Both the position numbers and the translations under genes were made by a program. Positions 1-64,000 of a stretch of DNA of 64,000 nt are shown one piece after another. The notes below the pieces were generated by a model. The model was not told the DNA's origin. It worked only from the letters and a program-made list of their open reading frames with translations, and ran no database searches. Positions within the stretch are counted from its first letter, which is position 1. The number at the start of each line of letters is the position of its first letter. The stretch is from Candidatus Magasanikiibacteriota bacterium (GTDB lineage Bacteria > Patescibacteriota > Patescibacteriia > Magasanikbacterales > GWA2-37-8). The stretch is from positions 6,921 through 70,920 of the forward strand of contig JACPGS010000018.1 of assembly GCA_016189025.1 (NCBI GenBank), written 5' to 3'.

Positions 1-335
1 CGGGAGCAGGTGACCTGTATGTGCGCGTGCACGTGCGGCCCTCCAAAATTTTTCACCGCGAGGGGTTTGACGTGTATACGGAAAGTGAAATTAATTTTGT
101 CCAAGCCACGCTCGGCGATACCATCCCGGTGGAAACGCTGGAAGGTACCGTGCAGGTAGTAGTGCCCGCGGGTACCGAATCCGGACAGCTCATTCGGCTG
201 CGGGGCAAGGGCATTCCCCAGCTGGGGCGCGGCGCCGGGCGCGGCGATCATTATCTGCGGGTAAAAATCCAGGTGCCGAAAAAAGTAAGCCGGAGCGCGC
301 GGAAATTACTAGAGGAGTTGCGCGCCGAGCTATAG
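1..335 (+). CDS. dnaJ: Chaperone DnaJ, C-terminal fragment (5' end outside window)
   Basis: ORF 21..335 translates to a DnaJ C-terminal client-binding/dimerisation region (…GKGIPQLGRGAGRGDHYLRVKIQVP…). The frame is open back to the window start. Confidence 0.7.
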   Translation, partial: GAGDLYVRVHVRPSKIFHREGFDVYTESEINFVQATLGDTIPVETLEGTVQVVVPAGTESGQLIRLRGKGIPQLGRGAGRGDHYLRVKIQVPKKVSRSARKLLEELRAEL

Positions 336-339
336 CATT

Positions 340-442
340 GTCATTCCCGTGTAAACGGGAATCTAGTCAATAAGACATTCGGCTTAAAAGCTGGATTCCT
401 ACTGGAGTTTACCCTCGCGAAAGCGGGGGCGGGAATGACATT
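340..442. repeat. Palindromic element (PE family) copy between dnaJ and the sigma-factor gene
   Basis: gtcattcccgtgtaaacgggaatc hairpin plus ggattcc…cgcgaaagcggggg…gggaatgac. Termini gtcatTCCCG…CGGGAatgac match the other PE copies. Confidence 0.6.
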
Positions 443-481
443 CCTTGCGTCGGCATACCAATATGGTATGCTGATTTTGTT

Positions 482-1003
482 ATGGCCTCGGGTGCTAAAA
501 ATTTTGAGCAGTTCTATACTCAACACTTTGGCAAAGTGTTCCGCTTTGTGTTTTTCCGTTGTAACGGCGATCGGGCGCTGGCCGAAGATTTAGTGTCGGA
601 AATTTTTCTGAAAGCGCTGAATCATTTTGCCGCTTACGACGAAGCGCGCAGCCGGAGCGCCTGGATTATGACGATTACCCGCCATCACCTGGCGAATTTC
701 TGGCGCGATCGCAAACCCACCGTCGCGCTGGATGCGTTCGGCGGCAGCGAGGCGGAGGGAGAGGGAACACCGGCTGAACCTTGGTCAGTGGCGACTTCCC
801 GTCTGGCGCAAGAACAAAAAGCAGCCACTCTAGAGGCGCAGGAATTTTTGGCTAAGCTTGCCCCCAACGAGCGGGAAATTGTAACTTTGCACTATTTGGC
901 GGGGTATAGTTATGCAGAAATTGCGGAGCTGGTCGGGAGTACTGCGGGCGCGGTCAAAGTGGCGGCGCATCGGGCGATCAAGCGGCTCCGTGATTTCTTG
1001 TAG
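482..1003 (+). CDS. ECF-family RNA polymerase sigma-70 factor
   Basis: Sigma-70 region 2 (DLVSEIFLKALNHFAAYDE…SAWIMTITRHHLANFWRDRK) and region 4 HTH (EREIVTLHYLAGYSYAEIAELVGSTAGAVKVAAHRAIKRL). Confidence 0.85.
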   Translation: MASGAKNFEQFYTQHFGKVFRFVFFRCNGDRALAEDLVSEIFLKALNHFAAYDEARSRSAWIMTITRHHLANFWRDRKPTVALDAFGGSEAEGEGTPAEPWSVATSRLAQEQKAATLEAQEFLAKLAPNEREIVTLHYLAGYSYAEIAELVGSTAGAVKVAAHRAIKRLRDFL

Positions 1004-1157
1004 ATAGGGCTGGCGCGTTTGGCGCATTTCGGCGTTGTCACCTGCGCTACTCACTCGCCGTATTATTAAATACGTCTCGTTCCGTTGCTCGGTGCCGCCT
1101 TGAACTGCATCCAAACGCACCAGCCCTAATAGATTTTAGTACGGATTAATTAAAGAT

Positions 1158-2120
1158 ATGTCCTGGCGCGTGCGCTATTATTTGTGGCAAGAACGGCGGC
1201 GGTTGGCCCCCCGGCCGCGTTTTCAGCGTGCGCTAAAGGAGCGGCTGGCGGTAGTGGCAAGGGAGCGTTACGGCGAGAGACCGCGCTGGCGGTGGCGGTA
1301 TCGCCTGGTGCGCCTGGCCTCCGGGGCGCTCGCCGGGGTGATTGGCGTAGCTAGTGTTTCCACCGGCGCCTATGCCTATGTCAGCCCGGAGGTAACGCCA
1401 GCCTCGGCGCTCTACCCGGTGAAGCACGCTTTGGAGCGGGTGGCCGAACGCTGGCCGCGCTCGGATGAGAAACAGGCGCGTTTTTATGCGCGCCAACTAG
1501 AGCGCCGCGAAGCCGAAGCGCAGGTAGCGGCGATGCGGGGAGAATCGTCCGAGAGAATCGCCGAGCGGATCGAGCAGATTGAGCAGCGTCTGGTAGCAAT
1601 TGCCGAGAAATTAGCCGCTACCCAGAAACCGTTACCAGTGCCAGCACGCGTACGTCTAGAGCGTAAGCAAGAACGCCTGGAAAAGAAATACCAGCAATTG
1701 TTAGATCGGCAATCAGGGCCTGTTTCAATACCAGGAACGGCTAAGGCGGGGGCGACCACTGCTACTCCTGCCACCACCGAACGCACGCTACCCTCATCGG
1801 CTCGCTCCGTTCCCTGGCGGAAAAATAATAAACCGGATTCCGATTTGATACTTCCCCCGGCGGAGTCAGCCGCAGCGTTGCGATTGGGCGCGCCGGCAGA
1901 AAAAGTAAAACCATCTTCTCCCGATCAATCCACTAAAGCAAATCAGAGCCGACCAGATCAAGAAAAACCTGCCGCTCCTTCACTAGTGCCCACCTCTTCA
2001 GTTGAGCTCAATTCAGTAAACCTACCCGATTCGGTTGCCTCGGACCGGCGGGTAGCGCGTCCGCGTCTTAAACCAGCCGGCCGCCATGATGACACTGCTA
2101 AACAGATAAAGAAACCGTGA
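1158..2120 (+). CDS. Putative anti-sigma factor / membrane protein, Arg-rich N-terminus, one TM segment, Pro/Ala-rich C-terminus
   Basis: Sits directly downstream of the ECF sigma gene. Single hydrophobic segment LASGALAGVIGVASVSTGAYAY. Function inferred from position only. Confidence 0.35.
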   Translation: MSWRVRYYLWQERRRLAPRPRFQRALKERLAVVARERYGERPRWRWRYRLVRLASGALAGVIGVASVSTGAYAYVSPEVTPASALYPVKHALERVAERWPRSDEKQARFYARQLERREAEAQVAAMRGESSERIAERIEQIEQRLVAIAEKLAATQKPLPVPARVRLERKQERLEKKYQQLLDRQSGPVSIPGTAKAGATTATPATTERTLPSSARSVPWRKNNKPDSDLILPPAESAAALRLGAPAEKVKPSSPDQSTKANQSRPDQEKPAAPSLVPTSSVELNSVNLPDSVASDRRVARPRLKPAGRHDDTAKQIKKP

Positions 2121-2126
2121 GCGGAC

Positions 2127-2528
2127 TTATGCCTGTTTGTCTAGCACCTTATTTACCTCGGCGTCCGCGGCGCGATTATTATGGCGCAAGGTGTGGCGGT
2201 AACTGACCTGCTTAAAAGCGGCCGCCGCGTTGAATACCGCCACGAATAATTTTTGCAAGGTTGGCTCTTTCACCCGATATTTGCCCAGCAGCTGCTTAAC
2301 CACCAGTTCGCTGTCCAAAATGCATTCCACTTCGGTTGCCCCGAGGTGCTTTGCTTTTTTGAGTCCGGAAAGCAAGGCGGAATACTCAGCAAAATTATTT
2401 GTCTGAATGCCCAGATATTCGCCGTAAGCGGCCAGAGTTTTACCGGCCGTATTTTTTATTACCACGCCCGTGGCCGCCGGACCGGGGTTGCCCCGGGCGC
2501 CGCCGTCGGTGTGAATGATTACTTTCAT
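2127..2528 (-). CDS. rnhA: Ribonuclease HI
   Basis: MKVIIHTDGGARGNPGPAATGVVI… matches the RNase H type-1 N-terminal motif, and NNFAEYSALLSGLKKA is the conserved central helix. Confidence 0.8.
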   Translation of the reverse strand: MKVIIHTDGGARGNPGPAATGVVIKNTAGKTLAAYGEYLGIQTNNFAEYSALLSGLKKAKHLGATEVECILDSELVVKQLLGKYRVKEPTLQKLFVAVFNAAAAFKQVSYRHTLRHNNRAADAEVNKVLDKQA

Positions 2529-2597
2529 AATCGCAATTGATGACGCCGGTTATTGGGCTAAAATATATCAATTTTCTCGCGGTCAAACTCCTTCACA

Positions 2598-3959
2598 TCA
2601 ATAATTCAATTCCCACAGCCCCTCCTGGTTTTGGTAAATTCCGGCAAAGAACAGGCGCCGGCGTTTGGGGTCAGCCGCTAATCGGCGCACTACGGCCGGA
2701 ATAAAATCATGGCTGACCTGATAATAGGGAAAGAAGGCGGTAACTCGATCCGGCAACACCAGCGCCAGCGTATTGTATTCATCCAGGGGAACGGCATCGG
2801 CATACGGCTCGCCCGAGCGCAACAGCAGCGTCGGCGCCGCGCCGTGGCGGTATTCCCTTAATTCCCAGGGGCTTCCCAATAGCCACCAGTCGTTAAACGG
2901 CGAGCGGCGGAAATAACTCCCTGGTATAGTAAATTCTGCGGCGGCGGTCAACAGGCGGCGCTCCGGCCCCGGCCGCTCCACCAGCACGCTGTCGGGGGCA
3001 GCCTGCACCAGGCGCCAGGGAAAACGCCGGGCATTATTATCGGCCGGTAAAGTTTTCCAGAGGGAACGGAACCCCAGCGCATTGCGGATTAATTCCCAGC
3101 GGTTAGCAGCCGGCGCCAGCCGCAGCAGCCATAACCCATTGGCGCTGGCCTGCCAGTCAGCGCCCGCGAGTTCTGTCAGCCGCAGCATTTTTCGGGTAGT
3201 AGGCGACCACTGGAAGAGTGTGGTGGAAGTGCTAAGATACAATATCGTTTCTTCCGGCAGCCATTGCCATTTGGTAATCGCGGCGCTGGTCGGGGTATTC
3301 AGTATGGTCGGCGGGCCGGGTTCTTTGGCGTTAATCAGCGCCAGCTGGCTGCTGGAGGGAGTAGTAATCGAGAGAATACCATATGGCTCGCGTTCCGCCC
3401 AGCGCCAATCAACTTCCGTTTCCCGGGCAAGGGCAGTTAACAGGGTAAGCTCTTCCTTTTTCAGGTCAGTGAGCCAGATTTCCTGCCGGTTCTGATTTTG
3501 GTTTACGGTGATCAGGTAATTGCCTCCCGGCGACAAAAATAGTTGGTCAATCCGGCCGCGCCGCCGCCGCCGCGGCGTTTGGTTTTTCAGCAGGCCGATG
3601 TCTTTAAAATAAATCGTTTGTTGATTATGCAGAGTTACCGCGGTTTGCCAGCGGTGGTAGCCGGTGGCATCCAGCACCAGGCTGTACTGGCGGGGCGTCA
3701 GATTATTAAGGCGATAAGGCATTTTCCCTTTGGCGGCCACGCCGTTGAGGATAAGTTTAGCGGTGGCGGGTTCAATATCCACGCTGATGCTGCCGGTGGT
3801 GCGCCAGATACCGCGCCGCCAGTCCAGCTGATAGCCGGCGGTGGAAAGTATCACCAGAGGAGCGATAATGAGAAAGGCAATGATGAAGCCACCCAGCAGC
3901 AGCAAGCGCAGCGGGCGGGTAAACCGGGTGCCGGGGTATTCCATAGTAGAAATTAGCAA
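2598..3959 (-). CDS. Membrane-anchored PEGA-domain protein with putative beta-propeller region
   Basis: N-terminal TM segment (LLLLGGFIIAFLIIAPLVIL) followed by a PEGA-like segment (ISVDIEPATAKLILNGVAAKGKMPYRLNNLTPRQYSLVLDATGYH) and a W-rich repeat region. Confidence 0.45.
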   Translation of the reverse strand: MLISTMEYPGTRFTRPLRLLLLGGFIIAFLIIAPLVILSTAGYQLDWRRGIWRTTGSISVDIEPATAKLILNGVAAKGKMPYRLNNLTPRQYSLVLDATGYHRWQTAVTLHNQQTIYFKDIGLLKNQTPRRRRRGRIDQLFLSPGGNYLITVNQNQNRQEIWLTDLKKEELTLLTALARETEVDWRWAEREPYGILSITTPSSSQLALINAKEPGPPTILNTPTSAAITKWQWLPEETILYLSTSTTLFQWSPTTRKMLRLTELAGADWQASANGLWLLRLAPAANRWELIRNALGFRSLWKTLPADNNARRFPWRLVQAAPDSVLVERPGPERRLLTAAAEFTIPGSYFRRSPFNDWWLLGSPWELREYRHGAAPTLLLRSGEPYADAVPLDEYNTLALVLPDRVTAFFPYYQVSHDFIPAVVRRLAADPKRRRLFFAGIYQNQEGLWELNY

Positions 3960-3989
3960 TTAGCAATTAGCAGCTTTGTTAATTGTTCA

Positions 3990-4018
3990 TTGCTAATTAT
4001 TAAATATCGGTATATACT
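3990..4018 (+). promoter_or_regulatory. Candidate sigma-70-type promoter for murA (TTGCTA-17-TATACT)
   Basis: -35 TTGCTA at 3990-3995, a 17-nt AT-rich spacer, and -10 TATACT at 4013-4018. It sits about 50 nt upstream of the murA ATG. Confidence 0.4.
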
Positions 4019-4068
4019 ATTCAAACTCATCTCATCATACTCTAGCGCTTGTTTATCGTCAAAGTTGT

Positions 4069-5373
4069 ATGTCTTACCTGGTAATTAACGGCGGGAAACC
4101 GCTCCGCGGGAGCGTTACGGTGCAAGCCAATAAAAATTCAGCGCTCTCCATTATTGCGGCTAGTCTCTTGATTCGGGGGCGCACGGTTTTGCGCGACGTG
4201 CCGGTGATTGATGACGTGGAGCATTTATTGACGTTGTTGGTATCCCTGGGGGTGAAGGTGAAGCGGCAGGGACGCCGGGTGGTAATTGATGCGAAAGGTC
4301 CGCTTAAACTGTCAGCCTTAAGCAAACCCGCCGCGGGCGCCACGCGGGCGGCGCTTCTGCTCTGGGGGGCGCTGGCCTCCCGCGCCAGGCAGTATCGCCT
4401 GTATCGCGCCGGCGGGTGCCACCTGGGCGAGCGCACGGTGCGGCCGCATCTTTATGCTCTGGCTAAATTAGGTTTGCAGATTGCGGCGCAAGGCAATTAT
4501 TATACGGTGCGGGCGCCGGCCCGGTTGCGGGGGGCGTCCGTGGTGATGTACGAATCCGGCGATACCGCGACGGAAAATGTTATTCTGGCGGCGGTGCTGG
4601 CGCGGGGCACGACGATTGTTAAATTCGCCTCGGCCAATTATATGGTGCAGGATTTGTGTTATTTTTTACAGGCGGCCGGCGCCCAGATTGAAGGCATCGG
4701 CACCACCACGCTTACCATTCGCGGCGTCAGCGCGCTCCGGCCGGTGCAGAATTATCCTATCATGCCCGATCCGATTGTGGCGATGACTTTGCTCTCGGCC
4801 GGCATCGCTACCGGCTCACGCTTGACGGTGCGTAATTGTCCGTTGGAGTTTTTAGAGTTGGAGTTGGAGAAGTTGGCGGTGATGGGGCAGCGTTTTACCG
4901 TCAGCCACGGTCGCCCGTCGGGGAACGGCCAGTTCATGATCGGCGACATTACGATATTCCCCGGCCGTCTGCGGGCCCTGCCGGACAAAATTTACGGCCG
5001 TCCTTTCCCCGGTCTTAACATTGATAATCTGGTGCTGTTTATTCCCATTCTGGCCCGGGCCGCGGGCCGCACTCTGGTGCACGACTGGGCTTACGAAAAT
5101 CGCGCCCTGTACAGTCTGGAGCTGCAGAAGCTGGGAGTGCAGGTAACCCTGCTTGATCCGCATCGGTTGTTTGTAGAAGGCCCCACTAAATTTGAGCCGA
5201 ATGAAATCATCTGCCCGCCGGCGCTCCGGCCCGCGGTAAATATTTTAATCGGGATGCTGGCGGCGCCGGGTCGCTCGATTCTGCGTAATCACAGCATTAT
5301 TGACCGGGGTTACGAAAATTTATATGCGCTCTTGAATTCTTTGGGGGCCGATGTTACAATAGTTCGTAGTTAG
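4069..5373 (+). CDS. murA: UDP-N-acetylglucosamine 1-carboxyvinyltransferase
   Basis: EPSP-synthase/MurA fold. Contains the catalytic-Cys loop (RAGGCHLGERTVRPHL, cf. GGCAIGARPVDLH) and the N-terminal VTVQANKNSALSIIAASLL segment. Confidence 0.85.
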   Translation: MSYLVINGGKPLRGSVTVQANKNSALSIIAASLLIRGRTVLRDVPVIDDVEHLLTLLVSLGVKVKRQGRRVVIDAKGPLKLSALSKPAAGATRAALLLWGALASRARQYRLYRAGGCHLGERTVRPHLYALAKLGLQIAAQGNYYTVRAPARLRGASVVMYESGDTATENVILAAVLARGTTIVKFASANYMVQDLCYFLQAAGAQIEGIGTTTLTIRGVSALRPVQNYPIMPDPIVAMTLLSAGIATGSRLTVRNCPLEFLELELEKLAVMGQRFTVSHGRPSGNGQFMIGDITIFPGRLRALPDKIYGRPFPGLNIDNLVLFIPILARAAGRTLVHDWAYENRALYSLELQKLGVQVTLLDPHRLFVEGPTKFEPNEIICPPALRPAVNILIGMLAAPGRSILRNHSIIDRGYENLYALLNSLGADVTIVRS

Positions 5374-5398
5374 TAATTTATTTATTAGGGATTTTACT

Positions 5399-6640
5399 AT
5401 GCAGGCACGCACTACCCGCCGTCGGGTAAATTTTTCCCTGGGCATTTTGTTGTTTGTGGTTGCTTTCGGGTCGGGAGTATTGCTCGGCCAAGTAATGTAC
5501 GTGCGCGGCGGCACCGTAGCGGCCGTGGCAGAGGCCGAAGCGCCGACCCAGGTTTTTATTATTGATCGGCTGACCAACCGGTCGCCGGTAGTGGATTTTA
5601 ATCAATTTTGGTCAGTGTGGGATCGCGTCAAGTCAAAATTTGTCAAAACTGACGTGAAAGATGTTGATTTATTCTACGGCGCGGTGCAGGGAATGGTTTA
5701 TGCCTTAAATGATCCTTATTCCAGTTATTTCCCTCCTCAACCGGCAGCGGAATTTACCAAAAGTTTAGCCGGCGAATTCAGCGGCATCGGCATTGAAATC
5801 GGCATGAAGCAGAATCAGATTTTAGTAATTGCGCCCCTTCCCAATACGCCGGCAGAACGGGCGGGACTGCGGCCAGCCGATAAAATTATGGCGATAAACA
5901 AGCGGCCTACCGTGGGGATGGATTTGAACACGGCGGTAAACCTGATCCGGGGGCCAGAGGGCACCACCACCACGCTCACCATCGGGCGCGAAGGCTGGGC
6001 CAAACCGCGCGATTTTATCATCACCCGCAGCAAAATCAACGTGCCGGCGCTGATCTATTCGGTTAAGCCCGGCCGCGTCGGATATTTGCGGGTGATGCAG
6101 TTTAACGAGGATACCATGCGCGAGTTTGACCGCGTGGTGCGCCGGATTAAGCGCGACGGAATAACCGGCCTGATTGTTGACGTGCGCAATAACCCAGGGG
6201 GATTCCTGGATGCGGCGATTCAACTCTCTAGCGAATGGGTGCCCGAAGGGCGGATTGTCAGCGAACGTTTTCGCGATGGCCGCGAAAACGTGCACCAGAG
6301 CGTCGGGTTGCATCGCCTCTACGGGGTGCCGACCGTGGTGTTAGTGAACGGCGGTTCGGCTTCGGCTTCGGAAATTCTGGCCGGCGCCCTGGGCGACCAG
6401 GGGGCGGCTAAAATAATCGGCGAAAAAACTTACGGCAAGGGTTCGGTGCAGGATTTTGAAACTTTCCCAGACGGGTCGGCGCTCAAGCTGACGGTAGCCG
6501 AGTGGTATACGCCTAAAGGCACTAATATCAACGAGAAGGGAATTACGCCCGATATTGTGATGAAAATAGATTACGATAAAGAAAAAATCGGTACTGACGC
6601 CATGATTAACCGGGCGTTGCAGGAGCTGCGGAAGAAATAA
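5399..6640 (+). CDS. ctpA: Carboxyl-terminal processing protease (S41 family) with PDZ domain
   Basis: N-terminal TM segment, PDZ region (GIGIEIGMKQNQILVIAPLPNTPAERAGLRPADKIMAIN) and the S41 catalytic motif VLVNGGSASASEILAGAL. Confidence 0.85.
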   Translation: MQARTTRRRVNFSLGILLFVVAFGSGVLLGQVMYVRGGTVAAVAEAEAPTQVFIIDRLTNRSPVVDFNQFWSVWDRVKSKFVKTDVKDVDLFYGAVQGMVYALNDPYSSYFPPQPAAEFTKSLAGEFSGIGIEIGMKQNQILVIAPLPNTPAERAGLRPADKIMAINKRPTVGMDLNTAVNLIRGPEGTTTTLTIGREGWAKPRDFIITRSKINVPALIYSVKPGRVGYLRVMQFNEDTMREFDRVVRRIKRDGITGLIVDVRNNPGGFLDAAIQLSSEWVPEGRIVSERFRDGRENVHQSVGLHRLYGVPTVVLVNGGSASASEILAGALGDQGAAKIIGEKTYGKGSVQDFETFPDGSALKLTVAEWYTPKGTNINEKGITPDIVMKIDYDKEKIGTDAMINRALQELRKK

Positions 6641-6643
6641 GAT

Positions 6644-6675
6644 AAAAGCCCCCCGACTAAGTCGGGGGGCTTTAG
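6644..6675. terminator. Bidirectional rho-independent terminator between ctpA and era
   Basis: aaaagCCCCCCGACTAAGTCGGGGGGcttt is a perfect GC-rich hairpin with A/T tracts on both sides. Confidence 0.7.
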
Positions 6676-7560
6676 TTAAACTCGCTCCGGCCAATGGCGG
6701 TCTACTTCCACCTCCAGCTCCAGGTAGACTTTTTTACCCAGCGCCTGTTCCAGTTCGCGCCGCGCCGCCTGGCCGATTTCTTTAATCGCCCGTCCGCCGG
6801 CGCCGATGATCATTTGTTTATAGCGTTTATCGTTGGTCAGCACTTGCGCTTTAATCACGAAAATATCGGGTTTTTCTTCAATGCTTTCGGTCTCCACGGT
6901 GGTGGAATAGGGCACTTCTTTGCGCAGGGCCAGAAAAATTTTTTCCCGGATTAATTCCGCTACCCAGAATTCTTTGTCCACGTTGGTTAATTGCTCGGGC
7001 GGGTAAAGCGGTTCGCCGACGGGCAAAAGCGCAAAGACGCGGGCGATCAGCGGCTGAATATGGCGCGCCCGCAGCGCCGACAATTCAAACACGCCGTCAA
7101 ATTCCGGGACGAGCGCCCGGTAATCGGCCAGCCACTCTTTTTCCCCTTCGGGCAGGTCGCTTTTGTTAATCACCAGCAGTTTGGGAATTTTCAGTTTGCG
7201 CACCAGGGAGAGCAGGTATCTTTCTTCCGGGCCCAGGCTGCGCGTGGGGTCCGCGACATAAATAATCAAGTCAATTTCCTGCAGGGCTTCGTGCACTCGC
7301 GCTTCCAGCGTCCCGGACAGCGCGGTGCGGCGCTCTTTGAAGATGCCCGGCGTGTCAATAAATACGGCCTGGCCCGCCGGGTGGTTAAGCACGCCGTGAA
7401 TCAGGTGGCGGGTAGTCTGCGGTTTATGGGTAACGGCCGCGATTTTGGTGCCAATCAAGGTATTCAGCAGGGTGGATTTGCCGACGTTGGAGCGGCCGAC
7501 CAGGGTAACCAGGCCGGATTTAAGAGGAGCGGCAGCGGTGGATTTTGGCAAGGAGGGCAT
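6676..7560 (-). CDS. era: GTPase Era
   Basis: G1 motif LVGRSNVGKSTLLN, G2 TTR, G3 DTPG, G4 NKSD and a C-terminal KH domain. Confidence 0.9.
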   Translation of the reverse strand: MPSLPKSTAAAPLKSGLVTLVGRSNVGKSTLLNTLIGTKIAAVTHKPQTTRHLIHGVLNHPAGQAVFIDTPGIFKERRTALSGTLEARVHEALQEIDLIIYVADPTRSLGPEERYLLSLVRKLKIPKLLVINKSDLPEGEKEWLADYRALVPEFDGVFELSALRARHIQPLIARVFALLPVGEPLYPPEQLTNVDKEFWVAELIREKIFLALRKEVPYSTTVETESIEEKPDIFVIKAQVLTNDKRYKQMIIGAGGRAIKEIGQAARRELEQALGKKVYLELEVEVDRHWPERV

Positions 7561-7584
7561 AGATCAAGGTCAATTTTTAGCGGC

Positions 7585-7613
7585 TTGGCTAATTTTAGAG
7601 TATGTACTATAAT
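7585..7613 (+). promoter_or_regulatory. Candidate promoter for rplI (TTGGCT-17-TATAAT)
   Basis: -35 TTGGCT at 7585-7590, 17-nt spacer, -10 TATAAT at 7608-7613. Confidence 0.4.
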
Positions 7614-7645
7614 ATATCAAACCTGTTTAAGGCAAGAGCTAAGAT

Positions 7646-8086
7646 ATGAAAGTCATTCTCTTACAGCCAGTAGCCGGTTTAGGCGAATCAGATGAAATTA
7701 AGGAAGTAGCCGATGGTTATGCCCGGAATTTTTTGTTCCCGCGGCATCTGGCGGTACTGGCGTCGGAGCAGGCGGTGCAGGATTTAGCGGCGCGCCAAAA
7801 AAAAGCGGCCCGCGAGGCCGAGCGCGATTTGCGCGAGCAGCAGCAGCTGGCGGGGAAGGTGGATGGAGAAGAAATTGAAATTAGCGAGCGCGCCAGCGCC
7901 AAAGGCCAGTTGTATGCGGCAGTGGGTCCGGCCCGCGTTGCCCAGGCGCTCGCCGAGCGGAATTTGCCGGTTGCCCCCGAACAGATTGCAATGAAGCCGA
8001 TTAAGGAAGCCGGCACTTATCCGGTAAAAATTAAATTCCGCCACGGGCTGGAGGCGGAGGTGATAGTCATTATCAACACCGTCTGA
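7646..8086 (+). CDS. rplI: 50S ribosomal protein L9
   Basis: [37 protein letters not shown] is a typical L9 N-domain, followed by a long connecting helix and a C-domain. Confidence 0.85.
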
Positions 8087-8221
8087 TAATTTTAAGGTTT
8101 ACCTTTACCATTTGGTCCGCTTGATATTTATTTAGTTATCAGCAATCAGCAGATTCAGCAGATTCAGCCAACAATCAATTACTGATTACTGAATTTGCTG
8201 ATTTCTGAATCTGCTATCATT

Positions 8222-9856
8222 ATGCTTCGCACTAAATACCTCTTTGTGGTCGGCGGCGTGCTGTCGGGGGTGGGGAAGGGGATTACCGCTGCTTCCATCG
8301 GCCGGATGCTCGCGAACCGCGGGCTGAAAGTGTCGGCGATTAAAATTGACCCCTACATCAACGTGGACGCCGGCACCATGAATCCGGTGGAGCACGGCGA
8401 GGTATTTGTCACCGACGACGGCGACGAAACCGACCAGGATATCGGCAATTATGAGCGTTTTTTGGATACGGACATTACTTCCGTCAATTACCTGACCACC
8501 GGCCGGGTGTACCAGTCGGTAATTCAGAAAGAGCGCAGCATGAAGTATCGCGGCCACTGCGTGCAGGTGGTGCCCCACATACCTTTGGAAGTAGTGGAGC
8601 GCATTAAAGCCGCGGCGGCGGCTACCCGCGCCCAGCTCGTGATTGTGGAAGTCGGGGGCACGGTCGGCGAATACGAAAACATTTTGTTTCTGGAGGCGGC
8701 GCGAATGATGAAGCTGGCTACCCCCGACGACGTGGGGTTTGTCTTAGTCAGCTACCTGCCAATCCCCAGCCACCTCGGCGAAATGAAGACCAAGCCCACC
8801 CAGCATGCGGTGCGCGCGCTTAACAACAGCGGCGTGCAGCCGGATTTTATTGTCGCCCGCGGCAAAGATGAGCTGGATAAACCGCGGCGGGAAAAACTGG
8901 CGTATTTCTGCTCGTTGCGCTCGGAGGATGACGTAATCGCGGCGCCGGATGTGGGCAGCATCTACGAAGTGCCGGCCTTGTTTGAACGGCAGCATTTTCC
9001 CGAGCTGTTGGCGAAGCGCTTGAAGCTGCGTTTGCGCGACAAGAAAAACCGGCAGTGGCATCACTTCCTGCAGCGTCTGCACGGCGCCGCCACGCCGGTG
9101 AAGATCGCGGTGGTCGGCAAGTATTTTGGTTCTGGCAATTATACCCTGGCGGATTCTTACATCTCGGTGATTGAGGCTATTAAACATGCGGCTTGGAGCT
9201 TGGGCGCGCGGCCGGAGTTAACCTGGATTGATTCGGAAGAGTTTGAAGCGAACAGCGGCCGGGTGCGGGAGCTGAAAAATTACCAGGCGGTGATTGTGCC
9301 CGGCGGATTTGGCACGCGTGGGATTGAAGGCATTATCAGCGCCATTAAATTTATCCGCGAACAGAGCATTCCCTATCTGGGGCTCTGCTACGGCATGCAG
9401 CTCGCCTGTATTGAGTTTGCCCGCCATGTTCTGCATTTTGAGGGCGCCCATACCGTGGAGTGCCGTCCGGATAGTCCATATCTCGTGATTAATGTCAATC
9501 CGGCGCAAGCCAAAAACATCCGCGAAGATCGTTACGGCGGCACCATGCGCCTGGGGGCTTACCGTTGCCAGCTAAAACCAAAGACTAAAGTACAAAAATT
9601 GTACCGCGCCACCGAAGTCAGCGAGCGCCATCGCCACCGCTACGAATTCAATAATGATTTTCGGACGAAAATGGAGGAGGCCGGGTTCGGGGTCGTCGGC
9701 GTTAATCCCGAAGCCAATTTAGTGGAGATTATTGAGCTCGCTAATCATCCCTATTTTGTCGGTACCCAATTCCACCCGGAATTCAAATCGCGCCCGCTGC
9801 ATCCGCATCCTCTGTTTGTGGGTTTGATTAAAGCAGCCTTGGTACGTCAGCAGTGA
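8222..9856 (+). CDS. pyrG: CTP synthase
   Basis: KYLFVVGGVLSGVGKGITAASIGRML P-loop-like N-terminus and the glutamine amidotransferase motif GLCYGMQL…H…E. Start placed at the internal ATG 8222 (MLRTKY…) rather than ORF-track 8195. Confidence 0.9.
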   Translation: MLRTKYLFVVGGVLSGVGKGITAASIGRMLANRGLKVSAIKIDPYINVDAGTMNPVEHGEVFVTDDGDETDQDIGNYERFLDTDITSVNYLTTGRVYQSVIQKERSMKYRGHCVQVVPHIPLEVVERIKAAAAATRAQLVIVEVGGTVGEYENILFLEAARMMKLATPDDVGFVLVSYLPIPSHLGEMKTKPTQHAVRALNNSGVQPDFIVARGKDELDKPRREKLAYFCSLRSEDDVIAAPDVGSIYEVPALFERQHFPELLAKRLKLRLRDKKNRQWHHFLQRLHGAATPVKIAVVGKYFGSGNYTLADSYISVIEAIKHAAWSLGARPELTWIDSEEFEANSGRVRELKNYQAVIVPGGFGTRGIEGIISAIKFIREQSIPYLGLCYGMQLACIEFARHVLHFEGAHTVECRPDSPYLVINVNPAQAKNIREDRYGGTMRLGAYRCQLKPKTKVQKLYRATEVSERHRHRYEFNNDFRTKMEEAGFGVVGVNPEANLVEIIELANHPYFVGTQFHPEFKSRPLHPHPLFVGLIKAALVRQQ

Positions 9857-9864
9857 TATTATGA

Positions 9865-9974
9865 GACTGTAGAAGAATACCGACGATAATCGTTATCCGC
9901 CTGGTCGCTGTCGCTATTGTTAGGATTGCCTGGTCGGTCGCCCCGACTTAGTCGGGGCGCCCTGATGCTAACTG
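9865..9974. repeat. Family-B MITE-like repeat, truncated copy (left TIR only)
   Basis: gactgtagaagaatacc TIR, then ctggtcgctgtcgctattg…ggtcggtcgCCCCGACTTAGTCGGGGcgccctgatgctaac. It lacks the large outer stem of full copies. Confidence 0.5.
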
Positions 9975-10000
9975 ATTTTTTTCATCCTCATCCCTAGTAC

Positions 10001-11383
10001 TTATCTCCCGGCCAAACGCACTAAAATGTTAAAGGTGCGCAGCACAATGGCCAGGTCAAGCAGGAAGCTGCGATTTTTGATATAGTACAGATCGTATTGC
10101 AGCTTGAACAGATTTTCTTCCAGGGTGCCGTAGTAGGCGCGGTGCAGCTGCGCCCAGCCGGTGAGTCCGGGTTTAATCAAATGCCGCAGCTGATAATAGG
10201 GCATTTGTTTGGTCAGTTCCGCTACAAATTCTGGCCGTTCGGGGCGCGGCCCTACCAGCCCCATTTCCCCGCGCAGAATGTTAATAAATTGGGGTAGCTC
10301 ATCCAGCCGGGTGCGGCGTAAGAAGCGCCCCACGGTGGTAATACGGGTATCCCCTTGTTGTGCAAACTGCGGCCCGGCAGTTTCGGCGCTGCCGTCGGGG
10401 GCAAGCGCCCGCATCGTGCGGTATTTATACAGCATAAACGGCCGGCCGCCGCGCCCCACCCGCTCCTGGCGGAAGAAAACCGGGCCGCGCGAGGTGAGGG
10501 CAACACCCAGGGCAATTAAGGGCAGGGTGGCCAGCCATACTGCCCCCATCAGGAGCGCCACCAGATAATCCGCCAGAATCCGCAGGCGGTCGTAAACCCT
10601 TTTTTCCTGCTCTTTAAGGTGGGCGACAAAATACGATTCCGAAAAAGTAAACGCCGGGACGCGGCCAAAAATATCTTCATAGAATTTTTCCAGGCTGGCA
10701 ATGCTGGCTTGCCGGAAGAGCGCCTGATATAAATCCTTCAGCAGCAATTCGTTATTGGCTGATTCCGGGGCAATCACGATAATATTAGGATAGCGGCCGA
10801 GAGCGCTCACTAAATCAGCCAGACGTTCGGCCCGCGGGTAAGCGGCCAGCGCCGCCGGCAGCGTCTCAGCCGTAGGCAGCAGCAAGCCTGCCACGGCAAA
10901 ACCGTGCTCCGGTTGTCTAGCCAGATAGTTCACCAATTCTTCTACCTCGCCGCGATATCCGGCAAATACCAGGTTCGTTTGCCAGATAGTTCGTGCTAAG
11001 AAGCGGTTATAGACGGCGCGCCACAGGGCCAGCAGGGTCCAGCCGCTGGCGGTAATTAACGCCAAAGTGGTCTTGGGAGTAACAATGGTGCGCGGGTTGG
11101 CGTAGAAGTAAAGAACGCCGATCGCTAGCCACGTACCGCTCCCAATCAGAAGTTTTTGGAAGAAAGTCCAGGAGTTTTTGGTCCGGCCAACGTCGTAGAG
11201 TCCGGCGACGAATAAAATCACCACTGCTGCCAGGAACAACAAAGTAAGCGGACCTGCTAGTAGCGCCAAGGTTCGCTCGGGGGCGGGCCACTGCCAGTGC
11301 CGGAGAGCGACTCCCAGATAGAGTCCGGCGTAGAGGCAAACCAGGTCGCCGAAGAGCAGCGTCAGTTGTTTCAGGCGGTACAT
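10001..11383 (-). CDS. Polyprenyl-phosphate hexose-1-phosphate transferase (WbaP/CpsE-type initiating sugar transferase)
   Basis: The C-terminal bacterial sugar-transferase domain (RPFMLYKYRTMRA…DTRITTVGRFLRRTRLDELPQFINILRGEMGLVGPRPERPEF) is preceded by several TM helices. Confidence 0.8.
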   Translation of the reverse strand: MYRLKQLTLLFGDLVCLYAGLYLGVALRHWQWPAPERTLALLAGPLTLLFLAAVVILFVAGLYDVGRTKNSWTFFQKLLIGSGTWLAIGVLYFYANPRTIVTPKTTLALITASGWTLLALWRAVYNRFLARTIWQTNLVFAGYRGEVEELVNYLARQPEHGFAVAGLLLPTAETLPAALAAYPRAERLADLVSALGRYPNIIVIAPESANNELLLKDLYQALFRQASIASLEKFYEDIFGRVPAFTFSESYFVAHLKEQEKRVYDRLRILADYLVALLMGAVWLATLPLIALGVALTSRGPVFFRQERVGRGGRPFMLYKYRTMRALAPDGSAETAGPQFAQQGDTRITTVGRFLRRTRLDELPQFINILRGEMGLVGPRPERPEFVAELTKQMPYYQLRHLIKPGLTGWAQLHRAYYGTLEENLFKLQYDLYYIKNRSFLLDLAIVLRTFNILVRLAGR

Positions 11384-11477
11384 ACCCTTTAATGCTACCC
11401 TAAAGTCAGCTAAAAATCAATCCCCTTTCCCCATTGCCAATGATTTGCCAGAGTAGTATAATATCAGGGAAATTATT

Positions 11478-12506
11478 ATGCCTACCACCCCCATTTTTGA
11501 AAAAAAGAACGTGCTGGTAACCGGCGGCGCCGGGTTCCTGGGCAGCCATCTGTGCGAGGAATTGCTGGCCGAAGCCAAAGTAATCTGCGTGGATGATTTT
11601 TCCAATTCTCATCCGCATAATATTGAGCACCTGCTGCAGTATCCTGATTTTGAATTTATCAAGCACGATGTTAACCGGCCGCTGGATTTATCGGGTTTTG
11701 CCGAACTGGACAAATTCAAAGTTAAGTTCCAAGGGATTCAGGAAATTTACCACCTGGCCTGCCCCACCAGTCCGCGGCGGTTTGACGAGCAGAAGCAGCA
11801 GATTTTGCTGTCTAATTCTGCCGCGGTGATTAACACCCTGGAGCTGGCGGTAAAGCACCGCGCCCGGTATTTGTTAGCTTCCAGCGCCGTGGTGTACGGC
11901 GATGATATCGGCGAGCGGGATCGGGTGCCGGAAACTGATCTCGGTGCCGTGAACCAGCTTTCCCCGCGCGCTTGCTACGACGAGGGCAAGCGGTTTGCCG
12001 AGGCCTGTGTGGCCACTTATCGCGAGCGATTACAGATTGACGCCAAAATTGCCCGGCTGTTTACTGCCTATGGCCCGCGCCAGCGGTTGTTTGAGCATCA
12101 GCTGATTCCGGATTTTATTATCAACGCCCTGGAGGGGCGGGAGCTGGTAATTTTCGGCGATGAGCAATTTTCCACTTCGCTTTGCTATATTACCGACCTG
12201 GTGGACGGCGTGCGCCGACTGCAGGCCGCGGCGACAAACACCTGGGTAGTGAATTTGGGCGGCGAAGAGCGGGTGCGCTACCGCGCGGTAGCCGAAATCA
12301 TTAAAAAAATGACCGGCTCCCAATCGGCGATAGTGTTCAAAGAGCCGCTTACTTTTTTGACCCGCAAAGGCACGCCGGACATTACCCGCGCCAAAGAAGA
12401 GTTGGGTTGGTTCCCTCTGGTCAGGCTGGAAGACGGCCTGCGCAAGACCATTGATTATGTATTAGCGCACAAAGAAGCATTGCTGATTAACAATCGGAAT
12501 ACTTAA
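11478..12506 (+). CDS. NAD-dependent sugar-nucleotide epimerase/dehydratase (extended SDR)
   Basis: Rossmann motif VLVTGGAGFLGSHLCEEL and a catalytic YxxxK-containing region (CYDEGKRFAEA). Confidence 0.8.
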   Translation: MPTTPIFEKKNVLVTGGAGFLGSHLCEELLAEAKVICVDDFSNSHPHNIEHLLQYPDFEFIKHDVNRPLDLSGFAELDKFKVKFQGIQEIYHLACPTSPRRFDEQKQQILLSNSAAVINTLELAVKHRARYLLASSAVVYGDDIGERDRVPETDLGAVNQLSPRACYDEGKRFAEACVATYRERLQIDAKIARLFTAYGPRQRLFEHQLIPDFIINALEGRELVIFGDEQFSTSLCYITDLVDGVRRLQAAATNTWVVNLGGEERVRYRAVAEIIKKMTGSQSAIVFKEPLTFLTRKGTPDITRAKEELGWFPLVRLEDGLRKTIDYVLAHKEALLINNRNT

Positions 12507-12575
12507 TCCTTGCGTTGAATTGCGAAATTGCCCTCTTCTGGTCGCTCGGTCGTGGTATACATTCTTGGCAATGTT

Positions 12576-13268
12576 ATGCACCTGGTCATCATTGTGCCAG
12601 CCTATAACGAAACTCAACACCTTGGTCGCGTCTGTCGCGGCCTTTTTGAACAAAACTCAAGATTAACTGAATTAGGGTTTAAGAGAATTACGACAGTAGT
12701 GGTGGATGATGGCTCCACTGATGCCACCGCCGAGATTGCCCGGTGCGAGGGCGCGGTGGTAATCCGACATCCGCTTAACCGCGGGCAGGGGGCGGCCTTG
12801 GAAACCGGCGATGAATATGCGCGCGTTATTGGCGCGGATGTAGCGGTGCATTTTGACGCGGACGGCCAGTTTAATCCGGGGGATGTGGCGCCGGCGGTGC
12901 AAGCGCTGTTAACGTCAGGGAAAGAGGTAATTTTGGGCTCGCGTTGGTTAGGCCGCCCGGCGCGGGGGGTTCCCTTCGTTAAGCGTATTTTATTGCGCAC
13001 CGTCGGCCGCTGGTTTACTTATCTGCAGACCGGCGTTTGGCTGACGGATTTTCATAACGGCTTTCGCGTGTTTAACCGGCGGGCGCTCTCGCTCATCCGG
13101 CTGACCCACGACGGCATGGCGCATAATGCGGAAATTATCGCCGCGCTCCGGCGCCACCGGCTGACTTTTGCCGAATGGCCGGTGGAGGTTACTTACCACG
13201 AATACGGCCAGGGCGTGCGCGGCGGCGCCAAAATTTTTTGGGATTTATTGTGGGAAAATTTTCGTTAG
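12576..13268 (+). CDS. Family-2 glycosyltransferase (DPM1/GtrB-like)
   Basis: HLVIIVPAYNETQHL…VVVDDGSTDAT… carries the DxD-type GT-A signatures. Start moved to the internal ATG 12576. Confidence 0.8.
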   Translation: MHLVIIVPAYNETQHLGRVCRGLFEQNSRLTELGFKRITTVVVDDGSTDATAEIARCEGAVVIRHPLNRGQGAALETGDEYARVIGADVAVHFDADGQFNPGDVAPAVQALLTSGKEVILGSRWLGRPARGVPFVKRILLRTVGRWFTYLQTGVWLTDFHNGFRVFNRRALSLIRLTHDGMAHNAEIIAALRRHRLTFAEWPVEVTYHEYGQGVRGGAKIFWDLLWENFR

Positions 13269-13271
13269 TGT

Positions 13272-13628
13272 ATGTTGCTGATCCAAATTCTGTTAGTGGC
13301 GTTTTTTCTCTACGCCATCTATAAGGCAGGGGCGCGGCGGCGGGCCGGCGATTTGACTGCGCCGGGCGCGGTTTTTTGGCTGGTGTTTTGGACCGCCGGG
13401 ATTGCAGTAGTAATCTTCCCGGTGCCGATTACCTTTTATTTTGCCCGGCGGTTGGGCGTGGGGCGGGGCGCTGACCTGGTAGTGTATGCGGCTTTGGCGC
13501 TGTTATTTTTTTTGGTATTTAATCTGATGGTGCGGAGCGAGCGGCTGAACCGCGAAGTTACTAAACTGACCAGAACCATTGCCCTGGCGGAGGCCTTAAA
13601 GAAAAAAGAAGAAGACGTAAATCTGTGA
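13272..13628 (+). CDS. Small polytopic membrane protein, tightly coupled to the GT2 gene (DUF2304-like pattern)
   Basis: Three or four hydrophobic helices and a charged C-terminal tail. The assignment comes from position and topology only. Confidence 0.35.
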   Translation: MLLIQILLVAFFLYAIYKAGARRRAGDLTAPGAVFWLVFWTAGIAVVIFPVPITFYFARRLGVGRGADLVVYAALALLFFLVFNLMVRSERLNREVTKLTRTIALAEALKKKEEDVNL

Positions 13629-14764
13629 AGATTGCTCATGTAGTCGGCACTTTTCCGCCGCATCCGGGCGGCATGGGGCAGGTGGCGCTAGATGAGTGCC
13701 GGGAATTAGCAGCGCGCGGGCATCACGTTACGGTATTTACCATGCGCTATCCCGGCGCCAGTTATCAGCTGTCCTCCGGAGAGCCGTTTTCCGTAGTGCG
13801 GCTTCATCCCTGGCTTAAAGCGGGCGATGCGGGCGCGGTGCCGCAACTGTTATTCCGTTTGGCCGGGTTTGATCTGGTTCATCTCCATTATCCCTGGTAC
13901 GGCGGGGCCGAGTGGGTGTGGCTCGCTAAATGGTTGCGCCGGCAGCGCTATTTGGTTACTTATCATTTGTCGGCGCAGCCGGTAGGCTGGTTTAAGCGGG
14001 CGGTGCAAATAGGGTATGATTTAATTTGGGCGCGGACAATTTTAGGCAACGCGGAAAAATTATTAGTGGTAGACCAAGAATACTTTGCCAACTCTCCCTG
14101 GGGTTTAGCGTCTTGGCCGGCAAAAATTGTGGAATTGCCTAATGGCGTGGATACCGCGGTGTTTCAGCCGGCTAGCCGGACTGTGTCAGCCGAGAAGGGG
14201 GAGCGGACCATTTTATTTGTCGGCAATCTGATGCCGGTGAAGCGATTGGATTTATTGCTTTTAGCAATGCGGCAGTTGTCGCCGGATAACGTCAAATTAG
14301 TGGTGGTAGGCGGCGGGTATGATGAGAAGAAGTATCAAAAATTGACGGCAGACTACGGATTACAGACCGCCGTTCAATTTGCGGGGCGGTGTGATGACCG
14401 GGAAAAGCTCGCCGAATATTATCAGCAGGCGACTTGTCTAGTGGTGCCATCCGAGGCCGAATCATTTTCGTTAGTGGCGCTGGAGGCCATGGCCTGCGGC
14501 TGCCCGGTAATTGCCGCGGATATTCCCGGCCTGCGCGCTCGAATTATCGCGGGTCAAGATGGTTTTTTGTTCACCCCCGGCTCGGTGGCCGATTTAGTTG
14601 CCAAAATTAAATTGCTGTTAAGTTTAAGCGCCGCCGAGCGGCGGCAAATGGGAGAGCGCGGCCGGCAAAAAGTTTTGGCACAATACAGTTTAGAGCAGCA
14701 CGTTAACAGGCTAGAGGAAGTTTATCATCTGTTTCTTCAAACTGGGAAATCTGAATCGATTTAA
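13625..14764 (+). CDS. Family-1 (GT4-type) glycosyltransferase
   Basis: C-terminal motif EAESFSLVALEAMACGCPVIAADIPG, the typical GT4 E-x7-E region. Confidence 0.8.
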   Translation: MKIAHVVGTFPPHPGGMGQVALDECRELAARGHHVTVFTMRYPGASYQLSSGEPFSVVRLHPWLKAGDAGAVPQLLFRLAGFDLVHLHYPWYGGAEWVWLAKWLRRQRYLVTYHLSAQPVGWFKRAVQIGYDLIWARTILGNAEKLLVVDQEYFANSPWGLASWPAKIVELPNGVDTAVFQPASRTVSAEKGERTILFVGNLMPVKRLDLLLLAMRQLSPDNVKLVVVGGGYDEKKYQKLTADYGLQTAVQFAGRCDDREKLAEYYQQATCLVVPSEAESFSLVALEAMACGCPVIAADIPGLRARIIAGQDGFLFTPGSVADLVAKIKLLLSLSAAERRQMGERGRQKVLAQYSLEQHVNRLEEVYHLFLQTGKSESI

Positions 14765-14767
14765 ATT

Positions 14768-14863
14768 ACGCAACGAGCGAGGGAGTGGTAGACGGGTTCC
14801 CTACGCGCGCACCCCCGCGTAGGCGGGGGGAGCACGGAGGGTGTCTACCACGACCGAGCGACT
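14768..14863. repeat. Family-A structured repeat, inverted orientation
   Basis: It is the reverse complement of the consensus ctggtcgctcggtcgTGGTAGAC…GTCTACCActccctcgctc, with inner hairpin ccccgcgtaggcgggggg. Confidence 0.55.
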
Positions 14864-14881
14864 ATGCCATAGTTAAATACT

Positions 14882-15700
14882 GTGTTTGATTACGAGCAAT
14901 CTATCTGGGGCCGGGGAGAGGCGAGCAAGCGGTGGAGCGATCCGACGAGTTTCCGTCTGCGGCAGGCTTTGGCGGCCTTGCGCCGTCTCCCGGCCGGTTC
15001 CTTGGTGCTGGAGGTCGGGTGCGGAGCAGGGCAATTTATCCGGGCGATTAAGCAGGCGCGGCCGGAGTTAAATTGCCACGGCTCTGATATCAGCCAGGCC
15101 GCTATTACCCGGGCGCAAGAACAGCGGGATGGCGCTAGTTATGCTGTCAGCGCGCCTTACCAGCTGCCGCACCCGAGCGCCACTTTTGACGCCATAGTGT
15201 TTTTTGACGTGTTGGAGCACGTAGACAATCCGGCGCGGCTGCTGCAGGAAATCAGGCGGGTCCTTAAACCATCAGGCCTTCTCTACGGATTTGTTCCGTG
15301 CGAGGGCGACTGGACATCGCTGTGGTACTGGTTGGATAAATTCCAGCTAAAAAAAGATTTGACCAAAAAGTACGCCGGTCATCTGCAGTATTTTTCCCGC
15401 GCGGCGCTCCGGCAACTGTTAGCCGATAACGGTTGGCGCATTATCCGGCGCCGCTACAGCGAACATTTAGTAGGACAACTGGCAGGAGTAATAACATTTT
15501 TTTTAATGAATCGCCTGGCGAAACAGCAGGGCCTGGCGCAATTGAACAACGAACAATTTTTTGCTCCCGTAGGCAGTGGTTCTGCTTTCAGCCGATTTAA
15601 GCGCCTAGCCAATGTCATCATTTTTTGCGAATCCAGTTTATTACGTTTCCTCCCCTCGCCCAATGTTCATTTGGCAGCAGTGAAACAAAAATCCGCGTAA
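14882..15700 (+). CDS. Class I SAM-dependent methyltransferase
   Basis: Motif I LVLEVGCGAGQF, motif II DAIVFFDVLEHV, and post-I acidic D. Confidence 0.75.
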   Translation: MFDYEQSIWGRGEASKRWSDPTSFRLRQALAALRRLPAGSLVLEVGCGAGQFIRAIKQARPELNCHGSDISQAAITRAQEQRDGASYAVSAPYQLPHPSATFDAIVFFDVLEHVDNPARLLQEIRRVLKPSGLLYGFVPCEGDWTSLWYWLDKFQLKKDLTKKYAGHLQYFSRAALRQLLADNGWRIIRRRYSEHLVGQLAGVITFFLMNRLAKQQGLAQLNNEQFFAPVGSGSAFSRFKRLANVIIFCESSLLRFLPSPNVHLAAVKQKSA

Positions 15701-15727
15701 TTCTCAATAATCTGGGTAATCCGTGTT

Positions 15728-16363
15728 ATGAAAGTGCTCCACCTCATTCCCGCGGCGTTTGATTATTTTGCCGATATTGAAGCCGGCGCTTTCCGCCTGG
15801 TAGAAGAGCTGTCCAAATTGGGAGTGGGAGCCGAGGCGTTTACCGTGCAGTTTGCCAAACCGCCGCGCGAGGTGACGCGGGAAAAAGCGCCGCCCGGGCT
15901 GCCGCCGCCGCACTACCGGGGCGCCGTTACCGTGTCGGAAGTAGAAACTCGGTTGGCAGAATTTGATCTGCTGCATGTCCATACTCCGCTCTTCGGCGCG
16001 GCCGGCCGGGTACTGCGCTGGCAGCAGCAGCACCCCCAGTTGCCGCTAGTGGTTACTTGGCACCGGGCACTGCCTACGCCGGATGCTTTTGCCCTGCTGA
16101 TTAAAATCTATAATCTGTATTATTTGCCTAAACTTTTTGCCGCCGCAGCGGTAATCGCCTGCCCCTCGCGCCAAGTATTTGGTAATTACTTTTGGCAGCG
16201 CGCCGGGCGTTATCAAAATAAAATCCAGGAAATTAACGAAACGCCGCCCTTTGGGGTGGGGGAACCAGAAGCCGAGAGCGAGTTGCCTTTGGCGGGACCG
16301 GAGCGACTGGCGTATCGGTACTTTTTGGTGTATACTGATTTAGTGGAAAAAGGTCAGCAATGA
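15728..16363 (+). CDS. Hypothetical protein, possibly a degenerate GT4 N-terminal domain
   Basis: MKVLHLIPAAFDYFADIE…LLHVHTPLFG resembles a glycosyltransferase-4 N-domain. There is no C-terminal catalytic half. Confidence 0.3.
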   Translation: MKVLHLIPAAFDYFADIEAGAFRLVEELSKLGVGAEAFTVQFAKPPREVTREKAPPGLPPPHYRGAVTVSEVETRLAEFDLLHVHTPLFGAAGRVLRWQQQHPQLPLVVTWHRALPTPDAFALLIKIYNLYYLPKLFAAAAVIACPSRQVFGNYFWQRAGRYQNKIQEINETPPFGVGEPEAESELPLAGPERLAYRYFLVYTDLVEKGQQ

Positions 16364-16390
16364 ATCCCGATTAGGAAATACATTATTTGA

Positions 16391-16516
16391 CTGGTCGCTG
16401 TCGCTAGTGCTTAAAATCCGCTGGGTCGGTCGCGGCAGACACTCTTTGGGTGCTCTCCCGACTTGAGATCGGGATGCGCGCCCAAAGACACTCGTCTGCC
16501 GCGCCCTGATTCTAAC
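16391..16516. repeat. Family-B MITE-like repeat without clear TIRs
   Basis: ctggtcgctgtcgctagtg…GGCAGACACTCTTTGGGtgctcTCCCGACTTGAGATCGGGAtgcgcgCCCAAAGACACTCGTCTGCCgcgccctgattctaac. Confidence 0.55.
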
Positions 16517-16570
16517 TAGTTAAGCCTCTTTATATGGTTTTTAACCGTTAATTCTTGTTAATCACGGTAT

Positions 16571-16879
16571 ATGGGTCGCTTTAAAAAAGGTCTATTTTTA
16601 GGGGGGCTGTTGGGAGCGGCGTTGATGTGGCTGAACGCCACCCCGCGGGGCAAGGAAATGCGGGCCAAACTCCTGCTCCATCTGGAGCCGCTCTACAACG
16701 AGCTAAAGGAGAGCGTGAAAAAACTGGAGGGGCCCACCCGCGAGATGTACGAAGCGCTGGTGGAGCGCGCCGTGGAAGAATATGCCGAGCGCCGCGCCTT
16801 GGCGGCCGAGTTCAAGCAGATGCTAGCGCGGGAGCTGAAGAAGAAGTGGGTAGAGCTGGAGCGGGAGCTGCGGAAGTAG
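16571..16879 (+). CDS. YtxH-like small membrane-anchored protein
   Basis: N-terminal GLFLGGLLGAALMWL… followed by a charged coiled-coil tail, the typical YtxH/DUF948 layout. Confidence 0.45.
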   Translation: MGRFKKGLFLGGLLGAALMWLNATPRGKEMRAKLLLHLEPLYNELKESVKKLEGPTREMYEALVERAVEEYAERRALAAEFKQMLARELKKKWVELERELRK

Positions 16880-18656
16880 GCGAGGGAGTTAACGCTAGAT
16901 CGCGCACTAACAGCTCCAGTTCGCGGTTGCCGTTCCATTCATTGACGCCGACAGAAAAGACCAGGTCAATGGTAACTCCGGGCCGTAAAATTGTTTTCCA
17001 GTCGCGGGGGTGCTTGGCAGTATCGCCGAACCCGAAGGCGATGGTTTTGCGCACTACGCTGGAGCGGTGCGATACCATAATGCGCAAATGTTTGCCGTCG
17101 CTGCCTACCGGCTCCCTGCCTTTAACCGTCAGGCCGCGGGCGGCGTACACCGGTTCCGGGTTGCCCACGCCGAAGGGGGCGAATTTTTCCAGTAAGTCAG
17201 CCAGTTTCCAGTTAATGTCGTCGAGGTCAACCTCGGCGTCAATTTTTAATTGCGGCGTTAAATCTAGTTCCATTTCCCGAGCGGCCACCGCGGCGCGCAG
17301 GCGCTGCCGCAGCTCGCCGAGGACTGTTTCGTCGGTCAGAGTAAAACCGCAGGCCTGGGGATGTCCGCCGAATTTAGTAAACAGCTCCGGCATGGTTTGG
17401 AGCGTGGCGATCAGATTAAAACCAGGGACGCTGCGACCCGAACCATTCAGCCCGTTGGCCGTGCGGCTGACGACGACTGTCGGTTTGCCGAATTCTTCGC
17501 GGATTTTTCCGGCAATCAGGCCTAAGAGTCCAGTCGGCCATTGGTCGCCGACCACGCAAATCAGCGGCTCCTCTTCCTGCGCTTCTTTTACCACCTGGTA
17601 GCGGGCGGCGGTTACCAGTTTATCGGTTAGGCGCTGGCGGTCGCTGTTATTTTTTTCCAGTTGGGCGGCCAGACGCTCGGCCTCGGCGGCAGTATCCGCC
17701 ATTAGCAGAGCATAGGCAACGTTGGCATGATCCATGCGCCCGGCGGCATTAATCCGGGGAGCGATTTTATAGGCAATGGTATCGGCGGTAAAAGAGCCGC
17801 GGCGCGGCCGCCCCTGTTCATCGGTTAAACCGGCGGAAGCCAGCAAGGCGCGCAGGCCGAGGTTCTGGGTTTTCCCCAGCACTACCAGCCCGTAGCGGGC
17901 CAGGGTGCGCGATTCGCCAAGGAGAGGCACCATATCGGCGACCGTAGAAATGGCCACCCGATCCAGCAGCCATTTTTCCCAGCCTTCCTGGGTTTGGCCG
18001 TGGGGCAGAGCCGGATTTTGTTCCCGGTGTTTTTTCAGCAGTGCCTGCGCCAGTTTAAATGCCACCCCGCCGCCGGAGAGCGTTTTATCAGGATAGCGTT
18101 CGCCGGGGCGTAGCGGGTGGAGGATGGCGTCGGCCGGCGGGAGTTCTGGCGGCAGCGTGTGATGGTCAGTAACAATTACCTGCATTCCCAGTTCTTTAGC
18201 GCGGTTAATTTCTTCCCGGTTGCTGATGCCGCAATCGCAGGTAATAATCAGGCGGGCGCCTTGCTGGTGCAGGTAGTCAATAGTTTTTAAGTTAAGCCCG
18301 TAGCCGTCTCGTTCGCGGTGGGGGATAAAAACATCAGCCCTGGCCCCCAGTTCCCGCAGGGTAGATACTAAAAGGGCGGCGGCGCAGACGCCGTCCGCAT
18401 CGTAATCGCCGTGCACGATAATCAATCGCTCCTGCCCGATGCAGTCAAAAATAATTGCCACGGCCCGCGCCATGTCGTTAAACAAAAACGGGTCGGGAAC
18501 ATCCTGCGAATAATCCGGGTTGAGGAATTCGTCAATTGCTTCCTGGGTGGTGAGGCCGCGGTTATAGAGCAGCTGGGCAACCAGCGGGGGGAGTTCCGGG
18601 TGGTTGGCCAAAAATGCCGGCGGCGCCGGCAGGGAAACCAGCCATGGTGAGGGCAC
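16812..18656 (-). CDS. recJ: Single-stranded-DNA-specific exonuclease RecJ
   Basis: DHH motifs (IIVHGDYDADGVCAAALLV…ITCDCGI…VIVTDHH) and a DHHA1 region. Its 3' end overlaps the ytxH-like gene by about 68 nt. Confidence 0.85.
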   Translation of the reverse strand: MPSPWLVSLPAPPAFLANHPELPPLVAQLLYNRGLTTQEAIDEFLNPDYSQDVPDPFLFNDMARAVAIIFDCIGQERLIIVHGDYDADGVCAAALLVSTLRELGARADVFIPHRERDGYGLNLKTIDYLHQQGARLIITCDCGISNREEINRAKELGMQVIVTDHHTLPPELPPADAILHPLRPGERYPDKTLSGGGVAFKLAQALLKKHREQNPALPHGQTQEGWEKWLLDRVAISTVADMVPLLGESRTLARYGLVVLGKTQNLGLRALLASAGLTDEQGRPRRGSFTADTIAYKIAPRINAAGRMDHANVAYALLMADTAAEAERLAAQLEKNNSDRQRLTDKLVTAARYQVVKEAQEEEPLICVVGDQWPTGLLGLIAGKIREEFGKPTVVVSRTANGLNGSGRSVPGFNLIATLQTMPELFTKFGGHPQACGFTLTDETVLGELRQRLRAAVAAREMELDLTPQLKIDAEVDLDDINWKLADLLEKFAPFGVGNPEPVYAARGLTVKGREPVGSDGKHLRIMVSHRSSVVRKTIAFGFGDTAKHPRDWKTILRPGVTIDLVFSVGVNEWNGNRELELLVRDLALTPSPTSAAPAPALPTSSSAPALASA

Positions 18657-18787
18657 AGATTTTGAGATAAATTAATACTGCAACGCCGGCAGGATAGTGA
18701 AGAACAGCATCGCCAGAATGCCGATAATCGCCACCAGCACCCAGAGGGATTTAATGGTTTTGTGCTTCATAACACAGATTACGCAGA

Positions 18788-19180
18788 TTATTTATGATAG
18801 TAAACAACTCTTTGAAATTCAAGACTTGGGTTACCGAAGTTAAGAATTAATCCAACCTCGATGCCGGAAGCTTTTAAATAGGATATTAACTGAGCCTGAA
18901 ATATCTTTGGCATTTTTCCAGCGATCGCTTTAGTTTCAATAATGACTTTTTTGTTTACAATTAAGTCGGTTCTGAAATTTCCGATTTTGATCTTTTTCCA
19001 ATATACTATAAATGGTTTTTCAATTTCGATGTCATAGTTCATTTCCTTGGGTGATAGTATTATGCCTTTCTGGTAAATATTTTCTTTGAATCCAGGTCCT
19101 AACTCACGATGCAGCCTCATGGCAGCTCCAATGATACCCTCGGTTAAGCTTCCTTCTTTGAACATAATCTGCGAAATCAT
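18788..19180 (-). CDS. GxxExxY-family protein (PD-(D/E)xK nuclease-like), in a low-G+C islet
   Basis: TEGIIGAAMRLHRELGPGFKENIYQKG matches the GxxExxY signature. The probable start is the internal Met at 19165. Local sequence is markedly AT-rich compared with its neighbours. Confidence 0.55.
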   Translation of the reverse strand: MISQIMFKEGSLTEGIIGAAMRLHRELGPGFKENIYQKGIILSPKEMNYDIEIEKPFIVYWKKIKIGNFRTDLIVNKKVIIETKAIAGKMPKIFQAQLISYLKASGIEVGLILNFGNPSLEFQRVVYYHK

Positions 19181-19203
19181 GCATCACGTCTGCGTAATCT
19201 GTA

Positions 19204-21012
19204 TTATCGTTTCAGCACTGCCAGGTAGGCCTCGGGGGGAATGGCTATTTTGCCCCGCGCCTGCATTTTCTTTTTGCCTTTCTTTTGCTTCTTCAGCAGC
19301 TTCATTTTGCGCGTTACGTCGCCGCCGCTCATTTTGGCCAGCACATCTTTGCGCAGAGCCGGCAGACGTTCGGCAGCGATAATTTTACCGCCGATCGCCG
19401 CCTGAATTTTTAATTCAAACTGCTGGCGGGGAAGCGTTTCTTTAAGCGACGCAACGATTTTTTTGCCGGCTGCGTAGGCGCTATCGCGCCAGACCAGCAT
19501 CGCCAGGGCCTCTACCGGCTCTTCGGCCACCAGAATATCCAGCCGCACCACGTCGGTCGGCTCATATTCTTTCAGTTCATAATTCATGGAGCCGTAGCCG
19601 GAAGTGACGGTTTTTAGTTTATCATAAAAATCGGTTACCAGCGAGGCCAGGGGGATTTGGTAATGCAGCAGCGCGCGCTGATCGGCGCCGGCGCTTAAAT
19701 ACTCGGTATTTAGGTAGCGGCCTTTGCGTTCGGAGGCCAGCCCCATAACGGGGCCGACAAATTCCTTGGGCGCGATAATATCCAGCGCCATCCAGGGTTC
19801 GGCGATCGCGGCAAGATAATTTGACTCGGGCAGCTCTTGGGGGCTGCGCACCACCAGCTCCTCTCCCTTTTGGTTGGTTACCCGATAGGCGACGCTCGGC
19901 ACGGTAATGGTAATCGCCAGGCCGAACTCGCGGCGCAGCCGCTCCTGGAAAATGTCCAGGTGCAGCATTCCCAAAAATCCGCAGCGAAAGCCAAAACCCA
20001 GGGCCGGCGAATGTTCCGGCTCATAAATCAGCGCCGCGTCATTCAGTTTGAGTTTATTCAGGGCCTCGCGCAGTTCCTGGTAGGCATCGCCTTCCCGGGG
20101 GAAGACGCCGGCAAATACCATCGGTTTGACTTCGCGATAGCCGGGAAGCGGAGAGCGGGCGGGGTTAGCTGTTTGGGTAATAGTATCGCCCACCCGGCAC
20201 TCCGGCACATTTTTTAAGCCGGTCATCACATAGCCAATTTCGCCGTTCTGGAGTTTTCCGGCTGGGGTAAATTTAGGGGTATAGTACCCCAGCTCCAGAA
20301 TTTCTGCCATGGCGCCGGTCGCCATCAGGACAATCCGGTCGCCTTTGTTCAGCCCCCCGTCTACCACCCGCACCGAAGTTACCACCCCCTTATACTCATT
20401 AAACTGTGAGTCAAAAATCAGGGCGCGGGCGGGTTGGCTGCCGTGATCCGGCGGCGCAGGCACGCGTTCAATTACCGCTTGTAAAATATCGGCCACCCCG
20501 GCCCCGGTTTTTCCCGACGCCAAAATAATTTCTTCCGGCCGGCAGCCGAGCAGGTTAACTATTTCTTCTTTAGTTTTTTCCACGTTGGCAATCGCCAGAT
20601 CAATTTTGTTGATGACCGGAATAATCGTTAAATTTTGTTCCAGCGCCAGGTAGAGGTTGCCGATGGTTTGCGCCTGCACGCCCTGGGTGGCATCCACTAA
20701 AAGTATGGCGCCCTCTACCGCAGCCAGCGACCGAGATACTTCGTAGTTGAAGTCTACGTGTCCGGGAGTGTCAATTAAGTTTAAAATGTAGTCAGTTGTC
20801 ATTCCCGCTTGATATTTCATTCTTACCGGCGCTAGTTTAATGGTAATGCCGCGCTCCCGCTCCAGATCCATGGAATTCAACAGCTGTTCTTTCATTTCGC
20901 GCTTGGCCACCGTGCCGGTAATTTCCAAAAAACGATCAGCCAGGGTGGATTTGCCGTGGTCAATATGGGCAATGATGCAGAAGTTTCGGATGTGTTCAGT
21001 GGCGCTTGACAT
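19204..21012 (-). CDS. lepA: Elongation factor 4 (LepA)
   Basis: IRNFCIIAHIDHGKSTLADR G1 motif, DTPGHVDF, NKID and the LepA-specific C-terminal domain. Confidence 0.9.
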   Translation of the reverse strand: MSSATEHIRNFCIIAHIDHGKSTLADRFLEITGTVAKREMKEQLLNSMDLERERGITIKLAPVRMKYQAGMTTDYILNLIDTPGHVDFNYEVSRSLAAVEGAILLVDATQGVQAQTIGNLYLALEQNLTIIPVINKIDLAIANVEKTKEEIVNLLGCRPEEIILASGKTGAGVADILQAVIERVPAPPDHGSQPARALIFDSQFNEYKGVVTSVRVVDGGLNKGDRIVLMATGAMAEILELGYYTPKFTPAGKLQNGEIGYVMTGLKNVPECRVGDTITQTANPARSPLPGYREVKPMVFAGVFPREGDAYQELREALNKLKLNDAALIYEPEHSPALGFGFRCGFLGMLHLDIFQERLRREFGLAITITVPSVAYRVTNQKGEELVVRSPQELPESNYLAAIAEPWMALDIIAPKEFVGPVMGLASERKGRYLNTEYLSAGADQRALLHYQIPLASLVTDFYDKLKTVTSGYGSMNYELKEYEPTDVVRLDILVAEEPVEALAMLVWRDSAYAAGKKIVASLKETLPRQQFELKIQAAIGGKIIAAERLPALRKDVLAKMSGGDVTRKMKLLKKQKKGKKKMQARGKIAIPPEAYLAVLKR

Positions 21013-21075
21013 AAAGCGATAATAGCGGTAGGATGTAAGTTTCTAGGAGGAAAACCAAGAAAGAGGAGGGGACCA

Positions 21076-21645
21076 ATGGCCCGCAAAAGAAAGGTATTTC
21101 CGGTATTCAGGCAAGATACTCGCCAGCTGGAGGCAGTAAAACCTAGAGGGAAGCAGGCCAGGCGGGCATTCAGAGCTCGATACAAACGGGTACGACGGGA
21201 TCTTAAGTCTGCTCTGAATTCGCTGCCGTCGCCTCCGGCAGCAGTCGGTTCTCGTTCCGCACCGCCGCTCCCATCCGCTCCCCAGCCGCCCGTAGCAGCC
21301 CCGCCTCCGCCGCCGGTGGCTTCCCGCGCACCGCGTTCCCCGGCGCTTCCCGCCTCCGCCATCCGCCCACTGGAACTGCCTGGGGAAACCGGCGTAGTTT
21401 GGTGGGGGCGCGAGGTTCCCTGGTGGTTGGCGGCGTATGCCATTACAGCAGCAGCAGCAGTATGTAGCCTGGTTTTGGTCGTCGTATCCTATGCCCATCC
21501 CTGGGCCGGGTACTTCGGCCTCGGCCCGGTCAGCGGACTGGCCGCTACCTGGGCAGCGGTTTATTCCTTGGTTTGGATCGGCAAGCGCCGGGTCCGGGCC
21601 AGAAAAACCGTTGCCCGCAGTAAACCGCGTTCTCGGCGTATCTGA
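21076..21645 (+). CDS. Hypothetical basic, Pro-rich membrane protein (G+C-rich islet, strong SD)
   Basis: AGGAGG-type SD 8 nt upstream. Basic N-terminus, a PPxP tract and two hydrophobic helices. Confidence 0.4.
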   Translation: MARKRKVFPVFRQDTRQLEAVKPRGKQARRAFRARYKRVRRDLKSALNSLPSPPAAVGSRSAPPLPSAPQPPVAAPPPPPVASRAPRSPALPASAIRPLELPGETGVVWWGREVPWWLAAYAITAAAAVCSLVLVVVSYAHPWAGYFGLGPVSGLAATWAAVYSLVWIGKRRVRARKTVARSKPRSRRI

Positions 21646-21682
21646 CCGCCGAGACCAGGTTTATCCCTTTTATGCCGGCGTT

Positions 21683-21717
21683 CGCGAATCATGCGGACGC
21701 CGGCGTTCTCGTTTTGG
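21683..21717 (+). terminator. Rho-independent terminator
   Basis: GCCGGCGttcgcgaatcatgcggaCGCCGGCgttctcgtttt. Confidence 0.5.
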
Positions 21718-21771
21718 TTTGACTTTCTAAACCTATATGGTAGGGTTAAGCATAACAAGGAGGAGGTATCC

Positions 21772-21903
21772 ATGGCAACCTGGCGCGAATGGATTTTGGA
21801 CATCATCGCCCGGCGGGCCAGTTGGCCAGCGGGGTTCCTGGGGCTCATGGTGGCCACCGTGCTGTGGGCGCTCAACCCGCAGCGGGGAAAATTCCCCTGG
21901 TAG
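21772..21903 (+). CDS. Small hydrophobic peptide (43 aa) with strong SD
   Basis: aaGGAGGAGgtatccATG; peptide MATWREWILDIIARRASWPAGFLGLMVATVLWALNPQRGKFPW. Confidence 0.35.
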   Translation: MATWREWILDIIARRASWPAGFLGLMVATVLWALNPQRGKFPW

Positions 21904-21915
21904 GAGGGAGGAAAG

Positions 21916-22032
21916 ATGGCGATCATCGATCTGCTGATCGGTCTGGCCGAAGTCTTGCTCGGCCTTATCCGCGCCTGGTTCTATGCGGCCCGAGCGTGGG
22001 CGAATGAACCAGTGGTTTGGCGACCTGCCTAG
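21916..22032 (+). CDS. Small hydrophobic peptide (38 aa) with strong SD
   Basis: taGGAGGGAGGaaagATG; peptide MAIIDLLIGLAEVLLGLIRAWFYAARAWANEPVVWRPA. Confidence 0.3.
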   Translation: MAIIDLLIGLAEVLLGLIRAWFYAARAWANEPVVWRPA

Positions 22033-22058
22033 AGCTGCGTCGCAAAAAGGAGAACGAG

Positions 22059-22172
22059 ATGGAAACGCTCCAGGAGTTATTGCAGACTAAGTTCATTGTA
22101 GTCACCCTGGTCATGTTGGTGATCGTGGGGATCATCTTCTTCTGGCCCCGGAGCGACCGGCGCATGAAGTGA
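22059..22172 (+). CDS. Small hydrophobic peptide (37 aa) with strong SD
   Basis: aaAAGGAGaacgagATG; peptide METLQELLQTKFIVVTLVMLVIVGIIFFWPRSDRRMK, a single TM helix with a basic tail. Confidence 0.35.
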   Translation: METLQELLQTKFIVVTLVMLVIVGIIFFWPRSDRRMK

Positions 22173-22263
22173 TCCTGGCGATCGGCAAGAAGGGGGACCA
22201 GCGCCCGAAAGGCGCCGCCGGCGTTCGTGATGTTCACGGGCGCCGGCAAGCTTTTTAAGCTGG

Positions 22264-23910
22264 CTATATTTGTTCCGCTTCGTCAATTCCCGCCGGCACC
22301 TGCCATAGCCGCAGCCAGCGCCGCTTTAAGCTCGCCTGCAACTGAATCATTTCTTCCAGTTTTAATATCCGGCACAGCAGAGCGTAAACAGCCAGGCCGC
22401 CGCTGCCGGCAAGCAATCCCCACCAGAATACGCCGGTCCAGCGCGTGGTATTCAGCAGGTAAGACAGCAGATATTTTAATAACTGGACCGTGAGGGCCAT
22501 TCCCAGTCCGGCGCCGGTAATTTTATACAACAAAGTAATTAATTTATCTTCCGCCAGCTCGCCGCGCTCCAGGCGCAGTCCGGCATAGAGTAGCACCGCA
22601 TTAATAATCGCGCCGAGGCTTCCCGCTAGCGCCAGCCCGGCCACTCCCAGCCGCCGCATCAGAAATACCGCGGCGGTGATGCTCCCGGCTTCGGCAATTA
22701 AACCCATCAGGAACGGAGTGCGGGTGTTGGCGAGGGCGTAAAAGGCGCGGGCCAGGAGCGGAATGAGTCCTTGGGCAAACAGTCCCAGGGCAAAAAACGC
22801 CAGGGCGTCGGCCGTGGCGATGGTGGCGTCCCAGTTAAATTGGCCGCTGCCCAAAACCACCCGCACAATTTGGGCGCGCAACAGGAGCAGCAGAATAGTG
22901 GCCGGAGCAGTAAGGAATAAAATTTGCCGGATGGTGCGGGCCAGATGCTCGCCGAAAGCGGCGCGGTCGCCCCCGGCGGCGGTTTGCGAGAGCAGAGGGA
23001 ACACGGCGAGAGCAAAAGGAATGGCAATTAAGCCGGTAGCCACGGCCTGCAGGTTATTGGCGAAGTTATATACGGCAACACTGCCGGAAGTCAAAAGTGA
23101 AGCCAAAAAGGTGATAATCACCGCATTGAACTGGGTCATTGCCAGGCCCAGGGTGCGCGGCAGCATCAGGCGCCCCACCCGGCGAGTAGCCGAATCGTAT
23201 AAATTAACAATTCCCTGCCAGCGCCAACCCACCCGCCAGGCGCCGTAGATTTGGCTTAACGCATGGAGGCTGGCGCCGCCCACCACCCCCCAGCCGAGCG
23301 CTACCGGCGCGAGCCGGAATTCGCCCACCAGCATGGCACCGGCAATAATTCCCAGATTATAAAGTACGGGCGCCAGCGAATAGATAACAAACCGGCGCAG
23401 CGACTGCAAAACCCCTCCCATTACCATGGCAATGCCGAATAAAATAGGGGAGAGCAGCATCAGGCGGGTCAGCTGGATGGTTAAGTTTTTGGTAGATTCG
23501 GCAAATCCCGGGGCGAGGAGCGGCACGAAGAGAGGCGCGGCAATCGCGGCAATTGCCGCGAGGATAATCAAAATCAAAACGCCCAGATTAAGGACGTTAT
23601 TCGCCAGCCGCCAGGCCGGCATTTTATTCGCGCCGGCGTAGAAGAGTTTAGTGAAAGTGGGGATGAAGCCGGCGGTGAGCGCGCCGACAATCAGCAGATT
23701 ATAGAGGAGATCAGGGATTTTGAAGGCGGCGTAGTAGGCGTCCAGTACGGGCCCGGCGCCGAAGTAATGGGCCAGCGCTCGGTCGCGCAGCAGCCCCACC
23801 AGGCGGCTCGCCAAGGTAGCGCCGCTAATTACCACCGCGGCGCCGGTAACGGACTTTGATTCGGCCGAAAGAAACTTCAACACAAATTTTTCACCTCGGC
23901 ACCTGTACAA
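22264..23910 (-). CDS. murJ: Lipid II flippase MurJ
   Basis: The N-terminal segment …VISGATLASRLVGLLRDRALAHYFGAGPVLDAYYAAFKIPDLLYNLL is a typical MurJ/MviN start, followed by about 14 TM helices. The true start is possibly non-ATG. Confidence 0.85.
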   Translation of the reverse strand: MYRCRGEKFVLKFLSAESKSVTGAAVVISGATLASRLVGLLRDRALAHYFGAGPVLDAYYAAFKIPDLLYNLLIVGALTAGFIPTFTKLFYAGANKMPAWRLANNVLNLGVLILIILAAIAAIAAPLFVPLLAPGFAESTKNLTIQLTRLMLLSPILFGIAMVMGGVLQSLRRFVIYSLAPVLYNLGIIAGAMLVGEFRLAPVALGWGVVGGASLHALSQIYGAWRVGWRWQGIVNLYDSATRRVGRLMLPRTLGLAMTQFNAVIITFLASLLTSGSVAVYNFANNLQAVATGLIAIPFALAVFPLLSQTAAGGDRAAFGEHLARTIRQILFLTAPATILLLLLRAQIVRVVLGSGQFNWDATIATADALAFFALGLFAQGLIPLLARAFYALANTRTPFLMGLIAEAGSITAAVFLMRRLGVAGLALAGSLGAIINAVLLYAGLRLERGELAEDKLITLLYKITGAGLGMALTVQLLKYLLSYLLNTTRWTGVFWWGLLAGSGGLAVYALLCRILKLEEMIQLQASLKRRWLRLWQVPAGIDEAEQI

Positions 23911-24514
23911 TTAGCGTGGCGCGGGGGGTAAAAGTAGCGCGCTTTACTCCTTCCACGGTCAGCATGCCGGCGCCGCCGCCCGGGCGTTTGAAGGTAAGCT
24001 TGCGTGAGGGGCCCTTTTTTTCTGTTACTTCTACGGTATAATTGGCGCCGGTCAGATTTTTTTCGTAGTAAGAGAAAACAAAATCAGGATCCGCGGTCAT
24101 ATTTTTCCATTCAATGCGGATGGTGTCGGGGTATCCGGGCAGCGCCGGCCAATCCGGATCAAGCGTCAGCGCCGGCGCCACAAAAAATTGGGTAAACAGC
24201 GAGTGGAGCGGCGCGGGGAGGAGATTAGCAATCAACTGGGTGCGGTAGCGGTAAACCCCGGAAGTAAAAACAACGCGGCTGATGGAGTCGCGGTCATAGA
24301 GGGGGATAGTGCTGGGGAAGGCAGTAGGCGGATTGCGCGTAATTACTGCGCCCTTCCCAATAAACAGGCGGAGGCCGAGGGCCGCGGCCGCCGCCGAAAT
24401 AATCAGGCCGACCAAACCCAACAACAACCCTCTGGTCCAGGGGCGGTTGCGCTTGGTGAGCTCCTGAATCGGCGGCTCCACGATTTGCACTTTTTCTAAA
24501 TTCGGTTTTTTCAC
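23891..24514 (-). CDS. Hypothetical membrane-anchored protein
   Basis: N-terminal signal anchor (LLLGLVGLIISAAAAALGL) and a soluble C-domain with no recognised motifs. Confidence 0.4.
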   Translation of the reverse strand: MKKPNLEKVQIVEPPIQELTKRNRPWTRGLLLGLVGLIISAAAAALGLRLFIGKGAVITRNPPTAFPSTIPLYDRDSISRVVFTSGVYRYRTQLIANLLPAPLHSLFTQFFVAPALTLDPDWPALPGYPDTIRIEWKNMTADPDFVFSYYEKNLTGANYTVEVTEKKGPSRKLTFKRPGGGAGMLTVEGVKRATFTPRATLIVQVPR

Positions 24515-24542
24515 AGATTTTAATTACGGAACTACTATATTT

Positions 24543-24652
24543 CTGGTCGCTCGGTTGTGGTAGACACCCCCCCGTGCTCCCCCCGCCTACGCGAGGGTGC
24601 GCGCGCAGGGAACCCGTCTACCACTCCCTCGCTCGGTTTCGTAATTCAAAGT
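24543..24652. repeat. Family-A structured repeat with partial TIRs
   Basis: ctggtcgctcggttGTGGTAGACaccccc…ccccgcctacgcgaggg…GTCTACCActccctcgctcggtttcgtaattcaaag. The left flank carries taattacggaac. Confidence 0.55.
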
Positions 24653-24715
24653 AATGATACTCATTACGTTCACATATTCTAGCAGATGCCTGGCGGTTTG
24701 GCTAGAGGGCAAACA

Positions 24716-24743
24716 AAAAATCCCGACTTAATCGGGATTTTTT
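24716..24743. terminator. Rho-independent terminator
   Basis: aaaaaaTCCCGACTTAATCGGGAttttttg. Confidence 0.6.
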
Positions 24744-24877
24744 GTGCTCATTCAGACCGTCTCGCTACTGTCATTCCCATCAAAATGGGAATCCATCGGA
24801 CAGTCGGAAAATTGCGTGCCGGGGAGAGTTTGTTGCTCGAGCCTCCCCCCGGCAGGCGGCTCGGCGCTGGCCAGGCG

Positions 24878-25606
24878 CTAATGCTTGGCCGTCTTTTTCT
24901 CCTTTGCTCCTTTGGGCACGGGGCAGAGCTCGGGCACGCTCACCCCGTTCACGGCATCGTAGCTGTTGTTGAAGTTCATTGCCCAGTCGGTGTGGTGCCA
25001 GTCCGTGGCCAGGTGCTTCTTGTGGAAGTAGATGACCACGTACTGTCCTGCGTGCTCTTCTCCATCCTCGCGGGCCGGTTCCACGGTCTGGACCAGACCG
25101 TTGGGAAGCTCGGCGAGCACCGGGAAGATACCGGCGTCGTAGGTGGTACCGTTCCAGACCCTGGCTTCGGCATCCAGGAAGGCCATCGCGTTGTAGCGCG
25201 CGACGTATCGGCACTTGACCTTGCTGCCCCGGTACTTCAGAACTTCGTCGCGCGTCAGGTACGTCTTGGCCGCTCTCTCTTCGATCTGGCTCGGCATCCC
25301 GAAGGCCGCGCGAAATTCCTCCTTCAGGTTGTCGCCGTCGAGCGTCGCGGTCTGCACCTCGCCGGTATTCGGATTCACGACCGCGAGGTTCACGCCGCCT
25401 GCGGGCGCCGGCTGTTCCGGGGCGGCCTGGAGCGCGCTGGCGTCCGGCGGCGTCCGGATCCGCGCCGCCTCGGGGATGCCCACGTTGCCGTTGCCCGAGA
25501 CCACCGGCGCCTGGGCGCACCTGCTGTCGAGGGCGAGCGCGAGGTACAGCATGAAGCCGCCCAGCACCAGCGTCGCCACGAACGGAGGCCAATTTGTCTT
25601 CTTCAT
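24878..25606 (-). CDS. Hypothetical secreted/membrane-anchored protein in a G+C-rich segment with strong SD
   Basis: Start MKKTNWPPFVATLVLGGFMLYLALA (signal anchor) is preceded by AAAGGAGAAC. It has a normal amino-acid composition, unlike the two overlapping Arg/Gly/Pro-rich shadow ORFs. Confidence 0.5.
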   Translation of the reverse strand: MKKTNWPPFVATLVLGGFMLYLALALDSRCAQAPVVSGNGNVGIPEAARIRTPPDASALQAAPEQPAPAGGVNLAVVNPNTGEVQTATLDGDNLKEEFRAAFGMPSQIEERAAKTYLTRDEVLKYRGSKVKCRYVARYNAMAFLDAEARVWNGTTYDAGIFPVLAELPNGLVQTVEPAREDGEEHAGQYVVIYFHKKHLATDWHHTDWAMNFNNSYDAVNGVSVPELCPVPKGAKEKKTAKH

Positions 25607-25727
25607 TGAAGTTCTCCTTTTTCTCCGGATTCCTTTCCGGTAGCAAGAAGCCACTGGACTTCCTCTTACCGGAGGGGAATGCCGGAATTGGCTAAAAAGA
25701 ACAATAACAGCCTAGTTTAGCATAAAA

Positions 25728-25756
25728 TTGCCTATTTGTCAAGCCCCTGGTACAAT
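25728..25756 (+). promoter_or_regulatory. Candidate promoter TTGCCT-17-TACAAT with TTGTCAAG in the spacer; near-leaderless
   Basis: The -10 ends 9 nt before the ATG at 25765. The spacer begins aTTTGTCAAG, as at 57641 and 59901. Confidence 0.4.
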
Positions 25757-25764
25757 GATCCGGT

Positions 25765-27210
25765 ATGTTTCTTACGTTTTACGGAGCGGCGCGGGAGGTG
25801 ACCGGGTCTTGCACTTTGGTTGAGGTAGGGGATAAGCGGTTTTTGGTAGACTGCGGCATGTTCCAGGGCGGGCATTTTAACGAGGTCAAAAACGCCGAGC
25901 CGTTTCCTTTTGATCCGGCGTCGTTAGACGCGGTTTTTGTTACTCACGCTCACCTTGACCATATCGGACGTTTGCCGCTACTCGTCAAGCAGGGATTCCG
26001 CGGCACGATCTATGCTACTGCCCCCACCATTGATCTCTTGGAGCTTATTTTAGAAGACGCCCATGCGGTGATGGAGTATGATCATCGCAAACTGGGTCAC
26101 CCGGTGCTTTATGAACGCGAGGATATTGCGCAAGTGCGCGGAGCCTGCCGGAAGGTGGAGTACGGCACTCCAGTTGTCATTCCTGCCCCCGATTTGTCAT
26201 CCCCGCGCAAGCGGGGATCCAGACGAGGGCAGGCTGCAGTAGGGATTTCATTGCTGGATTCCCGCTTACGCGGGAATGACATCAAAGTCGTCTTTCACGA
26301 CGTCGGCCACATCCTTGGTTCCGCTTTTATTGAGATTAGGGCCAACGGCAAACGCGTGGTATTTTCCGGCGATATCGGCAATGCTAATGCCCCCATTGTG
26401 CGCGATACCGAACCGCTGCCGCCGGAGCTGGATGCGCTGGTTTGCGAATCCACCTACGGCAATCGCATTCACGAGTCGGGGAGTCTGCGCCAGGAAATTA
26501 TTGAACGCGAGGTGCTGGCGGCTTTGCGCCGGGGCGGAGTATTGATGATTCCTTCGTTTTCGCTGGAACGCACGCAAGAGCTGATTTATGAACTCAATAA
26601 TTTAATTGATCGCGAGCATCGCCTGCCGGTGGTGCCGATTTTTCTGGATAGCCCCCTGGCTATCGGCGCCCTTAAAGTTTATCGCCAATATCATCAGTAT
26701 TATGATGAGGAGGCCACGCGTTTGTTCCAGGGCGGCGACGACCTGTTCCAATTCCCCGGACTGCAGCTGACCGCCACTACCGAGGAATCCAAACGCATCA
26801 ACCAAGTGCCGGCCCCCAAAATTATTATTGCCGGCGCCGGGATGATGAACGGCGGGCGCATCGTGCATCATGCGCTGCGCTATTTGTCGGATCCTAAAAG
26901 CACGCTCCTTATTATCGGCTACCAGGCCGCCGGGACTTTGGGGCGGGAAATTTTAGAGGGCAATTCGCCGGTGACGGTAATGGGGGAACGCGTTCCCGTA
27001 CGTTGTAGAGTGCGGGCAATCGGCGCCCTGTCGGCCCACGCTGACCAGGAAAAACTACTGGACTGGATCGGCGGCGGTCTGGCCACCCCCAAAAAAGTTT
27101 ATTTGAATCACGGCGAACCGCCTGCCAGCGAGGCGCTCGCCAAACGTCTGACCGCGGAGCTTGGCATTAAGGCGACGGTGGTGAACCATGGTCTTAAAGT
27201 GGAGGTGTAG
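25765..27210 (+). CDS. Beta-CASP metallo-beta-lactamase-fold ribonuclease (RNase J / CPSF-like)
   Basis: MBL motifs (GSCTLVEVGDKRFLVDCGMFQG…THAHLDHIGRLP) and C-terminal beta-CASP and RMMBL regions. Carries an in-frame PE insertion. Confidence 0.8.
   Translation: MFLTFYGAAREVTGSCTLVEVGDKRFLVDCGMFQGGHFNEVKNAEPFPFDPASLDAVFVTHAHLDHIGRLPLLVKQGFRGTIYATAPTIDLLELILEDAHAVMEYDHRKLGHPVLYEREDIAQVRGACRKVEYGTPVVIPAPDLSSPRKRGSRRGQAAVGISLLDSRLRGNDIKVVFHDVGHILGSAFIEIRANGKRVVFSGDIGNANAPIVRDTEPLPPELDALVCESTYGNRIHESGSLRQEIIEREVLAALRRGGVLMIPSFSLERTQELIYELNNLIDREHRLPVVPIFLDSPLAIGALKVYRQYHQYYDEEATRLFQGGDDLFQFPGLQLTATTEESKRINQVPAPKIIIAGAGMMNGGRIVHHALRYLSDPKSTLLIIGYQAAGTLGREILEGNSPVTVMGERVPVRCRVRAIGALSAHADQEKLLDWIGGGLATPKKVYLNHGEPPASEALAKRLTAELGIKATVVNHGLKVEV
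26196..26280. repeat. PE palindromic element inserted in-frame in the RNase gene
   Basis: gtcatCCCCGCGcaaGCGGGGatcc…ggattCCCGCttaCGCGGGaatgac. Translated in frame as …LSSPRKRGSRRGQAAVGISLLDSRLRGNDIKV…. Confidence 0.6.
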
Positions 27211-27270
27211 GGTATTGACAAGTATTTTTGGGATGGTAAGATAAAATAGTCTTTTGAATATTTTTTAAGT

Positions 27271-27519
27271 ATGGATGAAGATAAGGTAATTTTAAAATTA
27301 TTGGAACACGATGATCGATTGGAGCGGATTGAGCAGCGGATGGCGACGAAGGATGATATTAGAGAGGTCATGAAAACTCTAGAGGTTGTTGTGACCGAAA
27401 TTAAACGAATCCGTGAGGATCATGTTTTTGCTATTGAATGGCTTAAACGTCTGCCATCGCAGGTGGAGCGGCAAGAAGATGATATCCGTCAGATTAAGTT
27501 GAAATTAGCGATGGCTTAA
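27271..27519 (+). CDS. Small charged coiled-coil protein (82 aa)
   Basis: Heptad-rich, highly charged sequence. A weak terminator hairpin (CCCGACcaaGTCGGG + T-run) follows at about 27534-27560. Confidence 0.4.
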   Translation: MDEDKVILKLLEHDDRLERIEQRMATKDDIREVMKTLEVVVTEIKRIREDHVFAIEWLKRLPSQVERQEDDIRQIKLKLAMA

Positions 27520-27712
27520 GGGTAGTTATCCACAGTCCCGACCAAGTCGGGGCTTTTTTGTTTTGGTTGAGCGAAAAATAAAGTGGGGGGAGGTGGTTGA
27601 CGCGGTTATAGAAGTGGTGTAAAATGGATATTAGTGGGGAATTGTGGTGAAATGGTAAAAATGCTTGTCTTACCATACTTGCCTCGCCGTTGCGGCTAGG
27701 CGTTTTTCCCCT

Positions 27713-28144
27713 ATGTTCATTGGCGAATACACTCACAATCGGGACGAAAAAGGGCGGGTGGCGATACCCGTTAAATTTCGCGCCGCTTTGCAAAAAGGGG
27801 CAGTGATCACCCGCGGCCTGGACAGCTGTTTGTTTCTCTTCACTAAATCCGAGTGGGAGAAACTGGCAGGTAAATTGGCTGCCCTGCCCTTAAGCCAGGC
27901 TAACAGCCGCGCTTTCGCCCGTTTAATGCTCGCCGGCGCCATGGCGGTTGAGGCGGATCGCCAGGGGCGGGTGATGCTGCCCGAGTACCTGCGTGACTTT
28001 GCGCGCCTCGGCAAGCAGGTAGTGATTGCCGGCTTGTACACGCGGCTGGAGATTTGGGATGCCGCCGCCTGGCAGCGGTATAAAGCAGAGACCGAAGCCG
28101 AGAGCGGACCGATTGCCGAGCAATTGGCAGAGCTGGGGGTATAG
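27713..28144 (+). CDS. mraZ: Transcriptional regulator MraZ
   Basis: MFIGEYTHNRDEKGRVAIPVKFR… and a second MraZ half (…ADRQGRVMLPEYLRDFA…). Start placed at the internal ATG. An upstream TTGACG-17-TAAAAT promoter is visible at about 27601-27630. Confidence 0.85.
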   Translation: MFIGEYTHNRDEKGRVAIPVKFRAALQKGAVITRGLDSCLFLFTKSEWEKLAGKLAALPLSQANSRAFARLMLAGAMAVEADRQGRVMLPEYLRDFARLGKQVVIAGLYTRLEIWDAAAWQRYKAETEAESGPIAEQLAELGV

Positions 28145-28149
28145 TTTTT

Positions 28150-29073
28150 ATGCCTCATGTGCCGGTCTTGGCGAGCGAAGTGATTACCGCGTTACAACTT
28201 TGCTCCGGGATGCTGGTAGTGGATTGTACTCTGGGAGACGGCGGACACGCCGAGGCAATTCTGGAAGCGATCGGCCCTAACGGGAAATTGCTGGGATTAG
28301 ATGCGGATGCCGAATCGTTAGCGCGCGCCGGCAAGCGGTTAGCGCGTTTCCGCAAGCAAATAACTTTGGTAAACGATAATTTTGCTCATTTAGAGAAGAT
28401 AATTCAGCAACAAAAATTCGGCCCGGTCAACGCTATCCTGATGGATTTGGGCTGGTCCTCTACCCAGTTTGCGGAGAGTGGTCGCGGGTTCAGTTTCCAG
28501 GGCGATGAGCCGCTGGATATGAGATATGATCCGGGAATGACACGAGAGACGGCGGCGGAGATTGTGAACCGATTCAGCGAGCCGGAGTTGATGAAAATTT
28601 TTAAACAGTACGGCGAGGAGAAGTTTAGCCAAGCCATTGCCGCGGCGATTGTAAAGGAACGTCAACGCCTCCCGATCGCGCGCACCGGGCAGCTAACAGA
28701 AATTATTTTGGCGGTTTATCGGAACCAATTAAAGAGTAAAAAAGAAGTTCCCTGGGTGGGCGGGTTGCATCCGGCAACTAAGATATTCCAGGCTTTGCGG
28801 ATTGCGGTGAACCACGAGCTGGAGGCGCTCCGACAAGCATTACCTCCAGCCGTGGCCGCGCTCGCCCCCTCGGGACGGCTGGCAATCATTACCTTTCATT
28901 CATTAGAAGATCGGATTGTAAAGCAATGGTTTGCCGCGGCGGCGCGGCGGGAAGAAGTGAAATTGATTACTAAAAAGCCGCTGGTGCCGAGCGCGGCAGA
29001 AATCGCCGCCAACCCTCGCGCCCGGAGCGCCAAATTGCGAGTAGTGGAGAAAGTTGTCGCTCGGTCGCGGTAG
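28150..29073 (+). CDS. rsmH: 16S rRNA (cytosine1402-N4)-methyltransferase RsmH
   Basis: HVPVLASEVITAL…VDCTLGDGGHAEAIL… and the FHSLEDRIVK motif. Its stop codon lies inside the family-A repeat. Confidence 0.9.
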   Translation: MPHVPVLASEVITALQLCSGMLVVDCTLGDGGHAEAILEAIGPNGKLLGLDADAESLARAGKRLARFRKQITLVNDNFAHLEKIIQQQKFGPVNAILMDLGWSSTQFAESGRGFSFQGDEPLDMRYDPGMTRETAAEIVNRFSEPELMKIFKQYGEEKFSQAIAAAIVKERQRLPIARTGQLTEIILAVYRNQLKSKKEVPWVGGLHPATKIFQALRIAVNHELEALRQALPPAVAALAPSGRLAIITFHSLEDRIVKQWFAAAARREEVKLITKKPLVPSAAEIAANPRARSAKLRVVEKVVARSR

Positions 29074-29160
29074 ACACCCTCCGTGCTCTCCCGACTTGAG
29101 ATCGGGATGCGCGCGTAGGGAACCCGTCTACCACTCCCTCGCTCATTGCGTAATTCAGAG
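29053..29160. repeat. Family-A structured repeat overlapping the 3' end of rsmH
   Basis: gtcgctcggtcgcGGTAGACaccctccgtgctcTCCCGACTTGAGATCGGGAtgcgcgcgtagggaacccGTCTACCActccctcgctcattgcgtaattc. Confidence 0.55.
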
Positions 29161-29179
29161 TTATTACAAACTCAACGAT

Positions 29180-29542
29180 ATGACTTTTAGGCTCCGCCTA
29201 AAATATCAGCGCCGCGCCCTGCAGACTGCCTGGCATTCTTTAGGGATATTCCGTCTCCTAGGCGGCGCGAACGGCCGCGCCGGTTTGTTGCTCGCCATCA
29301 TTATGCTGACGGCTGGATACGTTTGGAAAACTAGCCAGCTTTCCACCGGCGGCTTTATTGCCCAAAAGCTGGAGCGCGAAATTAAAGAGGCCGGCCGCGC
29401 CGTGCAGGCAATGGAGAGCGAAGCAGCGCAGCTGCAGTCGCTTACCAGCATTGAGGAGCGCCTGCAGGGGACCAATTTAGTCGCGGTTACCAACATTCGT
29501 TATCTCAAAGCAGCGCCGTTGACGGCTCTCGCCGGTCGGTAA
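29180..29542 (+). CDS. FtsL-like cell-division protein (single TM helix + coiled coil)
   Basis: Position after mraZ-rsmH. TM segment LLLAIIMLTAGYVW followed by a coiled coil. The ORF-track start at 29054 lies inside repeat A; the internal ATG 29180 was preferred. Confidence 0.5.
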   Translation: MTFRLRLKYQRRALQTAWHSLGIFRLLGGANGRAGLLLAIIMLTAGYVWKTSQLSTGGFIAQKLEREIKEAGRAVQAMESEAAQLQSLTSIEERLQGTNLVAVTNIRYLKAAPLTALAGR

Positions 29543-29620
29543 AATCGGCCTTTAATCTGGCATACCAGAAACTGGTATGTTTTTTTATTTATTGCTATAA
29601 TGAGGGGGTAATTTCTTCCT

Positions 29621-29971
29621 ATGTTTCTAATTGTCTTAGAGCGCCTGGCGATTGAAGCAATTTTGGATTTATTTTATTTTCCCCTTTGGTGGTACAGCGG
29701 GGGGCTTAACTGGGCCGGACTGCAGTGCCTGGGATTATTGCGGCGCGGCAATCGGCGGCTCGCTCCCGGGCTGTGGCTGCGCAATATTTTCGTGCCGATG
29801 TACGGGCAGTACGACTGGCAGGGGCGGGCGATCAGCATTTTTATGCGTCTGGTAAATGTCATCGGCCGCAGCATTGCGCTGCTCGGCTGGCTAGTGGTAT
29901 GTTGGGGATTATTTTTAGTCTGGCTGCTTTTGCCGGCGGCGGCGATACTAGGTATTATTGGTAAATTTTGA
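29621..29971 (+). CDS. Hypothetical small membrane protein
   Basis: Three hydrophobic helices and a W-rich sequence. Confidence 0.35.
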   Translation: MFLIVLERLAIEAILDLFYFPLWWYSGGLNWAGLQCLGLLRRGNRRLAPGLWLRNIFVPMYGQYDWQGRAISIFMRLVNVIGRSIALLGWLVVCWGLFLVWLLLPAAAILGIIGKF

Positions 29972-29985
29972 AGATAAAACTGTAA

Positions 29986-30158
29986 AATAATTACTCAACC
30001 AGGTAGCATCAGGGCGCGGCAGACGAGTGTCTTTGGGCGCGCACCCCGATTAAATAGGGGGAGCGCCCTATGAGTGTCTGCCGCGACCGACCAGGCAGGC
30101 CGGGCAAGAGCGACAGCGCCCTGACGAATAATAGTATTGTCGGCATTCTTTTCCAGCC
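29986..30158. repeat. Family-B MITE-like repeat, inverted orientation, degenerate TIRs
   Basis: Reverse complement of …GGCAGACACTC…CCCAAAGACACTCGTCTGCCgcgccctgatgcta…, flanked by aaactgtaaaataat and cattcttttccag. Confidence 0.5.
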
Positions 30159-30190
30159 TCAAAATATGTTAACTTCATTCGCAGTCACTT

Positions 30191-32953
30191 ATGTTATTTG
30201 AAAAACAACCTTCCCTGCCTTTGCTCGTCTGCGCTACCTGTCGCGGGGTGGGGCAGCTGCGCTTCCGGCGCTGCCCCGAGTGCCGGGGGCTGGCCGCTGT
30301 TTATGCGCCGCGGGGCCGCTTGCTGTTTTGGCACTACCCGCTGGAGCGGTATCATTTGGCGCTCGTGGGGGCACGCCGGGTATTCAATATCGTGCGCCTA
30401 ATCATCGTCGCGGTGGTAGGCGCCAATTTTTGGTTTTGGGCCGCGATGATTTTTTACCGGCGTCTCGGCGTCCTGGCCAACGTCAGTGTTAGTAGTCTGG
30501 CCAGCGCCCTGCGCAAATCCGACGACGTATCAGTATTATTCTGGCTGGGCTTATTAACTCTGCTTTATTTAGTCAGCCGGTTGATTCGGGAGCGGCAGCA
30601 CCCGGCAGTGGTAGAGCCTTACCACTACGGCAAAGAGCGGGAAGAGAAACGCCTGGCCGCCGAAAGCTGGAGCGCGGCGCGGCGGGTACCAAGCCGCCGG
30701 CGCCTGAATATCGCCCTCACCTTTACCGATGAGGCGCGCGCTGCCCTAGGGGCGGCCTATCGCTTGGCGGATCGCTATACTTATAATCAGGTTACCGCCC
30801 TCCATCTAATTTATGCGTTATTATCCTTCAACCGCATCAGCAACATCTTTATCCGGTTAGGCATTCCGGCGCGTTCCTTAGCCGAGGCGTTAAAGCCGTT
30901 ATTATCCCGCCGCACTACCACCACCGGCGGCCGCCATACGGCGCCGATAGCGGGCGAAGAATTTTTCCAGATTTTGTTTGCGGCGTATGAAGAAGCCTAT
31001 GCGGCGCGCCAGGACTATGTAAGCGTTACCGAACTTTTGGTCGCCGCCATCAAAGCCTCGTCCGAGATTCAGGAAATTCTTTACGATCTGAACGTAGTAA
31101 AACAGAGATTGCTGAACGTGGTGGAGTGGGCCAGAATCCGCGAGCGGCTGTGGCGCCAGTATCGCGAATTCCGCAAAGTGGCGCGCCGGCGCTCGGCTAA
31201 AGGAATGGACCGGGCAATGACGGCGGTGGCGACTCCGTACCTTAATCAATTCAGCGAGGACTTAACTTTGCTCGCTCAATTCGGCCACACCGAACCCTGT
31301 ATTGCCCGCGAGCGCGAGATTGAAGAAATTTTTCGCGTGGTGGAGGGCGGCCAGCAAAGCGTGCTATTGGTCGGCGATTACGGCACTGGCAAGCGCAGCG
31401 TGATTGAAGGGATTGCCGAGTTGATGGTGGCGGGCAAAGTGCCCGGGCGGTTGCGCGACAAGCGTTTGGTGCGCTTGAGCATCTCCACTTTGCTTTCCGG
31501 CACTACGCCCGCCGGCGCGGTAGAGCGGCTGATCAGAATAATGAACGAAATCGCCCGGGCGCGCAATATCATTTTGTTTATTCATAATCTGCACGAGCTG
31601 GTGGGGGTATCAGCCGGGGGGAAACAAAGTTTGGATGTGGCCGGCACGCTCGGCGAATACTTAAGCGGCGGCCGGTGGCTAACCCTTGCTACTACTTCTA
31701 CCGAGGCCTATGCCCAGCTGATTGCCCACACCCAGCTTGGTACCGTATTTACCAAAGTGGAAATTCCGGAAATGGACGAGAATCAGGCCATCCGCGTTTT
31801 GGAATCCAAGGTGGGTTATGTAGAACACAAACACCAGGTATTTTTTTCCTATGATGCGATTGAACGAGCCGCCACCCTGGCGCGTAAATTCCTGCGCGAC
31901 GTAACGCTGCCGGGGAGCGCCCTGGAACTGATGACCGAAGCCGCCAGTTTTACCCGCAGCCAGAAAGGAGCTAATTCTTTGGTAGCGGGCGAAGCAGTGG
32001 CCGCGGTGGTGGCGCAGAAAACCGGCATTCCCGTAACTAGCGTCGGCGCCGACGAAACCGCCAAACTCCTGGATTTGGAGCGCGAATTACACCGTCGCGT
32101 GGTAGGTCAGGACGAGGCGGTTACTTTAGTGGCCAATGCCCTGCGCCGGGCGCGGGCGGAAATCCGCTCCACCAGCCGCCCCATTGCCAACTTCCTTTTT
32201 CTGGGGCCGACAGGCGTCGGGAAGACAGAGCTCGCCAAGACCATTGCCGCCGTGTATTTTGGCGGCGAGGAGCGGATGATCCGGCTGGATATGAGCGAAT
32301 ACCAGGATAAGAGCAGCATTTACCGCTTAATTGGCGCGCCCGGGGAAAAAGGCACCGGAATTTTGACCGAAGCCGTGCGGGCGCGCCCGTTTGCCCTGCT
32401 TTTGCTGGATGAAATTGAAAAAGCGGATAAGGACGTGCTTAATTTGTTTCTGCAGGTGATGGACGACGGCCGCTTAACCGACAGCAGCGGCCGGGCAGTG
32501 GATTTTACCAATGTCATTCTGATTGCCACTTCCAATGCCGGCACCCAGTATGTGTTAGAGCAGCTGCGCCAGGGCGTGGCGACCGAAGCGATTAAAGAAA
32601 AATTGTTGCACGGGGAGCTGGCGCAATACTTCCGGCCGGAGTGGCTGAACCGGTTTGACGGCATTGTGCTGTTTAAATCGTTAAGCCGCGAGGATATTAG
32701 GCAGGTGGCGGGCCTGATGCTAAAGCGTCTGGCGCGCGATCTGGAGACTAAAGGCATTGAGTTGGTAGTGACCGACGCGGCGCTGGATTTTCTCTCCGAG
32801 GTGGGTTGGGATCCGGAATTCGGGGCGCGGCCGATGCGCCGGGCGCTGCAGGAGAAAGTAGAAAACGAGATTGCCGCTCTCTTGCTCGCCGGCAAACTAA
32901 AACGCCGCGATACGGTGGAATTGGGCGCGGGCGGCAAAATCGCCGTGCAGTAA
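30191..32953 (+). CDS. ClpA/ClpB/ClpC-family AAA+ ATPase with N-terminal zinc-ribbon and TM segments
   Basis: CATCRGVGQLRFRRCPECRG at the N-terminus, two hydrophobic helices, two Clp_N repeats, a D1 domain (VLLVGDYGTGKRSVIEGIAELM) and a D2 domain (FLFLGPTGVGKTELAKTIA…LLLDEIEKA…). Confidence 0.75.
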   Translation: MLFEKQPSLPLLVCATCRGVGQLRFRRCPECRGLAAVYAPRGRLLFWHYPLERYHLALVGARRVFNIVRLIIVAVVGANFWFWAAMIFYRRLGVLANVSVSSLASALRKSDDVSVLFWLGLLTLLYLVSRLIRERQHPAVVEPYHYGKEREEKRLAAESWSAARRVPSRRRLNIALTFTDEARAALGAAYRLADRYTYNQVTALHLIYALLSFNRISNIFIRLGIPARSLAEALKPLLSRRTTTTGGRHTAPIAGEEFFQILFAAYEEAYAARQDYVSVTELLVAAIKASSEIQEILYDLNVVKQRLLNVVEWARIRERLWRQYREFRKVARRRSAKGMDRAMTAVATPYLNQFSEDLTLLAQFGHTEPCIAREREIEEIFRVVEGGQQSVLLVGDYGTGKRSVIEGIAELMVAGKVPGRLRDKRLVRLSISTLLSGTTPAGAVERLIRIMNEIARARNIILFIHNLHELVGVSAGGKQSLDVAGTLGEYLSGGRWLTLATTSTEAYAQLIAHTQLGTVFTKVEIPEMDENQAIRVLESKVGYVEHKHQVFFSYDAIERAATLARKFLRDVTLPGSALELMTEAASFTRSQKGANSLVAGEAVAAVVAQKTGIPVTSVGADETAKLLDLERELHRRVVGQDEAVTLVANALRRARAEIRSTSRPIANFLFLGPTGVGKTELAKTIAAVYFGGEERMIRLDMSEYQDKSSIYRLIGAPGEKGTGILTEAVRARPFALLLLDEIEKADKDVLNLFLQVMDDGRLTDSSGRAVDFTNVILIATSNAGTQYVLEQLRQGVATEAIKEKLLHGELAQYFRPEWLNRFDGIVLFKSLSREDIRQVAGLMLKRLARDLETKGIELVVTDAALDFLSEVGWDPEFGARPMRRALQEKVENEIAALLLAGKLKRRDTVELGAGGKIAVQ

Positions 32954-32955
32954 AT

Positions 32956-33972
32956 ATGGCCTGGTATTTTGTTGCCTCCCTGGCGTTGTCCGCTTTGTTT
33001 ACTTATGTTGTTAAGGGAATAGCGGCGCGGCGGCAGATTGTTGACCGCCCGGATGCCGCGCGCAAGCAGCACCCGGCGCCGGTGCCGCTGTGGGGCGGCC
33101 TTGCCATCTGGTTGTCATTTTGGCTGCCGACGGTTTATCTGTTATGGCGTCCCCTGCTGGGGGTAGAATTAGTGGCCGGGAAATTATGGGCGGCGCTCCT
33201 CGCCAGCGCCATAATTATCGTGCTTGGAGCGATTGATGATATTAAGCCGTTATCAATCCGGCGGCGCTTAGCAGTTACCGCCGTGGCGGCCGGGGGGGCC
33301 GTGGTATTAGGTTTAGGATTAGAGCGGATTAATGTTCCGGGCGGAGTCTGGCTGCTGCCCTCGGCGGTGGGCGGCGGCATCGTCTTCAGCTGGCTGATGG
33401 GAATGATGTATACCACCAAAATTTTGGACGGTCTGGATGGTTTGGCGACGGGGATTGTTACGATTGGAGCATTAGCAATTTTTTTATTTACCCAGACCGC
33501 GCGCTATTATCAGCCCAATGTGGCGCTCCTCGCTTTAATCCTCGCCGGCAGCTGCCTGGGGTTTTTAGTGTGGAATTTTTATCCGGCGAAAATTTTTTTG
33601 GGAGAAGCCGGGAGTTTGTTTATTGGTTTTATGCTGGGGGTATTGGCGGTAATCTCGGGCGGCAAACTGGCGATTGCCGCGCTGGTAATGGCCGTGCCGG
33701 GGCTGGATTTGCTGCGGGTAATCTGGCGTCGGCACCAGCGCGGGCAGTCTATTTTTCAGGGCGATCGCGAGCATCTGCATTTTCAGCTGGTGGACCGGGG
33801 GTTCTCAGTTCGGCAAGCGGTTTTCCTCCTTTATGCGATCGCGGCGGCGCTGGGCGCTTTCACCTTGTTTCTTCAGAGTCAGGGGAAGGTGGCGCTCCTT
33901 TTGGTGGTGGTGATATTGATGGCTTTGGTGGGCTGGAGGCTGGAGCGCACGAAACCCGTGGCCAGTAGTTAG
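32956..33972 (+). CDS. Polyprenyl-phosphate N-acetylhexosamine-1-phosphate transferase (WecA/TagO/MraY family)
   Basis: DRPDAARKQHPAPVPLWGGLAI (WecA-type) and TKILDGLDGLATG motifs with about 10 TM helices. Start placed at the internal ATG 32956. Confidence 0.7.
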   Translation: MAWYFVASLALSALFTYVVKGIAARRQIVDRPDAARKQHPAPVPLWGGLAIWLSFWLPTVYLLWRPLLGVELVAGKLWAALLASAIIIVLGAIDDIKPLSIRRRLAVTAVAAGGAVVLGLGLERINVPGGVWLLPSAVGGGIVFSWLMGMMYTTKILDGLDGLATGIVTIGALAIFLFTQTARYYQPNVALLALILAGSCLGFLVWNFYPAKIFLGEAGSLFIGFMLGVLAVISGGKLAIAALVMAVPGLDLLRVIWRRHQRGQSIFQGDREHLHFQLVDRGFSVRQAVFLLYAIAAALGAFTLFLQSQGKVALLLVVVILMALVGWRLERTKPVASS

Positions 33973-33988
33973 TAGCTTTCACCTTTTT

Positions 33989-34456
33989 ATGTCCTCGGAA
34001 CGCGAACTTAAACATTGGCACCTGGTGGTGCTGGCCATAATCATCGGCATCGCGCTGATTTATCGGGTGTATCAATCAGTTTGGCCTAAAGCAACGGTGG
34101 AGATTGGGGGGGCTACCCGGCGCGTTTTGGTGGCGGATAACTACCAGCGGCGATACCAAGGCTGGAGTAACCGCGATAGTATGGGGCGCTGGGGAGGGAT
34201 GCTGTTTTTATTCCCCGATCGCGGCGATCACCCCTTGGTGATGCGCGCCATGCAGTTTCCCCTGGATATTATCTGGCTGGATGGGAACACGGTAGTGGGG
34301 CTCGCGGAGCGGGCGCTGCCCGAAGCCGGGCGGCGCGAAGAGGATTTAACCGTATATCGCGCCGGCGCCCCCTCTGATGCAGTATTGGAATTGCCGGCTG
34401 GGTTTGTGGCGCGACAGGGAGTAAAGATTGGCGATCGGGTAAAGGTTGAGGATTAA
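33989..34456 (+). CDS. DUF192-domain protein
   Basis: …LFLFPDRGDHPLVMRAMQFPLDIIWLDGNTVVG… is the typical DUF192/COG1430 core. It has a signal anchor. Confidence 0.55.
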   Translation: MSSERELKHWHLVVLAIIIGIALIYRVYQSVWPKATVEIGGATRRVLVADNYQRRYQGWSNRDSMGRWGGMLFLFPDRGDHPLVMRAMQFPLDIIWLDGNTVVGLAERALPEAGRREEDLTVYRAGAPSDAVLELPAGFVARQGVKIGDRVKVED

Positions 34457-34517
34457 TGCCCTTGACTATTTGTTTAGGATGGTTCATAATCTACCCTGAT
34501 TAGAATTGCCTTAGTTA

Positions 34518-34606
34518 AGTCGCTCGGTCGTGGTAGACACTCTACGTGCTCTCCCGACTTAGTCGGGATGCGCGCGTAGAGTTCTCGTCTACCACTCCCT
34601 CGCTCA
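34518..34606. repeat. Family-A structured repeat
   Basis: gtcgctcggtcGTGGTAGACactctacgtgctcTCCCGACTTAGTCGGGAtgcgcgcgtagagttctcGTCTACCActccctcgctca. Confidence 0.55.
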
Positions 34607-34638
34607 GAGTCTCGTTCATAGTTTTTTCCTTATCCCTT

Positions 34639-34944
34639 ATGCTCGCTGTCATCGCCACCGGAGGCAAGCAATATCTGGTAAAAACCGGCAATATCCTAAA
34701 AATAGAAAAACTGCCCGCGGCGGCGGGAGCTTCGGCTACTTTTGATCAGGTATTATTGACTGCCAATGATGAGGGGGGCGAAGTTAAGGTGGGCACTCCT
34801 TATTTAGCAGGAGTAACCGTAGCGGGGAAAGTCCTGGCCCAGGGACGGGCAAAAAAAATGCGGGTGGAAAAGTTCAAGCGGAAGATCCGTTATCATAAAG
34901 TTTACGGTCATCGCCAGCCCTTCACCCAGGTACAGATTGTTTAA
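34639..34944 (+). CDS. rplU: 50S ribosomal protein L21
   Basis: MLAVIATGGKQYLVKTGNILKIEKL…HRQPFTQVQI. Start placed at the ATG 34639 after the repeat. Confidence 0.85.
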   Translation: MLAVIATGGKQYLVKTGNILKIEKLPAAAGASATFDQVLLTANDEGGEVKVGTPYLAGVTVAGKVLAQGRAKKMRVEKFKRKIRYHKVYGHRQPFTQVQIV

Positions 34945-34972
34945 GAAAAAAGACGCCCGCTCGGGCGTCTTT

Positions 34973-35584
34973 TTAACGGGTAATGCGATGGCTTAAAGCA
35001 TTGCCGAGCGTGATATCATCGGCATAGCGCAGATCGGCGCCGAGCGGCAGGCCGCGGGCCAGGCGGGTGATGATTAGCTGGGGGTTGATCCGCTTTAATT
35101 CGCGCTCCAAGTAAAGCATGGTGGTTTCGCCCGGCAAGTCCGGATTCAGCGCCAGCACTACTTCGGAAATTTTGGTTTTCCCTTCGCCCGTTTTGACGCG
35201 GGCCAGCAGCTCTTTGATTTTAAGTTTGGGCAGATTTTCCGCCTCGGTGGCGTCAATTACGCCGCGCAGCACATGGTAGAGCCCGCGCCAGGCGCCGGTG
35301 CGCTCCAGGGCCGCGAGATCGGCCGGTTCAGCTACCACGCACACGGTGGTGCGGTCGCGTTTAGCATCGCGGCAAATCGGGCAAGGGGAAGCATCGCTAA
35401 AATTCCAGCAGCGCTCGCAACTCTTTACCGTTTCCATCAGTTTCTTCAGCGCCAGCACCAGTTCGCCCACTTCGCGCTTGCCGGATTTAAGCCAGTGGAA
35501 GATATAGCGCTCGGCCGTATGCGCTCCGACGCCGGGGAGTTTTTTCAGGGCAGTAAGGAGGCGTTCAATGGAGGGAGAGTACAT
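34973..35584 (-). CDS. recR: Recombination protein RecR
   Basis: HhH (LTALKKLPGVGAHTAERYIF), C4 zinc finger (CERCWNFSDASPCPIC) and Toprim (TVCVVAEPADLAALE). Confidence 0.9.
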   Translation of the reverse strand: MYSPSIERLLTALKKLPGVGAHTAERYIFHWLKSGKREVGELVLALKKLMETVKSCERCWNFSDASPCPICRDAKRDRTTVCVVAEPADLAALERTGAWRGLYHVLRGVIDATEAENLPKLKIKELLARVKTGEGKTKISEVVLALNPDLPGETTMLYLERELKRINPQLIITRLARGLPLGADLRYADDITLGNALSHRITR

Positions 35585-35591
35585 AAGCTGA

Positions 35592-35777
35592 AACTGCAGA
35601 AGAATGCTAACTGTATAGTTGTTCGCCCGGTCGCTATCGCTATTGCTAAATTTAACCTGGTTGGTCGCGGCAGACACTCTTTGGGTGCTCCCCCCGCCTA
35701 CGCGGGGGCTGCGCGCCCAAAGACACTCGTCTGCCGCGCCCTGATGCTAACTGGTTATTTCTATTCTTCTACAGTCT
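35592..35777. mobile_element. Family-B MITE-like element, full length with terminal inverted repeats
   Basis: Left TIR aactgcagaagaatgc, right TIR tattcttctacagtc. The internal stem is GGCAGACACTCTTTGGG…CCCAAAGACACTCGTCTGCC, with inner hairpin CCCCCCGCCTACGCGGGGG. Confidence 0.6.
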
Positions 35778-35784
35778 TAAACTC

Positions 35785-36102
35785 CTAACTCATCCCGGGC
35801 AATTTGAAATCTCCGCTTTGCTGCATTTTGCCGGCCACCATCCGCTGCACCTTTTTCAGCGCTTCGTTGTGGGCGTCTTTAATCGCCGTTTCCAGCCGGG
35901 TTTTTTCCGCCGGCGCCAATAGCCCCGGGTCAATGGCAATGCCGCTCATCGCCAGGTTGCCGTCCAGGGTAATTACCACTTTATTGCCGGCGGCCTGGCC
36001 GGTGGCGGCCACCCCTTGCAGCAGACCCTGCATTTTTTTGCCCTGCTGGCGCAGGTCCTTGAATTGTTTGAGTTTGGTGACGAGAGACATAGATAAAAAC
36101 AT
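35785..36102 (-). CDS. ybaB: Nucleoid-associated protein YbaB/EbfC
   Basis: …GKKMQGLLQGVAATGQAAGNKVVITLDGNLAMSGIAIDPGLL… is the YbaB fold signature. Confidence 0.85.
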   Translation of the reverse strand: MFLSMSLVTKLKQFKDLRQQGKKMQGLLQGVAATGQAAGNKVVITLDGNLAMSGIAIDPGLLAPAEKTRLETAIKDAHNEALKKVQRMVAGKMQQSGDFKLPGMS

Positions 36103-36122
36103 TGGTAAATAATCTTGCCGTA

Positions 36123-36779
36123 TTATTTTTCTTTTATTAAGGCAACTCTAAATCCAGCTTTAAGCGCCTGCTCCTTAGAAATTATTTGACCATCGGCAAA
36201 TTCACAGTTAGTCAGAGGGGACGCGGACAAAAGCTTGGCGGCTGGATAAACTTTAACTAAAATTTTATGACCCAACGTTGGGTTGTAGGCAAAACATAAA
36301 AACGATCTGTTTACCGCCGGCGCCTCTATGTCGGCATGCAGAATAAAATTAATAATTGGCGGTTTTTCCATTGCCGCCCTGGTAGTCCTTGGGTGTTCAC
36401 GCCTAACTACTGTTAATTTTACGTCTTCCGGCAAAGCTGCGACCTCGGCACTACCGTCATAACCCGGTATGCTCGCTTCAAATACTTGCCAATCATCGTA
36501 GCCCTCGCCCCCCTTATCTCGATTGCTAAAAGCATTGGGAAACGGCAACTCTTGCCATTTGGCTCTCCTCACCTCTTCTACTGTGACTGGTTTAGAAAAG
36601 GACCAGGGTTTTGGCCTTTGACTATAACCAGTTTGGTCAAGTACTCGCTGTATCCCCTCATCACTTTCTCTAGCTAATCCCTCGTGCGCGTTATGATAAA
36701 AATCGTTGGGTCGGTTTCGCTGCGGCGGTTGGTCCCGCTTGCCTACCCACGAAAAAAACCTATGCAGTGTGTCGCTCAT
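36123..36779 (-). CDS. Hypothetical protein (lower G+C than flanks)
   Basis: A 218-aa ORF between ybaB and dnaB with no recognised motifs. Confidence 0.4.
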   Translation of the reverse strand: MSDTLHRFFSWVGKRDQPPQRNRPNDFYHNAHEGLARESDEGIQRVLDQTGYSQRPKPWSFSKPVTVEEVRRAKWQELPFPNAFSNRDKGGEGYDDWQVFEASIPGYDGSAEVAALPEDVKLTVVRREHPRTTRAAMEKPPIINFILHADIEAPAVNRSFLCFAYNPTLGHKILVKVYPAAKLLSASPLTNCEFADGQIISKEQALKAGFRVALIKEK

Positions 36780-36802
36780 ATTTGGAGGTTAATGTGTTAA
36801 TA

Positions 36803-38239
36803 CTAAAACTGCGGTTTGCCACCCCAGCGCGAGCCGGTTTCTGCCGGGGCCGGCGGCGGGGCCGAGGGCAGGGGCGCAAAAGTGCTGTCCAGATTGCGGA
36901 AAGAAACGTAGTTTTCGTTAAACGATAATTTCACCAGGCCGGTGGGGCCGTTGCGGTGCTTGGCAATGTGGATTTCGGCGACCGTGCGCTCGTCCGGCGC
37001 CACGTCTTCCAGGCGATAATTGCGGTCCGCGGCCTTGCGGTAAATGAACAGCACCACGTCCGCATCCTGCTCAATGGAGCCGGACTCGCGCAGGTGCGAC
37101 AGTTTGGGAATGGCGGGTTTGCTCTGTTCCACCACGCGCGCGAGCTGGGAAAGCGCGATTACCGGGATATTCAGTTCGCGGGCAATGCCCTTTAATCCGC
37201 GGGTGATTTGCGCCACCTCCTGCACGCGGTTCTCAAAACTAGTCTGCGATTCCATCAGTTGCAGGTAGTCCACTACAATCATCCCCAGGCCGTGTTCCAC
37301 CTGCAGCCGGCGCGCTTTGGTGCGAATCTGCATAATGGTGATATTGGGCGTGTCATCAATAAAAATCGGCGCTTCCGAGAGTATGCCAATCGCGTGGCCG
37401 ATGCGGGGGAAGTCGTCATCTTCGGGGCGGTCCGAAAGCCGCCCGGTGCGCATTTTCCACAAATCCACGTTGGCTTCGGCACACAACAGCCGGTCTACCA
37501 GCTGTTCTTTGCTCATTTCCAGGGAAAACAGCCCTACCGGCTGCTGCTCGCGCACCGCCACCTGGCGGACAATATCCAGGGCAAGCGAAGTTTTGCCGAC
37601 CGAAGGCCGGGCCGCAATAATTATCAAGTCCGAGCGCTGCAGGCCGGCCAGCAGATTATCGAGCGCCGCAAACCCGCTGGCAATGCCGCGCAGTTTGCCG
37701 CGGTGGCGGTGCAGCTCGTCAATGCGGTCGAATGCTTCGGTCAGTACGCCGCGAATGGGAATAAAACCTTGCTTGAAGTAAACCTGGGAAACCCCGAATA
37801 TCTGGCGTTGCGCTTCGTCCAGCACCTGCTCAATATCCTCGGTGGTTTCTTCAAAGGAAATTTTAGTGATTTCTTGCGCCGCGCCCAGCAGGCGCCGGCG
37901 GGTGGCTTTGCGGTGGACAATGTAGGCATAGTGCGCCACATTGGAGGCGGTGGGCACCGTATTGGTAAGCTCGGCCAGGTAGGTGCGCCCGCCAATGGCC
38001 GCCAGTTCGTTTTTTTCTTCCAGGCGGGTGCTTAAGGTAAGCAAATCAATGGGTTGGTTTTTTTCAAATAGCTCCAGAATCACTTCATAAATTTTAGTGT
38101 GGGCGTCTTTGTAAAAATCTTCCGGCCGCACGATGTCGGCGATTTTCAAGAGGGCGTCTTTATCAATCAAAAGCGAGCCGAGGAGCGACATTTCCGCTTC
38201 CAGGCTTTGGGGAGGGATTTTGCCGAGGTCGTCTGGCAT
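36803..38239 (-). CDS. dnaB: Replicative DNA helicase DnaB
   Basis: Walker A (IIIAARPSVGKTSLALDI), Walker B, and the N-terminal DnaB domain. Confidence 0.9.
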   Translation of the reverse strand: MPDDLGKIPPQSLEAEMSLLGSLLIDKDALLKIADIVRPEDFYKDAHTKIYEVILELFEKNQPIDLLTLSTRLEEKNELAAIGGRTYLAELTNTVPTASNVAHYAYIVHRKATRRRLLGAAQEITKISFEETTEDIEQVLDEAQRQIFGVSQVYFKQGFIPIRGVLTEAFDRIDELHRHRGKLRGIASGFAALDNLLAGLQRSDLIIIAARPSVGKTSLALDIVRQVAVREQQPVGLFSLEMSKEQLVDRLLCAEANVDLWKMRTGRLSDRPEDDDFPRIGHAIGILSEAPIFIDDTPNITIMQIRTKARRLQVEHGLGMIVVDYLQLMESQTSFENRVQEVAQITRGLKGIARELNIPVIALSQLARVVEQSKPAIPKLSHLRESGSIEQDADVVLFIYRKAADRNYRLEDVAPDERTVAEIHIAKHRNGPTGLVKLSFNENYVSFRNLDSTFAPLPSAPPPAPAETGSRWGGKPQF

Positions 38240-38456
38240 AGGGTGAGGATAGTAGGACGGTAGGAAAGTAGGATTGTAGAATGGTGTAAGACGGCAGGAG
38301 AGGCGGATATAGAGTAACCCAGAAGGGGCAGAACAGCAAGGGTGTACGATGGGGAGAAAATGTGGGCAGAATCAGGCGCTTCTTTTTTTGCCGCTCCTCG
38401 CGTATACTATTGGCTAGTATTCCCTTATGAGCTGTGAATTACGAAACTGCCATAAC

Positions 38457-38566
38457 CTGGTCGCTCGGTCGTGGTAGACACCCTCCGTGCTCGATCCCGA
38501 CTTCGTCGGGACTGCGCGCGTAGGGAACCCGTCTACCACTCCCTCGCTCAGTTTAGTAATTCAAAG
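38457..38566. repeat. Family-A structured repeat with TIR-like flanks
   Basis: gaattacgaaac…ctggtcgctcggtcGTGGTAGAC…cgatCCCGACTTCGTCGGGAct…GTCTACCActccctcgctcagtttagtaattc. Confidence 0.55.
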
Positions 38567-38569
38567 CTT

Positions 38570-40459
38570 ATGAGATTGTTGCGTTTAGTGGCCGCGGTCT
38601 ACCTGGTGTTGCTCGCAGCCGGTTTTTACCTCTTGGCGATTTCCCGCACCGGAGAATCAGTCGCTTCGCCCTGGCAGACCATCCGCCCGGCCTATCTTTA
38701 TGTATTTTTCGCCGCTACCCTGGCGCTCGGGGCATTGGTAATTTGGGGGCGGGGGAGAGTAAAGTGGCTGTTAGCGGCGCTGATTTTCTATTCCCTATTG
38801 CTCCACAGCTATTTGCCGTTGACTCATGAATTAGTGTACGGCGCGGATCAGTGGCGGCATATGGCGGTGGAGGCGCGTTTGGTGGCCGGGCAGCCGCTCT
38901 TAAAGCCGATGTTGCGGCAAGGTGTCAGCAGCTGGTTGAGCATCGGCGATTTTGCTTATAGCGGGCTTTGGAGTATCAGCGCGCTTCTTGCTAAGGCGTT
39001 TTCCGGCCGGGCGTATTTCTTGGTAAATTATAGCCTAATTCACATCAGCAAATGGCTGGTGCCGATTATCTGGTCGGCTGCTTTTCCTTTGCTGTTGTTT
39101 TATTTGGGCCGGAGTTTAGAGTGGAGCAATCGCCGCTCGTTATTTTTAGTCTGGTTAAGCGCCCTGCCTTTTGCTCTGCAGGCCACCGGCTCGCTGACGC
39201 TCCCCAGTAGCCTAGGATTTCTCTGGTGGCTGGGGGGGTTGGTGATTTTAGTCCGGCATTTTGCCCAGCCGACGCGGCGCCAGCTTTGGGCGCTCGGCGG
39301 CATTGGCTTGGTTTTGATTTTTAATCATACGCTTTATTTGATTCTTTTTATCTTAATTTGGGCGCTGGCAGAAATTCTGCGCTGGCGGGTGGCGGGAAAA
39401 TTTTTGCCGGCCTCGGTGATTATTCTTACTTTAGCGGTAGCGGTTACTTTACCAGCAGTGGAATGGGGGGCCGGTTATTTAGAGCAGGGGAGTGGCCGCC
39501 CGGCGTTTGCTTCCGTCAAACAGCTGCTAGGCAATTTGACTGCGGTCTATTTGGCGTCTGGCCCGCGGCCGCACGACATTGCTATCGGCAATATCCTATT
39601 TAATCAAATACCCGGCGGGGCTTTCGTGGCCAATTTTTTTACGGCCTGGCGCTGGTGGCTGCCGGTATTCGCCCTGTTGTTTTGGGCCGGGGTAATTTAT
39701 GGTTTGATAATTGCCTGGCGCAGTCAGCGGCGAGAATTATTATTAGTAATGATTTTGACAATGGGATTAAGTATCAGTTATGTTGCCGCCCGCTATTGGT
39801 TAGACGGCGAACAGATACTCAATCGCCGCCTGGATCCGGTGCTGGCATTTTTGTCTGTGGTTAGCATTATCATTGCGCTGCCGGCAGTAGCACAACGTTT
39901 TCCTTGGCGGCGTCAGCGAGCCGCCGGATTGGTCGGCTTAGTGATATTATCCAGCGCGATTACTGCCTCGTATTCGCTGGGCCCTGACCTGCCCACCGTC
40001 AGCCGCGATGAGTATCGCGCCATGCAGTATGTGGGGCAGCAGGAGGAGGGTAGTAAGCGCCATTGTGTGATTGCCGACACGATGCCGCTCTTGGCTTTAG
40101 AGGCGATTTCTGGGCGGGAAGTTATCGGGGGAGGATTCCCGATTGATCAATACTTTGCCCAGCCGGAGTTGGCGCGTTTTCGAGCGCAGCTGGATAAAGG
40201 ATTTTTTGAGTGGGATAGCGAAACCGCCTATCAGCTTACCGGCAGCCAGCAGTGTTGGTGGGTTAAAACTGATGCTAAAATGGCGGCCGGACTGGCGCGC
40301 GGCCCGGGGCCGGTTACTAACGTCAAAATATTTGGCAAAACCGTGGTTGTGCGCTATACTCAAGCCAACGCTTCCTACGCGCCGCCGGCGCCCCAAGATT
40401 TTTGGCCGGGGATTGTGCCGCTGGAGGTTGACGGACGCTCGATAAAAAGTAGTTTTTAG
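38570..40459 (+). CDS. Large polytopic membrane protein (putative membrane glycosyltransferase-like / YfhO-like)
   Basis: More than 12 predicted TM helices and a C-terminal soluble domain. Start placed at the ATG 38570 after repeat A. Confidence 0.4.
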   Translation: MRLLRLVAAVYLVLLAAGFYLLAISRTGESVASPWQTIRPAYLYVFFAATLALGALVIWGRGRVKWLLAALIFYSLLLHSYLPLTHELVYGADQWRHMAVEARLVAGQPLLKPMLRQGVSSWLSIGDFAYSGLWSISALLAKAFSGRAYFLVNYSLIHISKWLVPIIWSAAFPLLLFYLGRSLEWSNRRSLFLVWLSALPFALQATGSLTLPSSLGFLWWLGGLVILVRHFAQPTRRQLWALGGIGLVLIFNHTLYLILFILIWALAEILRWRVAGKFLPASVIILTLAVAVTLPAVEWGAGYLEQGSGRPAFASVKQLLGNLTAVYLASGPRPHDIAIGNILFNQIPGGAFVANFFTAWRWWLPVFALLFWAGVIYGLIIAWRSQRRELLLVMILTMGLSISYVAARYWLDGEQILNRRLDPVLAFLSVVSIIIALPAVAQRFPWRRQRAAGLVGLVILSSAITASYSLGPDLPTVSRDEYRAMQYVGQQEEGSKRHCVIADTMPLLALEAISGREVIGGGFPIDQYFAQPELARFRAQLDKGFFEWDSETAYQLTGSQQCWWVKTDAKMAAGLARGPGPVTNVKIFGKTVVVRYTQANASYAPPAPQDFWPGIVPLEVDGRSIKSSF

Positions 40460-40479
40460 CTGACCTCAACTAATGCCTT

Positions 40480-40968
40480 ATGAAAATCAGAATATTCGTA
40501 ACCGGCGGGACTTTTGATAAAGAGTATAACGAGCTTGACGGTTTACTCTTTTTTAAAGATACCCACCTGCCGGAAATGCTTGCCTTAGGGCGGTCTCGCG
40601 TCCCGGTAGATATTCGCACTTTAATGATGATTGACAGTCTGGAAATGACCGACGCGGAACGAGAAATTATCGCCCAAAACTGTATTAAAACCGATGAAAA
40701 TAAAATTATCATCACCCATGGCACTGATACTATAGTGGAAACCGCCCGGGTGCTCGCGGCCGGGGTTATCGGCAAGACGGTCGTGTTGGTCGGTGCGATG
40801 ATTCCCTATAAATTTGGCAGTTCCGACGGCCTGTTTAATCTGGGTAGTGCGCTCGCCTTTGTCCAAATCTTACCGGCCGGCGTGTATATCGCCATGAACG
40901 GGCGCTACTTTACTTGGGACAATTGCCGCAAGAATAAAAAAACCGGAGAATTTGAGGAAATCAAGTAA
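40480..40968 (+). CDS. Asparaginase-family N-terminal-domain protein (single domain, 162 aa)
   Basis: IRIFVTGGTFD (cf. TGGTIA) and ITHGTDTIVETA (cf. HGTDTM) match asparaginase N-domain motifs. There is no C-domain. Confidence 0.5.
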   Translation: MKIRIFVTGGTFDKEYNELDGLLFFKDTHLPEMLALGRSRVPVDIRTLMMIDSLEMTDAEREIIAQNCIKTDENKIIITHGTDTIVETARVLAAGVIGKTVVLVGAMIPYKFGSSDGLFNLGSALAFVQILPAGVYIAMNGRYFTWDNCRKNKKTGEFEEIK

Positions 40969-40977
40969 ATCATTTTT

Positions 40978-41388
40978 ATGCCCCCAGCTGATTGTCTTTT
41001 TTGTAAAATCATTGCCGGAGAAATTCCTAATTATACTGTGTATGAGGATACCCAGGTGCTGGCGTTTTTAGACATTAATCCTTGCGCTAAAGGTCATACC
41101 GTGATTGTGCCGAAAAAACACCTGGCGACCCTGATTGAAATGACCGAAACCCAGTGGCGCGCTACGTTAGAAGGCGTGCGCCAGGCCTTGCGGCGGGTAG
41201 AGGCGGCCTTGCAGCCCGATGGTTTTAACATCGGCATCAACGATCGGCCGGCCGGCGGCCAGGTAGTGCCGCACGTGCACTGGCACATTATTCCCCGCTG
41301 GCAGGGCGACGGCGGCGGCTCCATCCACTCTATCATTAAGGGCAAAGATGCGGGGGACGTTAAAGAGACAGCAAAGTTGTTTAAGTGA
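40978..41388 (+). CDS. HIT-family (histidine triad) hydrolase
   Basis: HTVIVPKKH…HVHWHIIPR histidine triad. Confidence 0.85.
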   Translation: MPPADCLFCKIIAGEIPNYTVYEDTQVLAFLDINPCAKGHTVIVPKKHLATLIEMTETQWRATLEGVRQALRRVEAALQPDGFNIGINDRPAGGQVVPHVHWHIIPRWQGDGGGSIHSIIKGKDAGDVKETAKLFK

Positions 41389-41410
41389 AATTACGGCTTT
41401 CGCGTCTTCT

Positions 41411-41528
41411 GTCATCCCGAGCGAAGCCCTGACTAAGTCGGGGCGAAGCCGAGGGATCCCTTGACAATTGGTGTAAGGGATTCCTCCGCTCCCCCGTACC
41501 ATTCTGGTACAGGGTCGGTCGGAATGAC
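41411..41528. repeat. PE palindromic element, intergenic full-length copy
   Basis: gtcatcccgagcgaagccCTGACTAAGTCGGGgcgaagccgagggatccc…gggattcctccgctcccc…ggtcggtcggaatgac. Confidence 0.55.
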
Positions 41529-41545
41529 AGTTGAATGACAATAGT

Positions 41546-41572
41546 AACAACCTCGTGGAGGTTGTTTTTTTA
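41546..41572 (+). terminator. Rho-independent terminator after the HIT gene
   Basis: AACAACCTCgtgGAGGTTGTTttttttt. Confidence 0.55.
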
Positions 41573-41598
41573 GGTTAAGCGCGCTATAATAAGCATAT

Positions 41599-43695
41599 AT
41601 GGATACAACAGATGCCAGCAAAGCCGCCCTGGCCGAGGCCGCGGCAGCGCCCGCGACCCCGCCCGGCAATCCGGAAATCAATTTTTTTGCCCTCACCAAT
41701 TACCGCAACCAAAACCGGCGGTTTGGCATTAAATTGGACGACCGGCGGCGGCACGTGTACGTGGTCGGCAAAACCGGGATGGGCAAAACCACCATGCTGG
41801 AAAACATGATTTTAAACGATATTTATGCTGGGCACGGCGTAGGCGTGGTGGACCCCCACGGCGATTTGGCCGAAAAAATCCTGGATTTTATTCCTCCCCA
41901 GCGCATCAATGACATTGTCTATTTTAACCCTTCGGACATTGATTATCCCATCGGCTTCAATATCCTGGAAACTATCCGTCCCGAGCAGAAGCACCTGGTG
42001 GCGTCGGGGCTGATGGGCGTCTTCAAAAAAATCTGGCCGGACGTGTGGAGCGCGCGTATGGAATATATCCTCAATAACACTATTCTCGCGCTGTTAGATT
42101 TCCCCGGCACCACGCTCCTCGGCATCAACCGGCTGCTCGCCGACCCCGATTACCGGCGCCGCGTAGTCAACAACGTCAAGGATCCCGTGATCAAGGCGTT
42201 CTGGGTTACCGAGTTCGCCAATTACCAGGACAAATTTCGCACCGAAGCGGTGGCGCCGATTCAGAACAAAATCGGGCAATTTTTATCTGCCTCGGTAATC
42301 CGCAATATCGTCGCCCAGGTGCGCTCGCGCATCAACATCCGCGAAATCATGGACAACAAAAAAATCTTTATCATGAATCTGTCTAAAGGGCGCATTGGCG
42401 AGGACAATTCGCGGCTCTTGGGCGGCATGCTCGTTACCCGCATCCAGCTCGCCGCCATGGAGCGGGTGGATATTCTGGAGCCGGCGCGCCAGGATTTCTT
42501 TTTGTATGTGGATGAGTTCCAGAATTTTGCCACCGAGAGTTTTGCCAACATTCTTTCCGAAGCGCGCAAATACCGCCTTAACCTGATTATGGCGCACCAG
42601 TACATGGAGCAGCTGGACGAAGAAGTGCTGGCCGCCGTAATCGGCAACGTGGGCACTTCCGTAGTATTCCGGGTAGGTTCTACCGACGCCGAGATTTTAG
42701 CCAAAGAGTTTATGCCGACCTTTGTGGAAGAGGATTTGGTGAATCTGCCTAAGTTTCATATTTATCTGAAATTGATGATTGACGGCGTGGCGTCGCGTCC
42801 GTTTTCCGCCACTACACTGCCGCCTTTGGCGCAAGTTACCGGGAGCGCCGCCAAAGTTATCCGCGTGTCGCGCGAGCGTTATGCTACGGCCCGCGATAAA
42901 ATTGAAGATAAAATTATGCGCTGGAGCGGGTTGGTGCCGATGGGAGCGGATGAGGCAGCCAGCCTAGAGGTGGACGAAGAGACGGCGCGCTATGTTACCA
43001 GCCGCCCGGCGCCTAGCTCCGAGCGTAGTCGAGGGGCGCCGGCGCCTAAACCAATTCCTCGCGCCAGCCCGCCGGCGGGGGCCAGGATGGCAACCAGAGG
43101 TCAGCCGTCTGCTACCACCGCGCTCCGAGTCAGTGCGCCGGCTACGCCGATGGTTCAGCCGAAACGCCAGGTAATAGCGTCGGATCAGGCGGCGCGCTTG
43201 CCGGCAGTAACGCCGGGGGCGGAGTTGCCGGCCTCGCCGGCGCCGCTGTCTTTAACCAAGCTATCCTCCCCGCCTGCTCCTTGGGGAGAGCAAAGAAGGA
43301 GAAAGAAAAAACGCCGGCGCGGCGGCTTAATTCCGCCGGGCGCGGTGGCGCCGGTGGTACGGGGCGAGCCGGGCGCGCGGGGAATGTCGCTTAGCGAGCT
43401 GGCGCCAAAATCTGCTCCCCCGGCAACTCGCCCCCCGGTAATTCCTCCGCCGGCAACCCGAATGCCTCCACCCGCCCCCGCCAGCCATCCTGCTCCGCCG
43501 CCAGTTTCTGTTCCCTCGTCTCCTCCCGCCCCATCTGCTCCGGCGAATGTCAGTCCGTCTCCCTCTCCTCTTGATTTAGGTTTTTTGCCTGCCCCGAATG
43601 CAGTCAAAGTGCCGCCTTCTCCTCCTCCCGCTGCCCCGCCTGCCAGGATCTCTCCCAAAACCATCCCGCCGGATCAGGTGATTGAGATTGAGTAA
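41599..43695 (+). CDS. VirD4/TraD/TraG-like P-loop ATPase (type-IV coupling-protein family) with Pro-rich low-complexity C-terminal tail
   Basis: Walker A VVGKTGMGKTTML, Walker B FFLYVDEFQNF. About 230 aa of P/A/S-rich tail. Confidence 0.5.
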   Translation: MDTTDASKAALAEAAAAPATPPGNPEINFFALTNYRNQNRRFGIKLDDRRRHVYVVGKTGMGKTTMLENMILNDIYAGHGVGVVDPHGDLAEKILDFIPPQRINDIVYFNPSDIDYPIGFNILETIRPEQKHLVASGLMGVFKKIWPDVWSARMEYILNNTILALLDFPGTTLLGINRLLADPDYRRRVVNNVKDPVIKAFWVTEFANYQDKFRTEAVAPIQNKIGQFLSASVIRNIVAQVRSRINIREIMDNKKIFIMNLSKGRIGEDNSRLLGGMLVTRIQLAAMERVDILEPARQDFFLYVDEFQNFATESFANILSEARKYRLNLIMAHQYMEQLDEEVLAAVIGNVGTSVVFRVGSTDAEILAKEFMPTFVEEDLVNLPKFHIYLKLMIDGVASRPFSATTLPPLAQVTGSAAKVIRVSRERYATARDKIEDKIMRWSGLVPMGADEAASLEVDEETARYVTSRPAPSSERSRGAPAPKPIPRASPPAGARMATRGQPSATTALRVSAPATPMVQPKRQVIASDQAARLPAVTPGAELPASPAPLSLTKLSSPPAPWGEQRRRKKKRRRGGLIPPGAVAPVVRGEPGARGMSLSELAPKSAPPATRPPVIPPPATRMPPPAPASHPAPPPVSVPSSPPAPSAPANVSPSPSPLDLGFLPAPNAVKVPPSPPPAAPPARISPKTIPPDQVIEIE

Positions 43696-43705
43696 TTTGA
43701 ATTGA

Positions 43706-43889
43706 AACTGTAGAAGAATACCAGCAAACTTGCTGTTTGGCTGGTCGCTATCGCTATTGCGGTAACTCACTTGGTTGGTCGCGGCAGACACTCTTTGGGT
43801 GCTCCCCCCGCTTACGCGGGGGTGCGCGCCCAAAGACACTCGTCTGCCGCTCCCTGATGCTAACTAGTTGTTCCTATTCTTTTACAGTC
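43706..43889. mobile_element. Family-B MITE-like element, full length with TIRs
   Basis: Left TIR aactgtagaagaatacc, right TIR tattcttttacagtc. The internal structure is almost identical to the 35592..35777 copy. Confidence 0.6.
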
Positions 43890-43898
43890 TTAATATCT

Positions 43899-44705
43899 AT
43901 GCCTCCTGGCGTTCACGTCGTTCTTTTTTGTTTGCGTCAGTTGCACCGCCCGGCGCCGGAGAGCCACAAAGGCGACAACGGACGTCTCTTAATTATCGCC
44001 GGATCCAAAAAATATCACGGCTCGGTGGTGCTCGCCGCTACTATGGCGAGTAAATTGGTGGATTTAGTATACCTGGCCACCACGCCGGATAATTTTTCCC
44101 TGATTAAAAAAGTCCGGGAGCGTCTGGCCGAGTTTATTTACATTGCGCCCCGCGAGCTCCCCGCTACTCTTACCGAAGTTGACGCCGTGCTCATCGGCCC
44201 TGGGTTGTTACCCAACGCGGCCACGCGCCGCCTGGTGCAACGTCTGCTGCGCCAGTGGCCCGACAAAAAAATCATTCTGGACGCCGCGGCCCTGCGCGTG
44301 CTTGACCCGCGCTGGCTTCCTCGGCAGTGTATTATCACCCCCCACGCCGGCGAATTTCGCGCCTTGTTTCGCCTTGCCCCTACTCCCCCAAATGTCCAGG
44401 CGCTCTCGCGGCGTTACCCCGGCGTTATTGTCCTAAAAGGACGCGTAGATTATCTTGCTCAAGGCGGCCGGCTCTGGTATAACACTGCCGGCAATGCGGG
44501 AATGACCAAGGGCGGCACCGGCGATGTGCTGGCCGGTTTAATCGCGGCACTTGCCACAAAAAACGACCCGCTCCTCGCGGCGCAGGCCGGAGTGTATGTA
44601 AACGGCTTAGCGGGGGATAAGTTGTATAAAAAAGTTGGCTATCATTATAGCGCTTCGGAGTTAATGCCGGAAATTCGGAAAATTTTATCACGCTTTGATT
44701 ATTGA
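43899..44705 (+). CDS. nnr: ADP/ATP-dependent (S)-NAD(P)H-hydrate dehydratase (YjeF C-terminal / carbohydrate-kinase fold)
   Basis: HKGDNGRLLIIAGSKKYHGSVVLAA… and GGTGDVLAGLIAALA motifs. Start placed at the ATG 43899 beyond the MITE. Confidence 0.8.
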   Translation: MPPGVHVVLFCLRQLHRPAPESHKGDNGRLLIIAGSKKYHGSVVLAATMASKLVDLVYLATTPDNFSLIKKVRERLAEFIYIAPRELPATLTEVDAVLIGPGLLPNAATRRLVQRLLRQWPDKKIILDAAALRVLDPRWLPRQCIITPHAGEFRALFRLAPTPPNVQALSRRYPGVIVLKGRVDYLAQGGRLWYNTAGNAGMTKGGTGDVLAGLIAALATKNDPLLAAQAGVYVNGLAGDKLYKKVGYHYSASELMPEIRKILSRFDY

Positions 44706-44751
44706 TAGTAATCGGAGAAGCAGTGATGATTATCATTAATGTCGAGTAATT

Positions 44752-46200
44752 ATGAAGAAGTTAGCTATTCGAGACCCATTTTTGTTCGGCGAATGGTTTG
44801 ACCTAGGATGGTTTCACAGCTGTCATATCTATGGCCATACGATCACCATCAAGGAACGGCTTGGCTATGGGTTAAGTCAGGAAGTGGTAGAACAGGCAGG
44901 CACCATAGAGCGAATTTATTTTTCTCGCTCGGAGTGGACCAGAATTGGTAAGAAATACTTAAGCGAAGTTATCGCCAAACCTGCCAAGTTAAAAAAATTG
45001 CTCTCCGACCTGCGACGCGCTTCGAATCAGCTGCTGGTTTTCTCGCAAAAATTATTCACGGCTGATCCCGCCACCTTTTCCGGACAGCGGTTGGTACGCC
45101 TATTTGAGGCTTATCACGCGCGCCATCACGCGGTGTGGGCGATCGGTCAGGTGCCAAATGTATTGGAATTTCAAAATGCTTTCCTTACTGATTACCTTAA
45201 ACATTGGCTCGCCGGGCAGTCCCTTGCCGGAGCGGAACCGGTTAAAGTTTTTCAAACCTTGGTCACCCCCCGCGAACTTTCGGCCGCCCAGCAAGAGGAG
45301 CGCGCTATGCTGCGTCTGGCAGCGCAAAAAAATCCGGCGGTCGCTTTGCGCAAACATTGGCGCCAATTCAAGTGGCTGCAATTCGGCTGGACCGGCCCTG
45401 ATTTAACCCCGGAGTATTTTATTGACGTGCATCAGCGACTCTATAATGAAGGCCGGGTAAAATCAATTTTAAGCAAAACTTTACTAGCTGACCGGCAATT
45501 GGTGCGCGATAAAGAGCGACTAACAAAACAATTGCACTGCCCGCCTAAGATTAAGACTTTATTCCGCTTGCTGGAAGAACTGCTGTTCCTCAAATCGCAT
45601 CGGATGGATGCTCTCTACACTAGCTATAGCGCTATCCAGCCCTATTTAAAGCACCTGGCCCGCCGACATTATCTGGCGCTGCCGCAGTTATATAATCTTT
45701 ATCTGCCGGAATTAATCGCTATGTTGCGGCAGGGAGCAATTGATGCGGACTATCTTAATAATTTAGCCAAGTATTCGGTACGTTATTACGATGGCAAGCG
45801 TTGGTATTTACTCTTTGGTCAGGAAGCACGGCAAATAACCGAGGCAATCAAGCGTCGTCTGCCGCCTACCCCACTGCTCTCGGAACTTAAGGGAGAATGC
45901 GCCTATCCGGGCAAAGTTACCGGCAAGGTCTATATTATCAATCGGGCCGGGGAAATGGGCAAGTTTGAGTCGGGAGCAATTTTAGTTTCTAATATTACCG
46001 ACCCCTCGCTGTTGCCGGCCATGAAGCGGGCGGCAGCTTTCGTTACCAATACCGGCGGACTCACCTGCCACGCGGCGATTGTGGCGCGTGAGGTGCAAAT
46101 ACCCGGCGTCATCGGCACCAAAATTGCCACGCAAGCGCTCCGGGATGGCGATTTGGTAGAGGTAGACGCGACGGCGGGAGTGGTAAGGAAAATTAACTAA
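44752..46200 (+). CDS. PEP-utilising-enzyme phosphohistidine (swivel) domain protein, paralog 1; divergent N-domain, no ATP-binding domain
   Basis: C-terminus GECAYPGKVTGKVYII…ILVSNITDPSLLPAMKRAAAFVTNTGGLTCHAAIVAREVQIPGVIG…GDLVEVDA has the canonical PEP-utilizers mobile-domain His motif. Confidence 0.8.
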   Translation: MKKLAIRDPFLFGEWFDLGWFHSCHIYGHTITIKERLGYGLSQEVVEQAGTIERIYFSRSEWTRIGKKYLSEVIAKPAKLKKLLSDLRRASNQLLVFSQKLFTADPATFSGQRLVRLFEAYHARHHAVWAIGQVPNVLEFQNAFLTDYLKHWLAGQSLAGAEPVKVFQTLVTPRELSAAQQEERAMLRLAAQKNPAVALRKHWRQFKWLQFGWTGPDLTPEYFIDVHQRLYNEGRVKSILSKTLLADRQLVRDKERLTKQLHCPPKIKTLFRLLEELLFLKSHRMDALYTSYSAIQPYLKHLARRHYLALPQLYNLYLPELIAMLRQGAIDADYLNNLAKYSVRYYDGKRWYLLFGQEARQITEAIKRRLPPTPLLSELKGECAYPGKVTGKVYIINRAGEMGKFESGAILVSNITDPSLLPAMKRAAAFVTNTGGLTCHAAIVAREVQIPGVIGTKIATQALRDGDLVEVDATAGVVRKIN

Positions 46201-46203
46201 ACT

Positions 46204-47277
46204 ATGCTGGACACGGAAGTAGAAAAAATTGTGGCGGCCCTTGACTGGGAAAAACGCTGGATGGAGCGTTTTACCCTTTTTGCCACATCATTAATCGGCG
46301 ACGTCTATTTTTTTGGCTGTCAGGAGCAATTGGGAGTGGCATTCAACCGGATGTTCTTTGTTTACCAGGAAGGGATGGTTACGTGTTATCAGCTGATTTC
46401 AGAAAATACGGTCTTTGGCAACGCGCTGGCGCGCCGTTTGGAGGCGGATCACCATCTGGTTGATGGGTGGAACCGGGAAGTTAAAGATAAAGTTGATGAG
46501 GTTCTTAGTTTGGTTGCCGCCTACGAAGGCACCCTTTTTGAAGAGTCACACTACCTGGCTTTTGAGCACGCTTTTCGCGCACTGCAGCCACCCTTCGTTC
46601 GCTTAACCAGAGTCGCCAATTATCTGGCGCCGTCTTGGCACAATACTTTGTTGCCGCCACTGAATGCCATGCGTCTGGCCACGGAAACGGTATACGGCCG
46701 CGTTGATTCGTTTGTGCAGCGATCATTACGGCAATTAGCCGGCCAGATTGGCCGCGATCCTGATTTGGTAGAACTATTATATCATTATGAAGTGAGGGAA
46801 TTTGTTAAGCAGGGCACTTTGCCACCGGATGCCGAATTAAGAAGCCGTGCGCCGGTTAGCGGATTATATTTTGAAAACGGACGGCAATTCTTTTGTGATA
46901 GTAAAGAAGTTGGCTTATTTCAACGCCTGGTTGCCGATAAATTTGGCTCCCAGGATGGTATTGTTCGCGGGGTCACTGCGGTTCCCGGATATGTGAAGGG
47001 TACGGCGCGAATAATTTTTGACCCCCAAAAACCGGGTGTCTTTAATGACGGCGATATTCTGGTGACTAACATGACGTATCCGGAGTTTGTGCCCCTGATG
47101 AAAAAAGCCGGGGCGATTGTTACCGATGGCGGCGGCATTTTGTGCCACGCGGCCATTGTTGCTCGAGAATTGGGCAAACCCTGCCTGATCAATACCCAGG
47201 TAGCCACCTCGACTTTTCACGATGGTGAGCAGGTGGAGGTAGATGCGACGCAAGGAACAATCAAGAGAGCGGCATAG
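46204..47277 (+). CDS. PEP-utilising-enzyme swivel-domain protein, paralog 2 (shorter, distinct N-domain)
   Basis: …GVTAVPGYVKGTARII…ILVTNMTYPEFVPLMKKAGAIVTDGGGILCHAAIVARELGKPCLIN…GEQVEVDA. Confidence 0.8.
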   Translation: MLDTEVEKIVAALDWEKRWMERFTLFATSLIGDVYFFGCQEQLGVAFNRMFFVYQEGMVTCYQLISENTVFGNALARRLEADHHLVDGWNREVKDKVDEVLSLVAAYEGTLFEESHYLAFEHAFRALQPPFVRLTRVANYLAPSWHNTLLPPLNAMRLATETVYGRVDSFVQRSLRQLAGQIGRDPDLVELLYHYEVREFVKQGTLPPDAELRSRAPVSGLYFENGRQFFCDSKEVGLFQRLVADKFGSQDGIVRGVTAVPGYVKGTARIIFDPQKPGVFNDGDILVTNMTYPEFVPLMKKAGAIVTDGGGILCHAAIVARELGKPCLINTQVATSTFHDGEQVEVDATQGTIKRAA

Positions 47278-47280
47278 CCT

Positions 47281-48804
47281 ATGGAGCCTAAATACCTGCA
47301 CGACAACGACCCCTGGCTGCTCGCCGAGGACATCCCCGGCAGCGATTTGTTTTTCTTTCAAATTCCCTTTTGGTGTTTTGCCAACCGTTTCGGGGAACAA
47401 ACCGGACGAGCGTATAAAAAAGTTTTGGCTCATTTTTCCGGGTATCAGATGTGGTTTTATTTTGGCGAGCAGGATTCTTATGAAGTAGGGGAACATATCG
47501 TTAATCGGATTGTGGAACAGCCAGGCTATGGGGCGGATATTAACCAAAATATCATAGCGATAGCCGACAAATTACGCGCTTGGTGCGCCACCATTCCCGT
47601 GGAAAAACTCAATAATCTTTCCGACGCCGAGTTGTGGGAAATATATCACACGCATTACCAGCTCCATTGCGAATTTTACACCTGGGTATGGATCGGCAAT
47701 GCGACGGACATGTTCCATGCTAATTTTACCAACCGGCTAAAGGCTTACTTAAAACAAATCGGCGTGGTAGAAGACAAGATTAATGAGTATCTGGTTACTC
47801 TGACTACTCCCACCGCGCGAACGCCGGTCTTTGTGGAACAGCAGGATTTGTTGTTGATTGCGGAGCAAATATACCAGGATCAGGCGATCAGGCAGTTGTG
47901 CGCTACTTCCACTCCGCTGGTATACGAAGACCTCCCGCGCCGCCTGCAAACAATGATCCAACAGCACTGGGAGAAGTATCACTATACCAAATTTATTTTT
48001 GTGGAGGGCGAATATACCATTAATGATTATCTCCGGCAGCTGCAAGATATATTGCGCGGCGAAACTGCGCCGCGGGCGATTATTGAGGGACAAATAGAAG
48101 CGCTGCAGGCGGCGGAAGAAAAAAAGCGAATTCTTTTGGCGCAGTTGCCCGTTGCCCCGGAGTGGCAGGAGATATTTGCGGTTTTTGGCGACTTCATGGT
48201 AACCAAAATTTATCGTCGTTATGCCCAGCTTTTTGCCTTGCATCGCATGGATAAAGTTCTTAAGGAAATTGCCCGGCGCAAGCAGCTTTCCCTGAAACAG
48301 GTAAAATTCATGTTGAAAAGTGAAGTAGAGCGGTTGCTCCTCAAAAATTCCTGTGATCCGGAACTGTTGCGGGAACGCGCAAAGCAGTGCGTGTATTATG
48401 TGGAAAAAGATGGCGAGGCAGTATACGTCGGCCCGGCAGCCGAGGCCCTTATTGCAAAAACCGTTCGCACTATTGATGCCTCAATCAGTGAATTGAAGGG
48501 CGAAGTCGGGTGCACGGGTTATGCCCAGGGACGAGTAAAAATTGTTATTCGCGCCGAAGAGATGGCCAAGATGAACGACGGCGATATTTTGGTTTCTATC
48601 GCCACTGACCCGGACATTGTGCCGGCGATGAAAAAAGCCGCGGCGATTGTTACCGAACAGGGCGGCGTTACCAGCCACGCCGCCATTGTCAGCCGCGAGC
48701 TTGGCATCCCTTGCGTCATCGGCACCAAAATCGCCACCAAAATATTTAAGGACGGGGATTTGGTGGAAGTAGATGCGAATAGGGGAGTGGTGAGAAAAAT
48801 ATGA
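47281..48804 (+). CDS. PEP-utilising-enzyme swivel-domain protein, paralog 3
   Basis: …GEVGCTGYAQGRVKIV…ILVSIATDPDIVPAMKKAAAIVTEQGGVTSHAAIVSRELGIPCVIGTKIATKIFKDGDLVEVDA. Confidence 0.8.
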   Translation: MEPKYLHDNDPWLLAEDIPGSDLFFFQIPFWCFANRFGEQTGRAYKKVLAHFSGYQMWFYFGEQDSYEVGEHIVNRIVEQPGYGADINQNIIAIADKLRAWCATIPVEKLNNLSDAELWEIYHTHYQLHCEFYTWVWIGNATDMFHANFTNRLKAYLKQIGVVEDKINEYLVTLTTPTARTPVFVEQQDLLLIAEQIYQDQAIRQLCATSTPLVYEDLPRRLQTMIQQHWEKYHYTKFIFVEGEYTINDYLRQLQDILRGETAPRAIIEGQIEALQAAEEKKRILLAQLPVAPEWQEIFAVFGDFMVTKIYRRYAQLFALHRMDKVLKEIARRKQLSLKQVKFMLKSEVERLLLKNSCDPELLRERAKQCVYYVEKDGEAVYVGPAAEALIAKTVRTIDASISELKGEVGCTGYAQGRVKIVIRAEEMAKMNDGDILVSIATDPDIVPAMKKAAAIVTEQGGVTSHAAIVSRELGIPCVIGTKIATKIFKDGDLVEVDANRGVVRKI

Positions 48805-48865
48805 AGAAACGAATCTGGCGAAAAAATTTTGTTATCAGGAGCAGGGAATTTTTAGCCTGAATAAT

Positions 48866-50374
48866 ATGGCCCAGGACTACACCATCTTCGTCCGCGATTT
48901 TCAGACCAGCCTGTTTCCGCAGTATATTTTAACGCACTTGTGGAACACCAGCGGCGTGGTGAATACCAAAGCGCAGATTGGCATGGCGAATCGGAACAAA
49001 GTGCTGGAGTACATTATTCCGCCGGGCGATTGGGAACATTTGCAAACGCAGGTACATGAGCGAACTGCCGCCGACCGAAATTTTATTCCCCAGGCCGTGC
49101 GCCAGGCGCGGGCGGCCGTAGATGCACTTAATGAGTATACAGAACAGCAAATAGCGCAGAAAGATTTGACCTGCGCCAGCAACGAAGAATTAGCCGAGAT
49201 TTACCGGCGCTATTTTGAGCTGAACATTCCCTGTTATGGTTACGGCAACATCATTTTTATTATTGAATTCGGCGAGCGCGCTTATTTTAGCAATCAAATC
49301 AAGCAGCTCTTGGCCGCGCGTGCGCCGGAACAGCCGGCAGCGTATTTTACTTTACTGACCACTCCGGCGGAACCGCACATTTTTCAGGAGCAAAGTTTGG
49401 CTCTGCTCCAGCTGGCCAGCGCCATTGAATTGCAAACCGAGATTAAAGATTGGTTTTTGGCAAACGCCGGCGCGGGCATTGAACATCAGCTATTAGCGAA
49501 ATATCCGGCAGTGCTTGAGCAGTTCCAAAAACATCGCGCTGCCTACTACTGGCTGTTTTACAGCTGGGAAGGCCCGGCGCTGACGGTGGGCGATTTTGTG
49601 ATGTTTGCCGTGGATATTTTACGGCGCGGGTCGGCCGGCGCGCAGTTAGCAGAAAAAAAGGCAGAACAGGCCACGCTCGGCACGCGTCAGGAAAAGATTA
49701 TGCAGGAGCTGCACTTTTCCGAAGAAGAGCGCTGGTGGGTAAAAATGGCGCAACTATGCGCCGCGTTCCAGCCCTATCGCAAAGCGCGGCAATTCAAATC
49801 CTGCAGCCACATGGAAAAGTATTTCCGGGAGGTAGCGCGGCGATTATATATCAGTCTGGATCAGGCGCGGTATCTTACTCATTACGAAGTTGCCGAGGCG
49901 CTACGCAAGGGCGAAGTAGACACTAACCTGCTAAACGAACGCCGCAAATTTTTTGTGTATATTTTTGATAATAACCAGCCGCGGTGTCTTACCGGTTCCC
50001 CAGCCGAAGCGTGGTATCAAGAACACGTGGCACAAGAGATGCATCAATTTTCCGGAGAACTACGCGGCACGGTCGCCTGCCCGGGCCGGGCCACGGGAAA
50101 AGTGCGGATGGTGAACAGTTACGAAGAAGGCCAACAGTTTCAGCCAGGTGAAATTTTAGTTTCATTTTCTACTAACCCCACCCTTCTGCCGGCGATGCGC
50201 CTGGCCGCGGCGATTATTACCGAAGAAGGCGGGCTCACCTGCCACGCGGCCATCGTCAGCCGCGAGCTCAACATCCCTTGCGTGGTGGGAATTAAGGGGA
50301 TTGTTTCCGGACTGCAAACTGGCGAAACAATAGAAGTGGATGCGATAAAAGGGTTAGTTAAAAAATTATCCTGA
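48866..50374 (+). CDS. PEP-utilising-enzyme swivel-domain protein, paralog 4
   Basis: …GTVACPGRATGKVRMV…ILVSFSTNPTLLPAMRLAAAIITEEGGLTCHAAIVSRELNIPCVVG…GETIEVDA. Confidence 0.8.
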   Translation: MAQDYTIFVRDFQTSLFPQYILTHLWNTSGVVNTKAQIGMANRNKVLEYIIPPGDWEHLQTQVHERTAADRNFIPQAVRQARAAVDALNEYTEQQIAQKDLTCASNEELAEIYRRYFELNIPCYGYGNIIFIIEFGERAYFSNQIKQLLAARAPEQPAAYFTLLTTPAEPHIFQEQSLALLQLASAIELQTEIKDWFLANAGAGIEHQLLAKYPAVLEQFQKHRAAYYWLFYSWEGPALTVGDFVMFAVDILRRGSAGAQLAEKKAEQATLGTRQEKIMQELHFSEEERWWVKMAQLCAAFQPYRKARQFKSCSHMEKYFREVARRLYISLDQARYLTHYEVAEALRKGEVDTNLLNERRKFFVYIFDNNQPRCLTGSPAEAWYQEHVAQEMHQFSGELRGTVACPGRATGKVRMVNSYEEGQQFQPGEILVSFSTNPTLLPAMRLAAAIITEEGGLTCHAAIVSRELNIPCVVGIKGIVSGLQTGETIEVDAIKGLVKKLS

Positions 50375-50381
50375 TAACATT

Positions 50382-51947
50382 ATGGCGATGGCCAAGGCGC
50401 TACGGCGCGATCGCTGGATTGTCGGCAATGAAGAAGACGGCACTAATTTGTACGCGCTCGGTTTGTATACGCCGATGTTTATTGTTGATTTTCCCCGGCT
50501 GGCCCAAGCGCCGCCTTGCTATCACGTATTTGAATTCAAAGGCGGCCATATGCGCTGGCTGGTGCCGGAAAATCACTCGCTCGCAATCGCCCGGCTTTTG
50601 TTGGAGCGCGTCCTCCGGCGTCCTAATTATTTTGGCGAAATCAGGCAAAAATTGGCGCGCATTTGCCATCAGGCTTATGCTTTTGGCAGGCAAGTTTTGC
50701 GGCTGAAAGTAGGAACTATCAGCGACGCCAGGTTATTATCACTACTGATGCGTTTTCAAAAATTGCAACGCACCATTATCGCCTATGGCATGATTTCTAC
50801 TTTAGTTGAAATACCCCACAGCCAGTTTGTTAAGCACCTGGAGAATTTTCTGGCTGATCACGTCAGCAAAATTAGCGCGCCGCCTGGCGCCCCTGAATAT
50901 TTTAGTATTCTTTCGGCGATTCCCGAAGAGAGTAGGCAGCGCCAGGAAGCCAAAAGTTTGCTGCGGTTATTGCAGACGGTGAAAAAATCTAAAAAATTAT
51001 TTAACGCCGTCGCCTCACTTAAACCAGGGGAGGGTAGCAAAAAATTTTTACGGCCTCCAGGCGATCCGGCAATGTTATCCTTTTATCGGCAGCTCAATTA
51101 TCATGTCAAAGAATTCTGCTGGGCGTATTATGGCTACGAAGGACCGGCGTACGGTATTGACCGCCCCCTTTCCGAGCTTGCCCAACTGCTCTCCGATAAA
51201 GTAGACCCGGCGGCGGAGCTAAAGCGTTTAGCCCGGGAGCGGGCGCAAATCAGGCCGGCGACCAAAATAGCCGAGCGTACCCTGAAGCTATCGGCTTACG
51301 AGCGCGCCTTATTCCAGGCCCTGCGCGATACGGTGTTTATGAAGCTTTATCGCAAAGACGCCATGACTTTTGGGTTTTATTCCGCCGAGTCATTGCTTAA
51401 AGAATTGGCGCGCCGGGCCGGCATTGCTTTAGCCGCCGCTAAATGTTTGGCGCCGGGCGAATATGCGCGGGCATTGAGGCAGGACAAAAAATTGATTGCC
51501 GAACTCTATCGGCGGATTCCGTATGCCGTATATGCGGCGGATTCTCTTAAACCGCGGGTATTATCCGGTAGTCGCGCCCGCCGGTTTATTAAAAGTATTT
51601 ACCGCGAGGAAGCGGTCGGCGATGTCCGCGAGCTCAAAGGCCAGGTGGCCTGTTTAGGGCACGCTACCGGCGCGGTAAAAATTATCAACGTCGCGGCGGA
51701 AATGGGCAAAATGAATAAGGGCGATATTTTAGTGTCCATCGCCACGATTCCCGATATTGTGCCGGCGATGAAAAAGGCGGCCGCGATTGTTACCGAGCAG
51801 GGCGGCATTACCTCTCACGCCGCCATCGTCAGCCGCGAACTCGGCGTCCCCTGCGTCATCGGCACCAAAATAGCCACCAAAGTATTTAAGGACGGGGATT
51901 TGGTAGAGGTGGATGCCATTGAGGGAATTGTGTACAAGCTCAAGTGA
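50382..51947 (+). CDS. PEP-utilising-enzyme swivel-domain protein, paralog 5
   Basis: …GQVACLGHATGAVKII…ILVSIATIPDIVPAMKKAAAIVTEQGGITSHAAIVSRELGVPCVIGTKIATKVFKDGDLVEVDA. Confidence 0.8.
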   Translation: MAMAKALRRDRWIVGNEEDGTNLYALGLYTPMFIVDFPRLAQAPPCYHVFEFKGGHMRWLVPENHSLAIARLLLERVLRRPNYFGEIRQKLARICHQAYAFGRQVLRLKVGTISDARLLSLLMRFQKLQRTIIAYGMISTLVEIPHSQFVKHLENFLADHVSKISAPPGAPEYFSILSAIPEESRQRQEAKSLLRLLQTVKKSKKLFNAVASLKPGEGSKKFLRPPGDPAMLSFYRQLNYHVKEFCWAYYGYEGPAYGIDRPLSELAQLLSDKVDPAAELKRLARERAQIRPATKIAERTLKLSAYERALFQALRDTVFMKLYRKDAMTFGFYSAESLLKELARRAGIALAAAKCLAPGEYARALRQDKKLIAELYRRIPYAVYAADSLKPRVLSGSRARRFIKSIYREEAVGDVRELKGQVACLGHATGAVKIINVAAEMGKMNKGDILVSIATIPDIVPAMKKAAAIVTEQGGITSHAAIVSRELGVPCVIGTKIATKVFKDGDLVEVDAIEGIVYKLK

Positions 51948-51955
51948 TTTGTGTT

Positions 51956-52360
51956 ATGGAAAAAGCAGAGATGTGGTTAACTCGTTTTATTGCTTGGGCG
52001 AGAATTAAAACCAAAATTCATCTTGCCGAACGGGAAATATATTTTCGTGAGGGAGAAATTTGGTGGACTAGCTTAGGCGTGAACATTGGCCATGAGCAAG
52101 ATGGGAAGAATGAATATTTTGAACGGCCGGTATTGATTTTAAAGAAGTTTGGCAGGTATACTTTATGGGCTGTTCCTTTGTCGAGCCGCCTTAAGTATAG
52201 TCCTTATTATTTTCAATATACTTACCATGGGAGAAATTATTCTGCTTTACTTACCCAATTACGGTTGATTAGTAGTAAAAGGTTATTGAGAAAGGTTGGA
52301 GTGATTGATGTTATGGTATTTCGGGCTATTAAAGAAAAGATAAAAAAATTATTACAATAA
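51956..52360 (+). CDS. MazF/PemK-like endoribonuclease toxin-fold protein in a low-G+C insert
   Basis: REGEIWWTSLGVNIGHEQDGKNEYFERPVLILKKF…WAVPLSS compares with the PemK/MazF pattern RGDIYWVDFGPPVGSEQGGRRPALVVS…PLT. Confidence 0.45.
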   Translation: MEKAEMWLTRFIAWARIKTKIHLAEREIYFREGEIWWTSLGVNIGHEQDGKNEYFERPVLILKKFGRYTLWAVPLSSRLKYSPYYFQYTYHGRNYSALLTQLRLISSKRLLRKVGVIDVMVFRAIKEKIKKLLQ

Positions 52361-52540
52361 AAAACGATTCCCGCTCTTCTAGAGTGGGAATCTCGGAGCT
52401 TCTCTCGTAAAAGAGAAGCCATTTGACAGAAGCAGCTTACGCCACTTCGCCAGGTATATTACCAAAGTAAAAATATTTGTCAAGTAAACTATCCACATAG
52501 TCCAATCAAGGAATCTAAACTATAGTTTATAGTTCCTACT

Positions 52541-52822
52541 ATGGCACTGGGGCAGCTGACGTTAGCGGTATACGGCGACGTGCAGGGCGTGGGGTTCCGC
52601 TGGTTTGTGCAAGAGCAGGCGGTTAAGCTCGGTCTAGTCGGCTGGGTACGCAATAATCCGGATGGTACGGTCGGCGTCGTTGCCCAAGGAGTCGAGGAAA
52701 AGTTGCGTGAATTTTTGGCGCTCTGCCGCCACGGCCCGGGTTTTGCCCGCGTGCGCGAGGCGGTGGAAGAGTGGCAGGAAATTCCTAAACTGGACTTTGT
52801 CGATTTTGAGATTAAGTTTTGA
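52541..52822 (+). CDS. acyP: Acylphosphatase
   Basis: VYGDVQGVGFRWFVQEQAVKLGLVGWVRNNPDGTVGVVAQG is the canonical acylphosphatase signature (VxGxVQGVxFR … GWVxN). Confidence 0.85.
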   Translation: MALGQLTLAVYGDVQGVGFRWFVQEQAVKLGLVGWVRNNPDGTVGVVAQGVEEKLREFLALCRHGPGFARVREAVEEWQEIPKLDFVDFEIKF

Positions 52823-52834
52823 TAGTGTTGCCAT

Positions 52835-54370
52835 ATGAATCAGCGACAGTTTAAGAAATATTTGGGCGAGGCAGAGGCGCTGCATAGTGAATTCGGGGTA
52901 ACACCGCTGACGATTACACTAATTCAGCACGGTTTTCATCATCCTTTGTTAAAGAAGTATTTGCGTGAATGGTATTTGCCGACGTCGGTAGTTGAATGTA
53001 TCGGCGATAAAATTAATTGGTTTATTAGTGCCGATTTTTTGCGTGCCCAGGAACATTTTGTCGTTGATACCATCAAAAGAGATCGTTCTCTGGTAAAAAC
53101 CGTCATCCGCGAGTCAAGACGACAAGGGAAGGCCATTGATTTAATTGTTCGTAAGATTGACACAGCGTCCAGCAAGGGAGTTACTGCTAAGCGAGCTGCC
53201 CTCTTATTGATCAAGTTATTTGCGGCCATGGAGCAGCTTTGTGCGTATGGTTTTATTGCAGTTTTAAGTGATTTATATTATTTTACTTTCACTCGCGAAC
53301 TAACTACGCTAATAGAACAATATGCCGCTTCGCAAGGATCAGCGCAACCCGTCAAAGAATACGTGAGCATCTTGATAACTCCTACTGTAAAGACCGTTAC
53401 CTGGAAATATAAGCAGGCCTTGTTTCAATTAGCACTGAAGATAGCAAGATTAGGGATAACCCGTCCCGCTAATCCGCCCAAATTAATTATCAGTAACAAA
53501 ATATTGTTAAAGCAAGCTCAACAAATCGTTCGTGAATTTTATGCCGTAAATTATGGTCATCGCGGTCCGGCACTGACTCTTAAAGCAATAATTTCTGAAG
53601 TCGCCGATCTCGTTAGCAAAAATAAAGTGCATCGCGCCTATCGCGCCTTTATATCCGAACATACCGCTATCCGAGCCAAACAATGTCGTTATATTCGCCG
53701 GTTAAAACTTAGCAAACAAGCGGTATATTTACTAGAAGCTGCCAAACAGTTTATCTATATTAAAGGATTTCGTTTAGAAAAACTTTATCAATCCTATGCC
53801 GCCATTGATCGGTTATTGTCTCAAGTGACTGATCATAAAATATCGTTAGATAATCTTAAACGTTGTTCTAAGTTTGAAGTACTGCGCTTCTTAAAAGATG
53901 GCAAGCTGCCGACAGCCCGCGAGTTAACCAGACGTACAAGACACTTGACGTATACGGCTTGGCAACATACCAAAGCCAAAATTCGCACTGGCGCCGCCGC
54001 TGGTCGTTATCTTCAGACTTTCGTCGCTAAAACCAAAGATAATAAAGTACGTTTTTCCGTTCACGGTAACATTGCCTGCGCGGGACGAGCGACCGGCACG
54101 GCAAAAATTGTCCAAAGCGGCAAAGATATGCAAAAAGTACGTGAGGGAGATATTTTAGTGGCGGTGCAAACTATTCCTGAATTGCTACCGGCGATGAAAA
54201 AAGCCGCTGCTTTTGTTACTGATATTGGAGGCATCACCTCCCACGCAGCAATCGTTAGTCGCGAAATGGGCAAGCCCTGTGTAATTGGCACGCGAGTGGC
54301 TACCCAGGTGTTTAAAGACGGAGATTTAGTGGAAGTAGATGCCATTAAAGGTATCGTGCAAAAGATATAG
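52835..54370 (+). CDS. PEP-utilising-enzyme swivel-domain protein, paralog 6 (AT-richer, most divergent)
   Basis: …GNIACAGRATGTAKIV…ILVAVQTIPELLPAMKKAAAFVTDIGGITSHAAIVSREMGKPCVIG…GDLVEVDA. Confidence 0.8.
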   Translation: MNQRQFKKYLGEAEALHSEFGVTPLTITLIQHGFHHPLLKKYLREWYLPTSVVECIGDKINWFISADFLRAQEHFVVDTIKRDRSLVKTVIRESRRQGKAIDLIVRKIDTASSKGVTAKRAALLLIKLFAAMEQLCAYGFIAVLSDLYYFTFTRELTTLIEQYAASQGSAQPVKEYVSILITPTVKTVTWKYKQALFQLALKIARLGITRPANPPKLIISNKILLKQAQQIVREFYAVNYGHRGPALTLKAIISEVADLVSKNKVHRAYRAFISEHTAIRAKQCRYIRRLKLSKQAVYLLEAAKQFIYIKGFRLEKLYQSYAAIDRLLSQVTDHKISLDNLKRCSKFEVLRFLKDGKLPTARELTRRTRHLTYTAWQHTKAKIRTGAAAGRYLQTFVAKTKDNKVRFSVHGNIACAGRATGTAKIVQSGKDMQKVREGDILVAVQTIPELLPAMKKAAAFVTDIGGITSHAAIVSREMGKPCVIGTRVATQVFKDGDLVEVDAIKGIVQKI

Positions 54371-54377
54371 ATTTTCT

Positions 54378-54998
54378 ATGATTGCCAAAAAAAATATTAA
54401 ATTCATTATCTTTGACGCCTACGGCGTCTGCCTTACCGGCGGGTATCCGGATACCTGCCGGTATCTGGCCAAAAAGTTTAACCGCGATTGGCAAGATATT
54501 TACGCTGTCCTTTATACCAAATATTTCAATCAGGCCGCTACTAAGCAAATCACCCAACAGGCGGCCTGGGCCAAGGCGCTTAAAGAGCTTAATTTTCCCT
54601 TAACAGTGGCCGCGGTTAAGCGGATTCATTATCGTCTGATGGGTTTGAATTGGCCGGTACTGAAAATTGTGCAAAAAATAAGCGAAAAAGTTCCTGTTCT
54701 GTTGTTAAGCAAAAATACGCGGAGCCAATTCAAAGACATTAATAATAAATTTCCCCGGTTGAGGCAAATTTTTGGCCAGCACATTATTAATACCTGGGAG
54801 TATAACCTGCCTAAAGCCAGCCCGGAAACGCTAGCGATGATTTTTAAGCGATATCATATTACCGACCCGGCCACGGTAGTGAGCATTGATGACCAAGACA
54901 ATAATTTAGTGGCGGCGCGGGAATTGGGCGTTAATGCTATTTTGTATAGAAATTTTGGTCAATTCAAGCGCGAGCTTGCTCGGCTGATTAACATTTAG
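54378..54998 (+). CDS. HAD-superfamily phosphatase
   Basis: Motif I IIFDAYGV and motif IV SIDDQDNN. Start placed at the internal ATG 54378. Confidence 0.65.
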   Translation: MIAKKNIKFIIFDAYGVCLTGGYPDTCRYLAKKFNRDWQDIYAVLYTKYFNQAATKQITQQAAWAKALKELNFPLTVAAVKRIHYRLMGLNWPVLKIVQKISEKVPVLLLSKNTRSQFKDINNKFPRLRQIFGQHIINTWEYNLPKASPETLAMIFKRYHITDPATVVSIDDQDNNLVAARELGVNAILYRNFGQFKRELARLINI

Positions 54999-55002
54999 AG
55001 CT

Positions 55003-56529
55003 ATGCGCCAGAAATATCATCAGGGTGCATGGTCGCTCTTGTCGCAGCGCCAGCGAATGAGCCCGTTTCCCAATTACTTGTCCATGGAAGCGGTGTGCCG
55101 CGAGATGAAGCAGTTCGTCGGTATCGCGTTGCGCGACGTTATTTTATTTTTCCAGGGCAATATCATGTTTGCTTTTCAGCCTTTGCTGTCGCACCAGCGC
55201 GCGGCGCGCTTGATTGCCGACCGCGTGCAAAAAAATCCGCGCCTGTATGCTGGTTTGATTAAAAAACAACATGGCTACGGAAAAAATTTAGTAAACTTTG
55301 CCCGGCAGGCGGCGCGCCAGACTAGGCGGGGCAAGGCTTCTCCCCAGCAATTATGCGATTGGTTTACCGGCTACGCCCAGCGATATAAATTAGTTTATGC
55401 CTCGTACGGGTCGGTTTGGACAATGGAAGACGAGCTAGTCGGAGATCTTTATGCGCTGGTGGAAAAGCGAATAAAAGATCCGCTTGAGGCCAGCAATATC
55501 TTAAATACGCTCACCAAACAGCCGCTGGCGATGGTGGTCACCCGCGAACGCCAGGCATTATTGAAAATGGCAATGAGCATTGCTTTACATCAGGAATGGC
55601 AGCAGGCGGTGAGGGCCGGCGAGTGGTCAGGGATTAAAAAGTATCAGCCGCTCCTCCGACTGATTACCGCGCACCAGAAAAAATTTTACTGGATCACCCG
55701 CGATTATGAAGATCCAATTTTGACTAATGAAAAAATTATTGAGCGGCTGCGGCAGGTATTGGCAGGTGATGTTGCCCAAGAATATCGTCAATTAACAGAT
55801 GCTTTAGCCAATGACCTCGCGGCGAGAAAGCGCTATGAAAAAGAACTACGGCTCACGGCGGCAGAACGCCAACTCTTTGCCGCGATGCGCGATGCCGCCC
55901 ATCTTAAAGAGCTGCGCAAACAATATGTTTCATCATCGCTTTATCATTTTGATTCAGTACTGGCCGAGATCGGGAAACATTTGTATTTAAGCATCAAGCA
56001 AGTGCGCTTTATGCATACCGCAGATGTCGCCGCGGCCCTGCTTAAAGGTCGGGATTTAACCCGGGCGCTTAACGAGCGGATGAAACTATCAATGTGGCAT
56101 ACGGTGGATGGCCGCGATACCAAAGTCAGTGTCGGCCCGGAGGCCGCGGCAATGTTTGCCCGGTTTTGTACGGTGGATAAGAATACCAGAGAATTTACCG
56201 GCATGCCGGTTTCCCCTGGGTTGGCGCGCGGCCCTGCTAGGTTGGTGATGAATCCGGACGAGTGCGACAAGGTTCAGAAAGGTGATATTATTGTGAGCAT
56301 TCAGGTGGTGCCGAGTTTTTCCACCGCTATTATCAAATCCGCCGGCATGGTCTGCGACGGCGGGCACGGCATCACTTCGCACCCGGCCACCCTGGCCCGC
56401 GAAGCCAAAATACCCTGCGTTATCCAAACCCGCTTTGCGCGGGAGGTAGTGAAAGATGGTGATATTCTGGAGGTAGATGGGTATCAGGGTGTGGTACGAA
56501 TTATTGACAAAAAGGATGCCGGGAGATGA
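55003..56529 (+). CDS. PEP-utilising-enzyme swivel-domain protein, paralog 7
   Basis: …GMPVSPGLARGPARLV…IIVSIQVVPSFSTAIIKSAGMVCDGGHGITSHPATLAREAKIPCVIQ…GDILEVDG is a variant His motif (SHPATLARE). Confidence 0.75.
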   Translation: MRQKYHQGAWSLLSQRQRMSPFPNYLSMEAVCREMKQFVGIALRDVILFFQGNIMFAFQPLLSHQRAARLIADRVQKNPRLYAGLIKKQHGYGKNLVNFARQAARQTRRGKASPQQLCDWFTGYAQRYKLVYASYGSVWTMEDELVGDLYALVEKRIKDPLEASNILNTLTKQPLAMVVTRERQALLKMAMSIALHQEWQQAVRAGEWSGIKKYQPLLRLITAHQKKFYWITRDYEDPILTNEKIIERLRQVLAGDVAQEYRQLTDALANDLAARKRYEKELRLTAAERQLFAAMRDAAHLKELRKQYVSSSLYHFDSVLAEIGKHLYLSIKQVRFMHTADVAAALLKGRDLTRALNERMKLSMWHTVDGRDTKVSVGPEAAAMFARFCTVDKNTREFTGMPVSPGLARGPARLVMNPDECDKVQKGDIIVSIQVVPSFSTAIIKSAGMVCDGGHGITSHPATLAREAKIPCVIQTRFAREVVKDGDILEVDGYQGVVRIIDKKDAGR

Positions 56530-56545
56530 TTAATTATTGTGAATT

Positions 56546-56580
56546 AAAAAATCCGTTTGCCTAGACAAACGGATTTTTTA
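56546..56580. terminator. Bidirectional rho-independent terminator
   Basis: aaaaaATCCGTTTGcctagaCAAACGGATtttttag. Confidence 0.6.
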
Positions 56581-56708
56581 GTCATCTCACAATTCTTCAG
56601 AGAATAATCGTAAGACGAACCGGGCGACGTGATGACAGTACATTGTCATCACGCCGCCCGAGCTCTGGGGATGAGTTGCCCCGGGCGGGGCAGAGGAGGG
56701 GAGGGGGG

Positions 56709-57389
56709 CTACTTGGTGGGGGTGGGGAAGGTTGCCGGCGGCGTGAACTTCTGGACGCTGATGACGTTGCCACCGTCATCCAGAAAGAACAGGAAGGCCT
56801 GGCACTCCTCCAGGCCGAGGAGCTCCGGCTTGGCGCCCACCTGCGCCGCGTACAGGCTGATCGCCGGCTCGTGGTCGAAGGTGATCACCAGTCTGCCCTC
56901 CGGGAATGCGTTGCGGACGAAGTCCGTGGCGTTCGCGAGCGCCCGGGCAACCGGCTGCGGGCCGAAGAGGCTGGGGTCGGCCGCGAGTCGCCGGAGCATG
57001 TCGCTGACCGACAGGCCCTCGGCCTTCCAGTGGGCGTGCAAGTTGGGGTGCTTGCTGCCCGCAGGAGCGGGCGCTTTCTTGACGCTCGCGTCGAGGTTGA
57101 GGCGCGAATCACGGACGATCTGCTCCGCGTTGGTCACGAGGAAAGTCGTGAGGAGCGACCGCGGGTACTCGCTGCACGCGTACATGCACTGGTGGCCGAA
57201 CTGGCGCATGAGCGACCCACCGATGAGTACCGCGTACTCATTGCGCACCGCGACGCACAGCGCGGCACCGCTGCTCGTCAGCGTCCGCGTCTCGTTCGGC
57301 CCGTCCTGGACCGAATGCGAGTGGCGGCCGCGCACCACGCAGCGAACCGCGTCTTCGGGGATCTGGATTTCGGAAGCCTTGGTCGCCAT
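56709..57389 (-). CDS. Divergent histidine-phosphatase-superfamily (PGAM/SixA-like) protein in a G+C-rich segment with strong SD
   Basis: AAAGGAGGG lies 5 nt upstream of the ATG. VRGRHSHS…LTSSGAA resembles the RHGxx…LTxxG motif, and LVITFDHEPAISLYAA resembles the second His motif. The assignment is tentative. Confidence 0.4.
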   Translation of the reverse strand: MATKASEIQIPEDAVRCVVRGRHSHSVQDGPNETRTLTSSGAALCVAVRNEYAVLIGGSLMRQFGHQCMYACSEYPRSLLTTFLVTNAEQIVRDSRLNLDASVKKAPAPAGSKHPNLHAHWKAEGLSVSDMLRRLAADPSLFGPQPVARALANATDFVRNAFPEGRLVITFDHEPAISLYAAQVGAKPELLGLEECQAFLFFLDDGGNVISVQKFTPPATFPTPTK

Positions 57390-57634
57390 GGCGACCCTCC
57401 TTTTTTGTGGTTTCCCGGCCATTTGTGCCTGCTGCCGAATCATTTCGGTTCAGGTGTGCCTTGGCCAAAGGCGAATAGGTTCTCAAGAGAAATTACTATC
57501 TCCCCTGGGAACCTACCGCCTTTGACTTATGGTAGCCCTTGATTGTAAAAGTACTCATCCGTTATGACTCTAGGATAGCAGCGCGTTAAGCACTGCTTTT
57601 TCATCATCATAACGTCATATAATAGCACATTTTC

Positions 57635-57663
57635 TTGCTTTTGTCAAGAGGGTGTGCTATAGT
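57635..57663 (+). promoter_or_regulatory. Candidate promoter TTGCTT-17-TATAGT with TTGTCAAGAG in the spacer
   Basis: The spacer starts tTTGTCAAGAG, the same placement as at 59901 and 25734. Confidence 0.4.
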
Positions 57664-57727
57664 ATTTTGGCTAATTTCAGCAAAAATTTTATTCAATAAA
57701 ATGGCTTAAACTAGCCAAAATTTTTAT

Positions 57728-58600
57728 ATGCCTAGAGAATTATCAGCCGAACCACAACGGGAGCAAGAACGCCGGCCGGAAAATTTTATCACGGCCTATT
57801 ATATGCGCCACGGTGAAAGTTCATCTGATAAAAATGATCCGTTGCGCGGGTTAACCGATAAAGGGATAGAGCAGGTACGAAAGGCAGTAGAGCGGGTAGC
57901 GTCAGAAATTCCCGATAAGAATTCACAAATTCGGCTATATAGCAGTGGCAGCGAACGCACCCGGCAGCAGTGCATTGTGGCGGCTGCGGTGTTACGCGAT
58001 GCCAATTTTACCAATATCACGATTGATGCCAATTCTTTGCCCGAAAAGCGCGCCGAGTTAACCGGCAAGGGAGTGCGCTTCACCAAAATCCTTTCCGGCG
58101 ATGAATTAAAAGAAGCGCAGGCAGCGACGATTGCCCAGTTAGGTTTGCGCCAAGAGGGCCCCGGCATTGGCAAAAGAATCGCGGAACTCAAAGCGCCTAA
58201 AGAATATCCGACTAAACTTAGGGGGTTGGAGGCTGATACCGGGATTAGTGCGGTAGTCCATTGGCTAACGGATAAAGAAGTGCCGGCCGGAGCAGAATCG
58301 CGAGCGCAAAAAGCTGCCACGGTAGCTAAAGCAGTAGAGATTGCCAATCGCTGGGCAGAGCACATGCGCCGCGCTGCGGAAAAAGGCAAAGAAGTTAAGC
58401 CAATGGTGGCTTTAGCATTCGGTCATTCTTCGGCGCTCACTGCCTATGGCGCTGATGTTTTTGGCTGGCAAGGTGAAGAGTTGGCAGAGGTAGAAAACGC
58501 CGAAGGATTAAAAATAGATTTCTCTGGTATTGCCGACGAAACACCCCGTATTCAGCCATTCGGCGAGAAGATTGAGGCCAAGGTAAATCCTATCGGATAA
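57728..58600 (+). CDS. Histidine-phosphatase-superfamily protein (phosphoglycerate-mutase / SixA-like)
   Basis: FITAYYMRHGESSSDKNDPLRGLTDKGIEQ is the RHG catalytic motif, and VALAFGHSSALTAY is the second catalytic His. Confidence 0.8.
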   Translation: MPRELSAEPQREQERRPENFITAYYMRHGESSSDKNDPLRGLTDKGIEQVRKAVERVASEIPDKNSQIRLYSSGSERTRQQCIVAAAVLRDANFTNITIDANSLPEKRAELTGKGVRFTKILSGDELKEAQAATIAQLGLRQEGPGIGKRIAELKAPKEYPTKLRGLEADTGISAVVHWLTDKEVPAGAESRAQKAATVAKAVEIANRWAEHMRRAAEKGKEVKPMVALAFGHSSALTAYGADVFGWQGEELAEVENAEGLKIDFSGIADETPRIQPFGEKIEAKVNPIG

Positions 58601-58641
58601 TCAAAGAGATTGTATCCAAAAATTCCCTTGATATTTATAAA

Positions 58642-58672
58642 ACCCTGGACTTTTTGGTTCAGGGTCCTTTTT
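58642..58672 (+). terminator. Rho-independent terminator
   Basis: ACCCTGgactttttggttCAGGGTccttttt. Confidence 0.5.
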
Positions 58673-58705
58673 AATATCTCACTCGTGAGAAACTAAAGAG
58701 GGGTG

Positions 58706-58739
58706 CCGAGCGGGGGGAGATGAACTTCCCCCCGCTCGG
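58706..58739 (-). terminator. Hairpin terminator downstream of the minus-strand G+C-rich gene
   Basis: CCGAGCGGGGGGAgatgaacTTCCCCCCGCTCGG, a 13-bp perfect stem. Confidence 0.5.
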
Positions 58740-58756
58740 TAGATTGGGTGAGGTTG

Positions 58757-59662
58757 TTAGCGGGCGCCGTTGGTCGCGCCGGCGTCCGTGGCCCGACGGC
58801 CGTTGCCCTGACGCCTCCGGTTCGACGGGGTGATGCGCGGCGGGTTGGAGAACGACGTCGTGGCCGGCGCGGGCGTGGGCGTGGGCGTGGGCTCCTGCGG
58901 CGGCTCCGCCGGCGCTGCCTCCGGCGCGGGGACGACGGGCGCGGCGGCGGCGGGGATGCGCTCGTCATCGGGCGACGGGAGCGGATCACTGCTCGCGCGC
59001 ACCTCGGGCGGCGGGGTGGGCGGGGCGGTGGCGAACGGCTCGGTCGTCTCCGGCGCCTGGACCGCCGGCTCGGGGATCGCCTGGAAGGCGAGGTTGGGAT
59101 TGGCGATCGCCTCGGCGGGGCGGCTGGCCTCGGTCTCGGTCAGCATGACCACGAGCGGCGCGTCGAAGTGCGTCAGCCCGGGGAAGCCGAGCTTCAGCCG
59201 GTGGGCCGGCGCGATGACGACGAGCGCCTGGGCCCCGGCCTCGGCCGCCGACTTCACGGCCTCGCTGATGGCGGCGCGTACCGTCTGCTCGAGCTGTTTC
59301 CACACCTGCCCCAGCGCCCGCGCGTCGCTCGGCTCCAGGTAGGAGACGCGGCGCGCGTAGGCCTCGTTGAGCGAGCCGTCCTGCGCCAGCAGGTGCTGGA
59401 GCAGGTCGTTGCCGTACCGGTGGCAGGCGTTGAACCGCTGGTCGCCGGCCACGCCGTCGTGCTCCACCCAGATGGGGTGGAGCCCGCGGCCGAGGGCGGC
59501 GTTGACCGGCTCGCTCTCGGCGATGCCGGTCGGACCGGTCCAGCGCAGCTGGGCGATGCCCTGCTGGTCGCAGTGGTCGTAGATGCGGGCGCTCGCCGCC
59601 CGCAGGGTGGCGAAGTCGATGACTTCGCCGAGGAGGGGGAGGGGAACGAGGAAGAGTTTCAT
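58757..59662 (-). CDS. Hypothetical protein with Pro/Ala/Thr-rich low-complexity C-terminal tail; very G+C-rich
   Basis: The N-terminal ~170 aa have a normal composition and no recognised motif. The opposite-strand ORF is Arg/Gly junk. GGAGAT SD. Confidence 0.45.
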   Translation of the reverse strand: MKLFLVPLPLLGEVIDFATLRAASARIYDHCDQQGIAQLRWTGPTGIAESEPVNAALGRGLHPIWVEHDGVAGDQRFNACHRYGNDLLQHLLAQDGSLNEAYARRVSYLEPSDARALGQVWKQLEQTVRAAISEAVKSAAEAGAQALVVIAPAHRLKLGFPGLTHFDAPLVVMLTETEASRPAEAIANPNLAFQAIPEPAVQAPETTEPFATAPPTPPPEVRASSDPLPSPDDERIPAAAAPVVPAPEAAPAEPPQEPTPTPTPAPATTSFSNPPRITPSNRRRQGNGRRATDAGATNGAR

Positions 59663-59894
59663 TGGTATCTCCGCGCTTGGCCGTGGTATTGCTAGGTTCC
59701 TTCTCCGGCCGTTAAGAAGGTAGCTAGCCAGTGAAGATCTTCTTCACCGTTTAGCTACCTTCTTTAATCATTTTTTGGGGCGCTTTCGGAGTTAGGATGT
59801 CAAGGTACTCACCGGTTACGGCTGGCAGCCTAGCGCTTAAGTGGGGCGCCGGAATAGGCCGCACCGCCATAACTTTACAGCTTACCCCCTGCCT

Positions 59895-59922
59895 TTACTT
59901 TCGTCAAGAGCTTGAGTATAAT
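59895..59922 (+). promoter_or_regulatory. Candidate promoter TTTACT-16-TATAAT with tCGTCAAGAG in the spacer
   Basis: The GTCAAGAG octamer lies 3 nt after the -35 hexamer, identical to its placement at 57643. Confidence 0.4.
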
Positions 59923-59941
59923 GGCTTGTGCATAACTTAAT

Positions 59942-60955
59942 ATGTCGCATTTAAAATTTTTTCCCGATCTTACCAAAAAAGATGTGGCAATAGCCGGCGG
60001 CAAGGGCGCGTCGCTCGGCGAACTGACGCGAGCCGGAATTCCGGTGCCGCCCGGGTTTGTGGTGCTGGCGGCGGCTTGGGACAGATTTTTAGAAGAAACC
60101 GATCTTAATGCCGAAATTATGGCGCGACTCAAAGAGGTTAATCCGGCTGATACCAATTCAGTGGATCGGGCCAGCAATGTTTTGCGTGATGCGATTCATG
60201 ATCGGTCGCTGCCGGCTGATTTAGGCGAGGAGATTTTGGCGGCGTTTGACGAGTTAGGGAGTAAAAAGTCGGGGGCTCGGAATGACAGCGCGTGTTTGGT
60301 AGCGGTGCGATCGAGCGCGACCGCCGAGGACTCGGCAGTGGCGAGCTGGGCCGGTGAGCTGGAAACGTATTTGAACACCAGGCGGGAAAATGTTTTAGAG
60401 CGAGTGAAACTATGCTGGTCGTCGCTTTTTACCCCGCGCGCTATTTTTTATCGCCACGAAAAAAATCTGATTGATCATTATGTATCGGTCGCGGTAGTAG
60501 TGCAGCAAATGGTGCAATCAGAAATCTCCGGCATTGCTTTTACCGTGCATCCGGTAACCGAGGACCGGGACCAGATGATTATTGAAGCGGGATTTGGCCT
60601 CGGCGAAGCGATTGTCGGCGGCCAGATTACGCCGGACTCGTATGTAGTAAGCAAGAGCGAGATGAGTATTATTGATATTAATGTTAGTACCCAGACCAGA
60701 AAGTTAGTGAAAAAGGTAAAAGGGGGAAAGGGACAAACCGACGAGGAAAATAAGTCTAACGAATGGGTAGATTTGAGTGAAGCGGAAGGAGGCCGGCAAA
60801 AGTTAAGCGGCCAGCAGATTATTGAGCTGGCGGCGATTTGCCAGAGGATTGAAAAACATTACGGATTCCCCTGCGACATTGAGTGGGCGTATGAGGGGGG
60901 AAAATTCTACGTTACCCAAAGCCGGCCGATTACGACCTTAAAAATCCGCGGTTAA
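59942..60955 (+). CDS. Stand-alone PEP-synthase / pyruvate-phosphate-dikinase-type N-terminal ATP-binding (ATP-grasp) domain protein
   Basis: …DVAIAGGKGASLGELTRAGIPVPPGFVV…CLVAVRSSATAEDSAVASWAGELETYLN…SGIAFTVHPVT…QMIIEAGFGLGEAIVGG…GFPCDIEWAYEGGKFYVTQSRPIT matches PPDK_N motifs throughout. It ends without a His domain or a PEP-binding domain. Confidence 0.8.
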   Translation: MSHLKFFPDLTKKDVAIAGGKGASLGELTRAGIPVPPGFVVLAAAWDRFLEETDLNAEIMARLKEVNPADTNSVDRASNVLRDAIHDRSLPADLGEEILAAFDELGSKKSGARNDSACLVAVRSSATAEDSAVASWAGELETYLNTRRENVLERVKLCWSSLFTPRAIFYRHEKNLIDHYVSVAVVVQQMVQSEISGIAFTVHPVTEDRDQMIIEAGFGLGEAIVGGQITPDSYVVSKSEMSIIDINVSTQTRKLVKKVKGGKGQTDEENKSNEWVDLSEAEGGRQKLSGQQIIELAAICQRIEKHYGFPCDIEWAYEGGKFYVTQSRPITTLKIRG

Positions 60956-61031
60956 CAGCAATTGACACGTTGGTAATCAGTATTGTATTATTGAATAGTC
61001 GGGGAGGCTTAATTATTTAATTTTTTGCGGT

Positions 61032-61484
61032 ATGCCTCCAAGCAATACCAAACAGACAGCCGGGGAAAGTCAAACGCTCGGGGAGATTTTAGAAATCGTC
61101 CAATTTATTAAGGACAACGCGGCTAGCCAGGTTAGCGTGGATAAGTTAGACGAACGCGTTAGCTCTCTTGAGGACAAGGTGTCATCGCTTGACGATAAGG
61201 TGTCGTCACTTGATAGCAAGGTGTCATCGCTTGATAGCAGGGTGGCTGCTTTAGAAAATGCAGTAATCCAGGGATTTGCCGAAATGCACCGCCGTTTTTC
61301 TCAAGTGGATACGGAATTGGATTCTATTTATCGCGAATTGGAAACTATTAAAAAAGAATTACAGCAGTTAGATAAACGGGACGCCGAGGATGCCAATGCT
61401 TTGGCTCATGACGTGCTGACTTTAAGGGAGCGTTTGGAACAATTGGAACAGCGGCTGCGACAGCTGGAGTTAGCGCGTGCTTAG
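61032..61484 (+). CDS. Coiled-coil protein with 9-aa tandem repeats ((D/S)KVSSLD)x4
   Basis: …ERVSSLEDKVSSLDDKVSSLDSKVSSLDSRVAALEN… is encoded by about 27-bp tandem nucleotide repeats at 61155-61262. Confidence 0.5.
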   Translation: MPPSNTKQTAGESQTLGEILEIVQFIKDNAASQVSVDKLDERVSSLEDKVSSLDDKVSSLDSKVSSLDSRVAALENAVIQGFAEMHRRFSQVDTELDSIYRELETIKKELQQLDKRDAEDANALAHDVLTLRERLEQLEQRLRQLELARA

Positions 61485-61491
61485 GCTTCTC

Positions 61492-61521
61492 TTGACAGCC
61501 AGGGCAAAAGTATGTTATACT
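61492..61521 (+). promoter_or_regulatory. Candidate promoter TTGACA-18-TATACT followed by a ~125-nt structured leader
   Basis: Consensus -35 TTGACA. The leader contains the hairpin GGTTCCCAAAAaggtcgtttcactatagtcgttctcaaaccacaTTTTGGGAACC. Confidence 0.45.
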
Positions 61522-61644
61522 GTAGGTCAATATTGGGCAATCGCGTGGTAAATCAGCAAAAACCAAGCGTAGGTTCCCAAAAAGGTCGTTTCACTATAGT
61601 CGTTCTCAAACCACATTTTGGGAACCTAAACGCAAAAAAGAGTT

Positions 61645-61974
61645 ATGGCATTTGATTCTCCCCGGCAGATGTACCCGGTCAACGAGAAGTGCGCCGGTTG
61701 CGGCGTGGCGATTACCGAGCTGCCCTTCCAACCGACGGCGGGTCGCCCGGTGTACTGCACCGATTGCAATCGTCAGTATCGCGATCGGCGGCGCGGCGGT
61801 GGTGGCGGTGGCGGCGGCATGAGCCGCGGTCCGCGCCAGATGTACGCCGTAGACCTGCAATGCGCCGGCTGCGGCACGGCTATTACCGAGCTGCCGTTCC
61901 AGCCCACCGGCGATCGTCCGGTTTATTGCCGCACCTGCCTGGCCGCTAAACGCGGCAGCGCGATGGCAGCCTAA
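61645..61974 (+). CDS. Small protein with two tandem CxxC…CxxC zinc-ribbon repeats joined by a poly-Gly linker
   Basis: PRQMYPVNEKCAGCGVAITELPFQPTAGRPVYCTDCNRQY is repeated as PRQMYAVDLQCAGCGTAITELPFQPTGDRPVYCRTCLAAK, with RRRGGGGGGGGM between them. Confidence 0.55.
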   Translation: MAFDSPRQMYPVNEKCAGCGVAITELPFQPTAGRPVYCTDCNRQYRDRRRGGGGGGGGMSRGPRQMYAVDLQCAGCGTAITELPFQPTGDRPVYCRTCLAAKRGSAMAA

Positions 61975-62020
61975 AGTTGTCCATTGTCAAAAACAAAAGC
62001 CCGCGGTATAATTACGGCGG

Positions 62021-62088
62021 GTTTTTTGTTGTCATCCCCGCGTAAGCGGGGATCCATATTGAATTATGACTCTGGATTCCCGCTTTCG
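62021..62088. repeat. PE palindromic element immediately upstream of (and falsely extending) the HD-domain ORF
   Basis: gtcatCCCCGCGtaaGCGGGGatcc…ggattCCCGCtttCGCGGGaatgac has the same architecture as the copy at 26196..26280. Confidence 0.55.
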
Positions 62089-62119
62089 CGGGAATGACAG
62101 CGGTAGCGTCTTAATCATT

Positions 62120-62740
62120 ATGAGCACTCAAGAACAGCGTGCCTTAATCAGTTACACCAAACAAAAAGTAGCGCGGCATTTTCGCCATCATCGCGACCCC
62201 TCGCACGGCGCGGCGCATGCCGAGCGGGTGCGGCGATTGGCCGCCTATTTATCTGCCCGCGAGGGACAGCCGGCATTTTTAGCGGAACTCGCGGCGCTGC
62301 TGCACGACATCGGCCGTCGCGTAGAGCGCCGGCGCATTCCGCTAACGCACCACGAGCTTTCTTATCGGTTGTGTCGAGAGTGGCTTCGTGCCGATCGCCG
62401 GTTTGACGCGCTAACGCCGGCGCAAAAGCGCGAGGTGCTTTATGCCGTTCGTTATCACGGCAATGACGACGCCAACGATTACCGGAGCGCTGCTCTGGTG
62501 CGCGATGCCGATAAACTTGACGCCTTTGGTAAAATCGGGCTGCGGCGCTCGGTCATTCACTGCCAGACCTCGGAAGTTGCTTTGCCGCTTAACGTCAGTT
62601 TGCGCCTGCGCTACCATCTGCTGCATTTTTTTAAGACCGCGGCGGCGCGCCGTCTGGTGCGGCAGCGGCGCCTGATGGAGCCGATTGCCGATTATCTGCG
62701 CCGGCTGAATCGGAAATTGATTAAGCCGATCCGGTTGTAG
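62120..62740 (+). CDS. HD-domain phosphohydrolase
   Basis: HSHGAAHAERV…LLHDIGR (H…HD motif). Start placed at the ATG 62120 (MSTQEQ…) because the ORF-track start lies inside the PE repeat. Confidence 0.75.
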   Translation: MSTQEQRALISYTKQKVARHFRHHRDPSHGAAHAERVRRLAAYLSAREGQPAFLAELAALLHDIGRRVERRRIPLTHHELSYRLCREWLRADRRFDALTPAQKREVLYAVRYHGNDDANDYRSAALVRDADKLDAFGKIGLRRSVIHCQTSEVALPLNVSLRLRYHLLHFFKTAAARRLVRQRRLMEPIADYLRRLNRKLIKPIRL

Positions 62741-62752
62741 TCTGCCGCTGTT

Positions 62753-64000
62753 ATGGCGCCGCCCAAACGGATTAAAGTATTATGTGCCTTAAGCGGGGGG
62801 GTGGATTCCTCGGTCGCCGCGGCTTTATTGGTGCGCGCCGGTTACCGCGTCACGGCAGCCTTCATGGTGAATTATGACGACCAAGAACCCATTCGCTTCG
62901 CTCAGGGCAGGCAAGGAGCAATTAGCAATGAGCCGAGACCAGCGAGTTGTTGGCTGCCGGATTATCGCGATGCGGTGCGGGTGGCCGCCCGTCTGGAGAT
63001 CCCCATTATTAAATTAGATTTTACCAAAGAATACCGGAAGTTTGTTCTGAATTATTTATTCCGGGAATACGCCGCCGGGCGCACGCCGAATCCGGACATC
63101 TTATGCAATAAGTTTGTTAAATTCGGCGCCTGGCTTACTAAAGCGCGGGAATTAGGGTTTGATTATCTGGCGACGGGGCATTATGCGAAAGTCACTACGG
63201 TGAATAATTATTCGTCACCCCCGCGGAAGCGGGGGCCCAGAGAGGTAGATTTCCGCTGGCGCGGGAATGACGATAGGGCTGCCTTTCGTTTATTAGAAGC
63301 AAGAGATAAAAACAAAGACCAAACCTATTTTTTACACCAGCTTACTCAAGCGCAATTAGCGCCCGTGTTGTTTCCCCTCGGTGAATATACTAAACCAGAA
63401 GTGCGGCGGTTGGCCAAGCGTTGGGGATTGCCGACCGCGGAAAAAGAGGAGAGCATGGGTATTTGTTTTGTCGGCGAAGTGCCAATGAAGGAATTTTTGC
63501 AAACCAGAATCAAGCCGAAGCCCGGCAAAATTGTGCTAGCTGATGGTACGGTGGTGGGGAAGCACGACGGGTTGGCGTTTTACACGATCGGGCAACGCCA
63601 TTCTCTTAACCTGTCATCCCGAGCCGAGTCGAGGGATCCCATTCGGCAGGCTCAGGGCAGGCCCTCCGCTCCCCATTCGACTCGTCCTCCTACGGGGGAT
63701 TCGCTTCGGGGCGGTCGGGATGACGGTAAGCCATTATACGTTGTTGCTAAACGCTTGCCGGCTAACGAACTGGTGGTGGGCTACGAGAATGATCCGCTGT
63801 TGTATAAAAAAGAAACGGTGGTGGCCGAGGTGAATTGGATCAGTGGACACCCGCCTAAATTGCCGCTACAATGCTTAGTGCGGTTGAGGCACCGGCAGCC
63901 ACTCCAGCGATGCGTGGTTAGCTGTTATTCCAAGCGGAGCCTTTCCACTGCGCTCAGGGCAAACTCCGCGAAGTCGAGGAATCTCTTAACCGTTCGTTTT
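62753..64000 (+). CDS. mnmA: tRNA-specific 2-thiouridylase MnmA (3' end outside window) with multiple in-frame palindromic-element insertions
   Basis: IKVLCALSGGVDSSVAAALL PP-loop, …DILCNKFVKFGAWL…DYLATGHYA…QTYFLHQL…MGICFVGE… are conserved MnmA blocks. They are interrupted by the PE-derived segments listed below. The ORF is open to the window end. Confidence 0.8.
   Translation, partial: MAPPKRIKVLCALSGGVDSSVAAALLVRAGYRVTAAFMVNYDDQEPIRFAQGRQGAISNEPRPASCWLPDYRDAVRVAARLEIPIIKLDFTKEYRKFVLNYLFREYAAGRTPNPDILCNKFVKFGAWLTKARELGFDYLATGHYAKVTTVNNYSSPPRKRGPREVDFRWRGNDDRAAFRLLEARDKNKDQTYFLHQLTQAQLAPVLFPLGEYTKPEVRRLAKRWGLPTAEKEESMGICFVGEVPMKEFLQTRIKPKPGKIVLADGTVVGKHDGLAFYTIGQRHSLNLSSRAESRDPIRQAQGRPSAPHSTRPPTGDSLRGGRDDGKPLYVVAKRLPANELVVGYENDPLLYKKETVVAEVNWISGHPPKLPLQCLVRLRHRQPLQRCVVSCYSKRSLSTALRANSAKSRNLLTVRF
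63224..63282. repeat. PE palindromic element inside mnmA (second insertion)
   Basis: gtcaCCCCCGCGgaaGCGGGGGccc…gcgcgggaatgac, translated as NYSSPPRKRGPREVDFRWRGNDDRA. Confidence 0.55.
63613..63727. repeat. PE palindromic element inside mnmA (third insertion)
   Basis: gtcatcccgagccgagtcgagggatccc…gctcagggcaggcc…gggggattcgcttcggggcggtcgggatgac, translated as LSSRAESRDPIRQAQGRPSAPHSTRPPTGDSLRGGRDDGKP. Confidence 0.55.

Follow-up and report, generated by a model that had tools for sequence, protein, structure and literature searches.

A candidate split dikinase island with recurrent histidine-phosphatase-fold and HAD genes in Candidatus Magasanikbacteria

Background

Phenylphosphate synthase is a two-component dikinase, PpsAB, with a stimulatory third protein, PpsC. 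In ordinary HAD phosphatases, the aspartate at position +2 of motif I serves as general acid/base. The histidine phosphatase SixA, a member of branch 1 of the histidine phosphatase superfamily, is a minimal enzyme of ~160 aa. SixA acts on NPr of the phosphotransferase system (PTS), in which Enzyme I carries a swivel domain of the family treated here, and it also dephosphorylates the catalytic phosphohistidine (pHis) of the nucleoside diphosphate kinase Ndk (PMC7948535, PMC6282199, PMC12934123). The hydroxyphenylethanone kinase HpeHI of Rhodococcus is a two-component dikinase that requires only both components for activity, and in the Hpe pathway phosphorylation is followed by carboxylation and a later dephosphorylation (PMC12167813). 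In HpeHI and PpsAB the ATP-grasp subunit is located on a separate protein, and the second protein joins a rifampin-binding-like substrate domain to a swivel domain with a GGxT[SC]H motif (PMC12167813). Rifampin phosphotransferase (RPH; 5hv1, 5fbs) and enzymes of the PigC/RedH/HapC type unite ATP-grasp, substrate-binding and swivel-histidine modules in single polypeptides of ~860-900 aa, and the literature searched mentions no phosphatases associated with them.

Results and discussion

The window analysed, a stretch of 64,000 nucleotides (contig JACPGS010000018.1, positions 6,921 to 70,920, forward strand), originates from Candidatus Magasanikbacteria, an ultra-small bacterium of the CPR. What an earlier note had called a phosphotransfer array is, judged by homology, a split small-molecule dikinase of seven swivel paralogs and one stand-alone ATP-grasp subunit. 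All seven paralogs have a rifampin-binding-like domain and a phospho-His swivel domain. Paralogs 1-5 span 44752..51947 on the plus strand (44752-46200; 46204-47277, a short form; 47281-48804; 48866-50374; 50382-51947), and in each the N-domain is followed by the PEP-utilizers phospho-His swivel domain (PF00391, E values from 1e-23 to 4e-27). Any two of them share 23-31 % identity, and the catalytic histidine is invariant. Paralogs 6 (52835..54370; PF00391, E 2.4e-25; 43 % GC) and 7 (55003..56529; PF00391, E 3e-14) follow on the same strand. The swivel domain is the best conserved part across all paralogs. The profile of paralog 3 aligned with RPH (5hv1/5fbs) across the RIF-binding and swivel domains, with the substrate domain covered over its second half, whereas paralog residues 1 to ~235 had no match among solved structures in the profile alignment. 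The ATP-grasp (PPDK_N) gene at 59942..60955 (plus strand; PF01326, E 1.8e-95) lies within the stretch covered by the earlier note and was not mentioned there. Its product matches the ATP domains of PEP synthase and RPH over the full length, and also 9goj. It is the sole copy in the window and the presumed charger of all seven swivel paralogs. Of 80 related loci, 40-43 had an ATP-grasp gene at the different score cut-offs.

The paralogs share with the second protein of HpeHI and PpsAB both domains and the GGxT[SC]H swivel motif. The separate ATP-grasp gene also resembles the arrangement in these two enzymes and differs from the single polypeptides of RPH and the PigC/RedH/HapC-type enzymes, with which the same modules are shared. 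A phosphate that is later removed again would be a further likeness to the Hpe pathway. In contrast to HpeHI and PpsAB, the one ATP-grasp gene stands here beside seven swivel paralogs that diverge strongly from each other (1 to 10 or more in other arrays). Such arrays occur in genome-reduced CPR bacteria and DPANN archaea, no aromatic catabolism genes were found near them in the loci of 80 species, and they have conserved histidine-phosphatase-fold and HAD genes.

Pfam searches, and for one gene an AF2 model compared by Foldseek, recovered all genes named in the earlier note at their positions and in the families proposed. The HAD-superfamily hydrolase (54378..54998, plus strand) is located 7 bp 3' of paralog 6 and 4 bp 5' of paralog 7 and scored marginally (PF00702, 28.3 bits, cut-off 26.4); array-embedded HAD ORFs of other species reached E values of 5.4e-26 (PF00702) and 1.3e-25 (PF13419). 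Its best NCBIfam matches, PRK09456 glucose-1-phosphatase and HAD-SF-IA-v3, were far under the cut-offs. Motifs II (S/T), III (K) and IV (DD) are kept as in these YihX-type or HAD-IA variant 3 enzymes, but motif I reads D-A-Y-G, with a tyrosine in place of the aspartate at +2. All 25 homologues kept motifs II-IV and had D-x-[Y/H/N/A/T]-G as motif I, never an aspartate at +2. The absence of this aspartate suggests that the substrate has a good leaving group, as would be the case in a phosphoramidate or in an aryl, enol, acyl or glycosyl-1 phosphate. In a further difference from the YihX-type enzymes, the array HAD gene invariably shares an operon with swivel paralogs.

The long RHG histidine phosphatase of 290 aa (57728..58600, plus strand) was detected by PF00300 in an N-terminal stretch only (27.7 bits, cut-off 21.7). 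Residues R27-H28-G29-E30, R77 and H233 were invariant among 10 relatives, an insertion of ~130 aa separates the core motifs, and the AF2 model (pLDDT 82) matched histidine-phosphatase structures with a Foldseek E value of 5e-7. The second gene of this fold (56709..57389, minus strand), described earlier as divergent and His-phosphatase-like, codes for a short protein of 226 aa with an RHS...R...DHE pattern and had no Pfam or NCBIfam match; the AF2 model (pLDDT 91) bore the description out by matching phosphoglycerate-mutase-like structures (Foldseek E 4e-9, probability 1.0). In an alignment of 10 proteins R22, H23 and H173-E174 were invariant and R77 was present in at least 90 %. The short form is tied to five other array-associated subfamilies (hhalign 84-97 %), and the relatives of both the long and the short family were found only in arrays. 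A terminator-like hairpin with an 18-bp stem (56620..56661) lies between the convergent genes of paralog 7 and the short phosphatase, and overlapping divergent promoter-like sites for both phosphatase genes, recognized as consensus matches only, occupy 57619..57668, spanned by an inverted repeat (57622-57660).

All six histidine-phosphatase subfamilies checked kept the RH...R...H catalytic residues, a set shared with SixA, as is the superfamily. SixA orthology of the window proteins was ruled out: the TIGR00249 score was 21 bits against a cut-off of 74.5 and covered the N-terminal 60 residues only, and the proteins carry inserted segments. The best structural matches were RosC, glucosyl-3-phosphoglycerate phosphatase, PGAM and TIGAR, thus small-molecule phosphatases and mutases.

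Eighty other species carrying swivel arrays, with anchor protein identities down to 42 %, served for comparison. Among 142 ORFs embedded in or abutting these arrays, 22 were HAD and 15 His_Phos_1 proteins, compared to at most two of each among 118 size-matched control ORFs of the same loci, each over 2.5 kb away from the array (Fisher p <=7e-5 for HAD, <=4e-3 for His_Phos_1). Histidine-phosphatase-fold genes were present at the array in 39 of the 80 species; of the 24 complete loci that hold at least three paralogs, 17 had such a gene. Arrays typically had one or two phosphatases, independent of the paralog number; about half of the arrays had none within the sequence available, including 13 of 40 arrays with an ATP-grasp gene. 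HAD genes occurred at the arrays of 22 species, and 17 of 24 were within 4 bp of an array gene. Directly 3' of the HAD gene, 11 of 25 cases had a member of the paralog-7 orthogroup, and no other orthogroup was represented at this position. This orthogroup, represented at 19 loci, has its own swivel signature, GGxGITSHPATLARE, and deviates around the catalytic histidine (SHPATLARE versus SHAAIVSRE otherwise). HAD genes were found at 12 of the 19 loci with the orthogroup and 12 of 67 without it (p 3e-4), the long phosphatase at nine of 19 and none of 67 (p 2e-7). These associations establish, at the level of gene neighbourhoods, a module of the long RHG protein and the HAD hydrolase with paralog 7. 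The short forms were antiparallel to the array in 41 of 41 cases and back-to-back with the ATP-grasp gene at 15 of 27 loci having both, across five subfamilies; minimal two-paralog systems kept them as well (e.g., loci L009 and L036). The comparative data identify the HAD, long RHG and short histidine-phosphatase-fold genes as conserved accessory parts of predicted split dikinase islands, and with their recurrence in dozens of species all three look like real parts of the system.

As far as gene content tells, the remaining enzymes lie near the array but have hardly any conserved association with it, or none. The acylphosphatase AcyP (52541..52822, plus strand; PF00708, 89.5 bits, E 1.8e-25) starts the region 12 bp 5' of paralog 6 and shows the VxGxVQGVxFR loop and the catalytic asparagine. 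The co-conservation proposed for it and the RHG phosphatase was obtained for the latter; for AcyP, with array-associated genes in three of 80 species, all of one clade and next to non-orthologous paralogs, and with arrays at none of 80 loci of its closest metagenomic relatives, the link is weak. The HD-domain hydrolase (62120..62740, plus strand; PF01966, E 1.3e-11) has its own promoter-like site (61984-62012) and a homologue at one of 80 loci (L022, phmmer), while two of the 142 array ORFs contained an HD domain. The NAD(P)HX-dehydratase-type gene Nnr (Carb_kinase; 43899..44705, plus strand; PF01256, E 4.5e-41) ends 46 bp 5' of paralog 1. It was upstream of the array in eight of 80 species, mostly close relatives, and in six of the close relatives lies directly at the start of the array, a recurrence explained by synteny among them. 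The HIT hydrolase (40978..41388, plus strand; PF01230, E 1.1e-24) was found at four of 80 loci, in close relatives only, and is separated from the array by a HerA-like ATPase. The proposal of a single coherent set of five to seven enzymes, or of a housecleaning island together with Nnr, therefore fails on the counts for AcyP, HD, HIT and Nnr; the proposed tie to the swivel array stands for the HAD and both histidine-phosphatase-fold genes.

Our tentative preference, held at a little less than an even chance, is that the phosphatases act on small-molecule products and that the region 52541-62740 represents the downstream half of a split small-molecule dikinase island. By homology, the ATP-grasp protein would take the beta-gamma pyrophosphate of ATP and load the swivel histidine of each paralog, and each of the seven divergent carrier/substrate-binding paralogs would phosphorylate its own small-molecule substrate. 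The HAD and both histidine-phosphatase-fold enzymes would remove this phosphate, with the phosphorylated products as their most probable substrates. On this reading, phosphorylation may activate or trap a compound only transiently, the compound being phosphorylated, transformed or used, and dephosphorylated, as in the HpeHI pathway. A small-molecule target is favoured by the RosC- and PGAM-like structural matches, the insertions between core motifs and the low SixA score. However, a fold match does not fix the substrate, and phosphorylating and dephosphorylating one compound is futile cycling unless it is converted in between; no obvious conserved enzyme for such an intermediate step was seen among the 142 embedded or abutting ORFs. 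The short form pairs with the shared ATP-grasp gene and not with any one paralog, its presence in two-paralog systems fits a generic target such as phospho-His better, and the aberrant swivel motif makes the specificity for paralog 7 compatible with a protein target. Arrays in which the available sequence holds no phosphatase likewise speak against product phosphatases. A somewhat unlikely alternative is that the histidine-phosphatase-fold proteins dephosphorylate the swivel phospho-His, or the threonine two residues before it, and so reset or throttle the dikinase. The superfamily offers precedents in SixA acting on the pHis of NPr and Ndk (PMC7948535, PMC6282199, PMC12934123). The fixed antiparallel orientation of the short forms, their back-to-back position with the single shared ATP-grasp gene at 15 of 27 loci, their retention in minimal systems, the one or two phosphatases per array whatever the paralog number, and the long phosphatase accompanying the one orthogroup with its own histidine surroundings are all in line with it. 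The array proteins are nevertheless not SixA orthologues, they have 200-320 aa with insertions compared to the minimal SixA, and their top 50 structural matches were all small-molecule enzymes. Moreover, both the long form and the HAD follow a single paralog, even though all paralogs share the swivel domain as their best conserved part, and hydrolysis of a charged catalytic intermediate would waste ATP.

The position of the short form next to the ATP-grasp gene would also suit a helper of the dikinase cycle itself, which either strips the gamma-phosphate from pyrophospho-His, rendering the reaction irreversible, or passes the phosphate on as a mutase or phosphotransferase. The fold works via its own phospho-His and includes mutases, among them top matches, and phenylphosphate synthase with its stimulatory third subunit would offer a parallel. 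We regard such a helper as improbable: RPH, PEP synthase and HpeHI need none for gamma-phosphate release, two components suffice in HpeHI (PMC12167813), and about a third of the ATP-grasp arrays (13 of 40) contain no phosphatase in the available sequence. Equally doubtful as a general explanation is a chance or syntenic assembly of independent housekeeping or housecleaning hydrolases, e.g., for metabolite repair with Nnr, HIT and HD. It does hold for AcyP, HD, HIT and Nnr, given their sparse occurrence, and arrays do gather unrelated insertions, as seen from the gene-wise GC content and mobile genes elsewhere. For the HAD and histidine-phosphatase genes it is largely refuted by the comparative data: the enrichment over the controls, the conservation across 80 species at anchor identities down to 42 %, the fixed orientation of the short forms, the HAD gaps of 0-4 bp, the orthogroup-specific pairing and the histidine-phosphatase family members, which were found in arrays only.

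Two further genes of the region, like the ATP-grasp gene, went unmentioned in the earlier note. A MazF/PemK-like toxin gene (51971..52360, plus strand; PF02452, E 1.2e-11; 36 % GC) is an insertion in the array, without homologues in the 80 related loci, and stands outside the phosphatase set. A doubtful gene, an orphan ORF of 301 aa on the minus strand (58757..59662; 74.7 % GC) with a Pro-rich tail, had no Pfam match, no promoter-like site and no similarity to the phosphatase families, and matched itself alone among 1.84 billion representatives. It sits where other species carry the short antiparallel phosphatase. Across the region the GC content changes from gene to gene between 36 and 75 %, and the arrays of other species contain inserted mobile genes (GIY-YIG, Bro-N, DUF4143).

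Probable dikinase core of the array

All seven plus-strand swivel paralogs (44752-56529) carry a C-terminal PEP-utilizers swivel domain (Pfam, PF00391), whose catalytic histidine, in the motif GGxT[SC]H, is invariant among them; the pairwise identity of the seven is only 23-31 %. A profile built from paralog 3 together with its orthologues aligned with rifampin phosphotransferase (RPH; 5hv1, 5fbs) at RPH residues of about 600-880, which cover the second half of the rifampin-binding domain and the swivel domain. A stand-alone ATP-grasp protein of 337 aa (PPDK_N; PF01326, E 1.8e-95; no further domain) is encoded at 59942-60955. It covers the ATP domains of PEP synthase (PEPS) and RPH end to end and is the sole PPDK_N copy within the window. 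The genes that the earlier note named in its inventory of the array were recovered, this one it had left unmentioned. Gene callers predict identical genes in independent assemblies of the same organism.

Judged by its sequence features, the array architecture is that of a two-component small-molecule dikinase of the PpsAB/HpeHI type, and by homology it would convert ATP and a substrate into AMP, Pi and the phospho-substrate. Two-component small-molecule dikinases have been defined recently; in HpeHI, to which phenylphosphate synthase is related, one protein is the ATP-grasp subunit and another the swivel/rifampin-binding-like subunit (PMC12167813). Unlike HpeHI, the window array has one ATP-grasp gene per seven divergent swivel paralogs. 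The components are known families and the core enzyme is a known subfamily; this recently recognised dikinase subfamily now reaches far past aromatic catabolism.

Paralog 2 (46204-47277) has 357 aa against 482-521 aa in the other paralogs, of whose N-terminus it lacks roughly 125-165 residues. Other arrays (e.g. L003, L005, L008 and L009; L-numbers denote related array loci from other species) also have open reading frames of about 1.05-1.1 kb that encode this swivel domain; with such recurrence in other species, paralog 2 seems to be a conserved short form and not a pseudogene.

Histidine phosphatases of the window

The long histidine phosphatase (57728-58600, 290 aa) had been described in the earlier note as a canonical RHG enzyme. 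It scored 27.7 bits with PF00300 (cut-off 21.7), the match being limited to the N-terminal 64 residues; R27, H28, G29, E30, R77 and H233 are invariant among 10 relatives, and the AF2 model (pLDDT 82) matched RosC, TIGAR and PGAM in Foldseek at E 5e-7 and weaker, with the mycobacterial glucosyl-3-phosphoglycerate phosphatase also among the structural matches. Family, catalytic set and fold all agree with the description. The short form on the minus strand (56709-57389, 226 aa) had no match in Pfam, NCBIfam or PDB sequences. Its designation as a divergent His-phosphatase-like protein was borne out by the predicted fold (AF2 pLDDT 91; Foldseek E 4e-9, probability 1.0, TM about 0.55 to PGAM and GpgP) and by the conserved catalytic residues: among 10 relatives, R22, H23, H173 and E174 are invariant and R77 is kept in at least 90 %. 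By hhalign the protein is tied at 87-96 % to subfamilies with PF00300 matches. A direct profile-profile comparison of the two window families was insignificant (probability 6 %), and PDB sequence searches with both yielded noise only; their kinship is seen only via structure prediction and intermediate subfamilies. SixA orthology was ruled out for either protein by the SixA equivalog TIGR00249, on which the long form scored 21.3 bits, far under the cut-off of 74.5, and the short form had no match.

Recurrence of phosphatases at related arrays

The comparison set comprised ±10 kb around paralog-3 orthologues (42-61 % identity) of 80 different species; the loci were retrieved with an alignment of these orthologues, and six-frame ORFs were searched with the window proteins. 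Arrays hold 1 to 10 paralogs as a rule, and an ATP-grasp gene was in reach in 40-43 of the 80 loci, varying with the score cut-off. A Pfam census of the 142 ORFs embedded in or abutting arrays found 22 HAD, 15 His_Phos_1 and 2 HD proteins, the remainder being mobile or miscellaneous (DUF4143/AAA_14, GIY-YIG, Bro-N, aminotransferases). As control served 118 ORFs of 150-350 aa from the same loci, at a distance of over 2.5 kb from any array gene: HAD and His_Phos_1 had at most two members each, and custom family HMMs detected no HAD and one histidine phosphatase (Fisher p, array versus control: ≤7e-5 for HAD, ≤4e-3 for His_Phos_1). The association suspected from a single stretch of DNA recurs across genomes for HAD and for both histidine-phosphatase-fold genes.

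Iterative and profile-profile analysis resolved seven histidine-phosphatase subfamilies at arrays. The short ones are the minus-strand type of the window and four others, the long ones the 290-aa type of the window and a type of 275-323 aa. They are interlinked at 84-97 % hhalign probability, and RH...R...H is kept in the six subfamilies examined. At least one subfamily was present in 39 of 80 loci; among complete loci with at least three paralogs, the frequency was 17/24, a count that predates the seventh subfamily. Every short-form gene lies opposite in strand to its array (41/41), and of the 27 loci with an ATP-grasp gene as well as a histidine phosphatase, 15 have the two side by side and divergent, an arrangement that spans five subfamilies. 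Relatives of both window phosphatases that were found by their own sequence, without the paralog-3 anchor, all reside within arrays beside PPDK_N. The window's combination of a HAD with a long and a short antiparallel histidine phosphatase recurs in the distant lineages L053, L069, L079 and L082.

Arrays elsewhere are broken by genes of the mobile-element type, with Bro-N (L010, L012, L013, L026) and GIY-YIG genes (L046, L069, L070, L081), DUF4143/AAA_14 is found in the arrays of L010 and L026, and a histidine kinase/response regulator pair splits the array of L169 (12095-15211). The arrays look like insertion hot spots.

HAD hydrolase and paralog 7

The HAD hydrolase at 54378-54998 passed PF00702 marginally (28.3 bits, cut-off 26.4), and array-embedded HAD ORFs elsewhere reached E 5.4e-26 with PF00702 and 1.3e-25 with PF13419. 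The motifs FDAYG, LLSKNT, LPKAS and DDQ retain the nucleophile Asp, the Ser/Thr of motif II, the Lys of motif III and the DD of motif IV (25 homologues). In ordinary HAD phosphatases, the Asp at position +2 of motif I is the general acid/base. This position is a Tyr in the window protein and Tyr, His, Asn, Ala or Thr in the 25 homologues, none of which has the Asp; the loss suggests a substrate with a leaving group that would not require protonation. Pfam and motifs agree with the assignment as HAD phosphatase in the earlier note, although the Asp+2 of HAD phosphatases in the narrow sense is absent.

Clustering of 327 paralogs by their N-terminal domains gave a paralog-3 orthogroup of 84 members and a paralog-7 orthogroup (that of the window gene 55003-56529) present in 19 loci. 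The long 290-aa phosphatase occurred in 9 of the 19 loci with and in none of the 67 loci without the paralog-7 orthogroup (p 2e-7), and in all nine the nearest paralog was a paralog-7 orthologue. HAD was found in 12/19 versus 12/67 loci (p 3e-4). Wherever a paralog lies directly 3' of HAD (11 of 25 cases), it belongs to the paralog-7 orthogroup and to no other. The swivel signature of this orthogroup is GGxGITSHPATLARE, in contrast to GG[VIL]T[SC]HAAIVSRE in all other orthogroups, with a one-residue insertion and Pro/Thr-Leu substitutions at the catalytic His (e.g. L006, L011, L055). Comparative sequence analysis shows that certain phosphatases belong to the arrays as conserved parts with fixed orientation and paralog specificity.

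Role of the phosphatases

The question can now be put as a concrete either/or, a phosphatase of the product or a reset of phospho-His. We tentatively favour the removal of phosphate from small-molecule products as a quite possible function, because phosphatases pair with particular paralogs, carry cap-like insertions and have small-molecule enzymes as structural neighbours, and because the Hpe pathway, in which compounds are phosphorylated, transformed and dephosphorylated (PMC12167813), sets a precedent. The earlier note had proposed that the histidine phosphatases reset the phospho-His of the swivel domains. This is a serious rival, even if we hold it to be rather unlikely: the short form is paired with the ATP-grasp gene that the paralogs share, paralog 7 has an aberrant swivel motif, and SixA, whose targets include NPr and the catalytic pHis of Ndk (PMC7948535, PMC6282199, PMC12934123), provides precedents.

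A more far-reaching scheme, which we regard as improbable, is a modular phosphorylation system in CPR and some DPANN, with one ATP-grasp charger, up to 10 interchangeable swivel-His carriers and a divergently transcribed histidine-phosphatase-fold partner that would discharge or gate phospho-His. If true, it would represent a kinase/phosphatase cycle on a catalytic phospho-His, resembling a phosphorelay more than a metabolic kinase and of a kind without earlier description, in which paralog 7 with its altered swivel motif would have private phosphatases. The minimal set for reconstitution is defined: ATP-grasp protein, paralog 7, HAD and both histidine phosphatases, the long one and the short. 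An anti-phage defence island was rejected, PADLOC having no match for paralog 3 as the paralog searched, the ATP-grasp protein, HAD, the acylphosphatase (AcyP) or either histidine phosphatase; generic HD/Cas10 and HerA similarities alone were returned.

Listed genes outside the conserved set

For four further genes of the earlier note the family assignment stood, the membership in the array system did not. The acylphosphatase (52541-52822; PF00708, 89.5 bits versus 22.5, E 1.8e-25) has the loop VYGDVQGVGFR (VxGxVQGVxFR) and the catalytic Asn in GWVRN, invariant in a four-sequence alignment. It occurred at arrays in 3 of 80 species, which form one clade as judged from their common block of PPDK_N, paralog, AcyP and a 148-aa protein. 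In the reverse direction, 80 loci (467 kb) of the closest metagenomic AcyP relatives, mostly probably non-CPR, included none with a swivel or ATP-grasp gene. The acylphosphatase was rejected as a paralog-specific partner on this reverse test (0/80) and since the adjoining paralogs elsewhere are not orthologous to paralog 6 (52835-54370). The HD hydrolase (62120-62740; PF01966, 45.3 bits versus 22, E 1e-11) had an orthologue adjoining an array in one locus only, L022; the window copy follows two unrelated small genes, with a promoter-like site of its own (consensus match only). The NAD(P)HX-dehydratase-type gene (Nnr, 43899-44705; Pfam E 5e-41) was present in eight loci, mostly of the closest relatives, and abuts the first paralog in six, so a weak operonic link may exist. 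HIT (40978-41388; Pfam E 1e-24) was found in four loci of the closest relatives only, upstream of the array alongside a HerA-like ATPase, a recurrence expected from their shared ancestry. AcyP, HD, HIT and Nnr are pruned from the list and should not enter models of the array system. A second Nnr-like match (35099-35919) was dismissed as a shadow ORF on the RecR gene.

The HerA/TrwB-like P-loop ATPase (41599-43695, 698 aa), with weak PADLOC mad8/HerA matches, directly precedes the array; 16 of 80 species show this order (L003-L028 range), and in several such loci the Nnr-type gene is situated between it and the first paralog. A 162-aa ORF (40480-40968) matching only the asparaginase N-terminal domain (PF00710) may be a truncated or stand-alone asparaginase domain. 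At 61645-61974, a 109-aa protein has two treble-clef zinc-finger repeats (PF23477) linked by eight glycines. The gene before it codes for a coiled-coil protein of 150 aa and contains a tandem repeat of 21 bp (61167-61244); both genes are also found 3' of the ATP-grasp gene in some relatives.

Local organisation and composition

AcyP, paralog 6, HAD and paralog 7 are linked by gaps of 3-12 bp. Paralog 7 and the minus-strand phosphatase gene converge on a hairpin with an 18-bp stem that lies between them. The promoter-like sites of the two phosphatase genes overlap, point in opposite directions and are spanned by an inverted repeat, and the PPDK_N gene has a promoter-like site of its own (consensus matches only in all cases). 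The repeat (57622-57660), imperfect and with a 16-pair stem, extends over both divergent sites and is a candidate operator by which both histidine-phosphatase genes might be controlled jointly or reciprocally. An Rfam scan for RNA elements gave a single sub-threshold match (FtrB, 34 bits versus 66), and tandem repeats were trivial ones only.

The minus-strand ORF 58757-59662 (301 aa, Pro/Ala-rich tail) has 74.7 % GC in a window of 54 % GC. It is back-to-back with the ATP-grasp gene, the position of the short antiparallel histidine phosphatase in other species. As a further phosphatase it was rejected, with neither a Pfam match nor similarity to six phosphatase families; no promoter-like site was seen, and its sole match in 1.84 billion representative proteins was itself. 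Doubtful as a gene, it could be an orphan, a remnant in decay or no gene. Within 51971-62740, the GC content by gene is 36 % for MazF, 43 % for paralog 6 and HAD, 57 % for AcyP, 67 % for the minus-strand phosphatase and the zinc-finger gene, and 75 % for the orphan ORF; this extreme heterogeneity suggests a mosaic origin of the island. The MazF/PemK toxin gene (51971-52360, plus strand) lies in the array directly 3' of paralog 5, with no recognisable antitoxin upstream and no homologue among the 80 related loci. The 180-bp gap that follows the toxin gene contains a strong minus-strand promoter-like site (52456-52483, TTGACA-16-TAATAT with TG).

Distribution and hosts

A search of the searchable literature found the arrays or their phosphatases in CPR nowhere described; the sole mention is in a survey of the CPR resistome, which names 'rph-like' genes (PMC8651080). 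In a database search with one paralog, the top match was a 100 % identical protein of a Candidatus Magasanikbacteria MAG, and relatives came from Patescibacteria/CPR and DPANN archaea. Despite their tiny genomes, many of these organisms devote 10-15 kb to arrays, so that the system is probably important for their host-dependent life. Paralog-3 orthologues of 42-50 % identity were present in loci annotated as DPANN archaea (Nanoarchaeota, Woesearchaeota, Micrarchaeota) or else as 'Methanosarcinales' or 'archaeon' (L035, L042-L044, L048, L049, L051, L052, L056, L060, L066, L074, L078), usually in single copy, mostly with no ATP-grasp gene within 10 kb and with no phosphatase nearby; they probably reflect transfer between CPR bacteria and DPANN archaea. 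Many third-party-annotated MAGs with CPR-type arrays (L003, L006, L008, L009, L012 and others) are titled 'uncultured Gammaproteobacteria' or 'Methanosarcinales', which looks like mislabelled public taxonomy.

Follow-up and report, generated by a model that had tools for sequence, protein, structure and literature searches.

The gene that closes the window, as we call the whole 64,000-nt stretch of DNA analysed here, raises the question of how an essential tRNA-modifying enzyme came to contain four segments that its solved relatives lack. Selfish palindromes that settle in-frame in essential genes are regarded as a curiosity confined to Rickettsia. A preliminary description of this DNA had proposed that mnmA carries four in-frame insertions of a single palindromic element, that these behave like the Rickettsia palindromic elements (RPE), and that the case is extreme.

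mnmA is an open and intact gene

62753..64000, + strand: coding sequence of mnmA, codons 1–416 of 444; the gene extends 87 nt beyond the window end

Read in frame 1 from 62753, all 416 codons up to the window end are free of stops, as are the 444 codons of the complete gene, whose product is the full-length MnmA of 444 aa (MBI2444173.1, P0001). The ORF was identified as MnmA by its match to Pfam PF03054 (6e-67), by its M and C domains (PF20259, PF20258) and by a PDB MnmA match (1e-75). The protein has the PP-loop SGGxDS, the catalytic Cys pair and the three-domain fold of the class, and PP-loop residues S14–S19 together with D115, C118 and C238 all lie in invariant columns of the orthologue alignment. 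An identical mnmA sequence was present in 3 of 3 independent Logan assemblies; the inserts are thus not an assembly artefact. We conclude that mnmA is an intact gene for tRNA 2-thiouridine(34) synthase, an essential tRNA-modifying enzyme, and, judged from its sequence, the enzyme is apparently functional with the inserts in place. A broken frame or a pseudogene, which the preliminary description had named as signs against its reading, was not found.

Four extra segments of unequal preservation

Relative to the solved MnmA proteins of S. pneumoniae and E. coli and to the 9hlv chain, the product contains four extra segments: aa ~43–65 (about +15 residues), aa 149–172 (about +24), aa 289–322 (about +30) and aa ~392–410 (about +13–16). 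The corresponding inserts were delimited as follows:

62879..62947, + strand: ins1, V1 loop, aa 43–65, peptide DQEPIRFAQGRQGAISNEPRPAS; putative composite, degenerate repeat remnant
63214..63271, + strand: ins2, type A element of 58 nt, peptide SSPPRKRGPREVDFRWRGNDD; assigned from repeat families, inverted repeat and fold
63613..63724, + strand: ins3, type B element of 112 nt, GTCATCCCGA...TCGGGATGAC, peptide SSRAESRDPIRQAQGRPSAPHSTRPPTGDSLRGGRDD; linker between the central and C-terminal domains
63923..63983, + strand: ins4, putative degenerate hairpin module TGTTATTCCAAGCG...CGAGGAATC, peptide CYSKRSLSTALRANSAKSRNL; assigned from its ends, position and PDB comparison

The start of ins3 at 63613 had been placed correctly; its end is now set at 63724, and ins2, formerly drawn at 63224–63282, lies at 63214–63271. 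Nor does ins4 run to the window end, as had been thought, since the final 17 nt encode conserved MnmA again. The GC content of the inserts is 60%, vs. 51% in the remainder of mnmA.

In ins2 two dRS3-like hairpins, the second inverted, are separated by a short spacer; the insert is bordered by GTCAC..ATGAC, with 21-nt arms that are 81% complementary; the right arm (ATTTCCGCTGGCGCGGGAAT) fits the dRS3 pattern with one mismatch and the left arm is degenerate. The ends of ins3, GTCATCCCGA and TCGGGATGAC, form a terminal inverted repeat complementary at 10 of 10 positions, accompanied by an inner 8-nt repeat, and the whole insert is collinearly similar to an intergenic copy at 41411–41528. Every insert had been said to carry either hairpins or a core motif of the family. 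The fold z-scores were -3.4 for ins2 and -2.4 for ins3, significantly better than shuffled sequence, and -1.0 for ins1 and -1.1 for ins4, no better than shuffles. ins2 and ins3 are clear palindromic elements with further copies in the window.

For the other two, a repeat origin is suggested by short shared motifs and positional homology, and we regard both as probable degenerate remnants. ins1 holds CCCATTCG....GCTCAGGGCAGGC, which recurs in the interior of ins3 in the ins1/ins3 alignment, followed by GAGCAATTAGCAATGAGC, common to the V1 insert of orthologue P0003; its aa 48–57 fall in low-occupancy columns of the orthologue alignment. The loop of ins4, about 35 nt long, includes GCTCAGGGCA, an exact 10-mer with three occurrences in the 64 kb, one each inside ins1, ins3 and ins4 and nowhere else. 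ins3 and ins4 appear to be members of a GTCATCCCGAGC subfamily related to, yet distinct from, that of the dRS3-type ins2. The four copies of one element thus gave way to a dRS3-type unit (ins2), a unit of another subfamily (ins3), a degenerate module (ins4) and a composite (ins1).

Element types and further copies in the window

By sequence comparison, the elements form a group sharing a GTCATYCC...GGRATGAC clamp, in which type A is a dRS3–spacer–dRS3 unit and type B a GTCATCCCGAGC...GTCGGGATGAC unit. There are four full type A copies in the window (340–439, 26196–26280, 62031–62098 and 63214–63271), two of them inside genes, and two type B copies (41411–41528 and 63613–63724). In addition to ins2 and ins3, the following were recorded, the strand being given where assigned:

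340..439: type A, intergenic; underlies a spurious minus-strand ORF, 341–526
24770..24792: solitary dRS3-type hairpin GTCATTCCCATCAAAATGGGAAT, from a match to the dRS3-type pattern
26196..26280, + strand: type A, in-frame in a beta-CASP RNase gene (ORF 25765–27210), peptide LSSPRKRGSRRGQAAVGISLLDSRLRGNDI; fold z -5.3
41411..41528: type B, intergenic, closest in-window relative of ins3; fold z -6.4
62031..62098: type A, intergenic, just upstream of an HD-domain gene; fold z -8.3

Spacer length is variable among the full type A copies, with ins2 (very short) and the copy at 340–439 (several tens of nt) as the extremes, and in the copy at 41411–41528 the loop of the left module harbours a further small hairpin. 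The terminal-hairpin pattern matched the window 22 times vs. 4.7 expected, and the dRS3-type pattern ATYCCCN8GGGRAT had 6 exact matches vs. 0.01 expected. Exact copies of the 25-nt type A end occur in at least 120 DNA stretches from many phyla, among them Proteobacteria, Chloroflexota, Planctomycetota, Acidobacteriota and CPR; simple arithmetic under uniform base composition gives a chance expectation of about 0.02. Among 151 matches to this 25-mer, in-frame status was checked by hand for a Parcubacteria ORF, stop-free stretches being common in high-GC DNA.

Searches for the machinery of movement gave negative results within the scope covered. The flanks of eight element copies showed no consistent direct repeat that would represent a target-site duplication, and no consistent target sequence was seen at the element ends. 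The 20 longer window ORFs screened against Pfam included no transposase or recombinase, no parent insertion sequence was identified for the elements, and the window showed no RAYT gene. A tblastn search of the insert peptides against the window returned no coding insertions beyond the known copies; four of the five coding insertions of the window are located within one 1.3-kb gene, mnmA. No Rfam family reached threshold in the window (for example, FtrB scored 34 bits vs. a cut-off of 66 on an intergenic element), and since all matches were sub-threshold, a known structured RNA was rejected as the identity of the elements. Literature searches found nothing relevant on palindromic elements or MITEs in CPR/Patescibacteria; for peptides encoded by the repeats, such as FRGNDG and PAKAGIQ, they yielded only collagen papers.

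The inserts map to predicted surface loops

As the single-sequence AlphaFold model of MnmA was unusable (pLDDT 33), an alignment-based AF2 model was used instead. Its overall pLDDT was 85, and its core fold matched 2hma, 2der and 2det (target-normalised TM 0.88). On the chain of the E. coli MnmA–tRNA complex (2DER, 2DET, 2DEU), the points of insertion fall at residues about 50–62, 148/149, 265 and about 331–335. Confidence was low only at the four inserts (about 49–61 for ins2, 45–54 for ins3 and 67–70 for ins4). Every insert is modelled between conserved strands or helices, with the ins2 peptide at the tip of a beta-hairpin between strands 145–151 and 176–182, and the ins4 peptide likewise at the tip of a beta-hairpin, in the C-terminal barrel. 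The model thus places the four inserts in surface loops, compatible with the fold, in agreement with the expectation that they would fall in loops. The insert peptides are more hydrophilic than the core (GRAVY -1.08 vs. -0.32) and enriched in R, S and P, with net charges of 0, +3, +2 and +5 for ins1 to ins4.

Occupancy of the same loops among orthologues

The closest MnmA orthologue is only 60% identical, and for this reason no empty-site allele is available for this genome. We compared occupancy across 120 orthologues. Length variation among them is concentrated at the four sites, where the variable region has at least 8 residues in 44, 58, 48 and 28 proteins, respectively. Many orthologues and distant MnmAs have short loops, and the distant solved MnmAs lack the extra segments, so that ancestral loops, a possibility raised at the outset, were not found in distant taxa. 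The anticipated lack of inserts in sister lineages proved only partly correct: alongside the many short loops, 73 of the 120 orthologues (61%) have these four loops occupied by peptides of other repeat origin, drawn from many unrelated repeat-peptide families. With different repeats occupying the loops in the relatives, the process appears ongoing and Rickettsia-like. The present MnmA has the highest number of insert residues among the 120 (80 aa), and all four sites are filled in only 2 of them; in this respect the case is extreme as had been claimed, yet insertion as such is common in the clade and reaches other proteins too.

Some positions are shared with sister lineages. In nucleotide position the left end of ins3 coincides with the inserts of P0002 and P0003, and ins4 agrees in both position and ends with the CHSERS..RNP inserts found in P0002, P0003 and P0006; because of this sharing, ins3 and ins4 are taken to be older. 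Turnover is evident elsewhere. The six type A carriers at V2 are not mutual nearest relatives, except P0070 and P0106 (81% core identity), and in three carriers the element begins 26, 11 and 17 nt past the GHYA codons with a constant element frame; the type A insertions at V2 are probably independent. Pairs at 80–90% core identity are frequently discordant in occupancy: at 88% core identity P0039 is filled and P0099 empty, and at one site P0012 holds type A and P0007 another element between flanks that are 90–97% identical. This presence and absence among orthologues argues for insertion and against an ancestral loop.

Origin of the inserts

The four segments probably arose, in the manner of the Rickettsia palindromic elements, by recurrent insertion, with selection retaining those insertions that keep the frame, are hydrophilic and lie in loops. 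Short non-autonomous hairpin repeats, found also between genes in the same genome, would have colonised four surface loops of MnmA. Insertions would land in many places and mostly be lost, the survivors being those with a length in multiples of three bases, no stop in the frame used, a hydrophilic, disordered peptide and a tolerated loop, of which MnmA would offer four. The inserts may later decay by point mutation, partial deletion and the nesting of further hairpins in their loops, or may be replaced by other elements; ins2 and ins3 would then be still recognisable, and ins4 and ins1 older or more eroded. Translation of the inserts, their near-neutrality and the mode of movement of the elements are inferred. 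Selection alone explains the share of coding insertions found in mnmA (4 of 5) only if MnmA is unusually tolerant.

That last proviso bears on a rival which we consider rather unlikely, namely that a hairpin-specific recombinase, or recombination between copies, directs elements to hairpins or remnants in the loops, so that the same loops are refilled repeatedly. In some instances an extra hairpin does occupy precisely the apical loop of an older one (P0012 vs. P0007 at V4, ins4 vs. CHSERS..RNP, and the copy at 41411), but such nested cases are few. The "empty" V3 loops of P0039 and P0099 retain half a dRS3-type hairpin, and the near-identical genes of P0012 and P0007 bear different families at one site; at V2, however, the three probably independent type A insertions begin at different distances past GHYA, and neither a conserved target sequence nor a duplication was found. 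Filled loops in 61% of relatives for MnmA vs. 11% for the hot spot in LepA would fit targeting, as would the phage-encoded recombinase whose integration sites in Neisseria are dRS3 repeats (PMC1797815), although no recombinase gene was present among the screened window ORFs.

Co-option is improbable. It would hold that the arginine-rich loops add an RNA-binding surface, or that the mRNA hairpins regulate stability or translation. The net charges given above, the persistence of the ins3 and ins4 positions through a subclade, and the affected proteins, which all bind RNA or ribosomes (MnmA, beta-CASP RNase, LepA and probable Tgt), are what it can draw on, the protein sample being small and non-random. 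Against a retained function speak the unconserved insert sequences (among close pairs almost none is "both filled, similar"), the many short-looped orthologues and the disorder predicted for the inserts by the model.

Ordinary lineage-specific loops, grown by local duplication or slippage and resembling repeats by chance, are very unlikely. ins1 and ins4 fold like shuffles and share only 10–25-nt motifs with other copies, as such loops might; for ins2 and ins3 the reading is refuted by their bounded inverted ends and by full-length relatives elsewhere in the window. The exact recurrence of the 25-nt type A end far above chance, the restriction of GCTCAGGGCA to inserts within the 64 kb, and the identity of the ins4 ends with those of hairpin inserts in relatives likewise argue against it.

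Inteins and self-splicing introns are far longer than 58–112 nt. A pseudogene, a mis-assembly, or inserts removed from RNA or protein before function can hardly be credited in view of the stop-free 444 codons with all invariant residues, the three identical assemblies, the frame kept by all four inserts (needless if they were spliced out), their size far below that of inteins and introns, and the lack of Rfam matches.

Comparison with known repeat systems

According to the descriptions of Ogata et al. (2000, Science 290:347; 2002, Genome Res 12:808), as summarised in PMC10969869, Rickettsia palindromic elements are about 100–150 bp long and occur between genes and in-frame in essential genes. 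The elements described here likewise are short repeats, palindromic in ins2 and ins3 though not significantly so in ins1 and ins4, and both intergenic and in-frame in essential genes; there they encode hydrophilic peptides at positions that the fold can accommodate, and the host protein is apparently still functional. The RPE-like behaviour proposed at first, that is, in-frame, repeat-derived insertion in an intact essential gene, was supported. The likeness is one of functional class. The host phylum is Patescibacteria (CPR), the elements are 58–112 nt long with dRS3-type ends, and several unrelated families share the same loops, with fast turnover, nesting and four sites in one gene. An RPE-like process would thus operate in an uncultured, streamlined CPR lineage with another, far more widespread element type, striking the same MnmA loops many times, apparently independently. 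These recurrent insertions reveal which MnmA loops, and which LepA loops among relatives, accept 10–40 extra residues.

In Neisseria, dRS3 is a 20-bp inverted repeat (ATTCCCN8GGGAAT), also proposed as a recombination site, and NIMEs consist of dRS3 around RS spacers of 19–214 bp; they were described as intergenic arrays not seen outside Neisseria (Bentley et al. 2007, PMC1797815). The type A end hairpin fits the ATTCCCN8GGGAAT consensus, and the element of P0039 contains exactly the published RS3 primer CATTCCCGCGCAGGCGGGAATC (PMC2527323). With two inverted dRS3 hairpins round a variable spacer, type A resembles an isolated dRS3–RS–dRS3 unit. Unlike NIMEs, the units are single and lie partly inside coding sequences, in a Patescibacteria MAG, and the hairpin occurs in many phyla; unlike Neisseria dRS3, the left arms in the window are of an ATCCCC..GGGGAT variant. 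The elements thus link the dRS3/NIME repeats of Neisseria with a hairpin that occurs in many phyla. More tentatively, we suggest that in Patescibacteria cosmopolitan dRS3-type and related hairpins may continuously colonise, erode and re-colonise a small set of permissive surface loops of essential enzymes proteome-wide, with a turnover that outpaces core divergence and is at least partly directed to existing hairpins or remnants by nested insertion or inter-copy recombination; the Neisseria NIMEs might then be one local form of a pan-bacterial element that, in streamlined genomes where intergenic space is scarce, survives mainly inside genes and goes on remodelling protein loops.

Bacterial MITEs that overlap ORFs include QMITE1 of Coxiella, 300–400 bp long (PMC5896051), and intragenic ERIC and BOX elements are known (PMC10969869). 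Like MITEs, the present elements are small and non-autonomous, with terminal inverted repeats, multiple copies and no coding capacity of their own, and sometimes give rise to in-frame fusions or spurious ORFs. They differ in having no detectable target-site duplication, in being much shorter than QMITE1, and in being inserted internally in conserved enzymes, not as terminal overlaps. REP/BIME elements are mobilised by RAYT transposases; REPs are extragenic by definition, and those associated with RAYT usually start with a GTAG-type tetranucleotide. Short G+C-rich hairpins, frequently in inverted pairs, highly repeated and targets for other elements, are common to both groups, yet unlike REPs our elements start with GTCAT and sit also inside genes, and no RAYT gene accompanies them in the window.

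Other genes and annotation

The insertion process is proteome-wide, reaching the beta-CASP RNase, LepA of relatives and, likely, Tgt. The RNase has about 35 extra aa vs. TTHA0252, exactly at the element 26196–26280, which uses the same element reading frame as ins2. LepA of relatives also carries inserts, at a single internal hot spot filled in 11%, and the ORF with an insert in the Parcubacteria MAG is, judged from its sequence, likely Tgt.

For annotation, the repeats inflate protein lengths, create false starts and spurious hypothetical ORFs, and make unrelated proteins in metagenome databases look similar. Two cases of false ORF material suspected in the window proved real. One is the spurious ORF 341–526; the other is the N-terminal extension of the HD gene, where the element 62031–62098 supplies a false ATG at 62066. 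Homology to the orthologue begins at M19, and the true start is most likely 62120.

The mnmA gene and its product

The open reading frame starting at 62753 (frame 1) runs for 416 codons without a stop to the end of the window, and the final 17 nt are conserved MnmA sequence resumed after the last of four extra segments (ins1–ins4). Pfam and PDB matches identified the product as MnmA, tRNA 2-thiouridine(34) synthase; the HUP domain matched at 6e-67, PRC-barrel and C-terminal barrel domains were also found, and the PDB search returned MnmA chains at 1e-75 to 1e-67. The complete protein (P0001; GenBank MBI2444173.1, from a Candidatus Magasanikbacteria MAG) has 444 aa, and its PP-loop S14–S19, D115, C118 and C238 all lie in invariant alignment columns. 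An identical gene was present in three independent Logan assemblies from separate sequencing runs, which excludes misassembly as the source of the inserts.

Position and structure of the four inserts

Relative to solved MnmA structures, surplus residues occur at aa ~43–65 (about +15), 149–172 (about +24), 289–322 (about +30) and ~392–410 (about +13–16). These are the four sites at which the preliminary description had placed insertions of a palindromic element; the sites stand, with coordinates corrected as follows.

Inserts in mnmA and type A elements in the window
62879–62947 (+): ins1, composite-looking, without terminal repeats, fold z −1.0
63214–63271 (+): ins2, type A (dRS3-spacer-dRS3 hairpin unit), fold z −3.4
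63613–63724 (+): ins3, type B (related hairpin subfamily), fold z −2.4
63923–63983 (+): ins4, type-B-like hairpin ends, fold z −1.1
340–439: type A copy, intergenic
62031–62098: type A copy, intergenic
26196–26280: type A copy, in-frame within the beta-CASP RNase gene
24770–24792: lone type A hairpin

Type A elements have the layout TGTCATYCCCGCGNAAGCGGGGATCCA + spacer + TGGATTCCCGCTTNCGCGGGAATGACA, of which ins2 is a clear member; its 21-nt arms are 81% complementary and its fold beats all 200 of 200 shuffles. The terminal inverted repeat of ins3 (GTCATCCCGA/TCGGGATGAC) is perfect over 10 nt, and the insert is collinearly similar to an intergenic copy at 41411–41528. Type-B-like hairpin module ends (TGTTATTCCAAGCG...CGAGGAATC) are retained in ins4 with about 35 nt in the loop, and the whole insert folds no better than shuffled sequence. 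Insert ins1 lacks terminal repeats. It has CCCATTCG....GCTCAGGGCAGGC in common with the internal part of ins3 and GAGCAATTAGCAATGAGC with an insert at the same site of homologue P0003, and looks like a composite remnant. The palindromic character proposed for all four inserts is borne out by the folding of ins2 and ins3, but not of ins1 and ins4. The 64 kb contain the exact 10-mer GCTCAGGGCA at three places, solely in ins1, ins3 and ins4. GC content is 60% in the inserts vs. 51% in the remaining mnmA, and the intergenic copies are more perfect palindromes (z −6.4, −8.3) than the coding ones.

Relation to known repeats

In sequence, the type A end hairpin conforms to the Neisseria dRS3 repeat. 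A published RS3 primer, CATTCCCGCGCAGGCGGGAATC (PMC2527323), lies wholly and exactly inside the element of homologue P0039, and the sequence upstream of gonococcal pilE contains a full unit with the architecture of type A (PMC7593972). In the window, ATYCCCN8GGGRAT was matched six times vs. 0.01 expected. Neisserial intergenic mosaic elements (NIMEs) are defined by 20-bp inverted repeats ATTCCCN8GGGAAT around RS elements, 19–214 bp, and, according to Bentley et al., no NIME arrays had been observed outside Neisseria (PMC1797815). Insert ins2 matches the neisserial dRS3-RS-dRS3 units in both sequence and architecture, but unlike NIMEs it is neither intergenic, nor arrayed, nor Neisseria-specific.

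At least 120 DNA stretches contain a perfect match to the 25-mer GTCATYCCCGCGNAAGCGGGRATCC, against a chance expectation of about 0.02 matches assuming uniform base composition. Among the matches listed, hosts belong to Alpha-, Beta-, Gamma- and Deltaproteobacteria, Chloroflexota, Planctomycetota, Acidobacteriota, Gemmatimonadota, Nitrospirota, Omnitrophota, Elusimicrobiota and several CPR lineages, and the matches are frequently inverted pairs 35–60 nt apart. Type B has the clamp GTCATYCC...GGRATC in common with type A and differs in its interior. Rfam holds no family for either type; a sub-threshold match to FtrB, a Francisella sRNA (62007–62112 (−), 34 bits vs. a cut-off of 66, E 0.003), falls on an intergenic type A element, and FtrB may derive from a similar repeat. 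No target-site duplication is visible at the elements, and no transposase was found among 20 longer window ORFs screened against Pfam. In behaviour, the mnmA inserts match Rickettsia palindromic elements (RPEs; PMC10969869).

Occupancy and turnover among homologues

The closest homologue of P0001 is just 60% identical, which leaves this genome without an empty-site allele for comparison. Among the best 120 homologues, all Patescibacteria-type and 341–462 aa long, the loops matching ins1–ins4 (V1–V4) hold at least 8 residues in 44, 58, 48 and 28 proteins, respectively; at any other site, the N-terminus excepted, at most 7 proteins do so. Whether relatives lack the inserts, as the preliminary description had asked, received a divided answer: many have short loops, but 73 of the 120 have at least one filled site. 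All four are filled only in P0001 and P0037, and P0001 has the largest insert total (80 residues). The inserted peptides are translations of many different repeat families (CHSERSEESL, SPLGRGRGGL, EIRNPKSEIRN..YPISNI, SFRAESRNPL, VIPAKAGIQ, SRKRGS..LDSRLHGND, TDYRLQ, KSIKSKV). Filled loops fold strongly at the DNA level, with −36 to −68 kcal/mol, empty ones with about zero.

Type A occupies V2 in 6/120 proteins, which are not mutual nearest relatives except for the pair P0070/P0106 (81% core identity). At this loop P0039 is filled and P0099 empty at 88% core identity, and where P0012 carries type A, another element stands in P0007, with flanking DNA 90–97% identical. Counted from the GHYA codons, the distance to the element is 26 nt in P0001, 11 nt in P0012 and 17 nt in P0039; the insertion points in the loop differ, but the element frame is constant (xxG TCA YYC CCG CGN AAG CGG). 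These data suggest that type A was gained independently at V2. Insert ins2 is lineage-specific. The start of ins3 coincides, to the nucleotide, with that of the P0002 and P0003 inserts, and the position and ends of ins4 are common to P0002, P0003 and P0006; both are older, subclade-level insertions that diverged afterwards. Turnover is fast: among 35 pairs at 80–90% core identity, 4, 8, 19 and 12 differ at V1, V2, V3 and V4 in presence or insert sequence.

The 'empty' V3 loops of P0039 (L004, GTCATTCCCGCGCAG) and P0099 (L005, GTCATCCCCGTGAAG) correspond to the initial half of a dRS3-type hairpin, as would be left by deletion of most of an element. Comparison of P0012 (L006) with P0007 (L007) revealed at V4 a 31–33 nt hairpin nested exactly within the apical loop of a hairpin common to both genes (CCCCGCTTG..CGGGG) and, about 70 nt upstream, a perfect palindrome GGACAGGTCGCGACCTGTCC in place of part of a conserved strand; outside these differences the two genes are 90–97% identical.

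Inserts in the protein model

An alignment of 120 homologues underlies the AlphaFold model, which reaches a mean pLDDT of 85; confidence is low nowhere but at the four inserts. The model core superposes on the MnmA structures 2hma, 2der and 2det (target-normalised TM 0.88). As the preliminary description had anticipated, all four fall in loops or linkers.

Location of inserts in the AlphaFold model
ins1: loop from strand 32–39 to helix 68–81
ins2: hairpin tip between strands 145–151 and 176–182
ins3: linker preceding strand 328–334
ins4: hairpin tip between strands 385–391 and 412–421

The insert peptides of P0001 are strongly hydrophilic (GRAVY −0.5 to −2.3), with a net charge of 0 to +5. Over all homologues, R, S and P are abundant in the inserts, whose GRAVY averages −1.08 vs. 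−0.32 for the core.

Insertions in other genes

The beta-CASP RNase gene (25765–27210, TTHA0252-like) carries its type A element in the frame of ins2, encoding LSSPRKRGS...LLDSRLRGNDI, at the exact site of about 35 surplus residues vs. the solved T. thermophilus TTHA0252. LepA (19204–21012) served as a control and was analysed in the same way with its 120 best homologues. These have a single internal hot spot following aa 70, where 13/120 carry inserts of the repeat families seen in MnmA, including the dRS3-type CHSRENGNPE...DPRFRGDD; it is not filled in LepA of this window. Set against the E. coli proteins, the lengths of this genome's LepA and DnaB are ordinary. One ORF of a Candidatus Parcubacteria MAG (L019, 6519–7439, −), which we read from its motifs as Tgt, tRNA-guanine transglycosylase, contains an in-frame type A element at 6951–7037 (VIPAKAGIQ...LDSRLRGND). 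Together, the RNase, LepA-homologue and Parcubacteria cases make this a proteome-wide process in the clade, in which MnmA is distinctive for its four tolerant loops and their high occupancy.

In the HD-domain gene, the longest ORF (62066–62740) begins inside the intergenic type A element at 62031–62098 (MTLDSRFRGNDSGSVLII...). Because similarity to the orthologue starts only at M19, the true start is probably 62120, in agreement with the earlier view that an element lengthens this N-terminus.

Origin of the inserts

An RPE-like reading is the best supported. Small non-autonomous hairpin repeats would insert over and over; purifying selection would retain only frame-preserving, stop-free insertions that encode a hydrophilic disordered peptide in a permissive loop; survivors would then erode, lose parts by deletion or be overwritten. 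The data show repeat membership, palindromy, an intact frame, loop location and conserved catalytic residues in mnmA, and insert gain, loss and replacement among relatives; translation of the inserts, their near-neutrality and the mechanism of mobility we infer. A possible alternative is that new elements target hairpins already present. The clean nested insertions within hairpin loops, the half-hairpin remnants in 'empty' loops and the very frequent occupancy of MnmA loops favour it; the variation of V2 type A insertion points among carriers speaks against it. The arginine-rich loops may have been recruited to bind RNA, against which stands the lack of insert sequence conservation between close homologues. 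A pseudogene, an artefact or excision of the inserts is unlikely given an intact 444-aa protein with its invariant residues and a gene identical in three assemblies.

In the searchable literature, outside which most subscription journals lie, we found no description of in-frame palindromic repeats in Patescibacteria. The RPE-like phenomenon is known; new are the different, cosmopolitan element type, the phylum, the way in which several families colonise the same loops again and again, and the nesting of elements. Alone, the locus is one RPE-like case; the clade-wide pattern that it exposed is the more interesting part.

Other repeats and genes in the window

Distinct from the elements above is a family of long hairpin repeats that fold strongly (RNA MFE −46 to −64 kcal/mol). 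It is intergenic, frequently directly 3′ of genes, and has no Rfam match. Its two subfamilies differ by compensatory stem changes (GGCAGAC/GTCTGCC vs. GGTAGAC/GTCTACC), and the apical loop holds a small variable hairpin.

Long-hairpin repeats
Copies, ~90 nt each: 14842 (−), 16429, 29064, 30075 (−), 34527, 35664, 38468, 43778
Partial copies: 9893–9988, 12516–12561, 24521–24655

About seven paralogous genes of ~360–520 aa each lie in tandem at 44752–56529; the two screened (44752–46200 and 55003–56529) both have a C-terminal PEP-utilizers mobile domain. A separate PPDK_N gene (59942–60955) lies downstream, and relatives appear to have a single array-type gene ahead of PPDK_N. The ORF at 61032–61484 contains 21-nt tandem repeats (61164–61234; SSLEDKV/SSLDDKV/SSLDSKV). 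The adjoining ORF (61645–61974) has an internal 100-nt duplication, 76% identical, with a run of eight glycines between its two halves, and its syntenic counterpart in relatives has zf_Tbcl_2 zinc ribbons.
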